DNA from: an uncultured archaeon
Lineage (GTDB): Archaea; Aenigmatarchaeota; Aenigmatarchaeia; CG10238-14; SCSR01
Assembly (NCBI GenBank): GCA_964423085.1
Contig: CAYRDB010000002.1
Coordinates: forward strand, 1 to 38,659
Length of the DNA: 38,659 nt
Reading direction: 5' to 3'
Part shown: piece after piece, positions 1-38,659 of the stretch
How the letters are laid out: every line of letters starts with the position of its first letter
Numbering within the stretch: position 1 is the first letter of the stretch
Notes under the pieces: model-generated
What the model was told of the DNA's origin: nothing
The model's input: the letters and a program-made list of their open reading frames with translations, nothing else
Database searches by the model: none
Program-made: the position numbers and the translations under genes

Positions 1-33
1 CACTTTAAATATTTAATTTTTCCTTATCTCCAT

Positions 34-357
34 ATGTCTGAAACGCTGATGTCAGAAAAGCTGATGTACGAACTGCATTTGTTCGATGAGAAGAACCTAG
101 AAAAATACAAGGACATGCTATCCGAAGCATATTTCTCTGAAAACATGTGCTTGAGCATACCGAACAGCGACATTGAAATGCTATCGCTGGCAACCACGCT
201 TTGCAGGATAGGATACCTTGTGGACATCAACCCGCTGAGCCAGATATACAAAGACGATTCCACGCACGACTACATAGTCACTGACAGAGGCATAGAGCTT
301 TTAAAAATAGCATTTCCAGACAGGATAAAAAGTTCCTACAATAACCAAGAGCCATAG
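34..357 (+). CDS. hypothetical protein, possibly winged-helix-like
   Basis: ATG ORF of 107 aa in an AT-rich stretch. The C-terminal part (CRIGYLVDIN...YIVTDRGIELLK) resembles a recognition helix plus wing. No family recognised. Confidence 0.4.
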   Translation: MSETLMSEKLMYELHLFDEKNLEKYKDMLSEAYFSENMCLSIPNSDIEMLSLATTLCRIGYLVDINPLSQIYKDDSTHDYIVTDRGIELLKIAFPDRIKSSYNNQEP

Positions 358-441
358 GAAAGCATTTTTATCGCGGCATTCATAGTATTATCAAAGATGG
401 ACCTGTAAGATTATTTGATTTTTTATTTTTGGTGATGTTCT

Positions 442-783
442 ATGGATAAGATATACACAGATGGTTCGGGAGACGGAAGGATAGCTTGGTACAACGAGAC
501 CACTGGCGAGAGCTGGTCCGGAAGGGAGGATGTGTCCAGCAACAACGAGGCGGAGTACCTGGCGGTAATACGCGCGTTAGAATCGGTAAAATCCGAGGAT
601 GTGAAAATAGTTTCAGATTCGAAGCTGGTTGTGAACCAGATGAAAAGGGAGTGGCACATCAAGGAGGACAACCTGAGGAAGCTGTTCGACGAAGCGCAGA
701 AAGTAATAAAGGACAGGAAGCTGAATGCGGAGTTCGAGTGGACGCCCAGGGAGAATAATCCGGCTGGCAAGTATCTCGGCTAG
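442..783 (+). CDS. rnhA: RNase H type 1 (RNase HI)-like, very short (113 aa)
   Basis: Motifs are in RNase HI order: IYTDGS (Asp), NNEAEY (Glu), VSDSKLVV (Asp), then C-terminal TPRENNPAG. The stop overlaps the convergent iscU stop in a shared CTAG. Confidence 0.7.
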   Translation: MDKIYTDGSGDGRIAWYNETTGESWSGREDVSSNNEAEYLAVIRALESVKSEDVKIVSDSKLVVNQMKREWHIKEDNLRKLFDEAQKVIKDRKLNAEFEWTPRENNPAGKYLG

Positions 784-1265
784 TGCTGCCCCTGCTTCGC
801 CCTTGCTATTACATTGCCCCTTTCTATCTCCTTGTGAAGTTTCTCCAGCTTATCAGGTATTTCAATTCCGTTCTTTGCATAGTACTGATATATCGCTTCA
901 TGAAGGGCATCCGTTGATAATAGCGAACAGTGTATCTTGACTCTAGGAAGCCCGCCCAGCTCACCTACTATCGAGTCCCTGCCTACCTCCAGCGCCTCCT
1001 TCAGAGTCTTCCCCTTGGCAAGCTCGGTCATCATGCTGCCTGTGGCAACAGCGGCAGCGCACCCGAAGCTCTGGTACTTTATGTCCTCTATGTACAATTC
1101 TCCGTCTGCATTCTTTCCTATTTTCAGATAAACTCTGAGTTCGTCCCCGCATATCGGGCTGCCTACTCTGGACACTGCGTCCGCCTCCACTATCTCTCCC
1201 ATGTTCCTAGGATTTCTGAAATGGTCTAAAACTTTCTCGCTGTATGGTCCGTACTTTTCTACCAT
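780..1265 (-). CDS. iscU: IscU/NifU-type Fe-S cluster scaffold
   Basis: Carries the three IscU cysteines in context: GSPICGDE, SFGCAAAVA, KIHCSLL. The N-terminal LDHFRNPRN is typical of IscU. Confidence 0.9.
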   Translation of the reverse strand: MVEKYGPYSEKVLDHFRNPRNMGEIVEADAVSRVGSPICGDELRVYLKIGKNADGELYIEDIKYQSFGCAAAVATGSMMTELAKGKTLKEALEVGRDSIVGELGGLPRVKIHCSLLSTDALHEAIYQYYAKNGIEIPDKLEKLHKEIERGNVIARAKQGQH

Positions 1266-1269
1266 GTCA

Positions 1270-1296
1270 TATTATATAACAGCGTTATAATTTAAA
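1270..1296 (-). promoter_or_regulatory. TATA-like box plus palindromic operator candidate (TATAAC-AGC-GTTATA) upstream of iscU
   Basis: Positions 1275-1290 read TATAACAGCGTTATAA, 9 nt from the iscU ATG. The block is 25/27 identical to 14035-14061 upstream of the cysteine desulfurase. In gene direction it reads TTTAAATTATAA, then the palindrome, then the ATG. Confidence 0.5.
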
Positions 1297-1346
1297 GGTA
1301 TGGTTAAGCGTAAAAGTGTTAAGATTCAATAAAAATATGATGCGAT

Positions 1347-1778
1347 ATGGAAGAGCATGAGAAAACACTTTACAGAGTTTTCACGTTTTCTGGCAAGAAA
1401 ATAGAACTTCCTTCCGAAAACAAGAACAAGACTTTCGAAAAGGTCAATGAAGAGTCTTTGAAAGACCTGGCGGACGAGTTCAAAGTGCTTGTCCAAATAT
1501 ACAAATTCAACATGACAGAGACGCCTGCTAATTTTACAAGACTGGCAAATTACTTTAACGGCATGCTTACTGAGACTCATGTGATGGGATTGCTGGCTAC
1601 TTTGGAAGATTTTGGGATCATTAATGCAGAATACGGCGATGTTGGAAAAGGACGGTCCGGCAGACGATATTTTCTTTCAAATGAAAAATTGGAGGAAGTC
1701 AGAGACATTTATGAGAAACACGTCAAGCCTAAAGAAACTCCTAAAGAACGGATAAGTTATGTTCCAGGAATTTTGTAA
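1347..1778 (+). CDS. hypothetical protein with winged-helix-like segment, divergent from iscU
   Basis: 143-aa ATG ORF. THVMGLLATLEDFGIINAEYGDVGKGRSGRRYFLS looks like a recognition helix plus beta-wing. It has no Cys. It shares the 81-nt intergenic region with iscU. Confidence 0.45.
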   Translation: MEEHEKTLYRVFTFSGKKIELPSENKNKTFEKVNEESLKDLADEFKVLVQIYKFNMTETPANFTRLANYFNGMLTETHVMGLLATLEDFGIINAEYGDVGKGRSGRRYFLSNEKLEEVRDIYEKHVKPKETPKERISYVPGIL

Positions 1779-1856
1779 GCGGACTGCTCTAACTTTTAAA
1801 TCAGTTCGTCCTAAAGATTAAGTAGCGTCAGTTGGAATAACGGGTGTGTTGTAAAA

Positions 1857-2657
1857 ATGGACAAGAAAAAAGGATTGCCAGAATACGGCGAAACAGTTCT
1901 CTGCACCACTACGAGGATTACTCCGTTCGCTGCCTGGTGCACGCTCGACGAGTACGAGAACGAGGATGGATCCCCGATAGAAGGTATGATACACATCTCC
2001 CAGGTTGCTGGCAAGTGGATCAAGGACATACGCGATTTTGTAAAGCCAAACAAGCAGTACATGGCCAAGGTCATAAAGATAGACTATGAAAAGGGACATC
2101 TCAACCTCAGCATAAAAAGGGTGAGCAAGTTCGACAAGAAGGAGAAGATGGAGGATTATAGAAGGGACAAAAGGTCGAACGGAATGGTGATGCAGGTCGC
2201 CAAGATAGTCGGCAAGGGCGATGTGCAGAAGGAAATCGTCGATAAGCTCGAGAAGATTCACAAGGACGACAGCAAAAAGTTTGATGTTTTCACAGCGTTC
2301 GAAGAAGTGAACGAAAATCCTGAAATTGTCAAGGAAGCTGGTATAAAGAAGGACTGGGCAGAAGCGCTCATGGGTGTTGTCGAGAGCAACTTTAGGATAA
2401 AGGAGAGGACGCTCAAAGTAAAGCTAAAACTGGAGAGCAAGGCTCCAGATGGAGTAAAAACAATAAAGAAGGTCCTGTCCGAGCTCGAAAAAATAGATGG
2501 CATTGAAGTGACGTACATATCCGCGCCAGAGTACAGGGTTGAGATGAAGACAAAGGAGCCCAAAGTCGCTGAAAAGACTATGAGGGACGGCGTGGAGAAG
2601 GCTATAAAGGAGCTAGAATCAGCTGGCGGCTCCGGAAGCTACGAGCTGGTGAGATGA
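1857..2657 (+). CDS. eif2a: translation initiation factor aIF2 alpha subunit
   Basis: N-terminal S1/OB segment (GETVLCTTTRITPFAAWCTLDEY...GMIHISQVAGKWIKDIRDFVK) followed by helical and alpha-beta domains. The length of 266 aa is typical. Confidence 0.9.
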   Translation: MDKKKGLPEYGETVLCTTTRITPFAAWCTLDEYENEDGSPIEGMIHISQVAGKWIKDIRDFVKPNKQYMAKVIKIDYEKGHLNLSIKRVSKFDKKEKMEDYRRDKRSNGMVMQVAKIVGKGDVQKEIVDKLEKIHKDDSKKFDVFTAFEEVNENPEIVKEAGIKKDWAEALMGVVESNFRIKERTLKVKLKLESKAPDGVKTIKKVLSELEKIDGIEVTYISAPEYRVEMKTKEPKVAEKTMRDGVEKAIKELESAGGSGSYELVR

Positions 2658-2809
2658 AGCTCAGGAAATGTTTTTCTTGCAGTGTGTACACGCTGAAGGC
2701 AGAGTGCCCTAAATGCGGCAATAGTACCAAAACCCCTCATCCCATTTCGTTCTCCCCCGAAGACAGATACGGAAAATACAGGAGAATGTCTAAATCAGCC
2801 AACCTGTAA
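2654..2809 (+). CDS. nop10: H/ACA RNP protein Nop10 (51 aa, below the ORF-track cutoff)
   Basis: My translation is MKLRKCFSCSVYTLKAECPKCGNSTKTPHPISFSPEDRYGKYRRMSKSANL. It has a Zn-ribbon CxxC...CxxC and the P..FSPEDKY..YRR signature. The ATG overlaps the aIF2-alpha TGA (ATGA). Confidence 0.85.
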   Translation: MKLRKCFSCSVYTLKAECPKCGNSTKTPHPISFSPEDRYGKYRRMSKSANL

Positions 2810-2843
2810 TTAATATATCAGGAAAATCCAATATAGTTTTATC

Positions 2844-3659
2844 ATGTCCACCAAGATTGTAGAACTTTCAAAGCCGAAGCTGAAAAAGCCGATATTCATA
2901 GAAGGCCTGCCCGGAGTGGGCAATGTGGGAAGGATAGCTGCCGGATACTTGGTGGAAGAGCTGAAGGCAAAGAAATTCGCCGAGCTGTACAGCTCGCATT
3001 TCATGCCGTTCGTGCTGGTTCAGCAGAAATCTGATGTGCATGTGCTGAAGAACGAATTCTACTACTGGAAGGCTAAAAAGCCGAACCAGAGGGATTTGAT
3101 TATACTCATAGGTGACTCGCAGAGCGTCGACCCAGAGGGTCATTATGAAATATGCGAGGAGATTCTCAGTTATATCAAAAAGTTCAATGTGAGCGAGATG
3201 GTCAACCTGGCTGGCCTGAGCGTGGGCGAGAAAAAGGACAACCCAGAAGTGTTCGGAGTGGTTAACGACCTGTCACTTGTCAAGAAATACAGCAAGCATG
3301 GCATACATTTTGCAACAGGCGAGAAAGTGGGAACAATAGTCGGCGCATCCGGGCTTCTTCTTGGACTGGGAGAGAACTTTGGGTTAAAGGGCATTTGCCT
3401 CCTTGGAGAGACTTCTGGACTGCCTCTGATACCAGATCCAAAATCGGCAGAGGCTGTGCTCAGCACTCTGACCAAAGTCGTAGGAATAAAGATAGACACC
3501 AGCGAAATCCAGAAAAAAGTCAAGGAGATGGAGGACTTTATAGGCCGCATGGAAAAGGTGCAAAGGAAGGCGTTCAGCCAGATGATGAAGGACAGACTTC
3601 AGAAGCCGGCTGAAAAAGGCGAGGATCAGGAAGAGCAGAACCTCAGCTACATAGGATAG
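2844..3659 (+). CDS. PAC2-family proteasome assembly chaperone-like protein
   Basis: N-terminus KPIFIEGLPGVGNVGRIAAGYLVEEL and overall length match the archaeal PAC2 / ATP-grasp-like family. That family commonly follows aIF2-alpha and Nop10. Confidence 0.7.
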   Translation: MSTKIVELSKPKLKKPIFIEGLPGVGNVGRIAAGYLVEELKAKKFAELYSSHFMPFVLVQQKSDVHVLKNEFYYWKAKKPNQRDLIILIGDSQSVDPEGHYEICEEILSYIKKFNVSEMVNLAGLSVGEKKDNPEVFGVVNDLSLVKKYSKHGIHFATGEKVGTIVGASGLLLGLGENFGLKGICLLGETSGLPLIPDPKSAEAVLSTLTKVVGIKIDTSEIQKKVKEMEDFIGRMEKVQRKAFSQMMKDRLQKPAEKGEDQEEQNLSYIG

Positions 3660-3725
3660 GGTCTTTTTCTACCAATTTGCCGATTGTGTGAACGTTTATA
3701 AAACTATAACGACAAATAAAGAACT

Positions 3726-4394
3726 ATGTCTGAAGAGTTTTTAATCCCGCGGGAGAAATATCTTGCGTCGGGCATACACATAGGGATGAAGCAGAGGACG
3801 AAGCAGATGGCTCCGTTCGTGTACAAGGTAAGATCTGACGGTTTGGCTGTCATGAATCTCCAGGTTATAGACGAAAGAATCAGGGAGGCTGCGAAATTCC
3901 TGGCGGGAGCGAAGAACATACTCGTGGTAAGCAGAAAGAGCGTGTCCACAAAAGCAATAGAAAAGTTCTCAGACATGATAGTCGCTAAGAACATGAAAGG
4001 AAGATTCATGCCAGGAATGCTCACAAACCCTTCATACGAGGACTTTTATGAAGCTGACGTAGTTTTTGTCATAGACCCAGCAGCAGACTATCAGGTGCTT
4101 ACCGAAGCTGTCAACGCGCGAGTGCCTGTTATTGCAGTTTGCGACACTCTGAACGAAACTAAAAATGTAGACTTTATCATACCGGCGAACAACAAGGGCG
4201 CCAGGTCGCTCAATCTGCTCTTCTGGCTTCTGACAAGGGAAGTGCTAAAGGCCAGGGGCGAGATAAAGGGAGACGACGAATTCAAGCCGTCTCTAGAAGA
4301 CTTTGAAGACGAGTCTGACGTAAGGGAAGGAAGGGAAGCTCCTGCAAGAACCAGAAGGCCTTCCGGAAGGTCTAGGTCCGCGCCACGCCAATAA
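3726..4394 (+). CDS. rps2: 30S ribosomal protein uS2
   Basis: LASGIHIGMKQRTKQMAPFVYKVRSDGLAVMNLQ plus the DPAADYQVLTEA...PVIAVCDT core. It has an Arg/Ser-rich C-terminal tail. Confidence 0.9.
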   Translation: MSEEFLIPREKYLASGIHIGMKQRTKQMAPFVYKVRSDGLAVMNLQVIDERIREAAKFLAGAKNILVVSRKSVSTKAIEKFSDMIVAKNMKGRFMPGMLTNPSYEDFYEADVVFVIDPAADYQVLTEAVNARVPVIAVCDTLNETKNVDFIIPANNKGARSLNLLFWLLTREVLKARGEIKGDDEFKPSLEDFEDESDVREGREAPARTRRPSGRSRSAPRQ

Positions 4395-4566
4395 ATACGT
4401 TTTCTCCGTTCGCTCAGAACGACCGAGCAGTCATTTCATATTTTCATAATATAATTCGAAGGAGCCAAATCATTATTTAAGTTCACGATAAAAATTCTAT
4501 AACAGCCAGAAAAAAAGCGCGTTAGATAGTTGCTTTTCAAAGGCGCCGAAAGGAGGATAGTCAATT

Positions 4567-6648
4567 ATGACTTCGGTTCTTCAGGTAAAAAAGCGAGACG
4601 GCAGGATAGTAGATTTTGAAAAGGAAAAGGTAGCTCTAGCGATATGGAAGGCTGCCGAATCTGTCGGCGGCAAGGACAAGTCCAAATCCGAAGAGCTGGC
4701 GAACAAGGTCGCAGAGCAGGTCGAGAAAGAGTTCAGCGGCAAGATTCCCAGCGTGGAAGATGTGCAGAACATAATAGAAAAGATACTTATCAACGAGGGC
4801 CATGCGACTGTAGCAAAAGCGTACATACTATACAGACAGAAGAGAGTGGAAGCCAGGAAGATGAAGGCTGTTCTGGGAGTGACCGACGAGGTTAAGATGA
4901 GCCTTAACGCGCTGAAGGTCATGGCCAGCAGGTATCTTATCAGAGATGAGAACAGGAAGATAGTCGAAAGCACTTCTCAGTTGTTCAGAAGAGTAGCCAT
5001 GGCTATAGCCGAACCTGAGAAGAGCTACAGCGGGGATGAGAAAGCGAAAGAATACGAAGACCTTTTTTATGACATGATGGTAAAGGGAGAGTTCCTTCCA
5101 AACAGCCCCACTCTCATGAACGCCGGAACCGAGCTGAGCCAGCTGTCCGCGTGCTTCGTTCTCCCTATACCGGACTCGATACCCGGAATATTCGACTCTG
5201 TGAAGAACACCGCAATAATACACAAGAGTGGAGGGGGGACCGGATTTTCTTTTTCGAACATAAGGCCTAAAGGAGATGTGGTAAAGAGCACAGGAGGCGT
5301 GGCTTCAGGCCCGCTGTCTTTCATGAACGTTTTCAACGCGGCTACAGACGTGATAAAGCAGGGCGGCAAGAGAAGGGGCGCGAACATGGGCATACTGCGC
5401 GTCGACCATCCGGACATACTAGAATTTATAACAGCTAAGGAGAAGGAGGGCACGCTGAGCAACTTTAACTTCTCGATAGCAACAACAGACAGTTTCATGC
5501 GCGCTGTGGAAAGCAATTCCGAATACGACCTGATAAATCCTAGGAGCAAGAAACCTATAAAGAAGCTCCCAGCCAGGGCGGTATTCAACCTGATGGTGAT
5601 GATGGCGTGGAAAAACGGCGAGCCCGGAGTGGTGTTCATAGACAGGATAAACGCATACAATCCAACTCCGGCAATAGGCGAGATAGAGTCCACGAACCCG
5701 TGCGGTGAGCAGCCTCTGCTTCCATACGAGTCATGCAACCTGGGCTCGATAAACCTTGAAAAGATGATGTCGAACAGCCACTTTGACTGGGAAAAACTGA
5801 GAAGGACAGTCCACCTTTCCGTCAGGTTCCTCGATAATGTGGTCGACCAGAACAAGTATCCGATCAAGGAGATAGACGATATGACAAAAGCCAACAGGAA
5901 AATAGGGCTTGGCGTGATGGGCTTCGCGGACATGCTGATAAAGATGAAGATACCTTACAACTCCGAGGCTGCCATAAAGATTGCCGAGGAGATAATGAAG
6001 TTTATACAGGAAGAATCTAAGAAGGCGTCTGTGCAGCTTGGAAAAGAGAGGGGTCCGTTCCCCAACTTTGAAAAGAGCGTTCTGAAAGGAAAATACGAGA
6101 CAATAAGGAATGCCACCACTACGACCATAGCGCCTACCGGAACCATAAGCGTGATAGCAAACTGCTCCTCGGGAATAGAACCGATATTCGCAGTGTCTTA
6201 TGTAAGGGACGTGAGCGACAGCCTGGGGCACGAGCTCGTGGAGATAAATCCGACATTCGAAACAGCCATGATAGAAAGAGGCATGTACACGGACGAGCTG
6301 ATAACAAAGATTTCGCAGAACGGCGGCATACAGAGCATAGAGGAAATACCGAAGGATATAAGGGATGTTTTTGTCACAGCCATGGACATAGCTCCAGAAT
6401 GGCACATTAGGATACAGGCTGCGTTCCAGAAATACACTGACAACGCGGTGTCCAAGACCATAAACTTCCCGACGTTCGCGACTCCGTACGACGTGGAAAA
6501 GGCTTTCATGCTTTCCTGGAAGATGGGGTGCAAAGGAGTGACAGTGTACAGGTACGGCAGCAGGCAGAAGCAGATATTGAACATAAAGTCTGGGGAAGCC
6601 AAAGTCTCGGACGACTACACTGGCGGGTGCCCGCACTGCTCCCTATAG
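4567..6648 (+). CDS. nrdJ: ribonucleotide reductase, class II (adenosylcobalamin-dependent) with N-terminal ATP-cone
   Basis: ATP-cone start (VKKRDGRIVDFEKEKV). The active-site block TNPCGEQPLLPYESCNLGSINL is the class II form, not the class I NLCxEI form. The C-terminal tail ends GGCPHCSL. A GGAGG lies 8 nt upstream of the ATG. Confidence 0.88.
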   Translation: MTSVLQVKKRDGRIVDFEKEKVALAIWKAAESVGGKDKSKSEELANKVAEQVEKEFSGKIPSVEDVQNIIEKILINEGHATVAKAYILYRQKRVEARKMKAVLGVTDEVKMSLNALKVMASRYLIRDENRKIVESTSQLFRRVAMAIAEPEKSYSGDEKAKEYEDLFYDMMVKGEFLPNSPTLMNAGTELSQLSACFVLPIPDSIPGIFDSVKNTAIIHKSGGGTGFSFSNIRPKGDVVKSTGGVASGPLSFMNVFNAATDVIKQGGKRRGANMGILRVDHPDILEFITAKEKEGTLSNFNFSIATTDSFMRAVESNSEYDLINPRSKKPIKKLPARAVFNLMVMMAWKNGEPGVVFIDRINAYNPTPAIGEIESTNPCGEQPLLPYESCNLGSINLEKMMSNSHFDWEKLRRTVHLSVRFLDNVVDQNKYPIKEIDDMTKANRKIGLGVMGFADMLIKMKIPYNSEAAIKIAEEIMKFIQEESKKASVQLGKERGPFPNFEKSVLKGKYETIRNATTTTIAPTGTISVIANCSSGIEPIFAVSYVRDVSDSLGHELVEINPTFETAMIERGMYTDELITKISQNGGIQSIEEIPKDIRDVFVTAMDIAPEWHIRIQAAFQKYTDNAVSKTINFPTFATPYDVEKAFMLSWKMGCKGVTVYRYGSRQKQILNIKSGEAKVSDDYTGGCPHCSL

Positions 6649-6685
6649 GCTACGGTTTTTAACTTTGGGACTTTAATTGATTCTT

Positions 6686-6997
6686 ATGAATCCACTTTTC
6701 ATACTACTGGGCACGCTAGACATTGTCGCAGCGTCCATAACGATATTCCAGTTTTCAGAAGCGGCCGCGCTCTACATGATGGTATACATGCTCGCCAAGG
6801 GAGGGTATTTTCTTGTGCTTCTAATAGCGACCAAAAACTTTATGCCACTATACAGTATATTATCCCTAGTGGACATTGTCACTGGCGCAGCTCTCGGAGC
6901 AATAGCGATGGGTGTTAATTCCGACATATTTTTAACAATCGGTATAGCAGCTGCGATAAAGGGAGCGTATTCGACCGTGTCTGCGTTCCTTAACTGA
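6686..6997 (+). CDS. small integral membrane protein (about 3 TM), unknown function
   Basis: Hydrophobic 103-aa ORF from the first ATG (the track ORF starts at a TTG at 6677). It sits between nrdJ and the corrinoid adenosyltransferase with 28-37 nt and 9 nt gaps. Confidence 0.5.
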   Translation: MNPLFILLGTLDIVAASITIFQFSEAAALYMMVYMLAKGGYFLVLLIATKNFMPLYSILSLVDIVTGAALGAIAMGVNSDIFLTIGIAAAIKGAYSTVSAFLN

Positions 6998-7006
6998 GGC
7001 GTTGAA

Positions 7007-7543
7007 ATGGAAGATGAAAATGAAATCGGGCGGGGAATGGTTTACCTTTACACAGGAACAGGCGCGGGCAAGACAACCAATGCTCTAGGAATAGCGATGA
7101 GGTGCGTGGGCCACCAGAAGAAGGTTGTGATTATACAGTTCCTAAAGTGGTGGAAAAACACGGGAGAATACAAGATAAGGAACCGTCTGAAGCCTTACTA
7201 TGAAATATACCAGTTCGGCAGGAAGGGGTGGATAGGATTCAAGAACCTGGACAACAGGGACAGGGTGCTCTGCGAGAAAGCTTTCAACTTCGCCAAGAGG
7301 GTGGTGGCTGACAAAAAGCCCCACGTTCTGGTGCTGGACGAAATAAACATAGCCCTGCACAGGAAGCTGCTGGACATGAAACAAGTGATAGACTTTTTGA
7401 AGAACCTCCCGCCAACCACGGACGTGGTGCTCACGGGCAGGTACGCCCCAGAGGAGCTCTGGGACGTGGCCGACTATGTGAACGTGATAGTGAGCAACAA
7501 ACAGACAAAAAAGCAGGTTGCGAAGGAAGGAATACAATATTAA
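7007..7543 (+). CDS. cobA: ATP:cob(I)alamin adenosyltransferase, CobA/CobO/BtuR type
   Basis: P-loop GMVYLYTGTGAGKTTNALGIAMRCVGHQKKVVIIQFLK and LVLDEINIAL are typical of CobA-type adenosyltransferases. Length is 178 aa. Confidence 0.85.
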   Translation: MEDENEIGRGMVYLYTGTGAGKTTNALGIAMRCVGHQKKVVIIQFLKWWKNTGEYKIRNRLKPYYEIYQFGRKGWIGFKNLDNRDRVLCEKAFNFAKRVVADKKPHVLVLDEINIALHRKLLDMKQVIDFLKNLPPTTDVVLTGRYAPEELWDVADYVNVIVSNKQTKKQVAKEGIQY

Positions 7544-7574
7544 TTGAAGAATAGAATTATATTATGGTGCTGTT

Positions 7575-7760
7575 ATGGCAACAGTGAGCTTGGACAAGGA
7601 AAAGTGCATAGGATGCGGGCTCTGCACAAGCATATGCCCCGAAGTTTTTGAGCTGAAAGAAGATGGGAAGGCTTATGTGAAAGGCGAGTGCGGCGAGGGT
7701 TGCGACTGCAGCTCAGCTGCTGAGAGCTGCCCTGTCCAGGCGATAACATACAAAAAGTAG
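7575..7760 (+). CDS. small [4Fe-4S]-type ferredoxin
   Basis: CIGCGLCTSICPEVFEL...DGKAYV...AESCPVQAI resembles the Thermotoga/Pyrococcus single-cluster ferredoxins. Length is 61 aa. Confidence 0.85.
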   Translation: MATVSLDKEKCIGCGLCTSICPEVFELKEDGKAYVKGECGEGCDCSSAAESCPVQAITYKK

Positions 7761-8477
7761 CTATATGCTTATTTTTCCTTCGCCATCTATCTCTATCAGG
7801 TGAGCTACGTCCTTCGACTTTCTTATAGTAACCACGTCCCCGTCCTTTAGCGGTATCATAGTGGTGTTGTTGTCGGCGCACATGAGGGCTGGTCCCCTGT
7901 TGACTTTAACCTTGACCTCCGAACCTTCTGGAACTAGCTTGAACTTTATGTTTTTGTTCACATTGTTGAAAGCCAGACCTATGCCGCTCGAAAAGCTCCT
8001 ACCGGTTATGCTCTTGAAATATGCGGTGCTGCCGTAGGTGGTCGCTGTTATCAGGCCGTCGCCTATCAGGTCTTCCGCTATCTTATTTCCGTCCACATGG
8101 ACATCGAACCTCACCGCGCGTATGGGCACAGCGTGCGCAACGTTTATCTCATTCAATCCGACAAGCATCTTCCTCCTGTCGCCGTTCACCACACCTTCAA
8201 GCTTCGTGGCCTTTGATATTTTGTATTTTTTCTCGCTGAGCGCGAGAAGTATTGAAGAAAAATTGTGAAGGCCGCCGACACTGCATTTCTCGCAAGTCCT
8301 GCTGTGTTTTATCGCAAGCCTGGGTATTCCGGGGTAAAGCTGTTCAGCTATCAGAGCAGAGCCGTCACCACCATAAGATATCACAATGTCCGGCTTTAGC
8401 TTGTCCAGCGAAAACCCTCTTCGGGAAACCTCCCTTTCAAGGGCAGACTTTTCTATGCCTACAACAGCAACCTTCAT
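7761..8477 (-). CDS. nadK: NAD kinase
   Basis: GGDGS motif (VISYGGDGSALIA), NEI motif (GLNEINV) and TATTYGSTAYFKS. Length is 238 aa. Confidence 0.85.
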   Translation of the reverse strand: MKVAVVGIEKSALEREVSRRGFSLDKLKPDIVISYGGDGSALIAEQLYPGIPRLAIKHSRTCEKCSVGGLHNFSSILLALSEKKYKISKATKLEGVVNGDRRKMLVGLNEINVAHAVPIRAVRFDVHVDGNKIAEDLIGDGLITATTYGSTAYFKSITGRSFSSGIGLAFNNVNKNIKFKLVPEGSEVKVKVNRGPALMCADNNTTMIPLKDGDVVTIRKSKDVAHLIEIDGEGKISI

Positions 8478-8507
8478 GATTAGTAATTCTTGCCTATTAA
8501 CTTAACT

Positions 8508-9611
8508 TTAACTAGAATTGCCCTTAGAAACCCTTTCTTTAGCTATCTTCATTCCAGAGTCGCGCGGCAGCAGGCCTTCTGAATCCGACCGTTCTAGCAC
8601 GAGCCTGGTGTTCTTCCTTGTTCTGGACTCTACCTCTTTGAACATCACATCAGCGTCCCCGCCTATGTGTTCTATGTACGAAGATATCACACCGCCTGCG
8701 TTTGCAACAAAGTCCGGAACTACAAGCACGCCCTTTTCAAAGAGCATTCTCTCGATTTCTGGGGTGGTGGGTATGTTCGCAGCCTCCACGACAATCTTGG
8801 CTTTTATAGAATTCCAGTTATCTGCGGTTATGGAGTCTGAAAGCGCGGAAGGTACAAGCACATCCACAGGCAGGCTGAACAGTTCCTCGTTAGGAAGCAC
8901 CCTGCCTCCTGCGCAATTTTTCACAGCGCCGGTGCTGTCCTTCGCTTCCCTTAGCTTTTCATAGTCAAGGCCGCTCTCGTCGTATATCACACCTTTGCTG
9001 TCGCTCACTGCTACGACTTTCGCCCCGGCTTCCAAAAAGTATTTTGTGACAAAGCTGCCAACGTTCCCGAATCCTTCAACTGCAATCGTGACATCTTTCA
9101 TGTCCATTCCAGCATGCTCTATTGCAACAGCTCCAGAATGGAAGGCTCCGAACCCGGTAGATCCCAATTCGTGCGGAAGACCTCCCATATCAGTGGGCTT
9201 ACCAGTGCAAGACTCGAGACCGTTCTCGTTTGCAAAAATTCTCATTTCATTTTCTCCAACGTTCACGTCAGGCGCGGCTATCCACATGCTCGGAGAAAGC
9301 GATTTGACTGCCTTTGCATACGACCTGAATATCTTCTCCTTAATCGCGGCATCCGCACCCTTAGGAAGAAGGATTGCACCCTTTGCGCCGCCGAAAGGAA
9401 GTTCCGCGAGCGCGCACTTCCATGTCATGGTCCTAGCAAGTCGGAAATCCTCCGAAAGGGTGACATAAGGGGTCATCCTTATCCCTCCCTTGCCCGGTCC
9501 CAAAGAAAGATTGTCTAGAACAACGAATCCGTTCATTCCGACCTTTGGGTCGTACACGTTTACCACATACTGCGGTCCCCACTCGTCGTGAACTATGCTG
9601 TTCGCGTCCAT
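8508..9611 (-). CDS. Glu/Leu/Phe/Val dehydrogenase family enzyme (glutamate dehydrogenase-like)
   Basis: Motifs GPGKGGIRM, LPFGGAKGAI, and Rossmann VAVEGFGNVGSF. I start it at Met57 of the track ORF (MDANSIVHDEW). The upstream 56 codons overlap the trxB 3' end and look spurious. Confidence 0.85.
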   Translation of the reverse strand: MDANSIVHDEWGPQYVVNVYDPKVGMNGFVVLDNLSLGPGKGGIRMTPYVTLSEDFRLARTMTWKCALAELPFGGAKGAILLPKGADAAIKEKIFRSYAKAVKSLSPSMWIAAPDVNVGENEMRIFANENGLESCTGKPTDMGGLPHELGSTGFGAFHSGAVAIEHAGMDMKDVTIAVEGFGNVGSFVTKYFLEAGAKVVAVSDSKGVIYDESGLDYEKLREAKDSTGAVKNCAGGRVLPNEELFSLPVDVLVPSALSDSITADNWNSIKAKIVVEAANIPTTPEIERMLFEKGVLVVPDFVANAGGVISSYIEHIGGDADVMFKEVESRTRKNTRLVLERSDSEGLLPRDSGMKIAKERVSKGNSS

Positions 9612-9622
9612 AAATATCACAT

Positions 9623-10843
9623 TCACTTGTGCCCTGCCCAATCGGCCACGTATTTGTTTTCCAAACCGTGTATGTAGTTGTATGCTGCAAGCGCCGCCTT
9701 GCATCCTTCTCCGGCTGCGACAACTATCTGCTTGAATGGGGTGTCGGTCACATCGCCTGCCGCGAATATGCCCTGGCATGAAGTCTCGGAGTGCTTGTTG
9801 GTCTTTATCTGGCCGAGATCGTCTACGTCAACATTTCCTCCGACAAATCCGGTGTCAACATCCGAGCCTATCTCGACAAAAACGCCATCCACCTTTATTT
9901 CTTTTTCAGAGCAGGAATCGTCAGACACTATGATTGAATTCACAAAATTGTCCCCGCGTATCTCGCTTAATTTGGATTCCATTACAAGCTCTATGTTGCT
10001 TTTCGTCTTCGCTTCGTTTACCACATTCTCGAAAGCCCTGAACTCTGACCTCCTGTGTATGAGGTACACCTTTCTTGCAATCTTTGAAAGAAGCAGCGCA
10101 GCATCCAGAGCGGAATTGCCTCCTCCTACCACAGCGACGGTCTTTCCCTTGAACAATGGCGCATCGCATGTGGCGCAGTAGCTTACCCCCTTACCGCTGA
10201 ACTCGTCCTCCCCCGGCACGCCGAGGTTCCTAGGGGTCTTTCCGCTGGCTATTATAACAGTTTTGGAGTTGTATTCATGGTCGCATGTCGAGACCGTGAA
10301 TATTTTCTGGCCCCGGGTTTCGCTCTGAGAGATTTTTACAACGTTCTTCATTATTATTTCAGCGCCGAATCCCCTGGCTTGAGACTCGAATCTTTTCGCA
10401 AGGTCTGTGCCATCCACCTTCTCAAGGCCGGAATAGTTCTCTATCTCTGTTGTCCTGGCCATCTGGCCGCCTATGTCCTTTGTAATCACAAGCGTCTTCA
10501 TCTCTCTGCGTGAAGAATAGAGGGCGGCAGTGAGGCCTGCTGCAGATCCGCCTACTATGATAACATCGTAAAGAACGCCACTGGAATTGTTTGATTCAAC
10601 GGGATTATCTTGAGCTTTGTCCAGAAGCTTGTCCATCATAGGAACGTCGAATCCCACTATTATTTTTCCGTCTATGTCTATGACAGGAACTCCCATCTGG
10701 CCCGATTTCTCAATCATCTCCTGAGCAGCAAAGCTGTCATTCGAGACGTTTATGTCCTCGAACTCAAACCCCTTTGACCTTATGTAGTCCTTTGCCATAT
10801 GGCAATACGGACAGGCATCGGTTGAATAGACTTTGATTTTCAT
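9623..10843 (-). CDS. trxB: glutaredoxin-like domain fused to low-Mr thioredoxin reductase
   Basis: N-terminal Grx fold with CPYC (KVYSTDACPYCHMAKDY...GVPVIDIDGKIIVGFD). This is followed by FAD GxGxxG (IIVGGSAAGLTAAL), redox CATC (SYCATCDAPLF), NADPH GGGNSALD and HRRSEFRA (the HRRxxxR NADPH motif). Confidence 0.85.
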   Translation of the reverse strand: MKIKVYSTDACPYCHMAKDYIRSKGFEFEDINVSNDSFAAQEMIEKSGQMGVPVIDIDGKIIVGFDVPMMDKLLDKAQDNPVESNNSSGVLYDVIIVGGSAAGLTAALYSSRREMKTLVITKDIGGQMARTTEIENYSGLEKVDGTDLAKRFESQARGFGAEIIMKNVVKISQSETRGQKIFTVSTCDHEYNSKTVIIASGKTPRNLGVPGEDEFSGKGVSYCATCDAPLFKGKTVAVVGGGNSALDAALLLSKIARKVYLIHRRSEFRAFENVVNEAKTKSNIELVMESKLSEIRGDNFVNSIIVSDDSCSEKEIKVDGVFVEIGSDVDTGFVGGNVDVDDLGQIKTNKHSETSCQGIFAAGDVTDTPFKQIVVAAGEGCKAALAAYNYIHGLENKYVADWAGHK

Positions 10844-10898
10844 AAAACCAACGAAAGCTGAAGTTATAACAGATTATTGGAGGTTTTAGTATTTGTAT

Positions 10899-11270
10899 CT
10901 ATGCGAGCGGGCACCCGGAAATTTCGGACAACTTGGAAAGCTGCTGCATTCCCACAACAGTCTCGTCGCCTATCTTCCAGGTCGGTATGGACCTTATGTT
11001 TTCAGCAACGCATACAGAATTCATGCCAGAGCAGTCCACATATTCTATGTATTTGAAAGAATCTCCGAAAAGCTCCATCTGCTGCTTACACCAGCCACAC
11101 TGGCTTGAGCCATACATAACAACACCCTTTTCACTTAGACATTGGGCAAAATCGTCATATCCGCCAACAGCCGAGTGCTGACCTGTTATCTGAGGAACTA
11201 AAAAGTACATAGTTGCCACTGCTACCACTACAGCAGTTATTGCGACAATAATTTTGGTTCTTGAAATCAT
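10899..11270 (-). CDS. membrane-anchored extracytoplasmic thioredoxin-like protein (CGWC), VKOR-partner type
   Basis: N-terminal TM helix. The segment FAQCLSEKGVVMYGSSQCGWCKQQMELFGDSFKYIEYVDC...SIPTWKIGDETVVGMQQLSKLSEISGC resembles the Trx-like domain fused to bacterial VKOR homologues (MYGAxWCPHCxxQKxLFG...YVEC...YPTW). Confidence 0.7.
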   Translation of the reverse strand: MISRTKIIVAITAVVVAVATMYFLVPQITGQHSAVGGYDDFAQCLSEKGVVMYGSSQCGWCKQQMELFGDSFKYIEYVDCSGMNSVCVAENIRSIPTWKIGDETVVGMQQLSKLSEISGCPLA

Positions 11271-11316
11271 TTGACCACTTTTTTGAATGCCTGTTTGAAG
11301 TATTTATGGCTTTCTA

Positions 11317-11676
11317 TCATTCGCATGCAAGCGACCCTTGTGTGATTACGCAACTTCCGGTCAACGGATCGCAAGTCCCGAAAACGGCAAGGTTGTACAG
11401 ACTGTAAAACGAGTAAATCATGCTAGCAAAGAAAACTATCGTGAATATCCAGGACAGTACATCAAATCTCCTATAAACAAACCTGGCCAGCGTCGGATTC
11501 TTCTTCATTAGCTTTGACACTATGCCTGACTTTATCCTCTGGTCCAGTTTTGTGTCGCACGTCCTGAAGCTCATCTTCAGGAACACGCACCGGAAAGCCT
11601 CTTTTGCAGTAGACCTGTATTTGGCAGAGAAAACGCTAAGCATTCCAAACACTACAAGCGCTATTAGACATATCAT
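11317..11676 (-). CDS. 2-TM membrane protein with cysteine pairs on both faces, unknown family
   Basis: TM1 spans aa 2-17 and TM2 aa 73-100. The loop between them is strongly basic (about 15 K/R), so predicted cytoplasmic, and carries C30/C40. The external tail is TCDPLTGSCVITQGSLACE. There is no CxxC. Confidence 0.5.
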   Translation of the reverse strand: MICLIALVVFGMLSVFSAKYRSTAKEAFRCVFLKMSFRTCDTKLDQRIKSGIVSKLMKKNPTLARFVYRRFDVLSWIFTIVFFASMIYSFYSLYNLAVFGTCDPLTGSCVITQGSLACE

Positions 11677-11687
11677 GTAATCGCCGA

Positions 11688-12743
11688 TTAGCAGCTTCCG
11701 TTGCTAGTAGAGCCACCGCTGTAGCTCTCTGAAAACGAAACCGAAGCCTGTTCTTTGCTCAGCTCTTGAGAGCACACAGACGGTTCAGCAGAGAATCCGC
11801 AACAAAGAAGCGTCTTTAGTGCGTCCGCTGTCCTTCCACCGAAATCGTACTCGCTCACAATCTGCCCGTTCATGACTAGAGTTGGAGATCCAGATACCAT
11901 ATATTGGTCCTGTATTTCAAAGTCTTCCTCTGCGTAGGCTATTCCCCTCTCGCTGTCAGACATGCAAGCGTCCAAAGAGTCTGTGTCTATTTCAGCCTCT
12001 GCAAGGCACTCTTCCGAATTACCCGCTTTCATGAAGCATGAAACATAATCCCAGTATTTGTCAGACTGCTCCTCTCTTATGCATATCTGCCTGAGATTCT
12101 CTTCTGCTTCTCTTTCTCCGTGCATGGCTGTTATTTCGCCGTTTACAACATCTCCTATGTACCTTACTTTTATGTTCTCAGCCAGTTCCGGAATATTCTT
12201 CACAACTTCGTAAAGTATCCTCTGCATCTGAACACCGTACGGGCATTCTGATACTACAAAAGCGTTTATAACAGGGTCCTGAGCCTTTGGAACATCGTCG
12301 CAAGTCATAGCAGGCTGCGTTGTGGTAGTAGTAGAAGAAACCTTGTTAGAGGTGTATATCACTTGTGGCAGAAACATTTCGCCATCTCTTGTGACATATA
12401 GCGTCTGATTGTCGGAAATCCCTTCTCCAAACACGGATATTTCGAATTCGATTATTCCGCTGTCTGTCAACTCATATCCAAGCAGTTGGATGTCCATTTC
12501 GCCGTAGTATGTCTCATAATAGTCTGTTATCCATGCTACGACCTTGTTGACAGCGGCGGCATCAGAATCTTGACCAACAAGAAACAAATTGCCTGAAATG
12601 CCGAACAAATTAGGTTGTAAGAAAAGAGCCACTACAATTGCCACAGCCACAAAGGTAGAAATCATCCACGGGTTTATTTTTGGAACCCTTATCGTTATAG
12701 TCCTTGGCTTCTCTGCCTCCGAGTTTTGATTGCTTTCTGCCAT
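11688..12743 (-). CDS. membrane-anchored extracytoplasmic DsbA-like thioredoxin-fold protein with CPYG in place of CxxC
   Basis: N-terminal TM anchor, a small alpha/beta domain and a Thr-rich linker. The Trx fold follows: FVVSECPYGVQMQ ... helical insert ... VSGSPTLVMNGQIV (DsbA-like cis-Pro loop). The tail is Cys-rich. Confidence 0.55.
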   Translation of the reverse strand: MAESNQNSEAEKPRTITIRVPKINPWMISTFVAVAIVVALFLQPNLFGISGNLFLVGQDSDAAAVNKVVAWITDYYETYYGEMDIQLLGYELTDSGIIEFEISVFGEGISDNQTLYVTRDGEMFLPQVIYTSNKVSSTTTTTQPAMTCDDVPKAQDPVINAFVVSECPYGVQMQRILYEVVKNIPELAENIKVRYIGDVVNGEITAMHGEREAEENLRQICIREEQSDKYWDYVSCFMKAGNSEECLAEAEIDTDSLDACMSDSERGIAYAEEDFEIQDQYMVSGSPTLVMNGQIVSEYDFGGRTADALKTLLCCGFSAEPSVCSQELSKEQASVSFSESYSGGSTSNGSC

Positions 12744-12804
12744 GGCAATAAACCAAATACAAAATATATTTACTTAATCTTATCGGAAGACCCAGATTTA
12801 AATC

Positions 12805-14025
12805 TTATGTAAGCCTCGATATCTCCCGAACTTTGTCAACGAACAGCCTAGCCTCTTCTTCGGTGTTGTACAAGTACACAGAAGCGCGCACAGAACCCTT
12901 TATGCCGTGCGAATTGAACCACGAATGTACGCAATGGGCACCTGAACGCACCATTATGTTCGCAGTGTCATCGAGCATAAGCGCCACATCGTGAGGAAAC
13001 ATGCCTTTTATGTTGAAGGAAACTATTCCCCCGCGCATTTTAGGCTCCTGCGGGCCAACTATCGAGACCCCGTTTATTCCCAACAGCTCTTCGGTGATGA
13101 TTTCATTTAGCCTGGATTCGTGCTTGCCTATGTTTTCAAGTCCCACGCCTTCGATATATTCTGCGGCAGCTGCCATTCCAATCGATCCAGCATAGTTCTG
13201 AAGCCCCGCTTCGAACCTCTGCGGAGGCGGAAGAAGCACATAATCGTCGTATGTCGAGTCCTTGACAGTCTCTCCTCCCATTGCGTAAGGCTGCATCTTT
13301 TCCAGGATTTCCTGCTTCGCGTAAAGCGCCCCAGTGCCGCTTGGTCCGAGCATCTTGTGTCCTGAAAACGCAAGGAAATCTACATCAAGCTTCCTGACAT
13401 CCACTTTTTTGTGCGGCACGCTCTGCGCACCGTCCACAAGGACCATGGCACCGGCATCGTGAGATATCTTTGCTATTTCTTTAACAGGTAGAGTGTATCC
13501 GTCGAAATTGGACGTGTGCACCACAGAAACGAGCTTTAGGCTTCCTTTCAAAGACTTTACCTTCCTTTCGAACTCTCCGACATCGAAAGTCATGTCTTCC
13601 GCAGAGAAAACCATTTCGTGCTTCAGTCCCGCAACCTTTACCAGCCTAATCCAGGGAAGCAGATTGGAGTTGTGTTCGCGGTCGGAAGTAAGAACAACAT
13701 CGCCCGATTTCAATCCTATTGAATTGGCGACCATGTTTATCCCTTCGGTTGTGTTCTTTGTGAAAATTATCTCGCTCTCGCGCTTGGCGTTCACGAACTT
13801 TGCAATCCTCTTTCTGGCGTCATGATATTTCTCTGTGACAATGTCGCCGAGCTTGTGGGAGCTCCTGCCTGCGCACGCGGGATAGCTGTAGTAATACTCG
13901 TTCATAGCATCCACAACCTGCTTCGGCTTTAGGGACATGCACGAGTTGTCGAAATATACTATCGGTTTGTTGTTGAACTTTCTCTCGAGGACCGGAAAGT
14001 CCTTCCTTATTTTTTTCACATCCAT
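12805..14025 (-). CDS. sufS: cysteine desulfurase, group II (SufS/CsdA-like) PLP enzyme
   Basis: PLP lysine context FSGHKMLGPSGTGALY. The catalytic loop VRSGAHCVHSW is the group II RxGHHC type. Length is 406 aa. Confidence 0.88.
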   Translation of the reverse strand: MDVKKIRKDFPVLERKFNNKPIVYFDNSCMSLKPKQVVDAMNEYYYSYPACAGRSSHKLGDIVTEKYHDARKRIAKFVNAKRESEIIFTKNTTEGINMVANSIGLKSGDVVLTSDREHNSNLLPWIRLVKVAGLKHEMVFSAEDMTFDVGEFERKVKSLKGSLKLVSVVHTSNFDGYTLPVKEIAKISHDAGAMVLVDGAQSVPHKKVDVRKLDVDFLAFSGHKMLGPSGTGALYAKQEILEKMQPYAMGGETVKDSTYDDYVLLPPPQRFEAGLQNYAGSIGMAAAAEYIEGVGLENIGKHESRLNEIITEELLGINGVSIVGPQEPKMRGGIVSFNIKGMFPHDVALMLDDTANIMVRSGAHCVHSWFNSHGIKGSVRASVYLYNTEEEARLFVDKVREISRLT

Positions 14026-14034
14026 GTAATCACT

Positions 14035-14061
14035 TATTCTATAACAGCGTTATAAATTAAA
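14035..14061 (-). promoter_or_regulatory. TATA-like box plus palindromic operator candidate upstream of the cysteine desulfurase
   Basis: Positions 14040-14055 read TATAACAGCGTTATAA, 14 nt from the ATG at 14025. The block is 25/27 identical to 1270-1296. Confidence 0.5.
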
Positions 14062-14082
14062 CCTTTCGCAAAACGACATAAA

Positions 14083-14090
14083 CTTATAAG
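14083..14090 (+). promoter_or_regulatory. TATA-like box for the RNase P RNA gene
   Basis: CTTATAAG lies about 25 nt upstream of the inferred P1 5' end at about 14113. Confidence 0.35.
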
Positions 14091-14112
14091 CTGGCTTGGA
14101 GAATAAATCTTT

Positions 14113-14389
14113 GGCGAGCCGGCCAGGTAGCTTCGGGTTGCTCTCAAAGGCAACCTGAGGAAGTTCCATCCATCAAAGGAGCCGTGAAAGCCGAAAGGCA
14201 GAGTAGCGGCACGCTGAGAAGCATCCGGCTGTATCAGAAACGGCACTTTGCTGCCCCGTTAACAATGAGGGAAACCTAGTTGGGGTAGTGTAAGATGAAA
14301 CGGACAGCAGGTCCTGATGCGATGCAAGCTTAGGCGCTAAGACAAATGCTACCCAACACAGAAGATGGGCTATGGCTGGCACGCCGCCA
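14113..14389 (+). ncRNA. rnpB: RNase P RNA (archaeal type A-like, compact, about 277 nt)
   Basis: CR-I-like GAGGAAGUUCCAUCC at 14155-14169. Also present are GUGAAAGCCGAAAGGC, CAGAAACGG, GGUAGUGUAAGAUGAAACGG and a CR-IV/V-like ACACAGAAGAUGGGCUAU. The 5' GGCGAGCCGGCC can pair with the 3' GGCUGGCACGCC (P1). A T5 run follows at 14390-14394. Ends are approximate. Confidence 0.8.
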
Positions 14390-14430
14390 TTTTTATAAGA
14401 TTTAAGACGTTTTCTGAGTAAATCTAATTC

Positions 14431-14676
14431 ATGGAAGCAGATGATTGCGTCCATGTGCTGAAAAACTACGACGAGAAGACAATAAGCCTTTACATAGAGA
14501 GTTCTGAATACAAACCTTCGGATATGGACGCTATTTTGAAGAAAGCCGATTGTGTACTGAAACTAGAGATTGAAAATGAAAAGTTTGAGCTACTTACGCA
14601 AAGGGTCTACCTGTTCGGAGAATTCGGAATTGTGCCAATACTGAACTATACGAAAAACATAACGTCAAAGAACTAA
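14431..14676 (+). CDS. hypothetical protein
   Basis: 81-aa ATG ORF with no recognisable motif. Confidence 0.35.
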   Translation: MEADDCVHVLKNYDEKTISLYIESSEYKPSDMDAILKKADCVLKLEIENEKFELLTQRVYLFGEFGIVPILNYTKNITSKN

Positions 14677-14707
14677 GATTATTAAATGCCGAGATACAAG
14701 TGATATT

Positions 14708-14860
14708 ATGGCAGACAAAGTTTACATGCCGAGCGGATCTGGCGGACTCATAAGGTACGGCGAGGAGGGTCAGGTCCTGATAAAGCTAAAGCCGGAAAAG
14801 GTAGTCTATCTTGTTGCCGGTATTGTCATAGCAGAGATAGCGCTAAGCATGCTTCTATGA
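14708..14860 (+). CDS. secG: preprotein translocase subunit Sec61-beta homologue (50 aa, below the ORF-track cutoff)
   Basis: My translation is MADKVYMPSGSGGLIRYGEEGQVLIKLKPEKVVYLVAGIVIAEIALSMLL. It has the GLIRY..E.....KP E.V signature followed by a C-terminal TM helix, as in archaeal Sec61-beta. Confidence 0.75.
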   Translation: MADKVYMPSGSGGLIRYGEEGQVLIKLKPEKVVYLVAGIVIAEIALSMLL

Positions 14861-14894
14861 AAAGCTTATTTCTCATTGCCGCGTACTAATACTG

Positions 14895-15698
14895 ATGAGT
14901 TTCAAAGTCTTTCTCGGACCGGCTGGTTCTCCCGGATTTACAAAGGGTGGCACGCTTGAAGGAATATCGAATGTGGCAGAAATAGGCCTAAATTCGATGG
15001 AAGTCGAGTTCACATACGGGGTCAAAATGGGGAGGGATTTGGCCAAAAAATGCGGCGAGGTCGCCAAGGAGAAGGGTATCAGGCTCAGCTGCCACGCACC
15101 ATACTATGTCAACCTATGTAACGAAAAGAAAGTAGAAGATTCCATGAGGAGGATACTCACAGCCGCCGACCGCATGAGCCTGATGGGCGGAGGAGTGGTT
15201 GTTTTTCATCCGGGATTCTACGGAGATTTGGGAGAGGATGTGGCATTCGAGCTTGTGGAGCATGCGTGCGCAAGGCTCGCTGAAAAAGCTCCTGAAGGCG
15301 TTTTTTTAGGGCTTGAAACAACAGGCAAGCACAGCCAGTTCGGAAACCTCGACGAAACTGTGAGAATATGCAAGTCTGTGAAAGGGTGCGTGCCTGTAGT
15401 GGATTTCGCGCACCTCTATGCTAGGGCCGGAGGAAAAATCGACTATGGAAAAGTTCTGGATGCTGTCAAGACTCTGAAATTGGATGTTCTGCATTCGCAC
15501 TTTTCGAATATTGAGTTTTCTGACAAGGGGGAGAAGAAGCATCTGATAGTGGAAGACAACCCTCCGTTCGAGCCGCTTGCGAGGGAAGTTTTGAAGACTA
15601 AAACTAGCATAAACGTAATCTGCGAGTCGCCCATATTAGAGCAGGACTCTCTGAAGATGAAGAAAGTGTTTGAGGAGCTCGGACACGACTTCAAGTAA
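14895..15698 (+). CDS. nfo: endonuclease IV-family AP endonuclease (xylose-isomerase-like TIM barrel)
   Basis: Metal-ligand blocks appear in EndoIV order: CHAPYYVNL, VVVFHPGFY, LGLETTGK, VDFAHLYARAG, LHSHFSNIEF. Confidence 0.72.
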   Translation: MSFKVFLGPAGSPGFTKGGTLEGISNVAEIGLNSMEVEFTYGVKMGRDLAKKCGEVAKEKGIRLSCHAPYYVNLCNEKKVEDSMRRILTAADRMSLMGGGVVVFHPGFYGDLGEDVAFELVEHACARLAEKAPEGVFLGLETTGKHSQFGNLDETVRICKSVKGCVPVVDFAHLYARAGGKIDYGKVLDAVKTLKLDVLHSHFSNIEFSDKGEKKHLIVEDNPPFEPLAREVLKTKTSINVICESPILEQDSLKMKKVFEELGHDFK

Positions 15699-15743
15699 AG
15701 CTTATTAGTCTATCTTTCTTAATGTTAGTGTATTGATGATTTC

Positions 15744-16319
15744 ATGAAAGATGCGCAAAACTACATTCTTGAAAATCGCGAATTGTTGTCACACTTGATT
15801 CAAGACCTTTACGGGGAAAAGACCAGGTTTATAAAGTCTGGGCAAGAAAAAACGAAATTATATACAACCAATGGCGACAAGTCTTTGAGCAACAGCTTTC
15901 TTGTAAGGGAATTGGAAAAATACAAGCCTAAAGTTCTTGAAGCCTTGAAATCTCTCTATGTTCCGTCTGCAAAATACTTGGAAATCAGAAACAAGAGCAT
16001 TAGCATAGATTGTAACAACAGAACAATAGAACTTCCGACATCTACACTAGACGAAATCAAGAAAGCATACAAACTCAGGATAGAAAATATGATGATTTCA
16101 AATAGACTGAATTGTGAAGGACTAGACGGTATTGAAAAATTAGGGCTCGTTTCAACAATAGAGCTTTATAACGAATTGGAGAGCAAAATAAAATCATTCC
16201 CTAAAAAGCACAGTCCAGATTACAAAGTCATCATAAACAAAATAGACTCCAAAGACCATTTGGGAGTCAATGTGGAGCTAGTAAAGCCCATCAAACACGA
16301 AGACTTGGAACTTTTCTAA
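15744..16319 (+). CDS. hypothetical protein (AT-rich island)
   Basis: 191-aa ATG ORF, Lys/Asn/Ile-rich, no recognised family. Confidence 0.4.
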   Translation: MKDAQNYILENRELLSHLIQDLYGEKTRFIKSGQEKTKLYTTNGDKSLSNSFLVRELEKYKPKVLEALKSLYVPSAKYLEIRNKSISIDCNNRTIELPTSTLDEIKKAYKLRIENMMISNRLNCEGLDGIEKLGLVSTIELYNELESKIKSFPKKHSPDYKVIINKIDSKDHLGVNVELVKPIKHEDLELF

Positions 16320-16323
16320 TCTG

Positions 16324-17175
16324 TCAAGATATGTAACTGGGCGGCTTTTCTGAACATATGGACTTGAGCTTCAGCTCTGTGACAGACTGCGCAAAAAAGA
16401 TGTGCAGCATGCTTACTATTGATATGTTCTTGTACCAGTCAGGCTTTCCAGAATATTTGTTTTTCAAATCATCCATATATTTTAAAACAGAGTTCGAGCC
16501 GACGTTGCCATGTAGGTTGTTATAAGCTTTCTTCCAGGACTTTGGGTGACCCAGCAACACCCTTTCTATGACGGATTTATCACCGACTGCTGAAATAGGA
16601 CTATCCACTTCGAAATAGCTCCAAACAACGTCAGCTATGTCGTTGGATCCCTTAAACTCGATGTTTCCAAACTTGTAAATTTTGTCGTACACTTCCATGA
16701 CTTTTTTTTCCGACTCGTCGTGAAGAGTCTCCAGCGAAGCTGTCCCAGCCCTGACTCTTGACGCATTTTTTACCGAAACTGAAATGTCGTTTATTCCGAA
16801 CAACACCAAACCCAATTCTGCAAAATGCGAATACGAATCTCTGGATCGGCCCCTATCATTTTTATTATACGACGAAACTCCTTGCAAATAGTTGCCAGCT
16901 GCCTGAGAAAGAGAATTGTGATATTTTTCAATATCATGCCTGTAAAGAGGAGTGTGCTCGAGCGGAAATCTTTTTGAAGACTTGTACAAATTGCGCATTA
17001 TCGAACGTGTGCTTTTGACATCCCATTTTTCTTTGTTTGAAAGGTTGCAATGTAACGGGCGCTTTGACTTCCATGAATAAGCGCAGAAATTTATCGCGTT
17101 CTGCGCTGCTTTAAGAGCATCATTCTCTCTTCTAATCTTTCTGAGTTCGCGTTCAGGATCAATTATTTTAGACAT
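16324..17175 (-). CDS. hypothetical protein (AT-rich island)
   Basis: 283-aa ATG ORF, convergent with the previous ORF across a 4-nt gap. It contains an Rx4H string (ERVLLGH), but no family is recognised. Confidence 0.4.
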   Translation of the reverse strand: MSKIIDPERELRKIRRENDALKAAQNAINFCAYSWKSKRPLHCNLSNKEKWDVKSTRSIMRNLYKSSKRFPLEHTPLYRHDIEKYHNSLSQAAGNYLQGVSSYNKNDRGRSRDSYSHFAELGLVLFGINDISVSVKNASRVRAGTASLETLHDESEKKVMEVYDKIYKFGNIEFKGSNDIADVVWSYFEVDSPISAVGDKSVIERVLLGHPKSWKKAYNNLHGNVGSNSVLKYMDDLKNKYSGKPDWYKNISIVSMLHIFFAQSVTELKLKSICSEKPPSYIS

Positions 17176-17282
17176 AACTGCTAATGTTTCAACCTGCCTG
17201 CATGCTCGTTCCTAATCAGTTTTTGTACTTTTTAAGGGTTTCTGAAACAAAGGATTTCTTTTTTAAAGAACCAGAATATATC

Positions 17283-17714
17283 ATGGCCAAAGCGAAAAAA
17301 TTCAAGTTTGTGGACATAACCACTGCTGATGTGGCGTTTGAAGCGTACGGAAAGACACTTAACACAGCGTTCGCCAACTCCGCGCGTGCTCTGTTCGAGG
17401 TCATGGTCGACGCCAAGGGCGTGTCTCCTGACAGGAAAAAAACAGTGGAGGTCAGGGGACATGACATGAAATCGCTTTTGTTCAACTGGCTCAACGAACT
17501 GATATTCCTCACAGACTCGGAGAGCATGTTCTTCTCAAAATTCTCAGTCAAGATAGACCTGGATTCGCTAGTTCTAACAGCGACTTGCTACGGGGAAAAA
17601 ATAAAGCCGAAAAAACACGAAATCAGAACAGAAGTGAAAGCAGCCACCTACCACAAAATTGATGTCAGAAAGACTGCTGAAGGATGGATTACGCGAGCGA
17701 TACTTGACATTTAG
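17283..17714 (+). CDS. archease (RtcB activator)
   Basis: From the internal ATG: MAKAKKFKFVDITTADVAFEAYGKTLNTAFANSARALFEVM ... KAATYHKIDV. This matches the archease pattern (H/TTADV.FEA.G.tLee.F). The 33 upstream track codons are unlikely to be coding. Confidence 0.85.
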   Translation: MAKAKKFKFVDITTADVAFEAYGKTLNTAFANSARALFEVMVDAKGVSPDRKKTVEVRGHDMKSLLFNWLNELIFLTDSESMFFSKFSVKIDLDSLVLTATCYGEKIKPKKHEIRTEVKAATYHKIDVRKTAEGWITRAILDI

Positions 17715-19159
17715 CCTTTTACAACGCCCAGCGGCTTGAGCTTTGCCACAATCCTGGCTATTCCGGCTGTCTCACAGACTTGCACAACCTCGTCCACATC
17801 CTTGTACACATCAGGAGCCTCCTCTGCAAGACCCTTCATGCTGGCAGACCTTGTAAGTATGCCCTTCTTCTCAAGCGACTCCCGTATTTCCTCGCCGGTG
17901 TGCATGTTCCTTGCGCTCGTCCTGGACTGCAACCTGCCCGCTCCGTGGCATACTGAATTGAAAGTCTCCTCTGCTGTCTTTGTGCCGACAAGCACGTAGC
18001 TGGCTGTTCCCATGCTTCCTGGCACGAGAACAGGCTGGCCGACCGAAGAGTAGTCGGAAGGTATGTCAGGCATTCCAGGCCCGAAAGCCCTTGTGGCGCC
18101 CTTCCTATGAACATAAACCTTCCTTTTTTCACCGTCTATCACGTACTCCTCCTTCTTGGCTATGTTGTGGGCCACGTCGTAAACAAGCTCCATGCCAGCG
18201 TCCGATTCGGAAACGCCCAGCGTCCTCCTTATGCTCTCCCTGACCCAGTGCATTATCATCTGCCTGTTTGTCCATGCGAAATTCGCTGCGCACGCCATTG
18301 CGCTGAAATAATTTTCACATTCCTTGGTTCCTGCCGGAGCGTAAACAAGCTCCCTGTCAGGCAGCTCCCTCAGCCTGTCGCGAAAAGCGTGCTCCATTGA
18401 CTGCAAATAGTCTGTGCACACCTGGTGGCCGAGCCCTCTTGAACCGGTGTGTATCATAAACATAATCTGGCCCTCCGACTTTATCCCGAAAGCTTTTGCC
18501 ACATCGGGCAGGAATATCTTCTCCACTTTCTGCAGCTCCAAAAAGTGGTTGCCAGCTCCCAGGCTTCCGGACTGGGGCATGCCCCTTTTCATGGCTTTGT
18601 CCGAAACCTTTCCGGCATCAGCACCCTTCATGCAACCTTTCTCCTCTATGTGCTTCAAATCGTTGGAACTTCCGTATCCGTTCTCAACCGCCCACTTGGC
18701 TCCGTTCTCGAGTATGCTTTCCAGCTGGGCGCTGTTTACTTTGACCTGTCCTTTGCTGCCAAGTCCTGACGGCACGTTCTTGAAAACAGAATCAAGCATC
18801 TTCGGTATGTCCTTCTCTATGTCGCTGACCTGAAGATTGGTTCTTAGAAGCCTGACGCCGCAGTTTATGTCAAAACCTATGCCGCCCGGACTAAGCCCTC
18901 CTTCCTCAATGTCAAGAGCGGCGACTCCTCCTATCGGAAATCCGTAGCCGAAGTGCATGTCAGGCATCGCGACGCTGTGCTTGTATATACCCGGCAAAAA
19001 CGCAACATTGGCGACCTGCTCGACCGCCCCGTCTTCCACGTCTTCAAGCAGCTTCTTCGACAGGAAAATTCTAGCTGGCACCCTCATCCCTTTCTTGGCT
19101 GAAGCGGATAGCTCCCAGACATCCGGCCTAATCTCTTTCAGCTGCTCTTTAAGCGACAT
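17711..19159 (-). CDS. rtcB: RNA 3'-phosphate/tRNA-splicing ligase RtcB
   Basis: Motifs AMPDMHFGYGFPIGGV, GFDINCGVR, GAGNHFLE, HTGSRGLGHQV, HNIA, and the C-terminus PLGVVKG. Confidence 0.95.
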   Translation of the reverse strand: MSLKEQLKEIRPDVWELSASAKKGMRVPARIFLSKKLLEDVEDGAVEQVANVAFLPGIYKHSVAMPDMHFGYGFPIGGVAALDIEEGGLSPGGIGFDINCGVRLLRTNLQVSDIEKDIPKMLDSVFKNVPSGLGSKGQVKVNSAQLESILENGAKWAVENGYGSSNDLKHIEEKGCMKGADAGKVSDKAMKRGMPQSGSLGAGNHFLELQKVEKIFLPDVAKAFGIKSEGQIMFMIHTGSRGLGHQVCTDYLQSMEHAFRDRLRELPDRELVYAPAGTKECENYFSAMACAANFAWTNRQMIMHWVRESIRRTLGVSESDAGMELVYDVAHNIAKKEEYVIDGEKRKVYVHRKGATRAFGPGMPDIPSDYSSVGQPVLVPGSMGTASYVLVGTKTAEETFNSVCHGAGRLQSRTSARNMHTGEEIRESLEKKGILTRSASMKGLAEEAPDVYKDVDEVVQVCETAGIARIVAKLKPLGVVKG

Positions 19160-19304
19160 TGAAACACCTATATCCTCCTTTGGAAAGTTACAATAAATAG
19201 GTTTTACGCGCGCATCCGATGGGCGTGCCTATGGTTTATATACATTCAACCCAAACTAATTATTCTTAAAACCGGGAGACTATATTAATAAAGAGGTAAA
19301 TCTT

Positions 19305-19616
19305 ATGCCAATAAGCACAGCCCCATACAAAAGGGAGTACAGACACACGAGGCACAGGGGAACCGAGACCATGGTCACTTGCGACATTTGCGGTCGACAG
19401 GTGCCACGATACAAGACCTTTGTCAAATTCTCGGGCATGAGCCTGAACGATCCTGCCATACTCAGGCAGACGGACAGGAGGATGCTTCACCTTATGAGAA
19501 AGAAAATGAGACTGTGCCCAGCATGCGCCAGGCACAGGGGCGTGTCCAAGCCGGGAACGTCGTTGCGTAAAAAGTACGGTGGCGGCGAAAAGGGCAGAAG
19601 ATTTGGCTCGTATTAA
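19305..19616 (+). CDS. rps26e: 30S ribosomal protein eS26
   Basis: Basic N-terminus. VTCDICGRQVPRYK...DP...MRKKMRLCPACARHRG matches the eS26 Zn-binding layout (V.C..CGr.VP.dK ... C..CA). Confidence 0.72.
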   Translation: MPISTAPYKREYRHTRHRGTETMVTCDICGRQVPRYKTFVKFSGMSLNDPAILRQTDRRMLHLMRKKMRLCPACARHRGVSKPGTSLRKKYGGGEKGRRFGSY

Positions 19617-19633
19617 CGTATTCCGGTGCAGCC

Positions 19634-21577
19634 ATGGCCACTAAAGGCGTTGAAAAGATAAAGAGTCTTCGAGGTTCCTTGTACAGGAAGATTGTCGAAA
19701 AATCTGAAAGCAAGAAGAACCCATCTCATTCTGTAGTAGGCTCGCTTCCCGGATTCAAAATACAAAGCAACGAGCACATAGTAGAGTTCCCTTCCACAAA
19801 GGACCTGACCACAATAGACTTTACGTATCCTCTAATGGAGCCATTCGCGTATGTGAATGTAAAATGGGACTTCAACTCCAAGGAGCTGCTATACAAAGTC
19901 ATAGAGCCTGACATGGACGAGAAGGAGAAAACGTTGCTTAAGAAAATATCAAACGCGTTGATAGAGCTCGTAGAGGTGGAACTTACTGCCATAAACAAGG
20001 AAGGCAAGGCCATAGAGTACATAGAGAAGCAGATTAAGAAGGTGATAAAGGACTTTGAATTTTCAATAACTCCCGAGCAGTACACAAAGATAATGTACTA
20101 CATTTACAGGAACTTCATCGGGTTCAATGAGCTCGAGCCGCTTCTCCAGGATCCGAACATAGAGGACATAAGCTGCGATGGCACTGGAATACCAATATAT
20201 GTAATACACAGGAAGTTCGGCTCGCTGAAGACCAACATTTTGTTCAACGACATGGAATATCTGAGGGAGTTTGTGATAAAGCTGGCAGAGCGATGCGGCA
20301 GGTATGTCAGTTATGCAGAACCGATACTGGATGGCACTCTGCCTGGAGGATCGCGTATATCAGCCACGCTCGCAGGCGACGTTGCCACTCGAGGGCCAAC
20401 TTTCACAATAAGAAAGTTCAGCGAAAAGCCTATATCGCCGATAGAGCAGATAGGATTCAAGACTGCTTCCCCTGCTGTTCTGGCATATTACTGGTACGTG
20501 GTAGAGCACGGCGCATCCATGCTGTTCGTAGGCGGGGTAGCCACTGGAAAGACCAGCTTCCTGAACAGCATATGCATGTTCATACCACCTGAAGCGAAGA
20601 TAGTCAGCATAGAGGACACCAGGGAGCTCAAGATACCAAACGAGCACTGGGTGCCCAGCCTGGCAAGGACTGGTTTCGGAATACCCATGCCTAGCGGAGA
20701 AAAGTATGGAGGTGTCTCGCTGTACGACCTTTTGAAAGAGAGCTTCAGGCAGAATCCGGACTATGTAATAGTAGGAGAGACTAGGGGTAAGGAAGCATAT
20801 GTAATGTTCCAAGGAATGAGCTCTGGCCATCCCAGCATGAGCACGTTCCACGCTGGATCTGTGGAAACAGTGGTGAAGAGGCTCACAACGCCGCCAATAG
20901 AGCTTTCACCGTCGCTCATCGAGAGTCTGAACATCGTGACCATTATGATACACGCAAGGGACAAAGGCAAGTCCGCTAGGAGAATAAAGGAGATTGTAGA
21001 AATAGAAAAGGTCGTACCAAAGACCGACGAGGTTGTAACGAACACTGTTTTCAAATGGAACCCTGTCAAGGACGACTACGAGTGGGTCAGCAACAGCATA
21101 ATGGTTGAAAAGCTCGTGCAAGCAAGGGGCGGAAAAGTGGAGGAGGCCTACGCCGAGATAGAGAGGAGGAGGAAAATATTGGAATGGATGTACAATAGCG
21201 AGATACGCGATTATCAGGAGGTCACGAGCATCATAAATAGGTACTACAAAGAGCCAGAAGTGTTGATGAAAGAGATAGGAATGTCCACCGAGCTTCCAAA
21301 AGTGAATGTGCCTGCTCACATGCACTCTGAGACAGCATTGAGTGCCGTCCACAGCGAGCCGACAGTGTCGCCAGAGCCGGCAATGGAATCGCCTGTGCCA
21401 AAGTTGTGCAAGAATGATTCCGAACCGCCTGAACGCAAAGGATTTGGAAACGAAATAAAGAAGCCGGCTGTTGTAAAGGCCAAGCTGTCGCCAAATTCAA
21501 AGTTGAAACTGGATGACTTGAACTCGATATTCAGCCTGATGAAGTTTGATTTCCTGAAAGAGGAAAAGGAAGTGTAA
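19634..21577 (+). CDS. type IV pilus/archaellum-type (GspE/FlaI/VirB11 superfamily) assembly ATPase with C-terminal extension
   Basis: Walker A FVGGVATGKTSFLNS, Walker B-region DYVIVGETRGKEA, and His box SGHPSMSTFHAG. About 98 extra C-terminal residues are low-complexity. Confidence 0.85.
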   Translation: MATKGVEKIKSLRGSLYRKIVEKSESKKNPSHSVVGSLPGFKIQSNEHIVEFPSTKDLTTIDFTYPLMEPFAYVNVKWDFNSKELLYKVIEPDMDEKEKTLLKKISNALIELVEVELTAINKEGKAIEYIEKQIKKVIKDFEFSITPEQYTKIMYYIYRNFIGFNELEPLLQDPNIEDISCDGTGIPIYVIHRKFGSLKTNILFNDMEYLREFVIKLAERCGRYVSYAEPILDGTLPGGSRISATLAGDVATRGPTFTIRKFSEKPISPIEQIGFKTASPAVLAYYWYVVEHGASMLFVGGVATGKTSFLNSICMFIPPEAKIVSIEDTRELKIPNEHWVPSLARTGFGIPMPSGEKYGGVSLYDLLKESFRQNPDYVIVGETRGKEAYVMFQGMSSGHPSMSTFHAGSVETVVKRLTTPPIELSPSLIESLNIVTIMIHARDKGKSARRIKEIVEIEKVVPKTDEVVTNTVFKWNPVKDDYEWVSNSIMVEKLVQARGGKVEEAYAEIERRRKILEWMYNSEIRDYQEVTSIINRYYKEPEVLMKEIGMSTELPKVNVPAHMHSETALSAVHSEPTVSPEPAMESPVPKLCKNDSEPPERKGFGNEIKKPAVVKAKLSPNSKLKLDDLNSIFSLMKFDFLKEEKEV

Positions 21578-21607
21578 AGCATTTTCTTCAACGAATGTCA
21601 ATATTAA

Positions 21608-22483
21608 ATGATGGCTAATCCAAGATCGCTGGCCGTGTCTATGTTCGGCTGGGCCGTTGACAAGTACGGCGACATGTTCACAGTGGTAAAAGAAAGTCTG
21701 CCGAAAGCCGGAATAAAGATGACTTTCCGAACCTACATGAGCATGGTTTTCTTCATTGCGGCGCTTTCGTACGCCAGCAGCTTCGCGATGCTCATATTCG
21801 CACTAAGGATAGTTGAGCTGTCACTAATGATGACAATCGCTTACTTGGTCTTCATACCTTTCACAATAGCAATATCGTGCGTTATAATGTTCATATTCTA
21901 CCCGTACAACAAGATGAGCGAGAGGAAAAAGAGCATAGAAACCAACCTGCCCTTCGTTCTGACGCACATGAGCGCAATCGCAGAGTCCGGGGTGCCCCCT
22001 TACGTGGTGTTTCGACTAATAGCGGAGTTCGAAGAGTATGGGGAGGTTTCTACTGAAATGAAGAAGATAGTCAGGAACATAGACACATTCGGAGTCAACC
22101 CGCTGAAATCTGTAAAAGAGGTGGCTGAGAGAACACCATCCGACAAGCTGAAGCAGATTCTTCTCGGATTTGTCACAACCACGGAATCGGGAGGAGACGT
22201 GAAGGTTTACCTGAAGAACGCCGGCCAGTCGGCGCTCTTCGACTGGAGGATAAAAAGGGAAAAGTTCCTACAGCAACTCTCCGCGTACGCGGAGTTCTAC
22301 ACTGGTATACTTATTGCCGCACCTCTGTTCATAGTCGCCCTTTTCGCAGTAATGGGAATGATACAGTCGAATGTTGCGGGATACGATATAATGTTCCTAA
22401 TGCAAATGAGCGTTTACGTCCTTATACCAGCCCTCAATGGCGGATTCCTGCTGTTCCTAACGGGCACCGAAGTGGAGATGTAA
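21608..22483 (+). CDS. pilus/archaellum platform membrane protein, single T2SS-F-like domain (FlaJ/TadB-like half)
   Basis: Polytopic protein. A cytoplasmic helical domain (LPFVLTHMSAIAESGVPPYVVFRLIAE...FGVNPLKSVKEVAERTPS..LKQILLG) is flanked by TM helices. Confidence 0.7.
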   Translation: MMANPRSLAVSMFGWAVDKYGDMFTVVKESLPKAGIKMTFRTYMSMVFFIAALSYASSFAMLIFALRIVELSLMMTIAYLVFIPFTIAISCVIMFIFYPYNKMSERKKSIETNLPFVLTHMSAIAESGVPPYVVFRLIAEFEEYGEVSTEMKKIVRNIDTFGVNPLKSVKEVAERTPSDKLKQILLGFVTTTESGGDVKVYLKNAGQSALFDWRIKREKFLQQLSAYAEFYTGILIAAPLFIVALFAVMGMIQSNVAGYDIMFLMQMSVYVLIPALNGGFLLFLTGTEVEM

Positions 22484-22484
22484 A

Positions 22485-23342
22485 ATGGGAAAAATAAAGA
22501 TAAAGATAGGCAAGAAAAAGTTCGAAATCAGGGACAAGATACTGATACTTGTAGTGATGAACGGTGTGCTCTCGGGATCGATAGCTGCAATAAACTTTTT
22601 GCTCCTAAGGAGCTCGCCGACGCTTTTCTCTTCGATAAACGTTATCGCGATGTTCATATTCGCGTTCCCGATAATACTGATAAAATACAGCGAATACAAC
22701 AAGAAGAAAAACCTCGAGGAGATGTTTCCCCTTTTCCTGAGGGATTTTGTAGAGTCGATAAGGGGAGGAATGACCGTACCCGCTGCGATGAAGTCCATAA
22801 CGAGGAACGACTACAAGGAGCTCAACCCGCACGTAAGGAAGATGTCAGCGCAGCTTGACTGGGGAATAACAGTAGAGAGGGCCTTAATGAACTTTGCGAA
22901 AGAGTCCCAGTCCAAGCTCATAATGAGGATAATATCATCGGTTAGGGAGAGCCACAGATTCGGAGGCAACCTGGCCGACACACTGGAAGCGCTAAGCAAC
23001 ACAGCGGTCGAGGTGGAAAGGCTAAGGGCGGAGAGGAAGCTCTACCTGCACTCCCAGATGATAACCGGCTACATAGTTTTCTTTGTATTCCTAGCGGTAA
23101 TGATAGGACTGGAAAAGTTTCTTGTTCCTAGCCTTAGCGGAGCGTCGATGGGACTCGGCGAAAGCACAAGCGCCACTTTCAGCGAGGACTTTAACGACAT
23201 ATTCCAAAACCTGATACTGATACAGGGGCTTTTCGCCGGACTGTCAACAGGAAAGATGGCTGAAGGCTCGATAATAGCCGGCCTCAAGCACAGCGTAACC
23301 ATGATGTTCATAGGATTCATAGTGTTTACAATAGCAGGATAA
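22485..23342 (+). CDS. pilus/archaellum platform membrane protein, second T2SS-F-like half (FlaJ/TadC-like)
   Basis: Same architecture (FPLFLRDFVESIRGGMTVPAAMKSI...DWGITVERALMNFAKES). It starts 1 nt after the preceding stop. Confidence 0.7.
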   Translation: MGKIKIKIGKKKFEIRDKILILVVMNGVLSGSIAAINFLLLRSSPTLFSSINVIAMFIFAFPIILIKYSEYNKKKNLEEMFPLFLRDFVESIRGGMTVPAAMKSITRNDYKELNPHVRKMSAQLDWGITVERALMNFAKESQSKLIMRIISSVRESHRFGGNLADTLEALSNTAVEVERLRAERKLYLHSQMITGYIVFFVFLAVMIGLEKFLVPSLSGASMGLGESTSATFSEDFNDIFQNLILIQGLFAGLSTGKMAEGSIIAGLKHSVTMMFIGFIVFTIAG

Positions 23343-23343
23343 A

Positions 23344-23808
23344 TCAGCACAAAGTGACGTGGCTGGATTCCACTTGATCGTCCACATTAGAGCAGTTGGT
23401 GTACACTCTTATGGTCTGGTACGAGCCGCTGTCGACGCTGACATTGAAGGACTTTATCTCTCCTGGAGCCAGCGACATTTGGCTGGAAGCGCAAGAAGTT
23501 CCGTTATTGCACAGGCGTATTGTGTGCGTGGTAGAGTTTGTGTAAAAGACCTGAAGGGTTATGCTTCCGAGATCCTTGTATTTCACGTTCTCTATCCTTC
23601 CATATATGTGGCTGTTGCAGTATTGGACGTTCGAGAGTGATATGCCGGCATAGCTGCAGTATATTTGATTTTCGGTCTCCTCTCCCACTGTGCCGCTTAT
23701 GTCAGAGCTGAACGTCTGCATCCACACGCTTATAATCCCGCCAACTGCAACAGTGAACGCGATAAGAAGCACAGTCGCAATCATGGGCGATATTGCTTTT
23801 GAATTCAT
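23344..23808 (-). CDS. archaeal type IV pilin-like protein (class III signal peptide)
   Basis: N-terminus MNSK/AISPMIATVLLIAFTVAVGG shows the archaeal pilin/archaellin N-terminal signature. The globular part has 6 Cys and several N-x-S/T sequons. Confidence 0.75.
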   Translation of the reverse strand: MNSKAISPMIATVLLIAFTVAVGGIISVWMQTFSSDISGTVGEETENQIYCSYAGISLSNVQYCNSHIYGRIENVKYKDLGSITLQVFYTNSTTHTIRLCNNGTSCASSQMSLAPGEIKSFNVSVDSGSYQTIRVYTNCSNVDDQVESSHVTLC

Positions 23809-23821
23809 TCATACACCCGAA

Positions 23822-24271
23822 TCAAGCCTTTGTGCACACCTTCTCCACCCTAAGCTCTGGGCATTGTGTGCCTATAATTATCCTGCTGAAGTCGTCCTGA
23901 ACATTTGTTATTTGGAACGATCTAAGCGCTCCTGAGGGCAGGTTGCCCTCCAAGTTTATCGGACTCGAAACCGAGCTGTTCGGGAACATCAGATATGCCT
24001 GAAGGGTGTTGAGCTCTATGTTCTGGTGGTTCTCGAGTATTAGATTGACAGCATTTGTAGAATTGTAGAAAACGCAGGAGTATATCGAAAAGTCCGCGAA
24101 CCTGCAGTCTATTTCGGTCTGGTTGGTCTCAGGGAGCGAAGTCTTCACATAGCTCGTCGCCCAGTATGCCATAAGTCCGGCTATAGTCATTGTGACCGCT
24201 ATGAGCAAGACCGCTGCTACCAGCGGAGATATCCCTAAAGACGACATATGTGCTAGTTTTTTAACGTGCAT
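23822..24271 (-). CDS. archaeal type IV pilin-like protein (class III signal peptide)
   Basis: SSLG/ISPLVAAVLLIAVTMTIAG, with 4 Cys in the globular part. The start may instead be Met9 (24247). Confidence 0.7.
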   Translation of the reverse strand: MHVKKLAHMSSLGISPLVAAVLLIAVTMTIAGLMAYWATSYVKTSLPETNQTEIDCRFADFSIYSCVFYNSTNAVNLILENHQNIELNTLQAYLMFPNSSVSSPINLEGNLPSGALRSFQITNVQDDFSRIIIGTQCPELRVEKVCTKA

Positions 24272-24378
24272 GCGCTCACTGATTCAAGACTGTCTAAACT
24301 AGATTTCATTTTCGCAGTAGATAAATATTACCAATAATTAACCTTAATCCGAGGCGCTCACAAATATCTATCGGTAAC

Positions 24379-25467
24379 ATGTGGACAATGGGAAAGTTCG
24401 ACAGCCTCGAAGGCATAAGGACGCCTTTGGTAAAGAGGATACTGCCGAGATATGTCAAAATTATAAAAGGAGATGTGCCAGCGAAGTTTGAATTGGCGAA
24501 GCGCATAGTCTTCGACTTCCATTCCGGGATGTCATCCAAAAAAATGTGGGAGGAGCACGAGCATCTAATGCGCAAGTTCAGGCACACCCAGCTGCTTGTT
24601 GACAAGGGAAAAATAGACATAGACGAGCTGGAAGTCCCCAGATTCTCGCTCATTGATATGAAAGCAATGCTTACAGAAGACATGGCAAAGTCCTGTTCGA
24701 TGTGCGAAAGGATGTGCGCAAAAGACAGGACAAAAAACAGGCTTGGATACTGCAAAGTCGGTAAAGAGTTCGTGCTGTCTTCCGAAAGCATCCAAAAGGG
24801 CGAGGAAGCCCACATAAGCCCCAGTCACATGATATCCCTAATGGGATGCAACTTCAACTGCCAATTTTGCCAGAACTGGCAGGCTTCTCAGTGGAGAAAG
24901 GCGTGCGCCGAGACGCATCCGACCCTTGTCGCAAGAGCGATAAAAAGGAGGATTGAGGAGGGCGCAAGAAATGTCAACTGGACAGGCGGAGAGCCGACGC
25001 CACACATTGCAAACATTCTAAAATCCCTAAAGGGCCTTGATGCAAGTATCCCGCAGATATGGAACAGCAATTTTTATATGAGCGAGCGCTCCATGAAGAT
25101 TCTGGACGGAGTGGTGGACATGTACCTGTCTGACTTCAAGTACGGGAACAACGACTGCGGAAGGTCTCTCTCCCAGATAGACGACTATTTCGAGGTGTGC
25201 GCAAGAAACCACATGATAGCAGCATCGCATGCCGAGATTACAATACGCCACCTGGTTATGCCAGAGCATTTCGAGTGTTGTACAAAGCCTGTCTTCGATT
25301 GGATCAGGAAGAATCTTAGAGCAAAGGCTGTTGTGAGCATACTTGGAAATTACACGCCAAGCTACATGGCGAAGGAGAGAATAGACATAGGAAGGGCTAT
25401 AATGCCTGAAGAGCTTGAAGAAGCAGTCTCTTATGCGAAGAAATTGAAATTGAATTACGTGAGTTGA
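24379..25467 (+). CDS. radical SAM enzyme, PflX-like (pyruvate formate-lyase activase homologue family)
   Basis: CNFNCQFCQNW CxxxCxxC cluster motif, preceded by an N-terminal Cys motif CSMCERMCAKDRTKNRLGYCKV typical of PflX-like proteins. Confidence 0.78.
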   Translation: MWTMGKFDSLEGIRTPLVKRILPRYVKIIKGDVPAKFELAKRIVFDFHSGMSSKKMWEEHEHLMRKFRHTQLLVDKGKIDIDELEVPRFSLIDMKAMLTEDMAKSCSMCERMCAKDRTKNRLGYCKVGKEFVLSSESIQKGEEAHISPSHMISLMGCNFNCQFCQNWQASQWRKACAETHPTLVARAIKRRIEEGARNVNWTGGEPTPHIANILKSLKGLDASIPQIWNSNFYMSERSMKILDGVVDMYLSDFKYGNNDCGRSLSQIDDYFEVCARNHMIAASHAEITIRHLVMPEHFECCTKPVFDWIRKNLRAKAVVSILGNYTPSYMAKERIDIGRAIMPEELEEAVSYAKKLKLNYVS

Positions 25468-26018
25468 TTTGGTTGAAATACAGATACAGGACCGAGAGGA
25501 AAGTGGAGCTGGACGCGAATAAGATTATAATAGTCTCGATAATAGCGGCATCTATAGCAATTGCCGCTTTTCTGCTTTCAGACCAGCAGGCCATTCCTAT
25601 GCCTATACTAACAAGCTTGTCCACTGCGGGCTATCAACAAGTCGCTGTGGACGCGGCTGTGGCAAGCGGATACGGAGTTGTCGGAATGGAAAGCGAGTGC
25701 TACCAGATTATAGCCAGCGTAGAAGATTACCAGGCGGAAAGCATACTAAACGGGCTGGAAAAGAGTGTGCCTGAACGCCCGAACGCCCATGACATAGCGA
25801 CTGACGCATTCGCAAATCTTGGAATAGAGTTGCTCATGGTAAAGATATCGGATGTCAAAGATGGGACTTTCTACAGCAAAATCATACTGAGAAACGGCAA
25901 CCGAATAGCCGAATTGGACGCCAGGCCAAGCGATGCTGTGGCAATTGCTATGCGCATGGATGTGCCAGTCTATGTTAGCAACAGCATACTCGAAGAATAT
26001 GGGGAGTACATATGCTGA
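25464..26018 (+). CDS. bifunctional nuclease (BFN/DUF151) family protein with predicted N-terminal TM helix
   Basis: RPNAHDIATDAF...YSKIIL...LDARPSDAVAIAMRMDVPVYV matches the BFN core. The only in-frame start that keeps the TM helix is a TTG overlapping the upstream TGA. Confidence 0.6.
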   Translation: MIWLKYRYRTERKVELDANKIIIVSIIAASIAIAAFLLSDQQAIPMPILTSLSTAGYQQVAVDAAVASGYGVVGMESECYQIIASVEDYQAESILNGLEKSVPERPNAHDIATDAFANLGIELLMVKISDVKDGTFYSKIILRNGNRIAELDARPSDAVAIAMRMDVPVYVSNSILEEYGEYIC

Positions 26019-26297
26019 TTATTTTTTCAAAGCCTTTTTGAATTCTTCTGAGAACTCGTCAGCCTGCTTCTCGACCCTTTCAGCAGCTTTTTCTAGCGCT
26101 GCCTGAGGCTTGCCTTTAGAAGTCTTTACAAATATCTTAGGATTTTCAAGATACGGGTGCTCCTTTATCTGAGCTGACTCCGAGACGCTTTCGTCATCCC
26201 AAAGCTCGCTCTTCAGAACGTTCGTCACTGTCACAGTCTCGCCCTTTATTTCCAAAAGAAGCGATTCGTCCTTGCTTTCTACGATGTTCAAATCCAT
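26019..26297 (-). CDS. rpoL: DNA-directed RNA polymerase subunit Rpo11 (RpoL)
   Basis: LLLEIKGETVTVTNVLKSELWDDESVSESAQIKEHPYLENPKIFVKTSKGKPQAALEKAAERV matches the RpoL pattern (E..gEdHTl.N.Lr.eL......a.Y...HP......i...t....P..al..A). Its start abuts the stop of the upstream methyltransferase. Confidence 0.75.
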   Translation of the reverse strand: MDLNIVESKDESLLLEIKGETVTVTNVLKSELWDDESVSESAQIKEHPYLENPKIFVKTSKGKPQAALEKAAERVEKQADEFSEEFKKALKK

Positions 26298-26930
26298 TCA
26301 ATCAGACCTCTCTATCACAAACAAATCCACGTTATAACTAACTCTTGGTTTCTTGTGGAATTTAAAGATATATGGTACGTCGAACTTAAATTCTTTGACC
26401 GCGAGCACCCTTCCGCCCAAAGACTCGACGAATTTGACCAAAAACTCCCTTGTCTGGCTTCCGATTTCGCCATCGTAGCCACCGCGATGCAGGCTGTAAA
26501 CCTTTCTTCCGCACTCGAGCGCTTTTTTAATGAACGCCCTGTCCGCATGCTCTTTCCCGCGCATGCCGAAAGGCGGGTTTTGCATAACAGTGTCGCACTC
26601 CCCTATAAAGTCGGCAATGTCCGCTTTCACAAATTCTATATCCAAATCCAGGTTCTCTGCGTTGCTCCTCGCTGTGGAAAGCATGTCCTCGTCGACGTCA
26701 ACGCCCACAACCTTTTTGGCGCCGCAAAGAGCGGCTGCTATTGACAGAGCGCCTGTTCCGCATCCGAGATCGAAGACTGTCTTGTCCTCTATGTCCCCGG
26801 AAACCGAGGCCAGGCTAACCATCTGAGCAGCCAGAGAAGAAGGCGTCATATACTGCTCGAGGCGCACTTTGGGGGTTTCTGCTCCTTTGAGCTTTGACAA
26901 TATTATCTCAAGCTGTCTCTTCTTAATCAT
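26298..26930 (-). CDS. SAM-dependent N6-adenine-type methyltransferase (METTL5-like putative rRNA methylase)
   Basis: SAM motif I VFDLGCGTGALSIAAA and catalytic NPPFG. It carries a C-terminal extra domain. Confidence 0.75.
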   Translation of the reverse strand: MIKKRQLEIILSKLKGAETPKVRLEQYMTPSSLAAQMVSLASVSGDIEDKTVFDLGCGTGALSIAAALCGAKKVVGVDVDEDMLSTARSNAENLDLDIEFVKADIADFIGECDTVMQNPPFGMRGKEHADRAFIKKALECGRKVYSLHRGGYDGEIGSQTREFLVKFVESLGGRVLAVKEFKFDVPYIFKFHKKPRVSYNVDLFVIERSD

Positions 26931-26977
26931 ACAAAAATCTAGTGGAATTAGCGGTTTAAATCAATTAATAGAATTGG

Positions 26978-27901
26978 TCATATGTCAAGATTCTCCAGAT
27001 TCAGTATCGGAATCTTGTATCTCTCCAAATCATCTATGCCTATTCTCGGGCAGGCTAGATTTACTGCAACGTCTATCTCCAGACCCATCAGTTTCTCGGG
27101 AGTTATCTCGTCCATTGAAAGCATGTAGACTTCCTTGCCCATTCCTTCCAGCTTCTTCTTCATATCGAACGGCTGCTTCATCTGGCCCCTTTTCCAGCTC
27201 ACAAGTATGGCCACTTTCTTCGCGTCATCGAACTGGCACCTGTTCCAGGCTATTATCCTCTCCACTTTTTTTTTGAAGCTGTCGAGGTCGAATATCTCAC
27301 CCCTTTCCAAGTCCAGGCACAGCATTGGCTTGTCTGTTTTCATCACCAATCCGAGCCCGTAGAACTTGCCGGCTGATATGCACAGGAAGCAGTCCACATC
27401 CTTCTCGATTGCGGTTGCAGCAACAAGATGGCAGCCGAGTATCTGGCCCGGATGTTGCAAAGCCTTGTGCGCAACAACAATCTTCCCCCTGCTTTCTAAA
27501 AATGACTTTACCTTTTCGATTGCGTCGACGAACTGTATGCTAGTCGCCAATCCTATTTTGTCGAACTTTTCCAGCTTCGAGTACTCCTTCTCGAGTATCG
27601 GCACGGGATTGGATGGTATGAAATACTCCCAGAACACAACTGGCAAATCGCTCTTCGCACCGTAGTCCTCGTGGCCTATGTGAAGTATGGTGTCGCATCC
27701 AAGTCGTGCAGCCTCGAAATCCCGTATGTCGCAAGCCCCGAAGCACGGCTCTGTGCATATAACAACTTCATACCCCTCATTCTCTATGTCCTTGGATATC
27801 TGCTGAACCCTCAGCTTGATGCCCTCCGGATACTGCAAGAATATGCGCTTCGCACTGCACTTTTTCAGGCTTTCCAACGCCTTCGCAAAGTCCTCTCTCA
27901 T
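26978..27901 (-). CDS. dph2: diphthamide biosynthesis enzyme Dph2 (2-(3-amino-3-carboxypropyl)histidine synthase)
   Basis: RIFLQYPEGIKLRVQQI, GACDI, ILHIGH and LVATAIE fit the three-domain archaeal Dph2 layout. Length is 307 aa. Confidence 0.78.
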   Translation of the reverse strand: MREDFAKALESLKKCSAKRIFLQYPEGIKLRVQQISKDIENEGYEVVICTEPCFGACDIRDFEAARLGCDTILHIGHEDYGAKSDLPVVFWEYFIPSNPVPILEKEYSKLEKFDKIGLATSIQFVDAIEKVKSFLESRGKIVVAHKALQHPGQILGCHLVAATAIEKDVDCFLCISAGKFYGLGLVMKTDKPMLCLDLERGEIFDLDSFKKKVERIIAWNRCQFDDAKKVAILVSWKRGQMKQPFDMKKKLEGMGKEVYMLSMDEITPEKLMGLEIDVAVNLACPRIGIDDLERYKIPILNLENLDI

Positions 27902-27963
27902 ATCAAATCAATAGAACTAGTCATATAAAAGTTTAAAGAAGCTGTAAAAAAATAAATCAGCTT

Positions 27964-28317
27964 CTAAAATTTCATTAAGCTGTCAACAAGCTTCTTTGTA
28001 GCATGTTCAGCTGATTCGTCAGTAGGTCTGACCATTTCCCTGACAATCCTCTCGATGGCCTTGCGCTTTTCAGCTTCTCCGACCTCGACAATGGCCTTGA
28101 AAGGCTCCTGAATCACTGCCTGAGTCGTGCATACTTCGTCGAGCTTCTTCTTTATCTCGACCAGAGCGCACCAAAGCTGCGCAACCTTGACATCCTCTGA
28201 GTTCATGTAAGCGCACTTGTAGCGCTTTGTTGAGGACAGCAAGTCCGCCAGAATCGATTGAATCTCTGGGGGAAGACAGTCTTTCCAATCTGTTTCCTCT
28301 TTCATGGTTATCATCAT
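27964..28317 (-). CDS. hypothetical helical protein
   Basis: The ORF has several candidate ATGs (28317, 28314, 28305), and the track start is a TTG. No family recognised. It lies immediately downstream of the giant surface protein gene. Confidence 0.4.
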   Translation of the reverse strand: MMITMKEETDWKDCLPPEIQSILADLLSSTKRYKCAYMNSEDVKVAQLWCALVEIKKKLDEVCTTQAVIQEPFKAIVEVGEAEKRKAIERIVREMVRPTDESAEHATKKLVDSLMKF

Positions 28318-28353
28318 TTGTTTAATTATCAATTAGTAGTAAAACTTAAATAT

Positions 28354-31300
28354 TCAACGAAAGGCTTCCTTTTTCTTTTCGATGAATATTTTCAAAAAAG
28401 AAAAGTTTTTGAAATATTCCGGCTCGTACGAAGTCCTTCTTACTTTTATTACAAATCCCTTCCTGTAAATCAGATATGCTATGAGAAGCACCAGGAATAT
28501 TATTAGCAGTATTATCAGGAGCGTTACTATATCTGTCTTGAACAGACTCTTTCCATATCCGTCGTCCTGCAATACCTCTATTGTCCCTGTCTTGGAGTCG
28601 GCTATGTTACCTAGTCCGGTTATCTTGAATGTATGCAAGCCTGCTGAAACGTCGCACGGCACAGATGCGTATCCGGTTATTATCTTGGTCTCTCCCCTTT
28701 TAACAGCCACGCTCTCGGGAACTTGTATCCATTCTGCAGCATCCCCGCTAACTTTAAGGTCTATCATGCTGTCCTCGCCGGTGTTCCTAACTTTGAACGT
28801 GAAGCTGGAAACCGAGCATTTCTCAAGGTCGTACTTGTCGTCAACATATATTTTAGGCAGTCCCTTGTTAAGTTCGTCCGGAAGCACGCACTTTGAGTTA
28901 TCGCATCCGTACGGGCAGTACTCTACAATCTTCCATCTTGTCTCATAGTTGTCGTCCAAATACTTCTGCTGCTTATAGTCCCCGAAGCACCTGTAGTCAG
29001 ACTGGCTTTCGGCAGATTTGTCCTTCACATAAAAGCTGCTTGAATAAGCTGTCTTCGAATAACTCGTACTGTCGCTCCAGTAGACAAGCTTTATTGCGTA
29101 TTTTCCAGAGTCTTTGACCACCTTTGAGCATGTAGAATACTTTATGCTGTCTCCTGACACATAGAGACGGTTGTAATCGCAATCCATTGACACGCAGTTG
29201 GTGTACCCGTCGGCCCTGCAAACATAAGCGTTGAAATTGAACCATCTTCCAGAATCTTCAAAGTTCTGAATCTTTATTCTGGCCGAAACCGTATCGCGCT
29301 CGTAAGAGTCCGACGGTCTAGATATAGACGCTGAGAATGACTGGCTTTGATCAGAATCGCATCTGTAGTCGTTATATATGCTAGTATACGAGCATGAACC
29401 GCCCGAACAGTAATAGTCGCGGTAGGTGGTTCCGTAGCAGCCGTCGTTGCTGTTGCAGTTCTCTACGTCAGTCCAGGACGACCATTCTGTGCAAGAGTCT
29501 GAATCGTAGTTGCCGCATGTCCTCTTCTGGACAATGCCTCCGCTGCACCTGCTTTCTTCTGCTCCAGCTGAGCATTCGTTATAGCAAGTGTCTGAAGTAC
29601 ATCTATAATCGTTGTAGCTCGAAGTGTACGAGCAAGCTCCATTAGAGCAGTAATAGTCGCGGTATGTGGTTCCGTAGCAGCCGTCGTTGCTGTTGCAGTT
29701 CTCTACGTCAGTCCAGGACGACCATTCTGTGCAAGAGTCTGAATCGTAGTTGCCGCATGTCCTCTTCTGGACAATGCCTCCGCTGCACCTGCTTTCTTCT
29801 GCTCCAGCTGAGCATTCATCGGTGCACTGTGATCCAGAAACACAAGCAGGAACTCCAGGAGTGCAATATTCATTAGATGAACACTCGTCTGCTATGCTGT
29901 AAGGTGTCCAAGCAGTCGAGCCGTCGCATGAAGACCCTGTCCCAGAGCAGTATTTTTGAAGATATCTAACTCCGACGTCACTTCCATATCCAGTACCCCA
30001 CGGACAAGAATATTGTACATCTATATCAGAATCGCATACATAGCTAGACGGCCTGTAAAGGTCGTCAGGACAGCTGGCGCTTGAACCAGTGCAGTATTCT
30101 GCCACATCGCATGGTCCGAAAGATGCCCTGCAAACTGTGCCGGAAGGCTTGAAAGTCCCTGTTGTTGTGTCGCAGCAAGCGCCCGAAGTGCACTCAGATG
30201 AAGTGCACCTAGCGTCGTTGTAGCTCGAAGTGTACGAGCAAGCTCCATTAGAGCAGTAATAGTCGCGGTATGTGGTTCCGTAGCAGCCGTCGTTGCTGTT
30301 GCAGTTCTCTACGTCAGTCCAGGACGACCATTCTGTGCAAGAGTCTGAATCGTAGTTGCCGCATGTCCTCTTCTGGACAATGCCTCCGCTGCACCTGCTT
30401 TCTTCTGCTCCAGCTGAGCATTCATCGGTGCACTGTGGAGCTGAAACGCAAGCAGGAACTCCAGGAGTGCAATACTCGCTATAAGAACAGTAGTCTGCCA
30501 CACTCCAAGAACCCCATGATGTAAGTCCGGTACAATATGGGCTGTCTCCGGAGCAGCGCCTCTCCATATATCTAACTCCGACATCATTGCCAAAAGTCGT
30601 CCCCCAAGGGCATCCATATTCCGTCTGCTCTTTTGAATTGCAAACGTATGACGAAGACTTGTACGAGTCTGCTGGACAGCTGGCGCTTGAACCAGTGCAG
30701 TATTCTGCCACATCGCAATTGCCTACAGCAGCTCTGCACATTGTTGTAGAAGACTTGAACTTGCCTGTCGCTATGTCGCAGCACACTCCTGAAGTGCACT
30801 CTGGTTGGGACACCATCTCATATACAGCCGTCTTTGAAGACGAGTCTTTTGTAACAACTCCTGAGCATCCGCTTGAGCACTCGTATGTATTTCCCCCGTA
30901 AACAACCTGGCTCTGATAGGAGTATGAAACTGTGTCTGAAAGACCTGAAACTGACAGGCTTGATGATGTGGAAGAGTGCTTTGCTCCGTCCACATACATA
31001 TACCAGTAAGCCCCGGAAGGAAGTCCCGATGTGTAAAAGTTAGAAGTGAATGTTACAGGGCTGAAATAAGCGTATATTGTACCGCTGGCCTCTGCGTAGA
31101 ACATTATCGGATTGGAGCTTGTCTCGCCTCCCTCATAACCATCAAACTTTACAAAGCTGTATCCGTCTTTCGGATATGCAAAAAGGGTGACATATTCTCC
31201 GACCGCTACTGTGGCAGTGGTGCTGCTTTCAGTGCATCTTGTATAGTAAGGCTTGTCGTACACGCAGACCTTTCCCTCGCCTCCTGCGACAACAAGATTC

Positions 31301-31680
31301 CATGTTACTTCTGGCTTCTTCTCATAAGTGGCGTAAGTTATGTAACCTACGCTATAGTCCTTGACCTCGCCTGAGCAACCGCTGACGCATTCGTATCCAT
31401 CAGGAACAGTGTATGTGTACGAAGTGCCTATCGCCAAGTCCCATGGGATGTATCCATAGTCTCCGCTTGACGAATAGTATTTAGTTGTAGAGTCGGCTTG
31501 CACACCCCAGTTAACATCTGAAGGCAGGCCTGTCTGGTAGAACCTTGAAGATACAGGTGGATATATCCAAGGAAAAAGAACTTCAGCCAGCGCTTGCTGG
31601 GATGTCATAGTCAGCGCTAAAAAGGCTATTATAGTTACTATTGAATAGTGAATAATACTTCTAGACAACACTGTTCTCAC
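28354..31680 (-). CDS. giant Cys-rich surface protein (1108 aa): signal peptide, beta-sandwich repeats, 2x disintegrin-like motif, 3x 74-aa Cys module, CARDB-like domain, C-terminal TM anchor
   Basis: GTG start. Signal-like N-terminus ends in ALA/EV. FY(Q/T)(T/S)GLPS repeats occur at aa ~47 and ~215, and an InlB-B-repeat-like segment at aa ~126-208. CCD...CR(x5)CDVAEYCTGSSASCP(A/D)D occurs at aa 294-347 and 496-549. ECSAGAEESRCSGGIVQKRTCGNYDSDSCTEWSSWTDVENC... occurs three times. The TM helix is IVTLLIILLIIFLVLLIAYLIY, followed by a basic tail. My count is about 74 Cys. Confidence 0.85.
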   Translation of the reverse strand: MRTVLSRSIIHYSIVTIIAFLALTMTSQQALAEVLFPWIYPPVSSRFYQTGLPSDVNWGVQADSTTKYYSSSGDYGYIPWDLAIGTSYTYTVPDGYECVSGCSGEVKDYSVGYITYATYEKKPEVTWNLVVAGGEGKVCVYDKPYYTRCTESSTTATVAVGEYVTLFAYPKDGYSFVKFDGYEGGETSSNPIMFYAEASGTIYAYFSPVTFTSNFYTSGLPSGAYWYMYVDGAKHSSTSSSLSVSGLSDTVSYSYQSQVVYGGNTYECSSGCSGVVTKDSSSKTAVYEMVSQPECTSGVCCDIATGKFKSSTTMCRAAVGNCDVAEYCTGSSASCPADSYKSSSYVCNSKEQTEYGCPWGTTFGNDVGVRYMERRCSGDSPYCTGLTSWGSWSVADYCSYSEYCTPGVPACVSAPQCTDECSAGAEESRCSGGIVQKRTCGNYDSDSCTEWSSWTDVENCNSNDGCYGTTYRDYYCSNGACSYTSSYNDARCTSSECTSGACCDTTTGTFKPSGTVCRASFGPCDVAEYCTGSSASCPDDLYRPSSYVCDSDIDVQYSCPWGTGYGSDVGVRYLQKYCSGTGSSCDGSTAWTPYSIADECSSNEYCTPGVPACVSGSQCTDECSAGAEESRCSGGIVQKRTCGNYDSDSCTEWSSWTDVENCNSNDGCYGTTYRDYYCSNGACSYTSSYNDYRCTSDTCYNECSAGAEESRCSGGIVQKRTCGNYDSDSCTEWSSWTDVENCNSNDGCYGTTYRDYYCSGGSCSYTSIYNDYRCDSDQSQSFSASISRPSDSYERDTVSARIKIQNFEDSGRWFNFNAYVCRADGYTNCVSMDCDYNRLYVSGDSIKYSTCSKVVKDSGKYAIKLVYWSDSTSYSKTAYSSSFYVKDKSAESQSDYRCFGDYKQQKYLDDNYETRWKIVEYCPYGCDNSKCVLPDELNKGLPKIYVDDKYDLEKCSVSSFTFKVRNTGEDSMIDLKVSGDAAEWIQVPESVAVKRGETKIITGYASVPCDVSAGLHTFKITGLGNIADSKTGTIEVLQDDGYGKSLFKTDIVTLLIILLIIFLVLLIAYLIYRKGFVIKVRRTSYEPEYFKNFSFLKIFIEKKKEAFR
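29408..29577. repeat. intragenic DNA repeat copy c (170 nt, 1 mismatch to copy b)
   Basis: Aligned by eye to 29648-29817. The single difference is at 29425 (g versus t). The offset is 240 nt, which is 80 codons. Confidence 0.85.
29609..29831. repeat. intragenic DNA repeat copy b (223 nt, identical to copy a)
   Basis: Reads identically to 30215-30437. The offset is 606 nt, which is 202 codons. Confidence 0.85.
30215..30437. repeat. intragenic DNA repeat copy a (223 nt)
   Basis: Identical to 29609-29831. The identical antisense ORF peptides in the supplied track (MWFRSSRRCCCSS...) corroborate this. Confidence 0.85.
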
Positions 31681-31732
31681 AAGAGAATGATGTATAGAAA
31701 AGTATAAAAAAGGATTGAAAATGTATTAACTT

Positions 31733-31990
31733 ATGTCTGAAGCAGCAGTTTCTGTGCAAGTGATGGAAAAAGGCAGGCTTCTCCTCAAGCAGGGCAAAGC
31801 CAGAATGGAAGTAAACACAGACAAGAGGGCGCATTTCACCGTGGACGGGGAGACAGCGGAGCACTCGGTAATATTCAACAAGTCCAAAAAAACATGGTCG
31901 TGCGACTGCAGGTTCAGCACTATGAAGGGAAGAGAATGTAGCCACATATACGCCTGCAAGCTAATTATGGAAAAGCTGCAACAGCGCTAG
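31733..31990 (+). CDS. SWIM zinc-finger protein
   Basis: WSCDCRFSTMKGRECSHIYACKL has the CxCx(n)CxH SWIM signature. Length is 85 aa. It is divergent from the giant surface protein gene across a 52-nt spacer. Confidence 0.7.
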   Translation: MSEAAVSVQVMEKGRLLLKQGKARMEVNTDKRAHFTVDGETAEHSVIFNKSKKTWSCDCRFSTMKGRECSHIYACKLIMEKLQQR

Positions 31991-32352
31991 TTTTCAGCCA
32001 TAATACCAGTGCAATGCTTAAATATCGCAGACTGACTTCACATAATTGAAAGCGTTCGACTGAGTTTTAAAAAAACTAAGGTCTACAACAAAATGTTAAA
32101 ACATCTACTTCTTGCAACGGGCACGCCTAGTGGAATTTTCCTTATAACTTCAAAGGAGGTTGGAAAAATGGCAAAGAAAAAGAAGGCAAAATAGGACACA
32201 AACACATCATTGGCTTGATTTGACTCTTTCATTTTTTCCCTCATTACAAATCTGGCAGGGGTGAAACCTGTGAGCTGGGACGAAGAAGAGGAATACGACG
32301 AAGAGGAATGAGAAGGAAACAAATGGGGCTTTTGCCGACATTTCCATTTTTT

Positions 32353-33651
32353 CTAAGGAGTTATCCTGTTCCTGTCCCTGGGAAACATTGTGACCTCCCT
32401 TATGTTCTTCCTTCCGGTCACCTGCATTGTCAGCCTTTCCATGCCTATGGCCCAACCCGAGTGAGGCGGCGCCCCATATCGGAAAAAGTCTATGTAGAAC
32501 TTGAAATCGTCCGGATTAAGCCCCTTATCTGAAATCTGCTTCGCCAAAAGTTCCGGGTTGTGTATCCTCTGGGTTCCGGAGCATATCTCTATGCCCCTGT
32601 ATATCATGTCGAACGCATGGCATATCTTCGGATCCTTGCTGTCCGGCATTGCGTAGAAAGCCTTTATTGAGCACGGCCAGTCCTTTATGAAAAACACTTC
32701 CTCTCCCACAAGGTCTACCATCATCTTCTCCTGAGTCTTTGTAAAGTCGTCGCCCCATTCGATTTTCTCGCCGGCCTTTTTCAACATCTCTACTATTTCA
32801 CCGTACGTCACCCTTCTCAGGGGCAGCTTCGGTACTATGAGCTTCTCGCCAAGTTTTTCCAAATCGGCCTTGCAGTTCTTCTCCACACTTTTCAGCATAT
32901 GGACAAAGCAATTTTCCAAAATTTCCATCACATCTTCGTCGTCCGCAAAGGCCTGCTCCACGTCCATCTGCCTTATCTCGTTCAGGTGCGTAGGCTGGTC
33001 GAACTTTTCCGCGCGGAAAACGGGCAGTATTGAGAAAACCTTTTCGAACGCCATTGCGCACATCTGTTTGTACAGCTGAGGAGACTGGGCCAGCTTCGCC
33101 TCCTTCTCGAAGTACGGTATGGAAAACAGCTCGGCTCCGCCTTCCGAAGCGGAAGCTATTATCACAGGCGGATTTATCTCCATATATCCATTTTCCGAAA
33201 GGAACTCCCTGAACGACCTCGTTATTTCGGACTGTATCCTGAATATTGAGCGCGCCTCATCTGTCCTCATGTACAGCACCCTCCAATCAAGCTGCGTGTC
33301 CATGTTGGCCTTTGTCACAGCCCTCGGATCTAGAGGCAGCGGAACGTCGGACTTGTTCAAAACTTCTATCTCGTCCGGTACTATCTCAACCCCGAGCTTT
33401 GCTATCTTGCTCTTCACAACCTTTCCCTTTACTGATATCACATCCTCCTGGTGCAGTTCTGAAACAGCCTTTAGCATCTCGGGTGACGCCGTCTTCTTAA
33501 AAACAGTAACCTGCCTAATCCCAGTTCTGTCCCTAAGGAGTATGAAGCTTATTCCTCCCAGCGACCTGACGTCCTGAACCCAGCCAGATACTTGTACTGG
33601 TTTGTCCACATTGTTTTCTAGCTCGCCGAGCAACTTTCTGTTCTTGAACAT
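32353..33651 (-). CDS. aspS: aspartyl-tRNA synthetase, archaeal type (class IIb)
   Basis: N-terminal OB (VSGWVQDVRSLGGISFILLRDRTG), motif 2 region FRAEKFDQPTHLNEIRQMDVEQAF, and motif 3 GAPPHSGWAIGMERL. Length is 432 aa. Confidence 0.88.
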   Translation of the reverse strand: MFKNRKLLGELENNVDKPVQVSGWVQDVRSLGGISFILLRDRTGIRQVTVFKKTASPEMLKAVSELHQEDVISVKGKVVKSKIAKLGVEIVPDEIEVLNKSDVPLPLDPRAVTKANMDTQLDWRVLYMRTDEARSIFRIQSEITRSFREFLSENGYMEINPPVIIASASEGGAELFSIPYFEKEAKLAQSPQLYKQMCAMAFEKVFSILPVFRAEKFDQPTHLNEIRQMDVEQAFADDEDVMEILENCFVHMLKSVEKNCKADLEKLGEKLIVPKLPLRRVTYGEIVEMLKKAGEKIEWGDDFTKTQEKMMVDLVGEEVFFIKDWPCSIKAFYAMPDSKDPKICHAFDMIYRGIEICSGTQRIHNPELLAKQISDKGLNPDDFKFYIDFFRYGAPPHSGWAIGMERLTMQVTGRKNIREVTMFPRDRNRITP

Positions 33652-33659
33652 CTACACAC

Positions 33660-33929
33660 CTACAGGTTGTAAAGGAAAACCCAGACAACAATCCAGACCA
33701 AAAAGAAAGTCACCAGAGTGTTGGATGCTATAGAAGAAACCTTTGTAATCTTGGCGTACTTGCGCAGAGCCACTACAGATGCGAAATAGACCGCTGCCGG
33801 CAATATCATTGCGAGCGCCAAGCTGGTGCTGTACATCCAGTTAGAGAGCACGCCGAAAAGCAATCCCATCAAACTGTAAACTGAAACAAGCTTCTGCTCA
33901 ACCTTCAATTTCACGCTCATCCCAAACAT
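33660..33929 (-). CDS. small 2-3 TM membrane protein (possibly EMC6/Rab5ip-like)
   Basis: Hydrophobic ORF. I prefer the Met9 start (MFGMSVKL), which avoids a 20-nt overlap with rnhB. The tail TFFLVWIVVWVFLYNL loosely resembles the EMC6 family C-terminus. Confidence 0.4.
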   Translation of the reverse strand: MFGMSVKLKVEQKLVSVYSLMGLLFGVLSNWMYSTSLALAMILPAAVYFASVVALRKYAKITKVSSIASNTLVTFFLVWIVVWVFLYNL

Positions 33930-33933
33930 CTCT

Positions 33934-34647
33934 TTAATTCTGTTTGTTTCCAAGGATAAAATCCTTTACCTTTCGCTGCCAGTTCTTCTCCTGCAGCATC
34001 TGGGTGGTAACCCAGCTCTTCCTGACATAAGAGGGCAGTCGCTTGTCCCTCTTTATCAGCATGTCCACAAAGTCTATTGTCCTCTCGTCGTGCGGATACC
34101 CGACTCCGAAGTCGTATCCTACCTTTTTCTTTATGTCGTCTATCGCCCGGTCGCGCTCGACCTTGGCTATTATCGAAGCGGCTGAGACCATCACATAGTT
34201 CTTGTCCGCCTCGTTCTCGGCTATTATTTTTGTTCCCTTGTTGTCAACGTACCCCAAGACCAGGTCCCTGAACTTTTTCGGGTTTGAAGTAAGAGCATCC
34301 AGGTACACCTCGTCCCCTCCGCACATGTTTATTATTTCAGCCATAGTCCTGGCCTCGATCACGTTCAGATTTATCTTCTTCCCTCGGTCGCCGTCAATCC
34401 TGCACGGCTGTATGGATATAGGTATTATGCTGGAGATTCTGCTGTTCTTCTGTATTATCTCCTTTATCTCTCCGTAGAGCTCTTCCCTTCTTTTCGGGGT
34501 CAGCATCTTCGAGTCCTTCACTCCGGCGTCTTCGAGCATCCGCTCCACTTTCTTCTCGGCAGTGACACCGCATATGACCATCGGGCCTATCATCGCGCCC
34601 CTTCCCGCTTCGTCTATGCCCGTTATCAGCTTGCTGTTCATATCCAA
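33934..34647 (-). CDS. rnhB: ribonuclease HII
   Basis: ITGIDEAGRGAMIGPMVICGV (the DEAGRG motif), DSKMLTPKRRE, and SAASIIAKVERD. Confidence 0.9.
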   Translation of the reverse strand: MDMNSKLITGIDEAGRGAMIGPMVICGVTAEKKVERMLEDAGVKDSKMLTPKRREELYGEIKEIIQKNSRISSIIPISIQPCRIDGDRGKKINLNVIEARTMAEIINMCGGDEVYLDALTSNPKKFRDLVLGYVDNKGTKIIAENEADKNYVMVSAASIIAKVERDRAIDDIKKKVGYDFGVGYPHDERTIDFVDMLIKRDKRLPSYVRKSWVTTQMLQEKNWQRKVKDFILGNKQN

Positions 34648-35042
34648 TGACCGTAACCCATTCTAAAAACCAAAATGTCCTCCAAAAAGTCCCAAAGCAT
34701 GTGGACAAGCGCTGCTGCGAAGAAAAGCCCGACTAGAAAATAGCTGTTGACCACCATAAGTGTCGATCCTCCCAGGAGAGCGAAAATGGAAATCAAGTTA
34801 TGTAGCATGTACCTTCTAGGTTTTCCGTACTCCTCGACGCTCCTAAGCTGCAAGTACCCCCTTATTCCCTTCTCCTTCCACAGAATGACGTGGTCTATGT
34901 CCACTATGGCAGTTCCGACAGCCACAACAGCCAGCTTGACGTAGTCGATTGAAAACCCCTGCACGGCAAAGTACAGCACCGCGGCTAACAGTAGATGAAC
35001 CATCATGTGAACTGCGGCGTAGTTGTAACCTATGACTTTCAC
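34638..35042 (-). CDS. polytopic membrane protein, possibly membrane-bound metal-dependent hydrolase (YdjM/DUF457-like)
   Basis: GTG start with 4 predicted TM helices. Motifs HMMVH and IVDIDHV are present. The call is weak. Confidence 0.4.
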   Translation of the reverse strand: MKVIGYNYAAVHMMVHLLLAAVLYFAVQGFSIDYVKLAVVAVGTAIVDIDHVILWKEKGIRGYLQLRSVEEYGKPRRYMLHNLISIFALLGGSTLMVVNSYFLVGLFFAAALVHMLWDFLEDILVFRMGYGHWI

Positions 35043-35226
35043 TCGAACACCTCAACGAAACTCTATTCTATATTTCGGAATTCTAAGAAATAAGAGGATT
35101 TGCTAGGTCCGACGAGACCGAGATATGGGATATAAACAGATTTCGAAAATGATAAAACCCTAATATTTAAGCGTTTGTGGCAAATTAAATTGTATCAAAT
35201 CTTCTAGTTGACACGGAGGTCTAAAA

Positions 35227-35790
35227 ATGGCTACAAAAGATTTTGGCATAAGGGTTGAGAACATAGTCGCATCAGCAGCGTTCGGAGTGACCATACCTCT
35301 TGAGAAGGTCGTTTCGAAGCTCGACGGCATGGAGTACGAACCCGAGCAGTTTCCAGGATTGGTGTACAGGATAAAGAATCCTAAGGCGGCCGCTTTGATA
35401 TTTGGATCCGGCAAGATAGTGTGCACTGGCGCGCACAGCTTGACAGACGTGAGGACGGTCTTCAAAAAAGTCGTCGCTGTGGTTGAAAAGTCCGGCGTGA
35501 AGGTGCCTAACGGATTCAAGATACAGGTTGAGAACATTGTAGCTTCCGCGAAGCTCGACTCGGACCTGAACTTGGACACAATAGCGTTCAACCTCGAGAA
35601 CTCGGAGTACGAACCCGAGCAGTTTCCAGGATTGGTGTACAGGATGAAGGACCCGAAAGTAGCGTTCCTGCTTTTCGGATCAGGAAAGGTTGTGTGCACC
35701 GGCGCCAGGAAGATAGAGGACGTGGCTATAGCTGTGAACAAGGTGTCGAACAAGCTCAAGAAAATCGGCGCCATGGTCAAGAAGAAATAG
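35227..35790 (+). CDS. tbp: TATA-box binding protein
   Basis: Two TBP repeats are present: IENIVASA...EYEPEQFPGLVYR.K.PK.A.L.FGSGK.VCTGA. A GGAGG lies 8 nt upstream of the ATG. Confidence 0.95.
   Translation: MATKDFGIRVENIVASAAFGVTIPLEKVVSKLDGMEYEPEQFPGLVYRIKNPKAAALIFGSGKIVCTGAHSLTDVRTVFKKVVAVVEKSGVKVPNGFKIQVENIVASAKLDSDLNLDTIAFNLENSEYEPEQFPGLVYRMKDPKVAFLLFGSGKVVCTGARKIEDVAIAVNKVSNKLKKIGAMVKKK
35331..35372. repeat. 42-nt perfect direct repeat, copy 1 (TBP repeat 1)
   Basis: ggagtacgaacccgagcagtttccaggattggtgtacaggat is identical to 35604-35645. The offset is 273 nt, which is 91 codons. Confidence 0.9.
35604..35645. repeat. 42-nt perfect direct repeat, copy 2 (TBP repeat 2)
   Basis: Identical to 35331-35372. 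Confidence 0.9.
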
Positions 35791-35795
35791 CCAGG

Positions 35796-35809
35796 TTTTT
35801 TTATTTTTT
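35796..35809 (+). terminator. oligo-T tract after tbp (archaeal intrinsic terminator candidate)
   Basis: T7-A-T6 begins 6 nt after the tbp stop codon. Confidence 0.4.
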
Positions 35810-35937
35810 AACTATTATTCTCATCGGAACTTTAGCTTCGAAACCGTAAAGTTTTACGGACTCAAACTATTTTTGGATAGTTTTCAAAATTCGGTTAGGG
35901 ATAATACCCTTAAAGGACATACAAAAGTTTGAGGGAT

Positions 35938-37944
35938 ATGGAAAAAGAGGAAATCGTTGAAAAATTTTCGGAATTCCTTAACGAGTTCTACACGGACGAG
36001 CTAGTCACATCTCTGACTGAAAACAAAAAATCAATATCAATAGATTATTCCATACTCGACAAGTTCAACATCGAGCTGGCCGACATGCTGTGCGAGAACC
36101 CGGTCGAAACCATGGCTGCGATGGAGGAAGCGATAAAGCAGATAGACACGGGTCTGGGCGAGGCCAGGCTCAGGGTCAGGTTCCTCAACCTCCCAAAGGA
36201 CAAGGAGATAAGAATCAGGAACATCAGGTCCGAGCAGATAGAGAGGATGATAGTTGTGGACGGCATAGTCAAGAGGGCTAGCGACATCAGGCCTGAGGTT
36301 TCGGAGGCGGTATTCACGTGCCCGGAATGCGGTGCGAAAATATCGGTGATACAGACCGAGCAGATACTGCACAACCCAGAGGCGTGCGACTGCGGGTGCA
36401 GGCGCGGCTTCAAGCTCGTCGACCAGAAGCTTTACGACGCCAGGTGGATAACCATTGAGGAGCCTTTCGAGATAACCACGGGCGAGCAGCCCTCCAACAT
36501 CAACGTTTTCCTGAAGGAGGACCTGACATCTACATTTTTTCACAAGAGGACCGACCCTGGAAACAGGATAAAAGTGACGGGCGTTCTCAAGCAGATGCCC
36601 AAACGCGTCAAAGGCTCCAAGTCTAGGCAGCTGGACATTTTCATAGACGCCAACAACGTCGAGGCTGTCGAGCTCGAATGGGAGGAGCTGGGGATAACTC
36701 CGGAGGACGAGGAGAAGATTGTCGAGCTGGCGAAGGACCCGCTCATATACGAAAAGCTAGTCGCTTCCGTCGCTCCGGGAATATACGGCCTCAGCGAGGT
36801 GAAGGAGGCGATAGTGCTTCAGATGTTCGCGGGAGAGCAGCACGTCCTGATGGACAAGACAAGGATACGCGGAAACATACACATACTCCTTGTAGGAGAC
36901 CCTTCCACTGCAAAGTCCCAGATAATGAAACTAACGTCCACGCTCATACCAAGGGGCAAGTACGCTTCGGGAACGGGCGTTACAGGCGCGGGTCTTACTG
37001 CGACTGTTGTGAAGGACGAGGACTTTATGGGAGGGTGGGTTCTCGAAGCCGGAGCGCTTGTGATGGCAAACCGCTCTGTTTGCGCCATAGACGAGTTCAG
37101 CCACGTTGCGCCGAGCGACATGAGCAAGCTTCAGGAGGCCATGTCCATGGAGACCATATCCATAGCGAAAGCTTCCATTGTGGCAACCCTTCCTGCGCAG
37201 ACTTCGATACTGGCTGGAGCGAACCCAAAGTTCGGTAGGTTCGACCCTTACATACCCATAAGGGAGCAGGTGGACATCAACGAGGTCCTGCTTTCGAGGT
37301 TCGACCTGAGGTTCGCGCTCAGGGACCTGCCTAACCCTGAAAGGGACGGGAAGATTGCGGAGCACATACTAAATATGAGGCACTTTCAGCAGGAATCTTC
37401 CATACCCGAGATAGACCCCGCTTTCCTGAGAAAGTACATTTCTTATGCTCGAGCGAACGTCCACCCCGTGCTCACAAAGGACGCCGGAAACTTTCTGAAG
37501 GATTTCTACCTGCAGATGAGGTCGAAGAGCGGAGAGGATTCGCCCGTAGCAATAACGGTCAGGCAGTACGACGCGCTAATCAGGATATCTGAGGCGTCGG
37601 CGAAAGTCAGGCTGTCACCCACAGTGGAGCCGGAGGACGCGCAGAGGGCGATAAAGCTCATGAGCTTTTCGCTCAGGCAGTTCGGGTTCGAGCCAGAAAC
37701 TGGAAAGATAGACATCGACAGGGTGGAGGGCCAGAAGATGACTTCCGCACAGAGGGGGAAGACAAAGTTGATGATAGACCTCGTGAACGCGCTCGAGGCA
37801 GAGGTGGGCAAGGACATACCAAAGGACGAGCTTCTGAAAAGGGCCAACCAGGAGGGAGTGGGCAATGCCGAAGAGCTTCTAAACACAATGTTGAGGGAGG
37901 GCATGCTCTACCAGCCCAAGCCCAACATACTGAGGAAGGTGTAG
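35938..37944 (+). CDS. mcm: MCM replicative helicase
   Basis: Zn motif CPECGAKI...CDCGC, Walker A ILLVGDPSTAKSQ, Walker B CAIDEFS, arginine finger SRFDL, and a C-terminal wH. First ATG used (the track start at 35929 is a TTG). No intein. Confidence 0.95.
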   Translation: MEKEEIVEKFSEFLNEFYTDELVTSLTENKKSISIDYSILDKFNIELADMLCENPVETMAAMEEAIKQIDTGLGEARLRVRFLNLPKDKEIRIRNIRSEQIERMIVVDGIVKRASDIRPEVSEAVFTCPECGAKISVIQTEQILHNPEACDCGCRRGFKLVDQKLYDARWITIEEPFEITTGEQPSNINVFLKEDLTSTFFHKRTDPGNRIKVTGVLKQMPKRVKGSKSRQLDIFIDANNVEAVELEWEELGITPEDEEKIVELAKDPLIYEKLVASVAPGIYGLSEVKEAIVLQMFAGEQHVLMDKTRIRGNIHILLVGDPSTAKSQIMKLTSTLIPRGKYASGTGVTGAGLTATVVKDEDFMGGWVLEAGALVMANRSVCAIDEFSHVAPSDMSKLQEAMSMETISIAKASIVATLPAQTSILAGANPKFGRFDPYIPIREQVDINEVLLSRFDLRFALRDLPNPERDGKIAEHILNMRHFQQESSIPEIDPAFLRKYISYARANVHPVLTKDAGNFLKDFYLQMRSKSGEDSPVAITVRQYDALIRISEASAKVRLSPTVEPEDAQRAIKLMSFSLRQFGFEPETGKIDIDRVEGQKMTSAQRGKTKLMIDLVNALEAEVGKDIPKDELLKRANQEGVGNAEELLNTMLREGMLYQPKPNILRKV

Positions 37945-37948
37945 CCTT

Positions 37949-38659
37949 ATGGACAGAACAGTAGCCAAAAAAGCCCAGGTGTCCCACATATCCGGGGGCA
38001 AGTATGTATCCTCCGACATACCTTGCGTGATAACCCCGCTTGGCGAGAAGATATTCAAGGTCAATGTGATTGCCACTGTGACTGACAAGTTCGTGAGCGA
38101 CAGCGGCAAATATTCAAGCATAACAGTGGACGACGGAACAGGCGCTGTGCGCGTCAAGGCTTTCGGAGCGGACGTGGGCATGTTCGAGAAAATAGGCAAA
38201 GGCGACCTGGTTGTTGTGATAGGCCCTGTCGGCGAGTACCAGGGAGAGAACTACATCAGGGCGGACATTGTAAAGACCGTCGAGCCCAACTACAAGGCGC
38301 TGAGGAGGCTCGAGCTGCTTGACATGATGCACGAGAGGAAGAGGATAGTGGACACCATGCGCAGGCTGAAGGACAGGCTACCCGAGGACGAGATGAAGGA
38401 ATACGGGAAAAGGATGGGAATAGAGGAGGACGCTTTTGAGGTCATATTCGAGCAAAACGAGCCCGATCACAAGCCCGAGGTGCTGGCAGCCATAGAGAAG
38501 CTGGACGACGGAAGCGGCGCGGAGATAGGAAAGGTGTTCGAGAGCCTGGAGCTGGACGACAATGTCATCGAGCGCACGCTTGACGAGCTTTTGTCAGACG
38601 GGTACATCTACGAGCCCAGCGCGGGCAAGTTCAGGACGATAAAAATTGACGGGGAATAA
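37949..38659 (+). CDS. RPA32/Rpa2-like OB-fold ssDNA-binding protein with C-terminal winged helix
   Basis: OB segment FKVNVIATVTDKFVSDSGKYSSITVDDGTGAVRVKAFG...GDLVVVIGPVGEYQGENYIRADIV. The C-terminal wH-like segment is VLAAIEKL..GAEIGKVFESL..DDNVIERTLDELLSDGYIYEP. It starts 4 nt after the mcm stop, and its own stop is the last codon of the window. Confidence 0.6.
   Translation: MDRTVAKKAQVSHISGGKYVSSDIPCVITPLGEKIFKVNVIATVTDKFVSDSGKYSSITVDDGTGAVRVKAFGADVGMFEKIGKGDLVVVIGPVGEYQGENYIRADIVKTVEPNYKALRRLELLDMMHERKRIVDTMRRLKDRLPEDEMKEYGKRMGIEEDAFEVIFEQNEPDHKPEVLAAIEKLDDGSGAEIGKVFESLELDDNVIERTLDELLSDGYIYEPSAGKFRTIKIDGE

Follow-up and report, generated by a model that had tools for sequence, protein, structure and literature searches.

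The window analysed here, a stretch of 38,659 nucleotides (38.6 kb) from an uncultured member of the Aenigmatarchaeota (contig CAYRDB010000002.1), carries two minus-strand genes for Fe-S cluster biogenesis. The first (nucleotides 780–1265) specifies a 161 amino acid NifU_N/IscU-type Fe-S scaffold (Pfam PF01592, E-value=8.5e-42), its nearest NCBIfam models being NifU_clost and IscU, each matched below its cut-off. The product of the second (12805–14025), a 406 amino acid type II cysteine desulfurase of the SufS family, contains an Aminotran_5 domain (E-value=3.4e-114) and scores 445.6 bits against TIGR01979 (SufS), the cut-off of which is 475.1. These assignments agree with the identities originally predicted, and the two genes are referred to here as iscU and sufS. 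An IscU identical to that of the window is present in, among others, samples SRR29050540, SRR29050546, ERR6222550, SRR8925735, SRR10812148 and ERZ925065. Thiol-redox genes (9623–12743, minus strand) follow downstream of sufS and may share its transcript. Both have divergent neighbours on the plus strand. iscU shares an 81-bp intergenic region with orf143 (1347–1778), a 143 amino acid open reading frame which is weakly Lrs14/PadR-like (winged helix), matches nothing in Pfam or NCBIfam, and gave an unreliable single-sequence AF2 model (pLDDT 38). Divergent from sufS is the archaeal RNase P RNA gene (14114–14384; Rfam RF00373, 101 bits, E-value=2.8e-27), with a TATA-like element of its own, CTTATAAG, at approximately 14083–14090.

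The same palindrome precedes iscU and sufS. On the plus strand TATAACAGCGTTATAA occurs exactly at 1275–1290 and 14040–14055, the only two places in the window, and with flanks included (1270–1296 and 14035–14061) 25 of 27 positions are identical, as had been claimed from the first inspection of the sequence. Each copy holds the 15-base dyad TATAAC-AGC-GTTATA: copy 1, within the orf143–iscU intergenic region, at 1275–1289 (centre 1282, 17 nt 5' of the iscU ATG) and copy 2 at 14040–14054 (centre 14047, 22 nt 5' of the sufS ATG). Read in the direction of the genes, on the minus strand, the first promoter is TTTAAATTATAACGCTGTTATATAATATGAC-ATG, the A of its start codon being nucleotide 1265, and the second is TTTAATTTATAACGCTGTTATAGAATAAGTGATTAC-ATG, in which the A is nucleotide 14025; the palindrome-to-ATG gaps are 9 nt for iscU and 14 nt for sufS, the distances given at the outset. 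At both promoters the dyad begins on the last base of a TTTAA(A/T)TT TATA box, which in the gene direction is TTTAAATT for iscU (1289–1296, minus strand) and TTTAATTT for sufS (14054–14061, minus strand), the latter with a purine-rich BRE-like sequence, GCGAAAGG, upstream of it. Since the centre of the iscU TATA box lies about 27.5 nt from the ATG, the iscU mRNA is probably leaderless or nearly so; at sufS the distance is about 32.5 nt, and the geometry suggests leaderless transcription of both genes, with starts predicted on the two ATGs or no more than a few nt from them. The sufS dyad is outside the RNase P promoter, because the TATA-like element of that gene lies 22 bp beyond the sufS TATA box.

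The exact pattern TATAACNNNGTTATA is found twice in the window against 0.00 expected (100 dinucleotide-preserving shuffles), and when up to two mismatches are allowed just one further site appears, within a coding region. The dyad is absent from the approximately 45 other gene upstream regions of the window, among them the promoters of ribosomal protein S2, aIF2-alpha and RNR. An unrelated 16-mer, CTTTGAAGACGAGTCT, is likewise present twice, and the mere recurrence of a 16-mer within 38.6 kb is unremarkable; the significance of the repeat derives from its palindromy, from its standing in the same position at two genes linked in function and, most of all, from its conservation across genomes. 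The dyad was also considered as an RNA hairpin and rejected as such: the predicted energies (−3.7 and −4.3 kcal/mol, z −1.0 and −0.5) are no better than those of shuffled sequences, and an Rfam search revealed no RNA family at the dyad sites.

Conservation was examined at the orthologues of both genes. Six iscU loci of approximately 20 kb each (L011, L012, L013, L158, L159 and L160) were fetched by protein identity (65–74%); all six carry the exact dyad 5' of iscU, and in each it is the sole dyad with one mismatch or fewer in the locus. Among these loci the 3-nt spacer takes the forms GCT, ACT, ACC and GGC, and the flanking sequence is likewise divergent. In an alignment that includes three of the pattern-independent iscU orthologues, TTTAAATT abuts the dyad in all three and sequence farther upstream diverges. 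The same block of TATA box and dyad heads SufS orthologues (64–70% identical) in six loci (L022, L045, L054, L060, L072 and L076) and a 39%-identical SufS in ARMAN-5 (L067), while the block-headed proteins of two other loci (L056 and L061) open with the same N-terminus, MDVEKIRAD. Aligned sufS orthologue promoters, themselves retrieved with the pattern, mostly read GAAAG(C/G)-TTTAAATT-dyad. Thus the expectation that a genuine element would be kept before iscU and sufS in relatives was borne out, as was the expectation that it would not prove to be a general promoter of the lineage: neither in the window nor in approximately 115 kb of orthologous loci does the motif stand before unrelated genes.

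The consensus of the sites is (T)ATAAC-R-S-Y-GTTAT(A), with AAC and GTT as invariant positions. Among 50 non-redundant sites the third spacer position is a pyrimidine in every one and the first a purine in 40; the spacer is constrained, as expected of a 7-1-7 protein site. The iscU and sufS spacers within one genome are often unlike; CAYVFQ and JAPLUY, for instance, pair GCC with ACT.

The breadth of the motif was investigated by scanning 185,579 species genomes with a TATA-plus-dyad pattern, TTTAAWTTATAACNNNGTTATA. This yielded 33 archaeal and 30 bacterial loci which, being chosen by pattern, show where the motif occurs and not how often orthologues are without it. In 22 of the 33 archaeal loci the block directly heads an Fe-S, Fe or regulator gene, a functionally coherent set made up of IscU (9), SufS (9), SufB (1), an HTH gene (2) and EncFtn-SOD, a ferritin-like/SOD pair (1). 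The other 11 archaeal matches head unrelated or uncharacterised genes, such as a CNNM transporter (three Methanomethylovorans genomes) and a nadX/nadC pair (L034), and in none of the 30 bacterial loci is a homolog of IscU, SufS or orf143 found downstream of the block. Five genomes have exactly two scan matches, and these are iscU and sufS. In MAGs labelled Thermococci, Methanomicrobia and Methanobacteriota the block heads iscU-iscS operons. Dyad-headed genes in other archaea include sufB operons, the ferritin-like/SOD pair, further cysteine desulfurases, cysteine-synthase-like and ThrC-like PLP enzymes, ThiI-type enzymes, PAPS reductase and sulfite reductase, as well as a DtxR-type regulator gene and the candidate HTH regulator's own gene. 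Homologous operons without an intact dyad also exist: L163 has none and L162 only a variant, TTAACAATTGTTAA. The original prediction of a dedicated two-locus Fe-S regulon therefore describes the window, which has just two sites, and is too narrow for other archaea, in which more loci and more gene types carry the dyad.

The HTH gene belongs to an uncharacterised and unnamed family without a solved structure, here called HTH-Cys. Its members are approximately 105–135 amino acids long and possess an XRE-type HTH (..LG(I/T)TQAA(I/V)SQY..), a cysteine in an N-terminal PPCE motif and a CxxC near the C-terminus, to which C-x2-H...CxxC is added in the long forms. In an alignment of 52 sequences C5, C93 and C96 are invariant, and conservation is 90% or higher at C106, H109, C119 and C122. 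The AF2 model is confident (pLDDT 89.5, pTM 0.85). A fold search with this model against the PDB gave no match with an E-value below 1, and the sequence profile gave only generic Cro/HipB HTH matches in the same database. Screening of the candidates with Pfam and NCBIfam likewise revealed only generic HTH_3/Cro domains, with no SufR model and no Rrf2.

Members of the family were collected through the protein alone, by a scan of metagenome loci, plus a profile search. Within 125 nt 5' of the HTH start, 37 of 74 metagenome loci have a dyad with one mismatch or fewer and 50 have one with two or fewer, against a background elsewhere in the same loci of 0.011 and 0.020 sites per 125 nt, respectively. 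In about 18 of 80 loci a cysteine desulfurase gene adjoins the HTH gene or is one gene away. In L050 and L043 the dyad is immediately followed by the HTH gene, L043 having two tandem dyads and then HTH-sufC-sufB; in L016 it is part of the dyad-headed operon sufB-sufD-HTH-sufC-sufS-sufU. It is divergent from a PadR-iscS-iscU operon in L161, with an exact dyad between, and in L162 it opens the series HTH-iscS-iscU. Several HTH promoters have the dyad upstream of or over the TATA box, not downstream, so the mechanism may differ between promoters. A profile search revealed no HTH-Cys member in the 38.6-kb window or in L001–L014, of which L011–L014 are loci of the nearest relatives, and the cognate gene of this genome would presumably lie outside the window. 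From these associations the HTH-Cys family is most likely the source of the dyad-binding protein.

Four other explanations were weighed. The one that survives best accepts the operator and assigns it to another regulator, be it a cysteine-tailed PadR, a metalloregulator of the DtxR/Fur/Rrf2 type or a general chromatin or TrmB-like factor, the HTH-Cys gene then being only a member of the regulon. PadR genes with a C-terminal C..C..CxxC tail do head iscS-iscU operons in L161 and L163, and a DtxR+FeoA regulator gene stands behind the dyad in three loci (L088, L100 and L116). The PadR gene of L163 is present, however, where the dyad is not, and most dyad-bearing loci have neither a PadR nor a DtxR gene nearby. 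Only HTH-Cys shows the classic signature of an autoregulator, namely a dyad before its own gene in hundreds of divergent contigs combined with placement in suf and isc operons, and we regard another regulator as unlikely, at perhaps one chance in a handful.

Less probable still is the candidate named in the original prediction, the product of orf143, as a local Lrs14/PadR-like winged-helix protein binding a real operator. Its position is suggestive, for it is divergent from iscU with the dyad in the common intergenic region, an arrangement repeated in L012, and the profile of its family has weak matches to PDB 2d1h (E-value=5e-4) and the Lrs14-like 6cmv (E-value=0.01). The family is nevertheless tiny, with 55 representatives among 1.84 billion proteins, nine of them at an E-value of 1e-10 or better, and among all fetched loci homologs occur only in the window's own strains (L001–L010) and L012. 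The dyad is kept where the divergent open reading frame is unrelated (L013, L071) or where there is no such gene (L011/L069, L077, L055, L026), and orf143 cannot explain the same dyad in Micrarchaeota, Parvarchaeota, Bathyarchaeia-type and euryarchaeal contigs. This protein is probably not the cognate regulator, and the odds are heavily against the explanation as a whole.

It could also be argued that the block is a strong or bidirectional core promoter, in which the palindromic TTATAA...TTATAA serves TBP both ways and no dedicated regulator is involved. Both half-sites do hold TATA-like sequences (TATAA/TTATA), each locus has a divergent neighbour (orf143 at iscU, the RNase P RNA gene at sufS), and L034 presents a perfect extended palindrome between divergent genes. 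The invariant AAC/GTT and the R-S-Y spacer, however, are not features of a TATA box, and RNase P has its separate element 22 bp away. Moreover, the dyad is missing from promoters of the window such as those of ribosomal protein S2, aIF2-alpha and RNR, occurs once per 20 kb in the orthologue loci, always at iscU, and is associated with a functionally coherent set of genes, which makes this explanation very improbable. The last, a functionless repeat that arose by chance or through recent local duplication or gene conversion, could draw on the second repeated 16-mer and on the common spacer and 25 of 27 like bases of the two copies, but is effectively refuted already by cross-genome conservation, the dyad being kept at both genes where IscU and SufS are just 64–74% identical and the flanks unalignable, with iscU and sufS spacers that are frequently unlike within a genome and with no exact matches in shuffled sequence (0.00).

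We therefore return to the HTH-Cys family. The observed sequence, placement, specificity and conservation of the dyad, and its observed association with HTH-Cys genes, make it probable, though by no means certain, that the dyad is the operator of a dimeric HTH-Cys repressor with an autoregulated Fe-S/sulfur-mobilisation regulon, here and in many other archaea. As at archaeal repressor operators of leaderless-type promoters, the inverted repeat adjoins the TATA box, is specific to a coherent gene set and has half-sites conserved amid free flanks. In the proposed mechanism a dimeric transcription factor on the dyad (predicted target TATAACAGCGTTATA) would control the genes for Fe-S clusters and sulfur mobilisation. 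At iscU and sufS the dyad would fill the interval from the last base of the TATA box to the leaderless start, as the original prediction of an operator-type element between TATA and start had it. Because the dyad occupies that interval, a bound dimer would be expected to block the recruitment of RNA polymerase, and possibly of TFB too, and on this geometry a repressor is proposed. The HTH-Cys gene would be subject to autoregulation by way of its own copy of the dyad. If the parallel with IscR and SufR holds, the conserved cysteines may ligate an Fe-S cluster or undergo modification by sulfane sulfur, and repression would be lifted upon shortage of clusters or sulfur.

Several known systems invite comparison. 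IscR, an Rrf2 protein of Proteobacteria, is a dimeric repressor of Fe-S biogenesis operons which is autoregulated, is often encoded by the first gene of the operon, and monitors the supply of clusters by means of a cluster ligated through three cysteines and one histidine. HTH-Cys is similar in that its gene lies in or ahead of isc and suf operons, its operator precedes its own gene and three of its cysteines are invariant. The resemblance is one of function, not of family membership: HTH-Cys has an XRE-type HTH_3 domain whereas IscR is an Rrf2 winged helix, and no Rrf2 match was found with Pfam among the approximately 40 window ORFs scanned or among the candidate regulators. The type 1 and type 2 motifs of IscR are about 25 bp long and unrelated to ATAAC-N3-GTTAT; the 15-bp dyad, ATAAC-RSY-GTTAT, does not match them. 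The present system also belongs to another domain of life, with TATA/TFB promoter architecture, and cluster binding by HTH-Cys is putative.

The archaeal repressors MDR1, LrpA, Phr, TrmB, NrpR and SurR have operators which overlap or follow the TATA box and block TBP/TFB binding or the recruitment of RNA polymerase. Their operator geometry is the same as that seen here; none of them belongs to the HTH-Cys family. SurR, a winged-helix ArsR-like protein, recognises a GTT-N3-AAC core. A link to SurR was rejected, as the half-site order is inverted (AAC-N3-GTT here) and the protein family is different. The wider set of dyad-headed genes resembles a cysteine/sulfur-trafficking regulon, as in the case of CymR (Rrf2), and the sulfur or persulfide sensors of bacteria of the CstR/SqrR/BigR kind, of which the persulfide sensors use paired cysteines; HTH-Cys, again, belongs to another protein family than these. 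A parallel in gene order is offered by SufR of cyanobacteria and Actinobacteria, a [4Fe-4S] repressor of the suf operon and an autoregulator according to work cited in a review (PMC13066941). The HTH-sufC-sufB arrangement of L043 and the embedding of the HTH gene in the suf operon of L016 recall it, but SufR is larger, of another family and with another operator, and no similarity was detected with Pfam or NCBIfam.

The Fe-S-sensing transcription factors of that 2026 review, IscR, SufR, NsrR, SoxR, RirA and FNR, are all bacterial (PMC13066941). In the literature searched, neither a regulator nor an operator of archaeal isc, suf, MIS or SMS genes was found, and no paper on archaea came up in a text search for motifs of the AAC-N3-GTT type. 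Nor was a published description of the motif or of the HTH-Cys family found there, which is no proof of its absence from the literature at large. The pair of motif and protein was seen in contigs labelled Aenigmatarchaeota, Micrarchaeota, Parvarchaeota, Diapherotrites, Nanoarchaeota, Bathyarchaeia and Aigarchaeota. A broader and more tentative proposal, to which we give somewhat less than an even chance, is that ATAAC-R-S-Y-GTTAT and the HTH_3/PPCE/CxxC protein constitute an undescribed regulator-operator pair, widespread in Archaea, which would sense Fe-S clusters or sulfane sulfur through the three invariant cysteines and would have arisen independently of IscR, SufR and CymR.

The window offers a clean, minimal, two-promoter example of a candidate archaeal Fe-S operator, and the comparative data tie its dyad to an easily expressed protein of about 120 amino acids with a confident predicted fold. 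A long-open question, how archaea match the supply of Fe-S clusters to demand, is thereby made testable, also for genome-reduced DPANN which cannot be cultured alone. For annotators the dyad provides a DNA motif with which to predict members of an Fe-S/sulfur regulon in uncultured archaea, and approximately 1,800 proteins now named merely "transcriptional regulator" or "hypothetical" are flagged. If the broader proposal is true, the pair would control Fe-S assembly (ISC/MIS-like and SUF/SMS-like), cysteine desulfurases, sulfur assimilation and tRNA thiolation, and the protein would serve archaea as the functional counterpart of IscR, SufR and CymR.

The sequence bears out the original prediction that the 16-mer TATAACAGCGTTATAA stands at both 1275–1290 and 14040–14055, within 27-nt blocks identical at 25 of 27 positions, and that the palindrome lies 9 and 14 nt, respectively, from the ATG of a minus-strand gene. 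Read in gene direction, both copies give TTTAA(A/T)TT-ATAAC-GCT-GTTATA. The genes concerned are iscU (780–1265), specifying a NifU_N/IscU-type scaffold (PF01592, E 8.5e-42), and sufS (12805–14025), a SufS-family cysteine desulfurase (TIGR01979, 445.6 bits). The window (47% G+C) contains exactly two instances of the pattern TATAACNNNGTTATA, versus 0.00 expected from shuffles; allowing up to two mismatches adds one intragenic site, and the dyad is absent from all of the roughly 45 other gene upstream regions, as had been noted for the promoters then inspected. Since a second, unrelated 16-mer is likewise repeated in the window, repetition by itself is not significant, and the case for the dyad therefore lies in its palindromy, placement and conservation.

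Longer repeats were also seen. The 1108-amino acid ORF at 28354–31680 (minus strand), which looks like a repeat-domain surface protein, has long near-identical internal DNA repeats, including a ~157-nt repeat present three times (about 29408–29565, 29648–29805 and 30254–30411) and a ~600-nt repeated unit, with longer repeats around 29609–30100 and 30215–30705. An exact 42-nt direct repeat (35331–35372 and 35604–35645) lies within a minus-strand ORF (35160–35780) showing no Pfam match.

The presence of an archaeal RNase P RNA gene (14114–14384, plus strand; RF00373, 101 bits) and of aIF2-alpha identifies the window as archaeal. Ten contigs of biogas and digester metagenomes specify an IscU identical to that of the window; the next-closest proteins show 65–76% identity, the named ones being from DPANN archaea labelled Aenigmatarchaeota or Diapherotrites. 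These relatives share the window's gene order (RNase H-like gene, iscU, aIF2-alpha, PAC2, S2, RNR and further). The RNase H/RVT_3-like gene (442–783, plus strand) converges on iscU, overlapping its 3' end by 4 nt, an arrangement retained in loci L001–L014, L158 and L159. The RNR of the CAYNTH relative (L159, 3327–6665, minus strand) contains an intein with a LAGLIDADG endonuclease domain, which is lacking from that of the window (4567–6648).

Six orthologous iscU loci (L011, L012, L013, L158, L159 and L160) were picked by protein identity alone, and all six possess an exact TATAAC-N3-GTTATA directly upstream of iscU. Their spacers vary (GCT, ACT, ACC, GGC), the flanks cannot be aligned, and in each ~20 kb locus this is the sole dyad with one mismatch or fewer. 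The two outcomes named beforehand as contrary to the original prediction, occurrence before many unrelated genes and lack of conservation in relatives, were thus not encountered at these loci.

A scan of 185,579 species, one genome each, with TTTAAWTTATAACNNNGTTATA returned 63 stretches (30 bacterial, 33 archaeal), a pattern-selected set that is informative on where the motif lies and not on how often it is absent. Downstream of the block in the 30 bacterial stretches there is no homologue of IscU, SufS or orf143. In 22 of the 33 archaeal stretches the block directly heads Fe-S, iron or HTH genes: IscU (9), SufS (9), SufB (1), a small HTH gene (2) and an EncFtn-like ferritin (1), the last followed by a superoxide dismutase-like gene, so named from its N-terminal sequence. 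The other eleven precede unrelated or uncharacterised genes. Five Aenigmatarchaeota-type genomes have exactly two matches each, at iscU and sufS; in a sixth, CAYNTH, the block lies at sufS and at the ferritin–dismutase pair, and the iscU site has a variant TATA box. In ARMAN-5 the block also precedes sufS-sufU, and in a Micrarchaeaceae MAG it stands before a complete suf operon; MAGs labelled Thermococci, Methanomicrobia and Methanobacteriota have it ahead of iscU-iscS operons. A CNNM/DUF21 transporter gene follows the block in three Methanomethylovorans MAGs (L020, L036 and L049), and in L034 (3934–3962; uncultured archaeon), where the block takes the form of a perfect, extended palindrome, it separates two divergent genes, one nadX-like with a Rossmann-fold N-terminus and the other nadC-like.

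In front of both iscU and sufS, the final base of the TATA box is also the first of the dyad, which ends 9–14 nt before the ATG. The TATA centre lies ~27.5 nt (iscU) and ~32.5 nt (sufS) from the ATG, from which, by standard archaeal promoter geometry, we infer leaderless or very short-leader mRNAs. A dimer bound to the dyad would block recruitment of RNA polymerase, and possibly of TFB, as archaeal repressors usually do. The 88 bp between sufS and the divergently transcribed RNase P RNA gene accommodate two promoters back to back, their TATA-like boxes lying 22 bp from each other; because the RNA gene has its own box, the putative operator is private to sufS. Immediately behind sufS, and in its orientation, follows a run of thiol-redox genes (9623–12743) specifying a 351-amino acid GILT/DsbA-like protein, a 119-residue ORF without match, a 123-residue glutaredoxin-like protein and a glutaredoxin–thioredoxin reductase fusion (TIGR01292, 343 bits). 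These genes may be transcribed with sufS as one longer unit or may form a functional neighbourhood; in L161–L163, similar genes (TrxR, Grx and DsbA) lie beside iscS-iscU.

The regulator originally put forward, orf143 (1347–1778, plus strand, divergent from iscU), matched no Pfam or NCBIfam model. Its family has 55 representatives among 1.84 billion proteins, with a profile weakly resembling Lrs14/PadR-type winged-helix proteins, and it may be a local DNA-binding protein. Among the fetched loci its homologues are limited to the window's own strains and L012, the corresponding slot in other dyad-keeping genomes being vacant or occupied by unrelated ORFs. As it is not conserved alongside the dyad, orf143 was judged an unlikely conserved partner of the operator.

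A second candidate is specified directly behind the dyad in L050 and L043: a protein of ~108–119 amino acids, here termed HTH-Cys, whose XRE-type HTH (PF01381) is accompanied by an N-terminal (P)CE cysteine and a C-terminal CxxC. In L043, a Micrarchaeota MAG, tandem dyads (TATAACCGTGTTATA and TATAACTCAGTTATA; 4122–4154), their starts 18 bp apart, precede HTH-sufC-sufB, which suggests cooperative binding by two dimers. In L016 the homologue lies within the dyad-headed operon sufB-sufD-HTH-sufC-sufS-sufU. A metagenome scan with the HTH protein alignment gave over 473 relatives; 80 loci were retained, 74 of them usable for dyad counts. In the 125 nt preceding the HTH start, 37 of 74 have a dyad with at most one mismatch (background 0.011 sites per 125 nt, the rate elsewhere in the same loci) and 50 of 74 with at most two (background 0.020), its centre usually 11–37 nt before the start codon. 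At several HTH promoters the dyad overlaps the TATA box or BRE side instead, which is likewise compatible with repression. A cysteine desulfurase gene adjoins the HTH gene or is one gene off in ~18 of the 80 loci, layouts including divergent IscS–HTH, IscS-IscU-HTH and HTH-SufC.

Loci of more distant IscU homologues (L161–L163) confirmed the HTH–dyad association independently. In L161 an exact dyad separates a divergent HTH gene from a PadR-iscS-iscU-DUF1858-ThiI-TrxR-Grx operon; in L162 (Diapherotrites) the HTH gene heads HTH-iscS-iscU with a palindrome variant; L163, with a PadR-iscS-iscU operon, has no dyad. The leading PadR-family genes (L161, 4515–4838; L163, 4498–4833; both plus strand), from two Aenigmatarchaeota MAGs, share a cysteine-rich C-terminal tail, FC..F.GIF...VC.RCR, and could represent a second, independent type of Fe-S-responsive regulator.

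A profile search identified 1,809 HTH-Cys members (E<=1e-5), including ones in MAGs labelled Aenigmarchaeota, Nanoarchaeota, Bathyarchaeia and Aigarchaeota, under no names but "transcriptional regulator", "HTH domain-containing" and "hypothetical". No curated NCBIfam model matched, the sequence profile hit only generic Cro/HipB HTH domains, and a PDB fold search with the all-helical AF2 model (pLDDT 89.5, pTM 0.85) gave nothing better than E=1.3. The literature searched, coverage of which was incomplete, gave no prior description of the dyad or the family. In an alignment of 52 sequences C5, C93 and C96 are invariant, and in the long forms C106, H109, C119 and C122 are conserved at >=90%. The three invariant cysteines and the placement in Fe-S operons suggest sensing of cluster occupancy, as in IscR; given the sulfur-metabolism targets, a persulfide or thiol switch is also in play. 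By profile search the gene is absent from the window and from the fetched loci of its nearest relatives. The predicted operator is most probably served by such an uncharacterised, cysteine-bearing XRE-type regulator.

From 50 non-redundant sites the consensus is (T)ATAAC-R-S-Y-GTTAT(A), its core positions having served as selection criterion and its spacer statistics being unbiased. A pyrimidine occupies spacer position 3 in 50/50 sites and a purine position 1 in 40/50, which in effect makes the site a 7-1-7 dyad. Other dyads on HTH-bearing contigs head further cysteine desulfurases, ThrC-like and CysK-like PLP enzymes, ThiI and PP-loop enzymes, PAPS reductase, sulfite reductase, a DtxR+FeoA regulator and a radical-SAM protein, which makes Fe-S assembly together with sulfur mobilisation/assimilation the best description of the predicted regulon. 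The proposal of a two-locus Fe-S regulon operator is supported as to Fe-S control and extended, the set of targets being broader elsewhere. The likeness to IscR and SufR is one of function, the control of Fe-S genes, and the system belongs to neither family. The dyad is a conserved predicted operator of an archaeal Fe-S/sulfur regulon, of which the two-gene set in this reduced DPANN genome represents a minimal form.

Follow-up and report, generated by a model that had tools for sequence, protein, structure and literature searches.

Organization of the locus

The stretch of DNA analysed here, 38,659 nt in length and hereafter called the window, belongs to a Candidatus Aenigmatarchaeota (DPANN) MAG of about 0.5 Mb that is 84% complete as recovered. 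An ORF check of the window located seven co-directional genes on the minus strand (Table 1), with intergenic spacers of 61, 11, 46, 55, 11 and 30 nt in transcription order when the glutamate dehydrogenase (GDH) is taken to start at 9611. The longest GDH ORF starts at 9779 and overlaps the thioredoxin reductase (TrxR) gene; the start at 9611 is favoured because orthologue alignments begin at residues 5–9 of that version. For description, the first four genes are referred to as module A and the last three as module B.

Table 1. Features of the gene string and its surroundings
Feature	Coordinates	Strand	Evidence
SufS-type cysteine desulfurase, first gene of module A	12805..14025	-	Aminotran_5 E 3e-114
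Palindrome TATAACnnnGTTATA overlapping the TATA box of the predicted SufS promoter	14040..14054	.	sequence reading
GILT/DsbA-like Trx-fold protein, membrane-anchored, exported, monothiol CPYG	11688..12743	-	Pfam GILT 30.2 bits (cut-off 22.4)
Five-Cys 2-TM protein, family unassigned	11317..11676	-	11 nt after DsbA-like gene
Trx-like protein (CGWC, SIPTW cis-Pro), membrane-anchored, VKOR-partner type	10899..11270	-	solved-structure matches
Grx-like::TrxR fusion, first gene of module B	9623..10843	-	Glutaredoxin E 1e-17, Pyr_redox_2 E 2e-47
Short glutamate dehydrogenase (ELFV), 367 aa	8508..9611	-	11 nt after TrxR
Divergent NAD kinase (NADK), 238 aa, last gene of the string	7761..8477	-	Pfam NAD_kinase_C 34.6 bits (cut-off 23.7)
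Class II (AdoCbl) ribonucleotide reductase NrdJ, convergent, beyond the string	4567..6648	+	Ribonuc_red_lgC E 2e-143 and ATP-cone
Archaeal RNase P RNA, upstream boundary of the string	14114..14384	+	Rfam RF00373, 101 bits (gathering score 84)

An initial sequence-only reading had proposed these seven genes as one coordinated thiol-redox unit. The genes, their order and their spacers were borne out by the ORF coordinates, and Pfam and NCBIfam agree with six of its seven family assignments, the exception being the 2-TM protein, which had no match in either database. The HRRxxxR motif of the TrxR (as HRRSEFR) and the CGWC motif of the Trx-like protein are visible in the translations. Further co-directional runs of seven to eight genes each are present in the window, and the co-directionality of the string is therefore unremarkable by itself. 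What exceeds chance are two sub-strings kept in distant relatives.

Proteins encoded by the string

In the fusion protein, a Grx-like domain of the YruB family (TIGR02196, 93.1 bits against a cut-off of 88.55) carries CPYC and is joined to a low-Mr TrxR with CATC and HRRSEFR, which scores 343.1 bits against the TIGR01292 cut-off of 343.45 and has the TrxRs 4zn0 and 3f8p as its best PDB matches. No other Grx and no other Pyr_redox_2 protein scored above cut-off in the genome. The GDH matches ELFV_dehydrog (E 1.5e-55) and ELFV_dehydrog_N (E 1.7e-25) in Pfam, and 13 orthologues all keep K41, K77, K91, S310/S311 and AVSDSKG. The last of these is within one residue both of AVSDTKG in the NADP-specific enzyme of T. 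litoralis and of AVSDSRG in that of T. maritima, which uses both cofactors. The NAD kinase retains the GGDG, NE and GSTAY motifs.

Among the module A proteins, SufS shows the PLP lysine (SGHK) and the catalytic cysteine (RSGAHC), scores 445.6 bits against the TIGR01979 sufS cut-off of 475 in NCBIfam, and is its own sole match in the recovered genome at E<=1e-20. The DsbA-like protein, which scores under the cut-off of DSBA, begins with a K/R-rich start followed by a hydrophobic anchor, and its CP[YF]G is invariant across 18 homologues. The 2-TM family comprises 84 clusters from Aenigm-, Woese- and Nanoarchaeota, all called 'hypothetical', with invariant cysteines at C3, C30, C40, C102 and C109; the loop 18–72, with 15 K/R, is read as cytoplasmic, and the AlphaFold model has low confidence, with a pLDDT of 68.7. 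Residues 41–122 of the Trx-like protein find their best solved relatives in the Trx-like domain of Synechococcus VKOR (4nv2/3kp9, E 1.6e-11).

Predicted transcription units

Each spacer of at least 30 nt contains a TATA-like, A/T-rich box centred 22–34 nt 5' of the ATG, and such boxes precede five of the seven genes; the 11-nt spacers are too short to fit a promoter. The 15-mer TATAACnnnGTTATA has exact matches in the window only at 1275 and 14040, none of them within the string, and its copy at 1275–1289 lies 5' of iscU. SufS thus appears to have a separate, predicted operator-bearing promoter whose putative operator is common to SufS and iscU. The predicted units would be SufS, DsbA-like with 2-TM, Trx-like, Grx::TrxR with GDH, and NADK, between which read-through may occur; a T5 run is found 3' of the NADK stop codon. 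The operator-bearing promoter of SufS and the boxes in every longer spacer speak against a single coordinated unit.

Conservation of the probable NADPH-linked genes

TrxR, GDH and NADK are contiguous and in the same order in eleven relatives, the order of the trio being constant across one order of Aenigmatarchaeota. Additional pairs were found for TrxR–GDH in five more relatives and for GDH–NADK in two more, and the relatives span several families at 46–66% protein identity, although as related genomes they are non-independent samples. NADK directly follows GDH in 14 relatives. Of the 80 best GTDB species loci for the short GDH, about 25 have TrxR directly next to it, and in Woesearchaeota the TrxR–GDH pairs occur in rearranged orders such as GDH-TrxR-Trx-NADK. 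The Grx domain is likely the substrate of TrxR, since it is fused to it in four genomes only (G000, G001, G013 and G022) and is a separate gene just 5' of TrxR in most genomes.

The motif HR[RSK]xxFR is carried by nearly all GDH-adjacent TrxRs, apart from a few of Woesearchaeota type in which the variants resemble YRKxxxR, and is absent from eleven unlinked TrxR homologues; four genomes with neither GDH nor NADK have motif-less TrxRs only. Across genomes, the HRRxxxR motif thus goes together with GDH and NADK. One genome combines an HRR-type TrxR and NADK without GDH, and two have GDH and NADK but recovered TrxRs without a clean HRR motif. Ten relatives with the short GDH and an HRR-type TrxR showed no NADK, so that NADK is either a non-obligate member or these cells scavenge NADP.

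None of seven other candidate NADPH-source families searched for in the recovered genome was found, G6PD, 6PGD, isocitrate DH, malic enzyme, aldehyde DH and GAPDH being among those absent; AhpC-TSA peroxiredoxin, free (PF00085) thioredoxin, a second Grx and a second flavoprotein disulfide reductase were likewise not detected there, absences that are weak evidence at 84% completeness. The cytoplasmic supply chain of the sequence-only reading, in which NADK, GDH and an NADPH-type TrxR with a built-in Grx follow one another, is nevertheless strengthened by the conserved order, the Woesearchaeota pairs, the motif co-variation and the lack of another detected NADPH source.

The class II NrdJ is convergent on the string at a distance of 1.1 kb, and is the likeliest electron sink, which had been overlooked earlier. 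The NrdJ-CobA-Fd block abuts NADK-GDH-TrxR in five genomes (the four with the fusion and G002), is one to three genes from module B in three others and five genes away in one, and thus lies beside or near it in at least nine. NrdJ is the sole thiol-dependent enzyme noted near module B, and class II ribonucleotide reductases use thioredoxin- or glutaredoxin-type reductants. From proximity and this general knowledge, NrdJ is the likeliest candidate for the main client of Grx::TrxR.

Independence of the desulfurase-linked genes

In all ten genomes of the relatives set that have the 2-TM gene, the window genome included, it adjoins a cysteine desulfurase or lies one gene away from it. The order SufS, 2-TM recurs in four genomes; a Woesearchaeota contig has DsbA-like, 2-TM, SufS, and other contigs have DSBA, SufS, 2-TM, Trx-like, or SufS, 2-TM, or IscS-like, ThiI, 2-TM, IscU. 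Most genomes having module A lack an accompanying TrxR-GDH-NADK, and the 2-TM gene is without these genes nearby in four genomes and four contigs. The Trx-like orthologue adjoins VKOR in G024, and a VKOR-Trx fusion gene lies 1.6 kb from it in G007. The DsbA-like gene neighbours the TrxR module in eight further genomes, which belong to four families; this point favours the sequence-only reading. Module A is probably a distinct unit for thiol chemistry in the membrane and outside the cytoplasm; its constant partner would be a cysteine desulfurase and not NADPH.

Interpretation

We consider the string to be two conserved modules placed end to end, an NADPH-to-thiol chain (B) and a desulfurase-tied membrane thiol unit (A), with a probability of roughly 60%. 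All seven genes occur together only in the genus of the window and two sister genera, and a region of about 25 kb, including eIF2-alpha, PAC2, ribosomal protein S2, nfo, archease and RtcB, is fully collinear across G000, G001, G002, G013 and G022. The modules were probably joined in the common ancestor of the three genera. Comparison of synteny across relatives upholds each module but not the seven-gene unit feeding exported proteins.

Within module B, NADK would form NADP+, as expected from its family, and GDH, in which the glutamate pocket is seen, would oxidise glutamate and presumably reduce NADP+. NADPH would then be bound at the HRRSEFR site of TrxR, with electrons passing to the CATC disulfide and on to CPYC of the fused Grx-like domain, which in turn may reduce NrdJ as the likeliest client. 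Transfer of electrons from module B to module A is possible. An unlikely extension makes all seven genes one coordinated unit, in which the 2-TM protein would act like a minimal DsbD/CcdA and pass NADPH electrons from TrxR/Grx on to the Trx-like and DsbA-like proteins outside. The single co-directional run with its short spacers would suit such a unit, as would an invariant Cys pair in the K/R-rich loop together with invariant Cys in the N-terminal end and C-terminal tail, which by predicted topology place cysteines on both membrane faces. DsbD_TM and VKOR genes were not found in the window genome, the DsbA-like gene lies about 1 kb or less upstream of the TrxR module in six genomes and downstream in two, and in another a divergent TrxR sits beside SufS and the 2-TM gene. 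However, the 2-TM gene follows cysteine desulfurase and not TrxR, SufS is left without a role, the Trx-like protein is of the VKOR-partner type and in VKOR-bearing relatives lies beside VKOR or near the VKOR-Trx fusion, and the complete arrangement is confined to three genera within a fully collinear region.

It is improbable that module A, with module B as a mere neighbour, is an oxidative, quinone-independent disulfide generator in which the 2-TM protein uses its cytoplasmic Cys pair to reduce the SufS persulfide, sulfide is released, and the disulfide so formed is relayed outward to the Trx-like and monothiol DsbA-like proteins. Dithiols do reduce cysteine-desulfurase persulfides, and the 2-TM gene is repeatedly and tightly adjacent to SufS/IscS-like genes in varying orders. 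It also takes the place that VKOR has in G024 next to the Trx-like gene, G007 has the VKOR-Trx fusion gene, and among 41 genomes 2-TM (in 10) and VKOR (in 4) never co-occur, counts too small for significance as only about one overlap is expected by chance. We know of no precedent for disulfide generation driven by a SufS persulfide, and the scheme is pure inference. SufS, as the only SufS-type cysteine desulfurase detected and with an operator common with iscU, is first of all a housekeeping Fe-S enzyme, and a contig (L158) with the 2-TM gene between thiI and iscU suggests a part in sulfur trafficking or Fe-S assembly and not in disulfide export; the low confidence of the 2-TM model weighs on the same side.

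Similarly doubtful is a GDH that consumes NAD(P)H in ammonia assimilation, or is NAD-specific and catabolic, leaving TrxR unfed and the cluster a matter of co-regulation only. Many NADP-GDHs are assimilatory, cofactor specificity is not readable from sequence, and in other DPANN genomes there are five loci where GDH comes after IscS-like and IscU genes and has no TrxR next to it. An NADPH-consuming GDH would, however, leave no producer among the families searched, the HRR motif of the neighbouring TrxR tracks GDH presence, and the catabolic, NADPH-forming direction has a precedent in Thermococcus (PMC4518329). Least probable, and already weakened by the data, is a lack of any functional coupling, with housekeeping neighbours of a compact genome held together by inherited synteny: the collinear 25 kb, the common seven- to eight-gene runs and the boxes before five genes would agree with it, but at family and order distance the flanks differ while TrxR-GDH(-NADK) stays contiguous, Woesearchaeota link the same genes in other orders, SufS and 2-TM adjoin in several permutations, and inertia leaves the Grx-TrxR fusion and the HRR/GDH/NADK co-variation unexplained.

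In the two-module reading, module B is a self-contained chain that probably both makes NADPH and reduces protein thiols in a tiny DPANN archaeon. The earlier proposal that NADPH electrons reach the exported Trx-like protein is disfavoured, since this protein falls in the VKOR-partner family, whose normal role is oxidation, and in Synechococcus the partner Trx domain is the oxidising arm. For the GDH, the closest solved relatives are the Thermococcus, Thermotoga and Pyrococcus enzymes (E 5e-67 to 4e-62), Thermococcales thus being included, and the enzyme of Thermococcus kodakarensis is an accepted supplier of NADPH in that organism (Yokooji 2013, as cited in PMC4518329).

Gene content and predicted transcription units

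All seven minus-strand open reading frames described in the sequence-only reading are present at the positions tabulated below, its family labels were borne out by Pfam and NCBIfam, and its spacers of 61, 11, 46, 55, 11 and 30 nt are correct provided that the GDH gene starts at 9611, a start supported by orthologue alignments. At the downstream end a convergent ferredoxin gene ends at 7760 and directly abuts the NAD kinase (NADK) stop codon, after which a T5 run follows. Runs of seven to eight co-directional genes are ordinary within the window, so the significance of this one must be judged by its conservation in other genomes. The genome to which the window belongs (G000) is a MAG of 510 kb that is 84% complete.

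Coordinates of the seven-gene string and neighbouring features in the window
Feature	Position	Strand	Evidence or remark
SufS-type desulfurase	12805-14025	minus	Aminotran_5 (PF00266), E 3e-114
Exported GILT/DsbA-like protein	11688-12743	minus	GILT 30.2 bits, above cut-off 22.4
2-TM protein, 119 aa	11317-11676	minus	No Pfam or NCBIfam family match
Trx/Grx-like protein with CGWC	10899-11270	minus	Pfam, NCBIfam
TATA-like octamer GTTATAAC	10863-10870		Self-complementary; its centre lies 23 nt before the start of Grx::TrxR
Glutaredoxin::thioredoxin reductase fusion (Grx::TrxR)	9623-10843	minus	Pfam, NCBIfam
ELFV dehydrogenase (GDH)	8508-9611	minus	PF00208 and PF02812 above cut-offs
NAD kinase	7761-8477	minus	NAD_kinase_C above cut-off
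CxxC segment of NADK	8283-8294		Residues C62-E-K-C65, pattern SxxC[EKR]KC
Archaeal RNase P RNA	14114-14384	plus	Upstream boundary of the seven-gene string
Class II ribonucleotide reductase NrdJ	4567-6648	plus	With ATP-cone; heads the plus-strand run

The spacers were inspected by eye for archaeal TATA-like elements. On this by-eye reading, which is weak evidence, every spacer of at least 30 nt holds an A/T-rich element centred 22-34 nt before the ATG, such as AAATATATTTT preceding the DsbA-like gene. The two 11-nt spacers are too short to accommodate a promoter. As regards a single operon, the genes are thus read as paired across the 11-nt spacers with TATA-like boxes in the longer ones, and the predicted units are SufS, DsbA-like plus 2-TM, Trx-like, Grx::TrxR plus GDH, and NADK, with read-through possible. 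The Fe-S operator, a 15-nt palindrome, occurs only before iscU and at the SufS promoter, and no copy was found inside the string. The octamer before TrxR was considered as such a copy and rejected, as it resembles the arms of the operator TATAACnnnGTTATA and is not a full copy.

Conservation of the TrxR-GDH-NADK module

A predicted NADPH supply chain running from NADK through GDH to TrxR is well supported as a reading of the comparative sequence evidence. Each protein of the string was searched in 40 relatives drawn from the genus, family and order of the window genome (G001-G040). TrxR, GDH and NADK (module B) are contiguous in that order in G001, G013, G022, G035, G008, G012, G038, G005, G037, G040 and G032, the TrxR-GDH pair is found in G024, G020, G015, G026 and G027, and the GDH-NADK pair in G023 and G039. 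The relatives with these linkages come from several families and have proteins that share 46-66% identity with those of the window. TrxR stands immediately upstream of the short GDH in 16 of the 26 relatives that have this GDH, with a thioredoxin gene in between in some, and within 5 kb of it in a further 4 of the 26; the contigs of 3 of the 26 are too short to tell. A wider scan, in which each GTDB species was represented by a single genome, yielded at least 586 loci of the short-GDH subfamily, and TrxR is the immediate neighbour in about 25 of the best 80. Woesearchaeota and Nanoarchaeota contigs among these best 80 have other gene orders, for example GDH-TrxR-Trx-NADK in locus L108, and the order NADK-GDH occurs in L056 and L104. 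That the link between TrxR and GDH is kept through rearrangement argues for selection rather than inertia.

Other contexts of GDH were also encountered. In a relative of another family (G030:C77:7103-8918) a GDH of canonical length (39% identical, in a frame of about 418 aa) is directly followed by a gene with an NAD kinase domain, so the GDH-NADK adjacency is not restricted to the short subfamily. A second recurrent context of the short GDH is directly after an IscS-like and IscU pair, as in L083, L106, L110, L113, L115 and L055 from other DPANN, which have no adjacent TrxR; in L110, NrdJ and CobA come next. Contigs with the short DPANN-type GDH are also present in MAGs labelled Planctomycetota or Brocadiales (L068, L074, L097, L105, L119 and L127), and these labels could stem from mis-binned DPANN contigs or from lateral transfer.

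Enzymes of the module

The reductase domain of Grx::TrxR carries the motifs GGSAAG, CATC and HRRSEFR, matches Pyr_redox_2 (E 2e-47) and reaches 343.1 bits against the TIGR01292 cut-off of 343.45, which is borderline. Its best PDB matches are the thioredoxin reductases 4zn0 and 3f8p (E 1e-70), its best solved relatives being archaeal, and it combines the FAD-binding GxGxxG, a CxxC in the NADPH domain and the likeness to solved enzymes that define low-Mr TrxRs. HRRSEFR corresponds to the 2'-phosphate-binding HRRxxxR of NADPH-dependent TrxRs and would make NADPH the predicted donor. The N-terminal domain passes the TIGR02196 cut-off for YruB-type Grx-like proteins. A fusion free of internal stops is found only in G000, G001, G013 and G022. 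Stop codons in the read-through matches reveal that the other genomes encode Grx as a gene of its own, located just before TrxR. The fusion marks Grx as the substrate of TrxR.

The dehydrogenase aligns with the GDHs of Thermococcus litoralis, Thermotoga maritima and Pyrococcus furiosus (E 5e-67 to 4e-62) and has both ELFV-family domains, the catalytic lysine and the gamma-carboxyl ligands equivalent to K89 and S380 of the Clostridium symbiosum enzyme. Its segments GPGK41GGIR, GGAK77G, LPK91 and GGVISS310-311 have aligned counterparts in the T. litoralis and T. maritima GDHs, and none of them varies among 13 orthologues. Judged by these residues, the substrate pocket belongs to a glutamate dehydrogenase and not to a Leu, Phe or Val enzyme. 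At 367 aa the protein is a short form that lacks some 28 residues at the N-terminus and some 40 at the C-terminus, and it scores 259 bits against an NCBIfam equivalog cut-off of 750, which places it in a divergent short subfamily. Its Rossmann segment AVSDSKG is within one residue of those of both the NADP-specific T. litoralis enzyme and the T. maritima enzyme, so that the cofactor is unreadable from sequence; the GDH of T. maritima uses both cofactors.

NADK (238 aa) is divergent and stays below the cut-offs of the N-terminal Pfam domain and of NCBIfam. Its C-terminal domain (PF20143) scores 34.6 bits against a cut-off of 23.7, and with GGDG, LNEI and YGSTAY it conserves the GGDG, NE and GSTAY motifs, as expected of a putative NAD kinase. 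Its CxxC segment, kept in most of 35 aligned orthologues and lost in several, sits in what we take to be the region of the canonical GxNxGxLGFL loop and could act as a redox or metal switch on NADP synthesis.

The NADPH link

The motif HR[RSK]xxFR is found in nearly all GDH-adjacent TrxRs and is absent from eleven of the unlinked TrxR homologues, in which NITSxL- or EIxPEL-type sequences take its place. Four relatives, G003, G009, G011 and G014, yielded no GDH and no NADK, and their TrxRs are all motif-less. There are exceptions to this co-variation: G016 has an HRR-type TrxR and NADK with GDH not found, the TrxRs recovered from G023 and G039 have no clean HRR motif, and NADK was not found in ten genomes that have both GDH and an HRR-type TrxR. 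For NADP as the cofactor of GDH the co-variation gives indirect support only. Motif-less TrxRs, including second paralogues elsewhere, carry NITSxL, NKDDRL or EIxPEL, as exemplified by L037 (G011), L042 (G014), L135 (G009:C3), L139, L140 and L141. TrxR-like genes adjoining DsbA-like genes in L046 (G031:C32) and L047 (G034:C56) keep HRRxxFR and have no CxxC at the aligned position; these may encode ferredoxin:NADP+ oxidoreductases rather than TrxRs.

Alternative sources and acceptors were sought in the recovered genome (84% complete). No match was found there for G6PD, 6PGD, isocitrate dehydrogenase, malic enzyme, aldehyde dehydrogenase or GAPDH, nor for a classical thioredoxin, an AhpC-type peroxiredoxin, a second glutaredoxin or a second flavoprotein disulfide reductase. 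In this 84%-complete genome the searches leave GDH as the sole candidate NADP reducer and the fused Grx as the sole cytoplasmic redoxin. GDH is an occasional major supplier of NADPH in archaea, as in T. kodakarensis (Yokooji et al. 2013, in the form in which PMC4518329 cites it).

In the literature on GDH, TrxR and NAD kinase of DPANN and Aenigmarchaeota, no description was found of a conserved TrxR-GDH(-NADK) operon, and the DPANN and Aenigmarchaeota literature likewise contained none of the co-variation of the NADPH motif with GDH and NADK. Every enzyme of the string can be assigned to a known family, and together module B would be a thioredoxin system with built-in synthesis and reduction of NADP.

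Ribonucleotide reductase as the likely client

The plus-strand run headed by NrdJ continues with a small membrane protein, CobA and ferredoxin and converges on the NADK end of the string. This block abuts NADK-GDH-TrxR in G000, G001, G002, G013 and G022, lies one to three genes from module B in G025, G026 and G011, and is five genes away in G005; NrdJ is also near GDH in L110 and L125. Class II ribonucleotide reductases need a thioredoxin- or glutaredoxin-type reductant, and for this reason NrdJ is read as the end of the chain. Reducing power would thus pass from glutamate to NADPH, to TrxR, to Grx and, in a last step that we infer, to NrdJ.

Conservation of the desulfurase-linked module and of the whole string

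The other four genes, SufS, DsbA-like, 2-TM and Trx-like (module A), have a distribution of their own. Only 10 of 41 genomes, all from a single family, yielded the 2-TM gene, and in each of the 10 its neighbour is a cysteine desulfurase gene, either directly or with just the DsbA-like gene in between. SufS is followed by 2-TM in G009, G006, G015 and G010, and G014 has a row made up of a desulfurase paralogue, a gene resembling 2-TM and iscU. Seven further contexts were taken from the protein collection. They read DsbA-like, 2-TM, SufS in L132 (Woesearchaeota); DSBA, SufS, 2-TM, Trx-like in L134; SufS, 2-TM in L156; IscS-like, ThiI, 2-TM, IscU, a sulfur-relay operon, in L158 (1641-4934; Logan contig, SRR17234067); 2-TM, DsbA-like in L157; and a Trx-fold protein followed by 2-TM in L155, while in L133 the gene has neither a desulfurase nor a Trx-fold partner. 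These contexts in relatives and in the collection demonstrate that module A exists without module B.

All seven genes stand in one row in G000 and G022 and, with insertions, in G001; G013 and G002 probably have the same row, interrupted there by contig breaks. In these five genomes the whole of about 25 kb is collinear, including eIF2-alpha, PAC2, ribosomal protein S2, NrdJ, CobA, nfo, archease and RtcB, and the seven-gene arrangement itself therefore carries little weight. A recurring link between the two halves of the string is provided by the DsbA-like gene, which is located just upstream of TrxR in G011, G025, G031, G034, G038 and G040 and just downstream of NADK in G032 and G037, so that its association with the TrxR module spans four families.

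The sequence-only reading had proposed one seven-gene thiol-redox unit sending NADPH electrons to exported proteins. In that form it finds no support, since module A occurs without module B: across the 40 relatives the order of module B is kept in many and the string splits into two modules. The predicted NADPH supply chain it contained is upheld by the comparative evidence; the single unit is not. In the lineage of the window, the TrxR system is joined to a second, desulfurase-linked envelope thiol module.

Proteins of the desulfurase-linked module

SufS has the Aminotran_5 fold, the PLP lysine (SGHK) and the catalytic cysteine loop (RSGAHC, fitting RxGxHC) of group II cysteine desulfurases, and its TIGR01979 score of 445.6 bits is just below the cut-off of 475.1. 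The DsbA-like protein has an N-terminal membrane anchor and a detectable Trx fold, with a Pfam DSBA score below cut-off. In place of the CxxC of canonical GILT and DsbA proteins its site is a monothiol CPYG, and CP[YF]G is invariant in 18 homologues; on its sequence it is a monothiol relative of GILT/DsbA and not a canonical member. The Trx-like protein is homologous to the Trx domain of a VKOR fusion (E 1.6e-11 to 4nv2 residues 192-279), its CGWC aligning with CPHC and its SIPTW with SYPTW, as in VKOR-associated Trx domains.

A VKOR partner (PF07884) had no match and a DsbD_TM gene was not found in the window genome (84% complete). Four relatives have VKOR, namely G024, G018, G033 and, as a VKOR-Trx fusion, G007. 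None of them has the 2-TM gene, a pattern seen in too few genomes for statistics. In G024 (C100:1149-1927) VKOR lies divergently beside the orthologue of the Trx-like gene, and in G007 (C2:119220-120155) the fusion gene is 1.6 kb from it. DsbD_TM matches occur in 6 of 41 genomes, and in these small numbers the overlap with the ten 2-TM genomes consists of a below-cut-off match in G006 only.

The 2-TM family comprises 84 clusters, all of them annotated as hypothetical and with no Pfam domain. Its invariant cysteines are C3, C30, C40, C102 and C109. The loop of residues 18-72 holds 15 Lys/Arg and is hence probably cytoplasmic. In this predicted topology C30 and C40 face the cytoplasm, and C3, C102 and C109 the exterior. 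A low-confidence AlphaFold model from a 20-sequence alignment (mean pLDDT 68.7, pTM 0.49), used for secondary structure only, has five helices, and residues 2-16 and 71-99 are read as membrane-spanning from hydrophobicity. The DsbD/CcdA, DsbB and VKOR relays have 6, 4 and 4-5 TM helices, respectively, and the protein belongs to none of them.

A polytopic membrane protein of about 230 aa was also seen in L038 (8412-9113; G009:C6), with homologues in G012, G038, G011, G007 and G017. It has two intramembrane Pro-Cys motifs, NPCALAIL and LLPCTIGPY, and its gene is near DsbA-like and DUF7343 regulator genes. By eye it is CcdA-like, but an identity as CcdA was set aside as it has no Pfam match and is undetected by PF02683.

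The 2-TM protein could pass on reducing power from Grx::TrxR, serve as an oxidative relay fed by SufS persulfide, or take part in sulfur or Fe-S handling. That it constitutes a new minimal transmembrane thiol relay of the quinone-less DPANN, with SufS persulfide as oxidant or NADPH-fed Grx::TrxR as reductant, is an idea to which we give only a small chance. Such a relay would connect cytoplasmic sulfur and thiol chemistry to the extracellular VKOR-type Trx-like and monothiol GILT/DsbA-like proteins, and the string would then be a complete envelope thiol-redox system that is independent of respiration and has its own NADPH supply.

Implications for DPANN redox metabolism

Little of central metabolism is left in DPANN archaea and other ultra-small cells. 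The conserved putative operon of NADK, GDH and NADPH-type TrxR suggests how DPANN may obtain NADPH and keep ribonucleotide reductase and thiol enzymes reduced, and glutamate from the host or the environment would then pay for both thiol reduction and dNTP synthesis. Co-variation of the NADPH motif in TrxR provides a genomic marker for DPANN lineages still using NADP: relatives with no GDH or NADK found have TrxRs that lack the motif. Module A points to an uncharacterised membrane family that could explain surface disulfide chemistry without VKOR, DsbB or DsbD.

Comparison with known systems

In the TrxR and Grx-like protein of Thermotoga maritima and in Cp34/Cp9 of Clostridium pasteurianum, a low-Mr flavoprotein of the TrxR family uses a small CxxC redoxin of YruB/NrdH type, and this Grx-like redoxin replaces classical thioredoxin as the substrate. 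The TrxR of the window likewise has a YruB-type Grx domain as its redoxin, but here it is fused to the TrxR N-terminus, and GDH and NADK follow. Like the GDH of T. kodakarensis, that of the window is of the archaeal hexameric type, and the glutamate-oxidising NADPH supply proposed here is the role that PMC4518329 attributes to the T. kodakarensis enzyme; the closest solved relatives are Thermococcales enzymes, whereas the window form, unlike that of T. kodakarensis, is short.

The exported Trx-like protein of 123 aa is homologous to the Trx domain of the Synechococcus VKOR-Trx fusion (3kp9, 4nv2) and shares its CxxC and cis-Pro loop. In contrast to the VKOR-DsbA pathway of bacteria and archaea, the adjacent membrane protein has only two TM helices and resembles none of VKOR, DsbB and DsbD. 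The reductive DsbD/CcdA pathway, which leads from NADPH through TrxR, Trx and a membrane relay to periplasmic Trx-fold proteins, is the logic that had first been proposed for the string, and the genes next to the TrxR system of the window do code for a membrane protein with cysteines and for exported Trx-fold proteins. Unlike DsbD, however, this membrane protein has no Pfam match and two helices rather than six, and its constant genomic partner is a cysteine desulfurase.

What the first reader, a model, noticed from the sequence alone, without database searches (positions are those of the whole stretch)
10899..12743. Exported thiol-disulfide trio with an unrecognised Cys-bearing 2-TM protein where a VKOR/DsbB partner would be expected
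The 123-aa protein (10899-11270) is a membrane-anchored copy of the Trx-like domain that is normally fused to, or encoded next to, bacterial/archaeal VKOR. Its pattern is MYGSSQCGWC..Q.ELFG....YIEYVDC....IPTW.I.G.

Its upstream neighbour is not VKOR, DsbB or CcdA. It is a 119-aa protein with two TM helices and a very basic loop, hence predicted cytoplasmic, containing C30-x9-C40. Its external tail is TCDPLTGSCVITQGSLACE, and Cys3 sits at the outer face. An exported DsbA-like protein precedes it with an 11-nt spacer.

The window also encodes heavy clients: a surface protein with about 74 Cys and two pilins with 6 and 4 Cys. I propose a previously undescribed minimal disulfide-formation or isomerisation system in which the 2-TM protein is the membrane component. 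It could act as an oxidant or electron relay, or as a scaffold docking the two exported Trx-fold proteins.
Basis: partly seen in the sequence, partly recalled or inferred. Interest (0 to 1): 0.75.

Follow-up and report, generated by a model that had tools for sequence, protein, structure and literature searches.

The report
New DPANN membrane partner for DsbA
The small two-helix membrane protein belongs to an unannotated, five-cysteine family found only in tiny DPANN archaea; elsewhere it is usually fused to an exported DsbA or thioredoxin domain and sits next to a cysteine desulfurase, so it looks like a new membrane component for handling protein disulfide bonds outside the cell.

Summary
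All three ORFs exist as described. The 123-aa protein is a true homolog of the Trx-like domain of Synechococcus VKOR (E=1.6e-11).

The 119-aa protein matches nothing in Pfam, NCBIfam or PDB. It founds a small family of 354 clusters among 1.84 billion proteins; every named member is a DPANN archaeon. Its five cysteines are essentially invariant: C3, C102 and C109 outside, and C30-x9-C40 in a very basic cytoplasmic loop.

- **Fusions.** Over half of the family carries this module fused to an exported DsbA-like domain. Others carry small CPHC thioredoxins. Two carry the VKOR-type Trx-like domain.
A SufS cysteine desulfurase lies within 10 kb in 64 of 69 evaluable loci. It is directly adjacent in 42, in either gene order.
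- **The "DsbA-like" neighbour** is a GILT-like protein with a conserved single-cysteine CPYG motif.

Best reading (about 0.4): a transmembrane cysteine/sulfane-sulfur relay re-oxidises exported Trx-fold proteins using SufS persulfide, a quinone-free analogue of DsbB/VKOR. The main rival (0.25) is a CcdA-like reducing relay.

Direction and mechanism are inferred. Genome-wide absence of VKOR/DsbB could not be tested. No description was found in five full-text searches.

The parts
11317..11676 (-). 119-aa stand-alone form of the 2-TM, five-Cys membrane module. C3, C102 and C109 are external; C30-x9-C40 is cytoplasmic.
   Evidence: ORF. No Pfam, NCBIfam or PDB match. 84 close homologs and 354 representative clusters. 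Cys invariance. AF2 helices. Charge asymmetry.
10899..11270 (-). 123-aa TM-anchored exported Trx-like protein (CGWC), homologous to the Trx-like domain fused to bacterial VKOR.
   Evidence: PDB 4nv2/3kp9 E=1.6e-11 over residues 41-122. The same domain is fused to the 2-TM module in P0125 and P0097.
11688..12743 (-). 351-aa TM-anchored exported GILT/DsbA-like Trx-fold protein with a conserved monothiol CPYG motif.
   Evidence: Pfam GILT 30.2 bits (cut-off 22.4) and weak DSBA. CPYG/CPFG is conserved in about 20 homologs. A homolog lies within 10 kb of the module in about 28 of 80 loci.
12805..14025 (-). SufS-type (class V, type II) cysteine desulfurase, the conserved cytoplasmic neighbour of the 2-TM module.
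   Evidence: Aminotran_5 E=3e-114; TIGR01979 445.6 bits, just under its cut-off of 475.1. PDB SufS hits at E=1e-100 to 1e-97, with the PLP Lys (SGHK) and catalytic Cys (RSGAHC) aligned. Synteny statistics.
9623..10843 (-). Glutaredoxin-thioredoxin reductase fusion: a cytoplasmic NAD(P)H-dependent disulfide reductase. It is a possible electron donor under the reductive rival.
   Evidence: Glutaredoxin plus Pyr_redox_2; TIGR01292 343.1 bits, 0.35 below its cut-off of 343.45. Found in the same position only in L001, and nearby in a handful of other loci.
28354..31680 (-). 1108-aa surface protein with 74 Cys and Disintegrin domains; a putative disulfide-bonded client.
23344..24271 (-). Two archaeal type IV pilin-like proteins (154 aa with 6 Cys; 149 aa with 4 Cys); putative clients.
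   Evidence: Pilin_N weak hit; Cys counts.

Best explanation
The 119-aa ORF is the stand-alone form of a DPANN-restricted N-terminal membrane module. It has two TM helices. Three invariant Cys lie at the outer face: C3 at the start of TM1, and C102 and C109 just after TM2. An invariant C-x9-C pair lies in a basic helical cytoplasmic domain.

It is the dedicated membrane partner of exported Trx-fold proteins: DsbA-like, VKOR-type Trx-like and others. That much is shown, through recurrent gene fusions.

My preferred mechanism is inferred. The adjacent SufS converts cysteine to alanine and loads sulfane sulfur (a persulfide, formally S0) onto the cytoplasmic C30/C40 pair. In this the pair acts like SufE or SufU. 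The thiophilic sulfur, or the oxidising equivalent it carries, is then relayed MerT-style through the small helix bundle to C3/C102/C109. There it oxidises the CxxC of the fused or neighbouring DsbA/Trx-like protein and releases H2S.

This would give quinone-less, anaerobic DPANN cells a DsbB/VKOR-like source of disulfides for Cys-rich surface proteins and pilins, with cysteine acting as the terminal electron acceptor.

In this window the module, the Trx-like protein and a monothiol GILT-like protein are separate genes in one same-strand row, directly after SufS.
For: Shown:
- **Family and conservation.** The family has 354 representative clusters in 1.84e9 proteins, and the match always starts at residue 1-2. 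All 80 genomic loci are DPANN-type MAGs. C3, C30, C40 and C102 are invariant; C109 is 99% conserved.
- **Fusions.** About 56% of unique members are fused to a DsbA/Thioredoxin_4 domain. Others are fused to small CPHC/CPYC thioredoxins. P0125 and P0097 are fused to the VKOR-type Trx-like domain.
- **SufS linkage.** SufS is directly adjacent on the same strand in 42 of 80 loci, within 1.5 kb in 12 more, and within 10 kb in 10 more. Only 5 loci with adequate flanks lack it. SufS occurs both upstream (intergenic distances of -4 to -8 nt in the script, i.e. a short overlap) and downstream. Stand-alone modules show the same link, with 11 directly adjacent.
- **A separate Fe-S pair.** An IscS-like gene and an LPPIK-type IscU lie nearby in several loci, so this SufS is not the only desulfurase there.
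- **SufS active site.** The window's SufS keeps the PLP Lys and the catalytic Cys.

Pointers towards the oxidising direction:
- None of 254 fused domains has a reductase-type CxPC motif. They carry C[FY]xC, CPHC or CGHC.
- The fused DsbA domain is closest to BdbD and to C. diphtheriae DsbA/TsdA. That these are oxidases with DsbB-like or VKOR partners is from my own knowledge.
- CcdA-like proteins coexist beside the module in L051 and L072, so the module does not simply replace CcdA.
- Most DPANN lack electron-transport chains (PMC8407392; preprint 10.64898/2026.05.13.725050).
- The window encodes Cys-rich exported proteins.

Chemistry, from established knowledge: cysteine desulfurase turnover with a dithiol such as DTT yields alanine, H2S and the oxidised dithiol.
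Against: - There is no biochemical evidence, and the direction of flow is inferred.
- A 2-TM protein with no Cys inside the membrane has no precedented way to pass a disulfide across the bilayer. The proposed S0 relay is speculative.
- The AF2 model of the module is only moderate: pLDDT 70 alone, and 55-90 within the fusion. The external Cys linker falls below 60, so Cys geometry is unknown.
- Persulfide is a weak oxidant relative to a typical DsbA, and many DPANN habitats are sulfidic.
- Cytoplasmic reductants also occur beside the module. Grx-TrxR is here and in L001. A CGPC/CSPC thioredoxin overlaps the module's stop codon in L004, L005 and L012.
- Copper-handling genes recur nearby, and the fused DsbA domain also resembles ScsC, a reductase/isomerase.
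- Some lineages that carry the module (Micrarchaeota, Altiarchaeota) do have complex I (PMC8407392).
- Absence of VKOR/DsbB in these genomes was not tested.
Confidence: 0.4

Rival explanations
1. Reductive relay, a CcdA/DsbD/ScsB analogue. Cytoplasmic Grx-TrxR or thioredoxin reduces C30/C40. The reducing equivalents then reach C3/C102/C109 and keep the exported DsbA-like or Trx-like partners reduced. Those partners would act as isomerases or reductases, for example under copper or oxidative stress.
For: - An invariant cytoplasmic Cys pair is what a DsbD-type pathway needs and what DsbB/VKOR lack.
- The window and L001 have Grx-TrxR two genes downstream.
- In L004, L005 and L012 a cytoplasmic thioredoxin overlaps the module's stop codon by 4 nt.
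- Copper genes (CopA, HMA, cupredoxin, DUF7343 regulators) recur near the module.
- ScsC proteins are among the structural matches of the fused DsbA domain.
- Trx123 homologs elsewhere sit beside HMA-DsbD_TM proteins.
Against: - Trx/TrxR genes lie nearby in only about 10-12 of 80 loci, whereas SufS lies within 10 kb in 64 of 69 evaluable loci.
- None of 254 fused domains has a CxPC motif.
- A CcdA-family protein coexists in the same neighbourhood in L051 and L072.
- This reading does not explain the SufS linkage.
Confidence: 0.25
2. Sulfur or thiophilic-metal trafficking that is not aimed at protein disulfides. The Cys pairs on the two faces would relay sulfane sulfur, thiosulfate/polysulfide, or Cu/Zn/Fe across the membrane in either direction. 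This resembles MerT/MerP-MerA or YeeE/YeeD. The DsbA/Trx domain would be the outside binding partner and SufS the cytoplasmic sulfur enzyme.
For: - The architecture (a small helix bundle with paired Cys on both faces) resembles MerT/MerF. This comparison is from my own knowledge.
- The SufS linkage is tight.
- IscS/IscU lie nearby in several loci.
- CopA, HMA and cupredoxin neighbours occur.
- Some stand-alone members carry Cys-rich external tails.
- The conserved third partner is a monothiol GILT-like protein.
- There is precedent for export of desulfurase-derived reactive sulfur by Atm1/PexA-type transporters (PMC6424863).
Against: - The fused partners are bona fide CxxC DsbA/Trx folds, whose known chemistry is dithiol-disulfide exchange.
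- No rhodanese, TusA or DsrE genes appear among the conserved neighbour clusters or the listed families.
- Metal genes appear in only about 15% of loci.
Confidence: 0.12
3. A non-catalytic anchor or scaffold. The module would merely tether DsbA/Trx domains to the membrane. Its cytoplasmic CX9C pair would bind structural Zn or an Fe-S cluster, perhaps to mediate dimerisation. The SufS adjacency would reflect co-regulation only.
For: - The module is always N-terminal, where a simple TM anchor would be.
- The window's Trx123 and GILT-like proteins have their own single-TM anchors.
- AF2 gives no confident docking between the module and the DsbA domain.
Against: - A mere anchor would not need five invariant Cys on both faces, nor conserved helix faces (S17, S75, S85, N95).
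- It would not be expected to persist as a stand-alone gene in about 37% of members.
- It would not be expected to keep SufS adjacent in both gene orders.
Confidence: 0.1
4. There is no functional system. The three window genes are unrelated neighbours, and the 119-aa ORF is a hypothetical membrane protein with incidental cysteines.
For: The Trx123-module adjacency is uncommon (about 12 of 80 loci). Trx123 homologs also occur in other contexts.
Against: - Recurrent independent fusions to three or more Trx-fold classes.
- Invariant Cys residues.
- Conserved synteny across about eight DPANN lineages.
Confidence: 0.03

Closest known systems
Bacterial VKOR-Trx-like fusion proteins (e.g. Synechococcus VKOR, PDB 3kp9/4nv2; plant LTO1)
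   Same: - A membrane module is fused to, or encoded next to, the same Trx-like domain. The window's 123-aa protein matches that domain at E=1.6e-11.
- P0125 has the 2-TM module exactly where VKOR sits.
- Membrane-proximal Cys plus a flexible-loop Cys outside resemble VKOR's CxxC plus loop pair.
   Different: - There is no sequence or fold similarity to VKOR.
- The module has 2 TM helices rather than 4-5, no CxxC and no evident quinone site.
- It has an invariant cytoplasmic Cys pair that VKOR lacks.
- It is linked to SufS, whereas VKOR relies on quinones.
DsbB-DsbA and BdbC-BdbD oxidative pairs
   Same: - The partner domain in most family members is a DsbA/Thioredoxin_4 fold closest to BdbD and C. 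diphtheriae DsbA/TsdA.
- The predicted role is re-oxidation of an exported DsbA-like protein.
   Different: - The module is not homologous to DsbB: there is no Pfam hit, and it has 2 TM helices with an N-out topology.
- No quinone is implicated.
- Fusion of the DsbA domain to the membrane module is the rule here rather than the exception.
CcdA/DsbD/ScsB transmembrane reductant relays
   Same: They connect cytoplasmic thiol reductants to exported Trx-fold proteins. Grx-TrxR or thioredoxin genes lie next to the module in some loci. ScsC-like similarity and copper-gene neighbours are also seen.
   Different: - CcdA/DsbD have 6-8 TM helices with catalytic Cys inside the membrane. The module has 2 TM helices and Cys only at the two faces.
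- CcdA-family genes coexist beside it in L051 and L072.
MerT/MerF (with MerP/MerA) and YeeE/YeeD: Cys-lined relays of thiophilic species across the membrane
   Same: These are small helical membrane proteins with Cys on both faces. They hand a thiophilic atom between an outside binding protein and a cytoplasmic enzyme. This is the nearest mechanistic precedent for a SufS-to-outside sulfur relay. The comparison is from my own knowledge.
   Different: - There is no sequence similarity; Pfam scans at E<=1 gave none.
- Topology and Cys spacing differ.
- The cargo here is unknown.
SufS-SufE / SufS-SufU persulfide hand-off
   Same: A type II SufS needs a dedicated Cys-bearing acceptor that is usually encoded next to it. 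Here the gene next to SufS, sometimes overlapping it by a few nucleotides, is the 2-TM module with an invariant cytoplasmic Cys pair.
   Different: - The cytoplasmic domain is a helical region of about 55 aa with no similarity to SufE or SufU.
- The acceptor would be membrane-embedded.
- No sufBCD genes appear among the conserved neighbour clusters or the listed neighbour families.

Membership tests
VKOR (PF07884), tested on the 119-aa protein | Sequence match to the VKOR family profile | tested here: not met
   No Pfam or NCBIfam hit even at E<=1. A profile search of the PDB found no VKOR chain. Foldseek against the PDB gave nothing better than E=9.
VKOR (PF07884), tested on the 119-aa protein | Four-helix TM bundle with a CxxC at the end of TM4 and a loop Cys pair | tested here: not met
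   Only two TM helices (2-16 and 71-99). There is no CxxC anywhere in the 119 aa.
DsbB (PF02600), tested on the 119-aa protein | Profile match; 4 TM helices with cytoplasmic termini; two periplasmic Cys pairs, one of them CxxC | tested here: not met
   No Pfam hit. The protein has 2 TM helices with N-out and C-out termini, as indicated by the charge bias.
CcdA/DsbD_TM (PF02683/PF13386), tested on the 119-aa protein | Profile match; 6 or more TM helices with one catalytic Cys inside each half of an inverted repeat | tested here: not met
   No Pfam hit. No Cys lies inside the TM cores. True DsbD_TM proteins occur separately in L051, L072, L085 and L087.
VKOR-associated Trx-like domain, tested on the 123-aa protein | Sequence homology to the C-terminal Trx-like domain of bacterial VKOR, with a CxxC | tested here: met
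   PDB 4nv2/3kp9/3kp8 at E=1.6e-11 to 2.9e-11, query residues 41-122 against chain residues 192-279. CGWC aligns with CPHC.
DsbA / Thioredoxin_4, tested on the 351-aa protein | DsbA-type Trx fold with a helical insertion | tested here: inconclusive
   Pfam GILT passes its cut-off (30.2 against 22.4). DSBA (19.7) and Thioredoxin_4 (14.8) fall below theirs. The PDB gives only a weak hit to a DsbA-like isomerase (E=0.12).
DsbA / Thioredoxin_4, tested on the 351-aa protein | Catalytic CxxC | tested here: not met
   The motif is CPYG in the window and CP[YF]G in about 20 homologs.
SufS type II cysteine desulfurase, tested on 12805-14025 | Class V aminotransferase fold, PLP-binding Lys and catalytic Cys in the C-terminal loop | tested here: met
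   Aminotran_5 E=3.4e-114. TIGR01979 scores 445.6 bits, slightly under its cut-off of 475.1. The alignment to SufS structures shows SGHK and RSGAHC.
SufS type II cysteine desulfurase, tested on 12805-14025 | A dedicated SufE/SufU acceptor and a sufBCD scaffold in the same operon | tested here: not met
   The neighbour census (+-2 genes; the 25 most frequent families listed per half) and the clustering of conserved neighbours show no SufE, SufB, SufC or SufD. The NifU_N proteins that do occur nearby are IscU-type (LPPIK).
New 2-TM five-Cys module (this family) | N-terminal 'M-[IV]-C' start; TM1; basic loop with C-x9-C; TM2; 'G-x-C-x6-8-C' outside | tested here: met
   The window protein is the query. 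All features are conserved in alignments A1, A2 and A3 and in 402 unique modules.
MerT/MerF mercury transporters | Profile match and vicinal or paired Cys in TM1 | tested here: not met
   No Pfam hit at E<=1. The resemblance is architectural only.

The most novel reading that the evidence does not exclude
DPANN archaea make extracellular protein disulfides without oxygen or quinones, by spending cysteine. A dedicated SufS loads sulfane sulfur onto the cytoplasmic Cys pair of a new 2-TM module. The module relays that oxidising equivalent across the membrane to fused or neighbouring DsbA/Trx-like proteins. This would be a third, unrelated solution to de novo disulfide generation in prokaryotes, alongside DsbB and VKOR, with cysteine as the terminal electron acceptor.
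Probability: 0.3. Interest if true: 0.9.

Novelty: new variant of a known kind. Interest (0 to 1): 0.72.

Why it matters
Disulfide formation outside the cytoplasm is thought to need DsbB or VKOR plus a quinone, or an external oxidant. Most DPANN archaea lack electron-transport chains (PMC8407392), and by my own knowledge quinone synthesis too, yet they export very Cys-rich surface proteins, which they depend on as symbionts.

A lineage-wide membrane module fused to DsbA and tied to a cysteine desulfurase would explain how they fold those proteins. It also gives an immediately testable candidate, through complementation of E. coli dsbB or dsbD mutants and in-vitro SufS-driven oxidation.

Even if the flow turns out to be reductive, it is still a new, minimal transmembrane thiol relay unrelated to CcdA/DsbD. 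On the practical side, hundreds of database entries labelled 'DsbA family protein' or 'hypothetical protein' carry an unrecognised N-terminal domain that deserves its own family model.

Tried and rejected
- **Database matches for the 119-aa protein.** Pfam, NCBIfam, a PDB sequence/profile search and Foldseek against the PDB all gave nothing.
- **AF2 models.** Only secondary structure and pLDDT are returned. The external Cys linker is low-confidence, so Cys-Cys geometry and DsbA docking could not be read.
- **Whole-genome test for VKOR/DsbB/CcdA.** As a substitute I ran a Pfam census of 224 genes lying within +-2 genes of the module. It shows no VKOR or DsbB among the listed families, but only the 25 most frequent families per half are reported.
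- **Homology search with Trx123.** It returned only 31 close, stand-alone homologs and no VKOR fusions. It says nothing about whether VKOR occurs in DPANN.
- **Contexts of four Trx123 homologs.** These showed CopA or CcdA-like neighbours rather than the module. The 'Trx123 always pairs with the 2-TM protein' idea was dropped.
- **Naming the organism.** The cluster look-up gave no organism or protein names. The window matches Logan contigs from SRR234265xx. The nearest named relative is the Aenigmatarchaeota MAG in L001.
- **Literature.** Five full-text searches found no description of the module or of a SufS-DsbA link.
- **Rejected readings.** TM1 is not a cleavable signal peptide, because it has no n-region and starts at residue 1. 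C3 is not a lipobox Cys, because it lies at position 3.
Full report
**1. Observation**

The minus strand between 8.5 and 14.0 kb carries an uninterrupted same-strand gene row:
- SufS, 12805-14025
- a 351-aa TM-anchored Trx-fold protein, 11688-12743
- the 119-aa protein, 11317-11676
- the 123-aa protein, 10899-11270
- a glutaredoxin-thioredoxin-reductase fusion, 9623-10843
- glutamate dehydrogenase

The spacers are 61, 11, 46 and 55 nt. The window is archaeal, with an archaeal RNase P RNA at 14114-14384.

The 123-aa protein aligns to the Trx-like domain of the Synechococcus VKOR protein (4nv2/3kp9, E=1.6e-11, residues 41-122 against 192-279; CGWC opposite CPHC). The claimed clients are real. 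The 1108-aa protein has 74 Cys and Disintegrin domains, and the two pilin-like proteins have 6 and 4 Cys.

One correction is needed. The 351-aa 'DsbA-like' protein passes the Pfam GILT threshold but not the DSBA threshold. Its active-site motif is CPYG, a single cysteine, and this is conserved as CP[YF]G in about 20 homologs.

**2. What the 119-aa protein is**

It has no Pfam or NCBIfam match even at E<=1, no PDB sequence match and no structural match (Foldseek best E=9).

It is nevertheless a well-conserved family. There are 84 close homologs. An exhaustive HMMER profile search of 1.84 billion representative proteins found 354 clusters at E<=1e-3, and the match always starts at residue 1-2 of the protein. 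All 80 genomic loci recovered are DPANN-type MAGs labelled Aenigmat-, Woese-, Nano-, Micr-, Iain-, Pace-, Alti- or Nanohal-archaeota. A few carry evidently wrong bin labels.

C3, C30, C40 and C102 are invariant, and C109 is at least 90% conserved in 83 sequences. C102 and C109 are 100% and 99% conserved in 402 unique modules.

AF2 predicts helices 2-16 (TM1), 18-35, 44-59, 61-69 and 71-99 (TM2), at a moderate pLDDT of 70. The loop 18-72 averages 13.6 Lys+Arg, against 0.64 in the 25 residues after TM2. This gives an N-out / loop-in / C-out topology, and the fusions to exported DsbA domains after TM2 fit it. So C3, C102 and C109 face outside at the membrane surface, and C30-x9-C40 faces the cytoplasm.

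**3. Fusions show what it works with**

In the 80 loci the module occurs in three forms:
- stand-alone, 120-170 aa, about 25 loci. Some end in a third TM helix and some in a Cys-rich external tail.
- fused to a domain of about 180 aa, giving 296-364 aa in total with C[FY]xC near residue 160, about 49 loci
- fused to small thioredoxin-like domains (CPHC or CPYC), 6 loci

Pfam identifies the large fused domain as Thioredoxin_4/DSBA (E=8.5e-26 and 6.4e-19). Databases label these proteins 'DsbA family protein' or 'protein-disulfide isomerase', and no domain is assigned to the first 130 residues. Over all unique sequences collected, 228 are long fusions, 26 are intermediate and 151 are stand-alone.

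Two representatives carry the window's own kind of Trx-like domain. In P0125 (220 aa) the module is directly followed by '...YGAYWCGHCKNQKELFG...YPTW...'. In P0097 (276 aa) two extra TM helices lie in between, as if a window-like gene pair had fused. Local phmmer with the Trx123 core gives E=8e-27 and 3e-22. P0125 thus has the architecture of bacterial VKOR-Trx proteins, with the new module in VKOR's place.

These independent fusions to at least three Trx-fold classes are the strongest evidence that the module is a functional partner of exported thiol-disulfide oxidoreductases.

**4. The conserved cytoplasmic partner is SufS**

Synteny analysis of the 80 loci gave:
- a SufS-type cysteine desulfurase directly adjacent on the same strand (<=150 nt) in 42 loci
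- SufS within 1.5 kb in 12 more, and within 10 kb in another 10
- only 5 loci with adequate flanks that lack it; 11 loci are too short to judge

Both gene orders occur. SufS lies immediately upstream of stand-alone or Trx-fused modules, with intergenic distances of -4 to -8 nt in the script, meaning a short overlap. It lies immediately downstream of DsbA fusions. Stand-alone modules keep the link, with 11 directly adjacent, so the association is with the module and not with the DsbA domain.

By contrast, a Trx123 homolog is near the module in only about 12 loci and Grx-TrxR in about 10. A cytoplasmic thioredoxin is near in 4 loci, and in three of those it overlaps the module's stop codon by 4 nt.

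The window's SufS retains the PLP lysine (SGHK) and the catalytic cysteine (RSGAHC).

No SufE, SufU or SufBCD appears among the conserved neighbour clusters or the listed neighbour families. Several loci carry a separate IscS-like gene plus an LPPIK-type IscU. The module-linked SufS may therefore have a role other than bulk Fe-S assembly.

A census of 224 genes lying within +-2 genes of the module (SufS excluded) is dominated by Trx-fold families:

| Family | Genes |
|---|---|
| Thioredoxin_2 | 13 |
| DSBA | 12 |
| Thioredoxin_4 | 9 |
| Thioredoxin | 7 |
| GILT | 4 |
| DUF7343 (overlapping MarR-type hits) | about 10 |
| HMA / P-type ATPase / cupredoxin | 3-4 each |
| DsbD_2 | 2 |

VKOR and DsbB do not appear in the listed families. 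In L051 and L072 the gene order is HMA-DsbD_TM-cupredoxin, CopA, 2TM-DsbA, SufS, IscS-like, Trx123-like.

**5. Mechanism**

*Shown.* The module is a conserved membrane protein with essential-looking cysteines on both faces. It is physically fused to, or encoded beside, exported DsbA/Trx folds, and it is genomically coupled to a cytoplasmic cysteine desulfurase.

*Inferred.* The module links chemistry at its cytoplasmic Cys pair to the redox state of the exported partner. I favour the oxidising direction at about 0.4. In this model SufS persulfide (sulfane sulfur) is accepted by C30/C40, as SufE or SufU would accept it. The oxidising equivalent is relayed to C3/C102/C109 and on to the partner CxxC, releasing H2S.

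The chemistry has precedent. Desulfurase turnover with a dithiol gives alanine, H2S and the disulfide; this is established enzymology, from my own knowledge.

Pointers to this direction:
- None of 254 fused domains has a reductase-type CxPC motif. They carry C[FY]xC, and CPHC or CGHC in the small domains.
- The fused DsbA domain is closest to 3gyk, BdbD and C. diphtheriae DsbA/TsdA, ahead of ScsC.
- CcdA-family proteins coexist beside the module.
- Most DPANN lack electron-transport chains (PMC8407392). Nanobdellota lack complexes I-IV (preprint 10.64898/2026.05.13.725050). A quinone-dependent DsbB or VKOR would therefore have no electron sink.
- There is a loose precedent for export of desulfurase-derived reactive sulfur in Atm1/PexA-type systems (PMC6424863).

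Weak points:
- No Cys lies within the bilayer, so the crossing step is unexplained. I suggest a MerT-like hand-over of a thiophilic sulfur atom through the helix bundle, possibly in a dimer.
- Persulfide is a modest oxidant.
- Thioredoxin and TrxR neighbours exist, including in this window.
- AF2 gives no usable geometry for the external Cys cluster: pLDDT is below 60 for residues 100-130 of the fusion model, while the DsbA domain exceeds 93.

**6. Rivals**

- *Reductive CcdA/ScsB-like relay (0.25).* It explains the cytoplasmic Cys pair, the Grx-TrxR and Trx neighbours and the copper-gene context. It does not explain SufS, the absence of CxPC motifs, or the coexistence with CcdA.
- *Sulfur or metal trafficking not aimed at disulfides (0.12).*
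- *Passive anchor or structural metal site (0.10).*
- *Unrelated neighbours (0.03).* This is effectively excluded by the fusions and the conservation.

**7. Comparison with known systems**

Functionally the nearest are VKOR-Trx and DsbB/BdbC-DsbA/BdbD on the oxidative side, and CcdA/DsbD/ScsB on the reductive side. Membership in each of these membrane families was tested and failed: no profile hit, the wrong number of TM helices, no CxxC, and no intramembrane Cys.

- The 123-aa protein is a member of the VKOR-associated Trx-like domain family.
- The 351-aa protein is a GILT-like monothiol Trx fold, not a canonical DsbA.
- The SufS is a bona fide type II desulfurase lacking its usual acceptor and scaffold neighbours.

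**8. Novelty and verdict**

Five full-text literature searches found nothing on this module or on a SufS-DsbA link. Annotation pipelines leave the module unassigned.

The kind of system is known: a membrane partner for exported Trx-fold oxidoreductases. The module itself is unrelated to all known partners. It has a distinctive two-faced Cys architecture and an unprecedented linkage to a cysteine desulfurase. I rate it a new variant of a known kind, with a 0.3 chance that it is a categorically new way of generating disulfides.

Its interpretation is partly supported: the membrane-partner idea is strongly reinforced, but the conserved unit is module(+DsbA)+SufS rather than the window's trio.

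Noticed in passing
window 11688-12743 (-); homologs in L002, L003, L004, L005, L026, L028, L033, L043, L044, L048, L058, L070, L071, L079 and others: A family of exported, TM-anchored GILT-like Trx-fold proteins with a conserved single-Cys CP[YF]G motif instead of CxxC. There is also a conserved C-terminal Cys pair (C...EC). Homologs lie within 10 kb of the 2-TM module in about 28 of 80 loci. An archaeal GILT-like monothiol protein is unusual in itself.
   Followed up: partly
L001 10001-10456 and stand-alone homologs P0005, P0008, P0010, P0043, P0069, P0075: Some stand-alone modules end in an external tail of about 35 aa with 10-12 Cys (for example ACGCEGLCVCDVETCQSPEYAACEGDCSCQREVCG). Others end in a third TM helix. 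The tail could be a metal- or sulfur-binding appendage or a redox buffer.
   Followed up: no
L051 6099-9913 and L072 6047-9898; also L085 5375-6838 and L087 3046-4593: Proteins of about 500 aa combining an N-terminal HMA domain, a DsbD_TM/CcdA core, a cupredoxin-like C-terminal region and a Gly/Cys-rich tail. They are encoded next to CopA-type ATPases and Trx123-like proteins. In L051 and L072 they sit directly upstream of CopA, 2TM-DsbA and SufS.
   Followed up: partly
window 28354-31680 (-): A 1108-aa predicted surface protein with 74 Cys and Pfam Disintegrin domains (E=3e-15), a domain typical of animal ADAMs and snake venoms. It may be an adhesion protein of an episymbiotic archaeon.
   Followed up: no
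window 9623-10843 (-): A single polypeptide fusing a YruB-type glutaredoxin-like domain to thioredoxin reductase. TIGR01292 scores 343.1 bits against a cut-off of 343.45. It is also present in L001 in the same position.
   Followed up: no
window 14114-14384 (+): Archaeal RNase P RNA (RF00373, 101 bits), immediately upstream of and divergent from the SufS gene row.
   Followed up: no
window 19634-24271: A type IV pilus or archaellum-like assembly cluster: a T2SSE ATPase, two T2SSF membrane proteins and two Cys-containing pilin-like genes on the opposite strand.
   Followed up: no
window 4567-7543 and 780-1265: A ribonucleotide reductase with an ATP-cone, followed by a corrinoid adenosyltransferase (CobA/BtuR), which suggests a B12-dependent class II RNR. 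An IscU-type NifU_N gene lies at 780-1265, with no desulfurase visible beside it in the window.
   Followed up: no
L004 7198-7515, L005 5173-5490, L012 3160-3477: In one Aenigmatarchaeota subgroup a classical cytoplasmic thioredoxin overlaps the stop codon of the stand-alone module by 4 nt, giving a tightly packed SufS-2TM-Trx unit. The thioredoxin motif is CGPC in L005 and CSPC in L004; the script found no CxxC in the L012 copy. This is relevant to the direction of electron flow.
   Followed up: partly
L014, L018, L024, L044, L048, L052, L053, L061, L070, L071, L079 (labelled 'Methanosarcinales') and L015 (labelled 'Aminicenantes'): Several MAG records that carry the DPANN-type module have taxonomic labels that look like binning or labelling errors.
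   Followed up: no

Follow-up and report, generated by a model that had tools for sequence, protein, structure and literature searches.

Disintegrin-type modules of a prokaryotic repeat family in a predicted cysteine-rich surface protein of an uncultured archaeon

The locus and the modular architecture of the protein

The window analysed here is a stretch of 38,659 nucleotides of DNA from an uncultured archaeon (GCA_964423085.1 CAYRDB010000002.1:1-38659). An earlier note, made from the sequence alone, had assigned it to a compact, probably host-dependent archaeon. The genome encodes MCM, Dph2, an archaeal-type AspRS and an archaeal RNase P RNA, which mark it as archaeal and, most likely, as DPANN. 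The closest named MCMs are those of Ca. Aenigmatarchaeota (59–62% identity), and the organism, judged by these MCM relatives, probably belongs to this DPANN lineage. Its host dependence is assumed from the lineage.

The giant cysteine-rich ORF described in the earlier note was confirmed, and counting gave 74 Cys (Table 1). With the GTG start the protein includes a signal peptide, which would be dropped if translation began at the alternative ATG at nt 31608 (M25). Other gene callers begin at M25, and for this reason an exact-protein look-up with the full ORF returned no match. The TATA-like stretch upstream of the GTG would be compatible with a leaderless archaeal transcript. Hydropathy analysis placed an N-terminal hydrophobic segment (...ALA|EV) at aa 4–32 and backed both the signal peptide and the C-terminal transmembrane helix with its basic tail, as previously proposed. 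The protein is predicted to be surface-anchored, with type I topology.

Table 1. Features of the gene and its product; nucleotides are numbered from the first letter of the window.
Feature	Residues (aa)	Nucleotides	Strand	Remarks
Whole gene	1-1108	28354..31680	(-)	1108 aa; predicted type I membrane surface protein; 74 Cys; GTG start
TATA-like A/T-rich stretch		31691..31713	(-)	TTTTTTATAC...TTTCTATACA; 11-33 nt upstream of GTG; by-eye inspection
Signal peptide (predicted)	1-32	31585..31680	(-)	MRTVLSR + hydrophobic core + ALA/EV cleavage; hydropathy and inspection
Membrane-distal N-terminal region	33-291	30808..31584	(-)	Two FYxxGLPS domains and an InlB-B-repeat-like segment
Disintegrin-like module 1 (Dis1)	292-353	30622..30807	(-)	Da-type; 8 Cys; GNCD loop
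Ca2+-site-III consensus, module 1	322-338	30667..30717	(-)	CDVAEYCTGSSASCPAD; exact consensus match; predicted site
Extension module 1 (Ext1)	354-416	30433..30621	(-)	6 Cys; β-rich; YGCPWG..G.DVG.R..C.G.S..C.G..W..W
CT module 1 (CT1)	417-495	30196..30432	(-)	10 Cys; CTDEC...CGNYDSDSCTEWSSW; all-β
Disintegrin-like module 2 (Dis2)	496-555	30016..30195	(-)	8 Cys; GPCD loop
Ca2+-site-III consensus, module 2	524-540	30061..30111	(-)	CDVAEYCTGSSASCPDD; exact consensus match; predicted site
Extension module 2 (Ext2)	556-618	29827..30015	(-)	6 Cys
CT modules 2 and 3 (CT2, CT3)	619-697 and 698-776	29353..29826	(-)	10 Cys each
Membrane-proximal region	777-1045	28546..29352	(-)	10 Cys in even-numbered groups
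Transmembrane helix (predicted), K/R-rich cytoplasmic tail and stop codon	~1046-1075 (helix), 1076-1108 (tail)	28354..28545	(-)	Hydropathy

Seven small modules, in the order Dis-Ext-CT-Dis-Ext-CT-CT, make up the central 485 residues and hold 58 of the 74 Cys. The membrane-distal region consists of two "FYxxGLPS...YEC(V/S)SGCSG" domains (aa 33–124 and 209–291) that flank the segment previously called InlB-B-repeat-like; this segment could be placed at aa 125–208, but its match was below threshold (Flg_new_2, 20.9 bits versus 23.6). A search with the N-terminal 261 aa gave one weak match only. The region has almost no detectable homologues, and its domains belong to no recognisable ligand-binding family. 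PDB sequence relatives were not found for either the N- or the C-terminal region, and the CARDB-like domain suggested earlier yielded no CARDB match, only a sub-threshold one to DUF6385 (21.1 versus 26.8 bits). Of the features expected of a prokaryotic adhesin, the protein has a signal-peptide-like N-terminus, a transmembrane anchor and a stalk of repeats; the searches revealed no distal domain whose binding function is known.

The extension module is a member of a CPR/DPANN family with no Pfam relative and no PDB fold match. A relationship to the ADAM cysteine-rich family, which the earlier note had put forward for checking, was not borne out: at E ≤ 1, ADAM_CR (PF08516) matched neither the protein nor any member of the 18-row anchored alignment in which the extension modules were compared. 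A thrombospondin-like W..W / R.R pattern had been suspected in the extension and CT modules, but is unsupported, since the extension family has no ADAM_CR or TSP1 matches. No PDB fold relative was found for the CT module, of which the CT2 and CT3 DNA repeats are 74–94% identical to CT1. A Reprolysin/Pep_M12B metalloproteinase was matched neither in Pfam at E ≤ 10 nor in NCBIfam, where neither the protein nor the bacterial arrays described below are covered by a model. We also asked whether a GILT-like neighbour might be a dedicated catalyst of disulfide formation; as its CPYG motif contains a single Cys and its gene is 15 kb distant, we propose no link.

Assemblies from short reads are interrupted at CT2/CT3 and at the two edges of the repeat core, the repeat DNA is up to 94% identical, and the copy number of the central modules is that of one assembly. 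We considered whether faulty assembly could have produced the ORF or its repeats, and find this extremely unlikely. Both flanking thirds of the gene, including Dis1, were recovered at 99.3–99.9% identity in eight independent read-set assemblies, and the reading frame is open across all 3.3 kb. Furthermore, at the DNA level Dis1 and Dis2 share only 75% identity, and Dis2 is therefore not an assembly duplicate of Dis1.

Relationship to ADAM and snake-venom disintegrin domains

The two motif stretches that the earlier note had likened to metazoan disintegrin domains were found exactly at aa 294–347 (nt 30640–30801) and aa 496–549 (nt 30034–30195), with the sequences quoted there. Both modules pass the gathering score (35.1 bits) of the Pfam Disintegrin family, PF00200, which gave 57.2 bits with the whole protein; the isolated 62-aa modules scored 43.2 and 43.5 bits (E about 6e-11). 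Because the match of the isolated modules spans only profile positions 30–75 of 75, the modules lack the N-terminal shoulder (Ds) half with Ca2+ site II. The whole-protein match reaches position 5, but there overlaps the "YECSSGCSG" end of the preceding β domain. Searching the PDB with phmmer returned the D domains of snake-venom P-III proteins and ADAM22 (E from 4.9e-7 to 1e-3), as well as echistatin. A profile made from 15 bacterial modules and the two window modules matched 43 PDB sequences, all of them ADAM, SVMP or disintegrin, with a best E of 4.9e-13 across all 53 positions.

Structure prediction with AF2 gave a model with a pLDDT of 89.7, high confidence being reached in one of the five models and the remaining four lying at 65–72. 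The top 36 Foldseek matches in the PDB were all ADAM/SVMP/disintegrin structures (prob 1.0, 35–46% identity), and the model fits the D domains with an RMSD of 1.2–2.3 Å over 50–55 residues, although the prediction may in part reproduce ADAM structures on which AF2 was trained. The short length of the region kept the Foldseek E-values modest (1e-3 to 0.4). Since the similarity is robust both statistically and structurally, it reflects homology and not coincidence. Convergent evolution, one of the origins offered in the earlier note, is unlikely in view of the profile match (E of 5e-13) over the full 53 positions.

The Dis module is a homologue of the arm (Da) subdomain and the start of the wrist (Cw) of the ADAM/P-III D domain. 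An "ECxSGxCC" hairpin opens the module; after it comes a single 32-aa, 4-Cys unit with the pattern F/Y-K-x-S-x-T-x-C-R-x5-CD-x2-E-x-C-x-G-x4-C-P-x-D, in which the ligand pattern of the ADAM Ca2+ site III is complete. The similarity to the D domain runs over about 53 residues and takes in an XXCD loop with an extra Cys. With regard to the disintegrin hallmark described earlier, the modules retain 8 of the 9 canonical Cys columns, but "CC(D/E)..C" is not matched, as neither copy has a Cys following CCxx. The ADAM disulfide pattern must therefore be altered in one pair at least. Unlike the ADAMs, the protein has no metalloproteinase, ADAM_CR or EGF, and its modules, in their archaeal context, are followed by the unrelated, β-rich "YGCPWG" extension. 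The Cys count is even in 13 of 13 modules, which argues for paired disulfides rather than free thiols; the protein may form such disulfides, although the habitat of the organism is probably anoxic.

The Ca2+-site-III consensus of ADAM D domains, CD(X)2(E/D)XCXG(X)4C(X)2(D/N) (PMC4885070), is matched exactly twice in the protein and in 0 of 20,000 composition-preserving shuffles, and the two predicted sites may bind Ca2+. The modules also resemble the short RGD disintegrins echistatin, rhodostomin and trimestatin in their length of about 45–50 residues and in their "EC.SG.CC" start; echistatin was matched at E = 6e-3 with a single sequence and 4e-6 with the profile, and trimestatin and rhodostomin were matched by Foldseek. 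In contrast to these proteins, the loop of the window modules has no RGD/KGD but includes a Cys, and it would be expected to be locked. The window modules also keep the site-III ligands, which are missing from most true disintegrins (PMC4885070).

The loops read RAAVGNCD in module 1 and RASFGPCD in module 2. Neither is a Cys-free loop of the RGD/KGD/MLD tripeptide type; both correspond to the (D/S)XCD loop with its extra Cys, in which Cys and Asp are kept and the first position is G instead of D/S. The earlier note had equated them with the integrin-binding loop. Their position is indeed equivalent, but they are of the XXCD type (GNCD/GPCD), which in the solved ADAM/P-III structures is tied by a disulfide to the following subdomain, gains stability from Ca2+ site III and is sterically "inaccessible for protein-protein interactions" (PMC4885070). 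It is conceivable that the CR-x5-CD loop is nevertheless adhesive in itself, binding an integrin-like or other host receptor as RGD disintegrins do, since the protein is surface-anchored, a strain variant (G320S) sits in the loop of module 1 and turns it into SNCD, and isolated DC fragments of P-III SVMPs have adhesion-modulating activities (PMC4885070). Apart from the inaccessibility of such loops, however, a tightly linked extension module directly follows both of them, and a bacterial ORF can contain as many as 60 copies of the unit, as is typical of a structural repeat and not of a specific ligand, making an adhesive loop quite unlikely. Integrins are not known from archaeal or bacterial hosts. 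By analogy with the ADAMs, the disintegrin-type module most likely acts as a rigid spacer rather than as an integrin-style binding loop.

Distribution of the module in prokaryotes

Disintegrin modules had been described in the earlier note as overwhelmingly eukaryotic. This view could not be upheld: with one strict 9-aa pattern, at least 596 tblastn-confirmed copies were found in prokaryotic GTDB species genomes, and the protein itself already bears a precomputed PF00200 tag in a public collection. The survey for homologues found relatives in bacteria and DPANN archaea, with eight DPANN loci among the best 80. Bacterial and archaeal genomes with the disintegrin-type module number in the hundreds, and the module is no eukaryotic rarity.

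In Myxococcota and Binatia the 32-aa unit forms tandem arrays with a median of 11 and up to 60 units per ORF, and the 32-aa period was seen in 643 spacings at 70 bacterial loci. The bacterial arrays, including those of "Deltaproteobacteria" MAG proteins (e.g., P0005 and P0010), share the 4-Cys unit and site-III pattern of the window modules at 60–75% identity and are recognised by PF00200 only. They consist of 7–60 consecutive units, however, whereas the window protein has two isolated single units, each inside another module. One or two PF00200-type units also occur in giant, multi-domain, Cys-rich extracellular proteins (50–170 Cys) of other DPANN archaea and of CPR bacteria (Micrarchaeota L004, L007 and L034; Woesearchaeota L027 and L081; Peribacteria L018; Pacebacteria P0021). 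These relatives share the "YGCPWG" extension and "CGNYDSDSCLEWS" modules with the window protein; unlike it, they carry CBM96, Big_x, DUF11, DUF4215 and esterase partners, and the N-terminal 260 aa of the window protein are essentially unique. Aligned with CPR-type modules, the window modules display a clean insertion of 32–34 aa that adds exactly 4 Cys, indicating that exactly one 32-aa unit was inserted into a CPR/DPANN-type "ECTSGxCC...YGCPWG" scaffold. A profile search with the supermodule, made through a word index, gave only six short matches; no full-length orthologue of the protein was found, nor any synteny between the window and other archaeal loci.

The family was defined in animals, and an oomycete protein (Achlya, P0008) is among the matches, which might suggest a recent horizontal transfer of the module out of a eukaryote, reflecting an interaction with a eukaryotic host. 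Such a transfer is most improbable. The window modules are nearer to the Micrarchaeota, Woesearchaeota and Deltaproteobacteria copies (57–75% identity) than to any ADAM/SVMP (35–46%), lack the Ds half that is present in all eukaryotic D domains and sit in a CPR/DPANN-specific scaffold, and the GC content is unremarkable across the gene. The protein is a further member of a known prokaryotic module family that is undescribed in the literature searched, where we found no paper on prokaryotic disintegrin domains and only a Pfam listing for Minicystis rosea. The disintegrin signature in this archaeon is thus one instance of a widespread prokaryotic extracellular repeat, labelled in current databases only through an animal-derived Pfam model, and not an animal-like oddity.

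For ADAM and venom biology, the long bacterial arrays of the Ca-site-III unit lead to a concrete hypothesis of how the D domain may have arisen and of its modular logic. Tentatively, and with considerable doubt, we suggest that the eukaryotic disintegrin domain arose from a prokaryotic 32-aa, 4-Cys, Ca2+-binding repeat, abundant in Myxococcota-type bacteria, which on repeated occasions was taken up, as single units or in pairs, into host-attachment proteins of ultra-small DPANN and CPR episymbionts; the window protein would then be a host-contact adhesin with an N-terminal tip under diversifying selection.

Proposed role of the stalk and its variable tip

We consider it reasonably likely that the product is a Sec-exported, type I surface protein of a DPANN cell, in which a disulfide-rich stalk holds a strain-variable N-terminal tip for partner binding. 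The 32-aa unit would serve as a Ca2+- and disulfide-locked rigid element, as in ADAMs, and not as a ligand loop, and the stacking of modules would produce a stiff stalk. The stalk would hold the lineage-specific, strain-variable N-terminal β domains (aa 33–291) away from the membrane or S-layer, where they would bind the partner. For a DPANN cell, the most plausible partner is a component of the surface of a host cell or matrix. We infer both the stalk role and adhesion, and it is plausible that the protein mediates attachment to a host cell. DPANN/CPR biology thereby gains a well-delimited candidate surface protein whose tip varies between strains and whose stalk combines three module types, of which two have no solved relative.

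The protein could instead be a general part of the envelope or matrix that recognises no partner, for instance a strut associated with the S-layer, a coat that protects the cell, or a Cys-rich protein that buffers metals or redox state. Repetitive Cys-rich modules dominate the architecture, which has no recognisable ligand-binding family, related modules occur in free-living Myxococcota, and the 74 Cys could chelate metals if reduced. The even Cys count per module points to disulfides instead, and elsewhere in DPANN/CPR surface proteins, among which modules have been shuffled, the module directly follows CBM96 or Ig-like domains typical of adhesins. Strain variation also makes a general envelope role unlikely, as non-synonymous variants gather at the membrane-distal tip, which is unexpected for a purely structural strut.

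Within aa 1–424, 10 non-synonymous and 11 synonymous variants were counted, compared with 3:37 in housekeeping neighbours (Fisher p = 6e-4), in a small sample of 24 sites from metagenomic contigs of uncharacterised population structure. The C-terminal third has 0 non-synonymous variants. All 10 except G320S fall in the N-terminal region (aa 33–291), with a hotspot at aa 224/225/228, and sites 180, 224 and 228 are multi-allelic.

Relationship of the Dis modules to ADAM and venom disintegrin domains

The two disintegrin-like modules of the giant protein, Dis1 and Dis2, were compared with known disintegrin domains by sequence and by predicted structure. Against the Pfam Disintegrin model PF00200 (gathering score 35.1 bits), the whole protein scored 57.2 bits, and the isolated 62-residue modules scored 43.2 and 43.5 bits (E about 6e-11). 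The PDB sequences matched by phmmer were solely snake-venom P-III metalloproteinases (SVMPs), ADAM22 and short disintegrins (E from 4.9e-7 to 3e-2). A profile made from 15 bacterial and the two window modules, run against PDB sequences, recovered 43 distinct sequences, each an ADAM, SVMP or disintegrin chain; the best E-value was 4.9e-13 across all 53 profile positions. This establishes that the Dis modules are homologous to the ADAM/SVMP disintegrin domains, rather than convergent with them.

Residues 288–420 were modeled with AlphaFold2 from an 18-row alignment. The best model had a pLDDT of 89.7 and the remaining four 65–72. The top 36 PDB matches of the best model were all ADAM, SVMP or disintegrin structures, and the superposition on these structures that the earlier note had proposed gave 1.2–2.3 Å over 50–55 residues, with 35–46% identity. 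With a PF00200 score above the gathering score and matches to the PDB in both sequence and structure, the disintegrin likeness read in the earlier note is not a chance resemblance.

[quoted passage not shown] Both modules (CDVAEYCTGSSASCPAD and CDVAEYCTGSSASCPDD) fit the site-III consensus CD(X)2(E/D)XCXG(X)4C(X)2(D/N) (PMC4885070) exactly, and the consensus was found in none of 20,000 shuffles of the giant protein. Only the second half of PF00200 (positions 30–75) is covered by the window modules, which in sequence corresponds to Da and the first Cys of the wrist. The Cys of the CC(D/E)xxC element, which had been claimed for both copies, is absent from each, and with one canonical Cys missing, at least one disulfide pair cannot be as in ADAMs.

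Since its score is above the threshold, the giant protein is formally a member of PF00200. Unlike the ADAMs, it has no metalloproteinase, Ds or EGF domain, and the suggested search with the ADAM cysteine-rich model found no ADAM_CR in it. It is not an integrin-type disintegrin either, because the RGD-type loop is absent: the loops, previously said to correspond to the integrin-binding loop, read GNCD and GPCD and are of the locked type. The loop serves as a ligand in RGD disintegrins only, where the constraints on it have been lost (PMC4885070). PF00200 is already assigned in a public protein collection to the giant protein and to dozens of prokaryotic relatives, and "disintegrin" is among the Pfam families in a myxobacterial genome paper, while our literature search found no paper discussing prokaryotic disintegrin-type modules. 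The kind is already visible in databases, and the giant protein is a further member. What is new is modest: the use of the Da/site-III element as a 32-residue repeat unit in bacteria, and the presence of single inserted units in DPANN and CPR proteins.

The disintegrin-type unit in prokaryotes

Many of the first-round homologues were environmental bacterial proteins with 7–22 tandem copies of a ~32-residue unit that matches HMM positions 17–52 of the window module and has the pattern F/Y-K-x-S-x-T-x-C-R-x5-CD-x-AE-x-C-x-G-x-S-x2-CP-x-D. One genome per GTDB species was scanned with the single pattern CD[VT]AE[YTF]C[TS]G, followed by tblastn confirmation. The scan yielded at least 599 pattern stretches, 596 of which were confirmed, so that disintegrin modules are not overwhelmingly eukaryotic, as had been supposed; the source genome of the window was absent among the GTDB matches listed. 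The best 80 of these comprised 70 loci from other bacteria (mostly Myxococcota, Binatia and "Deltaproteobacteria"), two from CPR bacteria, both Peribacteria, and eight from DPANN archaea: four in Micrarchaeota, among them the complete genome of Ca. Fermentimicrarchaeum limneticum, three in Woesearchaeota and one in an "uncultured archaeon". In the 70 bacterial loci, 643 spacings of the strict site-III consensus had the 32-residue period, and ORFs carried up to 60 units (median 11); in the archaeal and CPR loci of the same set, there were 1–2 units per ORF. The bacterial arrays scored up to 270 bits with PF00200, the only model to recognize them, as no NCBIfam model matched.

CPR-type modules (P0021 from Pacebacteria, P0009, P0040, P0041 and others) read ECTSGxCC...Y(K/R)PSSYVC-x7-YGCPWG... 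When aligned with this scaffold, each window copy has a clean extra 32–34 residues, adding exactly four Cys, and this insertion is one repeat unit. Identity of the window units is 57–75% to prokaryotic copies, but only 35–46% to any ADAM or SVMP, which argues against the possibility that the window modules came by recent transfer from a eukaryote to an archaeon.

The products of three Micrarchaeota loci (L004, 3656–11110; L034, 4579–12240; L007, 4693–12168) exceed 2,480 residues and have 109–119 Cys; one of the three comes from the complete genome of Ca. Fermentimicrarchaeum limneticum. In the two scanned for domains, L004 and L034, two disintegrin-type units come directly after a CBM96 carbohydrate-binding module.

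Domain layout and possible role of the giant protein

Translation of the ORF gave the motif positions, quoted sequences and approximate Cys count of the earlier note (see table). The surface location is likewise upheld by hydropathy, which shows two hydrophobic segments only, an N-terminal signal-peptide-like segment and a C-terminal membrane segment with a basic tail, predicting type-I topology and an ectodomain ~1015 residues long. The signal peptide is present only if the GTG start is used; M25, an internal ATG, is the start in gene calls of other assemblies. By inspection only, an A/T-rich TATA-like stretch lies 11–33 nt 5' of the GTG, a position that would fit a leaderless transcript. A Pfam search found no match for the proposed CARDB-like domain, with a DUF6385 match below threshold, and the match for the InlB-B-repeat-like segment was also sub-threshold.

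Features of the giant protein and of the surrounding window
Feature	Nucleotides	Strand	Residues	Remarks
Giant ORF	28354–31680	-		uninterrupted; 1108 aa, exactly 74 Cys
Signal-peptide-like segment			4–32	MRTVLSR ahead; end ALA/EV; hydropathy
N-terminal region			33–291	InlB-B-like segment between two FYxxGLPS...YEC(V/S)SGCSG segments
Central rod			292–776	seven Cys-rich modules: Dis1-Ext1-CT1-Dis2-Ext2-CT2-CT3
Dis1			292–353	
Dis1 motif	30640–30801		294–347	
Dis2			496–555	
Dis2 motif	30034–30195		496–549	
Ext modules	30433–30621, 29827–30015		354–416, 556–618	YGCPWG..G.DVG.R...YCSG.S..C.G..W..W...DYC..E.C
CT modules	29353–30432		417–495, 619–697, 698–776	three repeats, 10 Cys each; CxxEC..(GQ)..C...CGNYDSDSC(L/T)EWS...
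Membrane-proximal region			777–1045	third part of ectodomain
C-terminal hydrophobic segment			~1046–1075	then K/R-rich 33-aa tail; hydropathy
Downstream ORF	27964–28332	-		122 aa
Divergent ORF	31733–31990	+		85 aa
Type IV pilus-like locus	19634–24271			
Pilin gene	23344–23808			archaellin/type-IV-pilin N-terminal domain
Pilin gene	23822–24271			UpsA-like
GILT/DsbA-like ORF	11688–12743	-		
Oxidoreductase-glutaredoxin ORF	9623–10843	-		
Archaeal RNase P RNA	14114–14384			
MCM helicase	35929–37944	+		671 aa, intein-free

The Cys count is even in every module (2, 2, 2, 8, 6, 10, 8, 6, 10, 10, 4, 4 and 2), as would be expected if all disulfides were paired within modules. Together with the long bacterial arrays and the Ext (extension) module that directly follows, this parity points to a structural role for the 32-residue unit. 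On the simplest interpretation, the Dis units would combine with the Ext and CT modules into a stalk stiffened by Ca2+ and disulfides. In other DPANN/CPR proteins, the unit lies directly C-terminal to CBM96 carbohydrate-binding or Ig-like domains, which is where a spacer beneath a binding head is usually found.

The Ext modules belong to a family found in CPR proteins, such as Pacebacteria P0021, and have no Pfam or PDB match. The extension (residues ~356–420) is β-rich in the AlphaFold2 model, and a structure search against the PDB matched nothing. Its YCSGxSSxC motif resembles YCTGSSASC of the disintegrin unit, a hint that the segment may be a degenerate copy of that unit. The CT family is common in CPR/DPANN DUF11-type surface proteins; the module was confidently predicted as all-β (AlphaFold2 pLDDT 90.3) and has no Pfam model or PDB fold relative.

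The binding head of the window protein would be the N-terminal 260 residues, for which homologue and PDB sequence searches found almost no detectable relatives. Across strain-level contigs, the giant gene has 10 non-synonymous and 14 synonymous differences. The non-synonymous differences all lie within residues 27–320, with none in the C-terminal third; sites 180, 224 and 228 are multi-allelic, and a cluster at 224/225/228 falls within the second FYTSGLPSGAYWYM segment. Housekeeping neighbours in the same contigs have a non-synonymous:synonymous ratio of 3:37. In these small samples, Fisher's test gave p = 6e-4 when the N-terminal part was compared with the housekeeping neighbours and p = 0.026 when the whole gene was compared with all neighbours. 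Small as the sample is, this is the pattern that diversifying or relaxed selection on a partner-recognition surface would be expected to leave, and a role in attachment, to a host cell or a surface glycan, is therefore plausible.

Assembly support, organism and neighbouring loci

Contigs 99.3–99.9% identical to the window occur in eight public read-set assemblies, and all end at nt 30408/30445 or 29437/29455, coinciding with the edges of the CT-coding D1 DNA repeats (74–94% identical). Because these contigs cover both outer thirds of the giant gene, those parts, including Dis1, are independently confirmed, and the module count in the middle (nt 29437–30445) is supported by the present assembly alone. 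The genome is present in read sets such as ERR6222548 and SRR10812148. Duplication of Dis1 during assembly as the origin of Dis2 was ruled out, since the two are only 75% identical in DNA.

The genes around the giant gene are archaeal housekeeping genes (Dph2, archaeal-type AspRS, RNase HII, MCM, aIF2-α, S2 and RNR). In an exhaustive search, MCM relatives had 56–68% identity; the only named ones were Candidatus Aenigmatarchaeota MAG proteins (62% and 59%), which supports a DPANN affiliation. Host dependence would be expected from the general biology of DPANN.

The downstream ORF has the same orientation as the giant gene and lies 22 nt beyond it, and thus may be co-transcribed with it; it appears as a 117-aa gene call in all strain contigs and has no match in Pfam or NCBIfam. 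The divergent ORF has a SWIM-zinc-finger-like CxC...CxH pattern (WSCDCRF...RECSHIY) and no Pfam match, and is kept in the strain contigs with synonymous changes only. The pilus-like locus, 4–9 kb from the giant gene, encodes a PilB-type ATPase and two T2SSF membrane proteins in addition to its two pilin genes. Two further ORFs may be relevant to thiol/disulfide handling, given an exported 74-Cys protein: one encodes a membrane-anchored protein whose extracytoplasmic GILT/DsbA-like thioredoxin-fold domain has a single-Cys CPYG motif only, the other a pyridine-nucleotide-disulfide oxidoreductase fused to glutaredoxin. Most of the closest public relatives of the MCM helicase are 1000–2000 residues long and match in 2–4 stretches, which points to the presence of 1–3 inteins in most of them.
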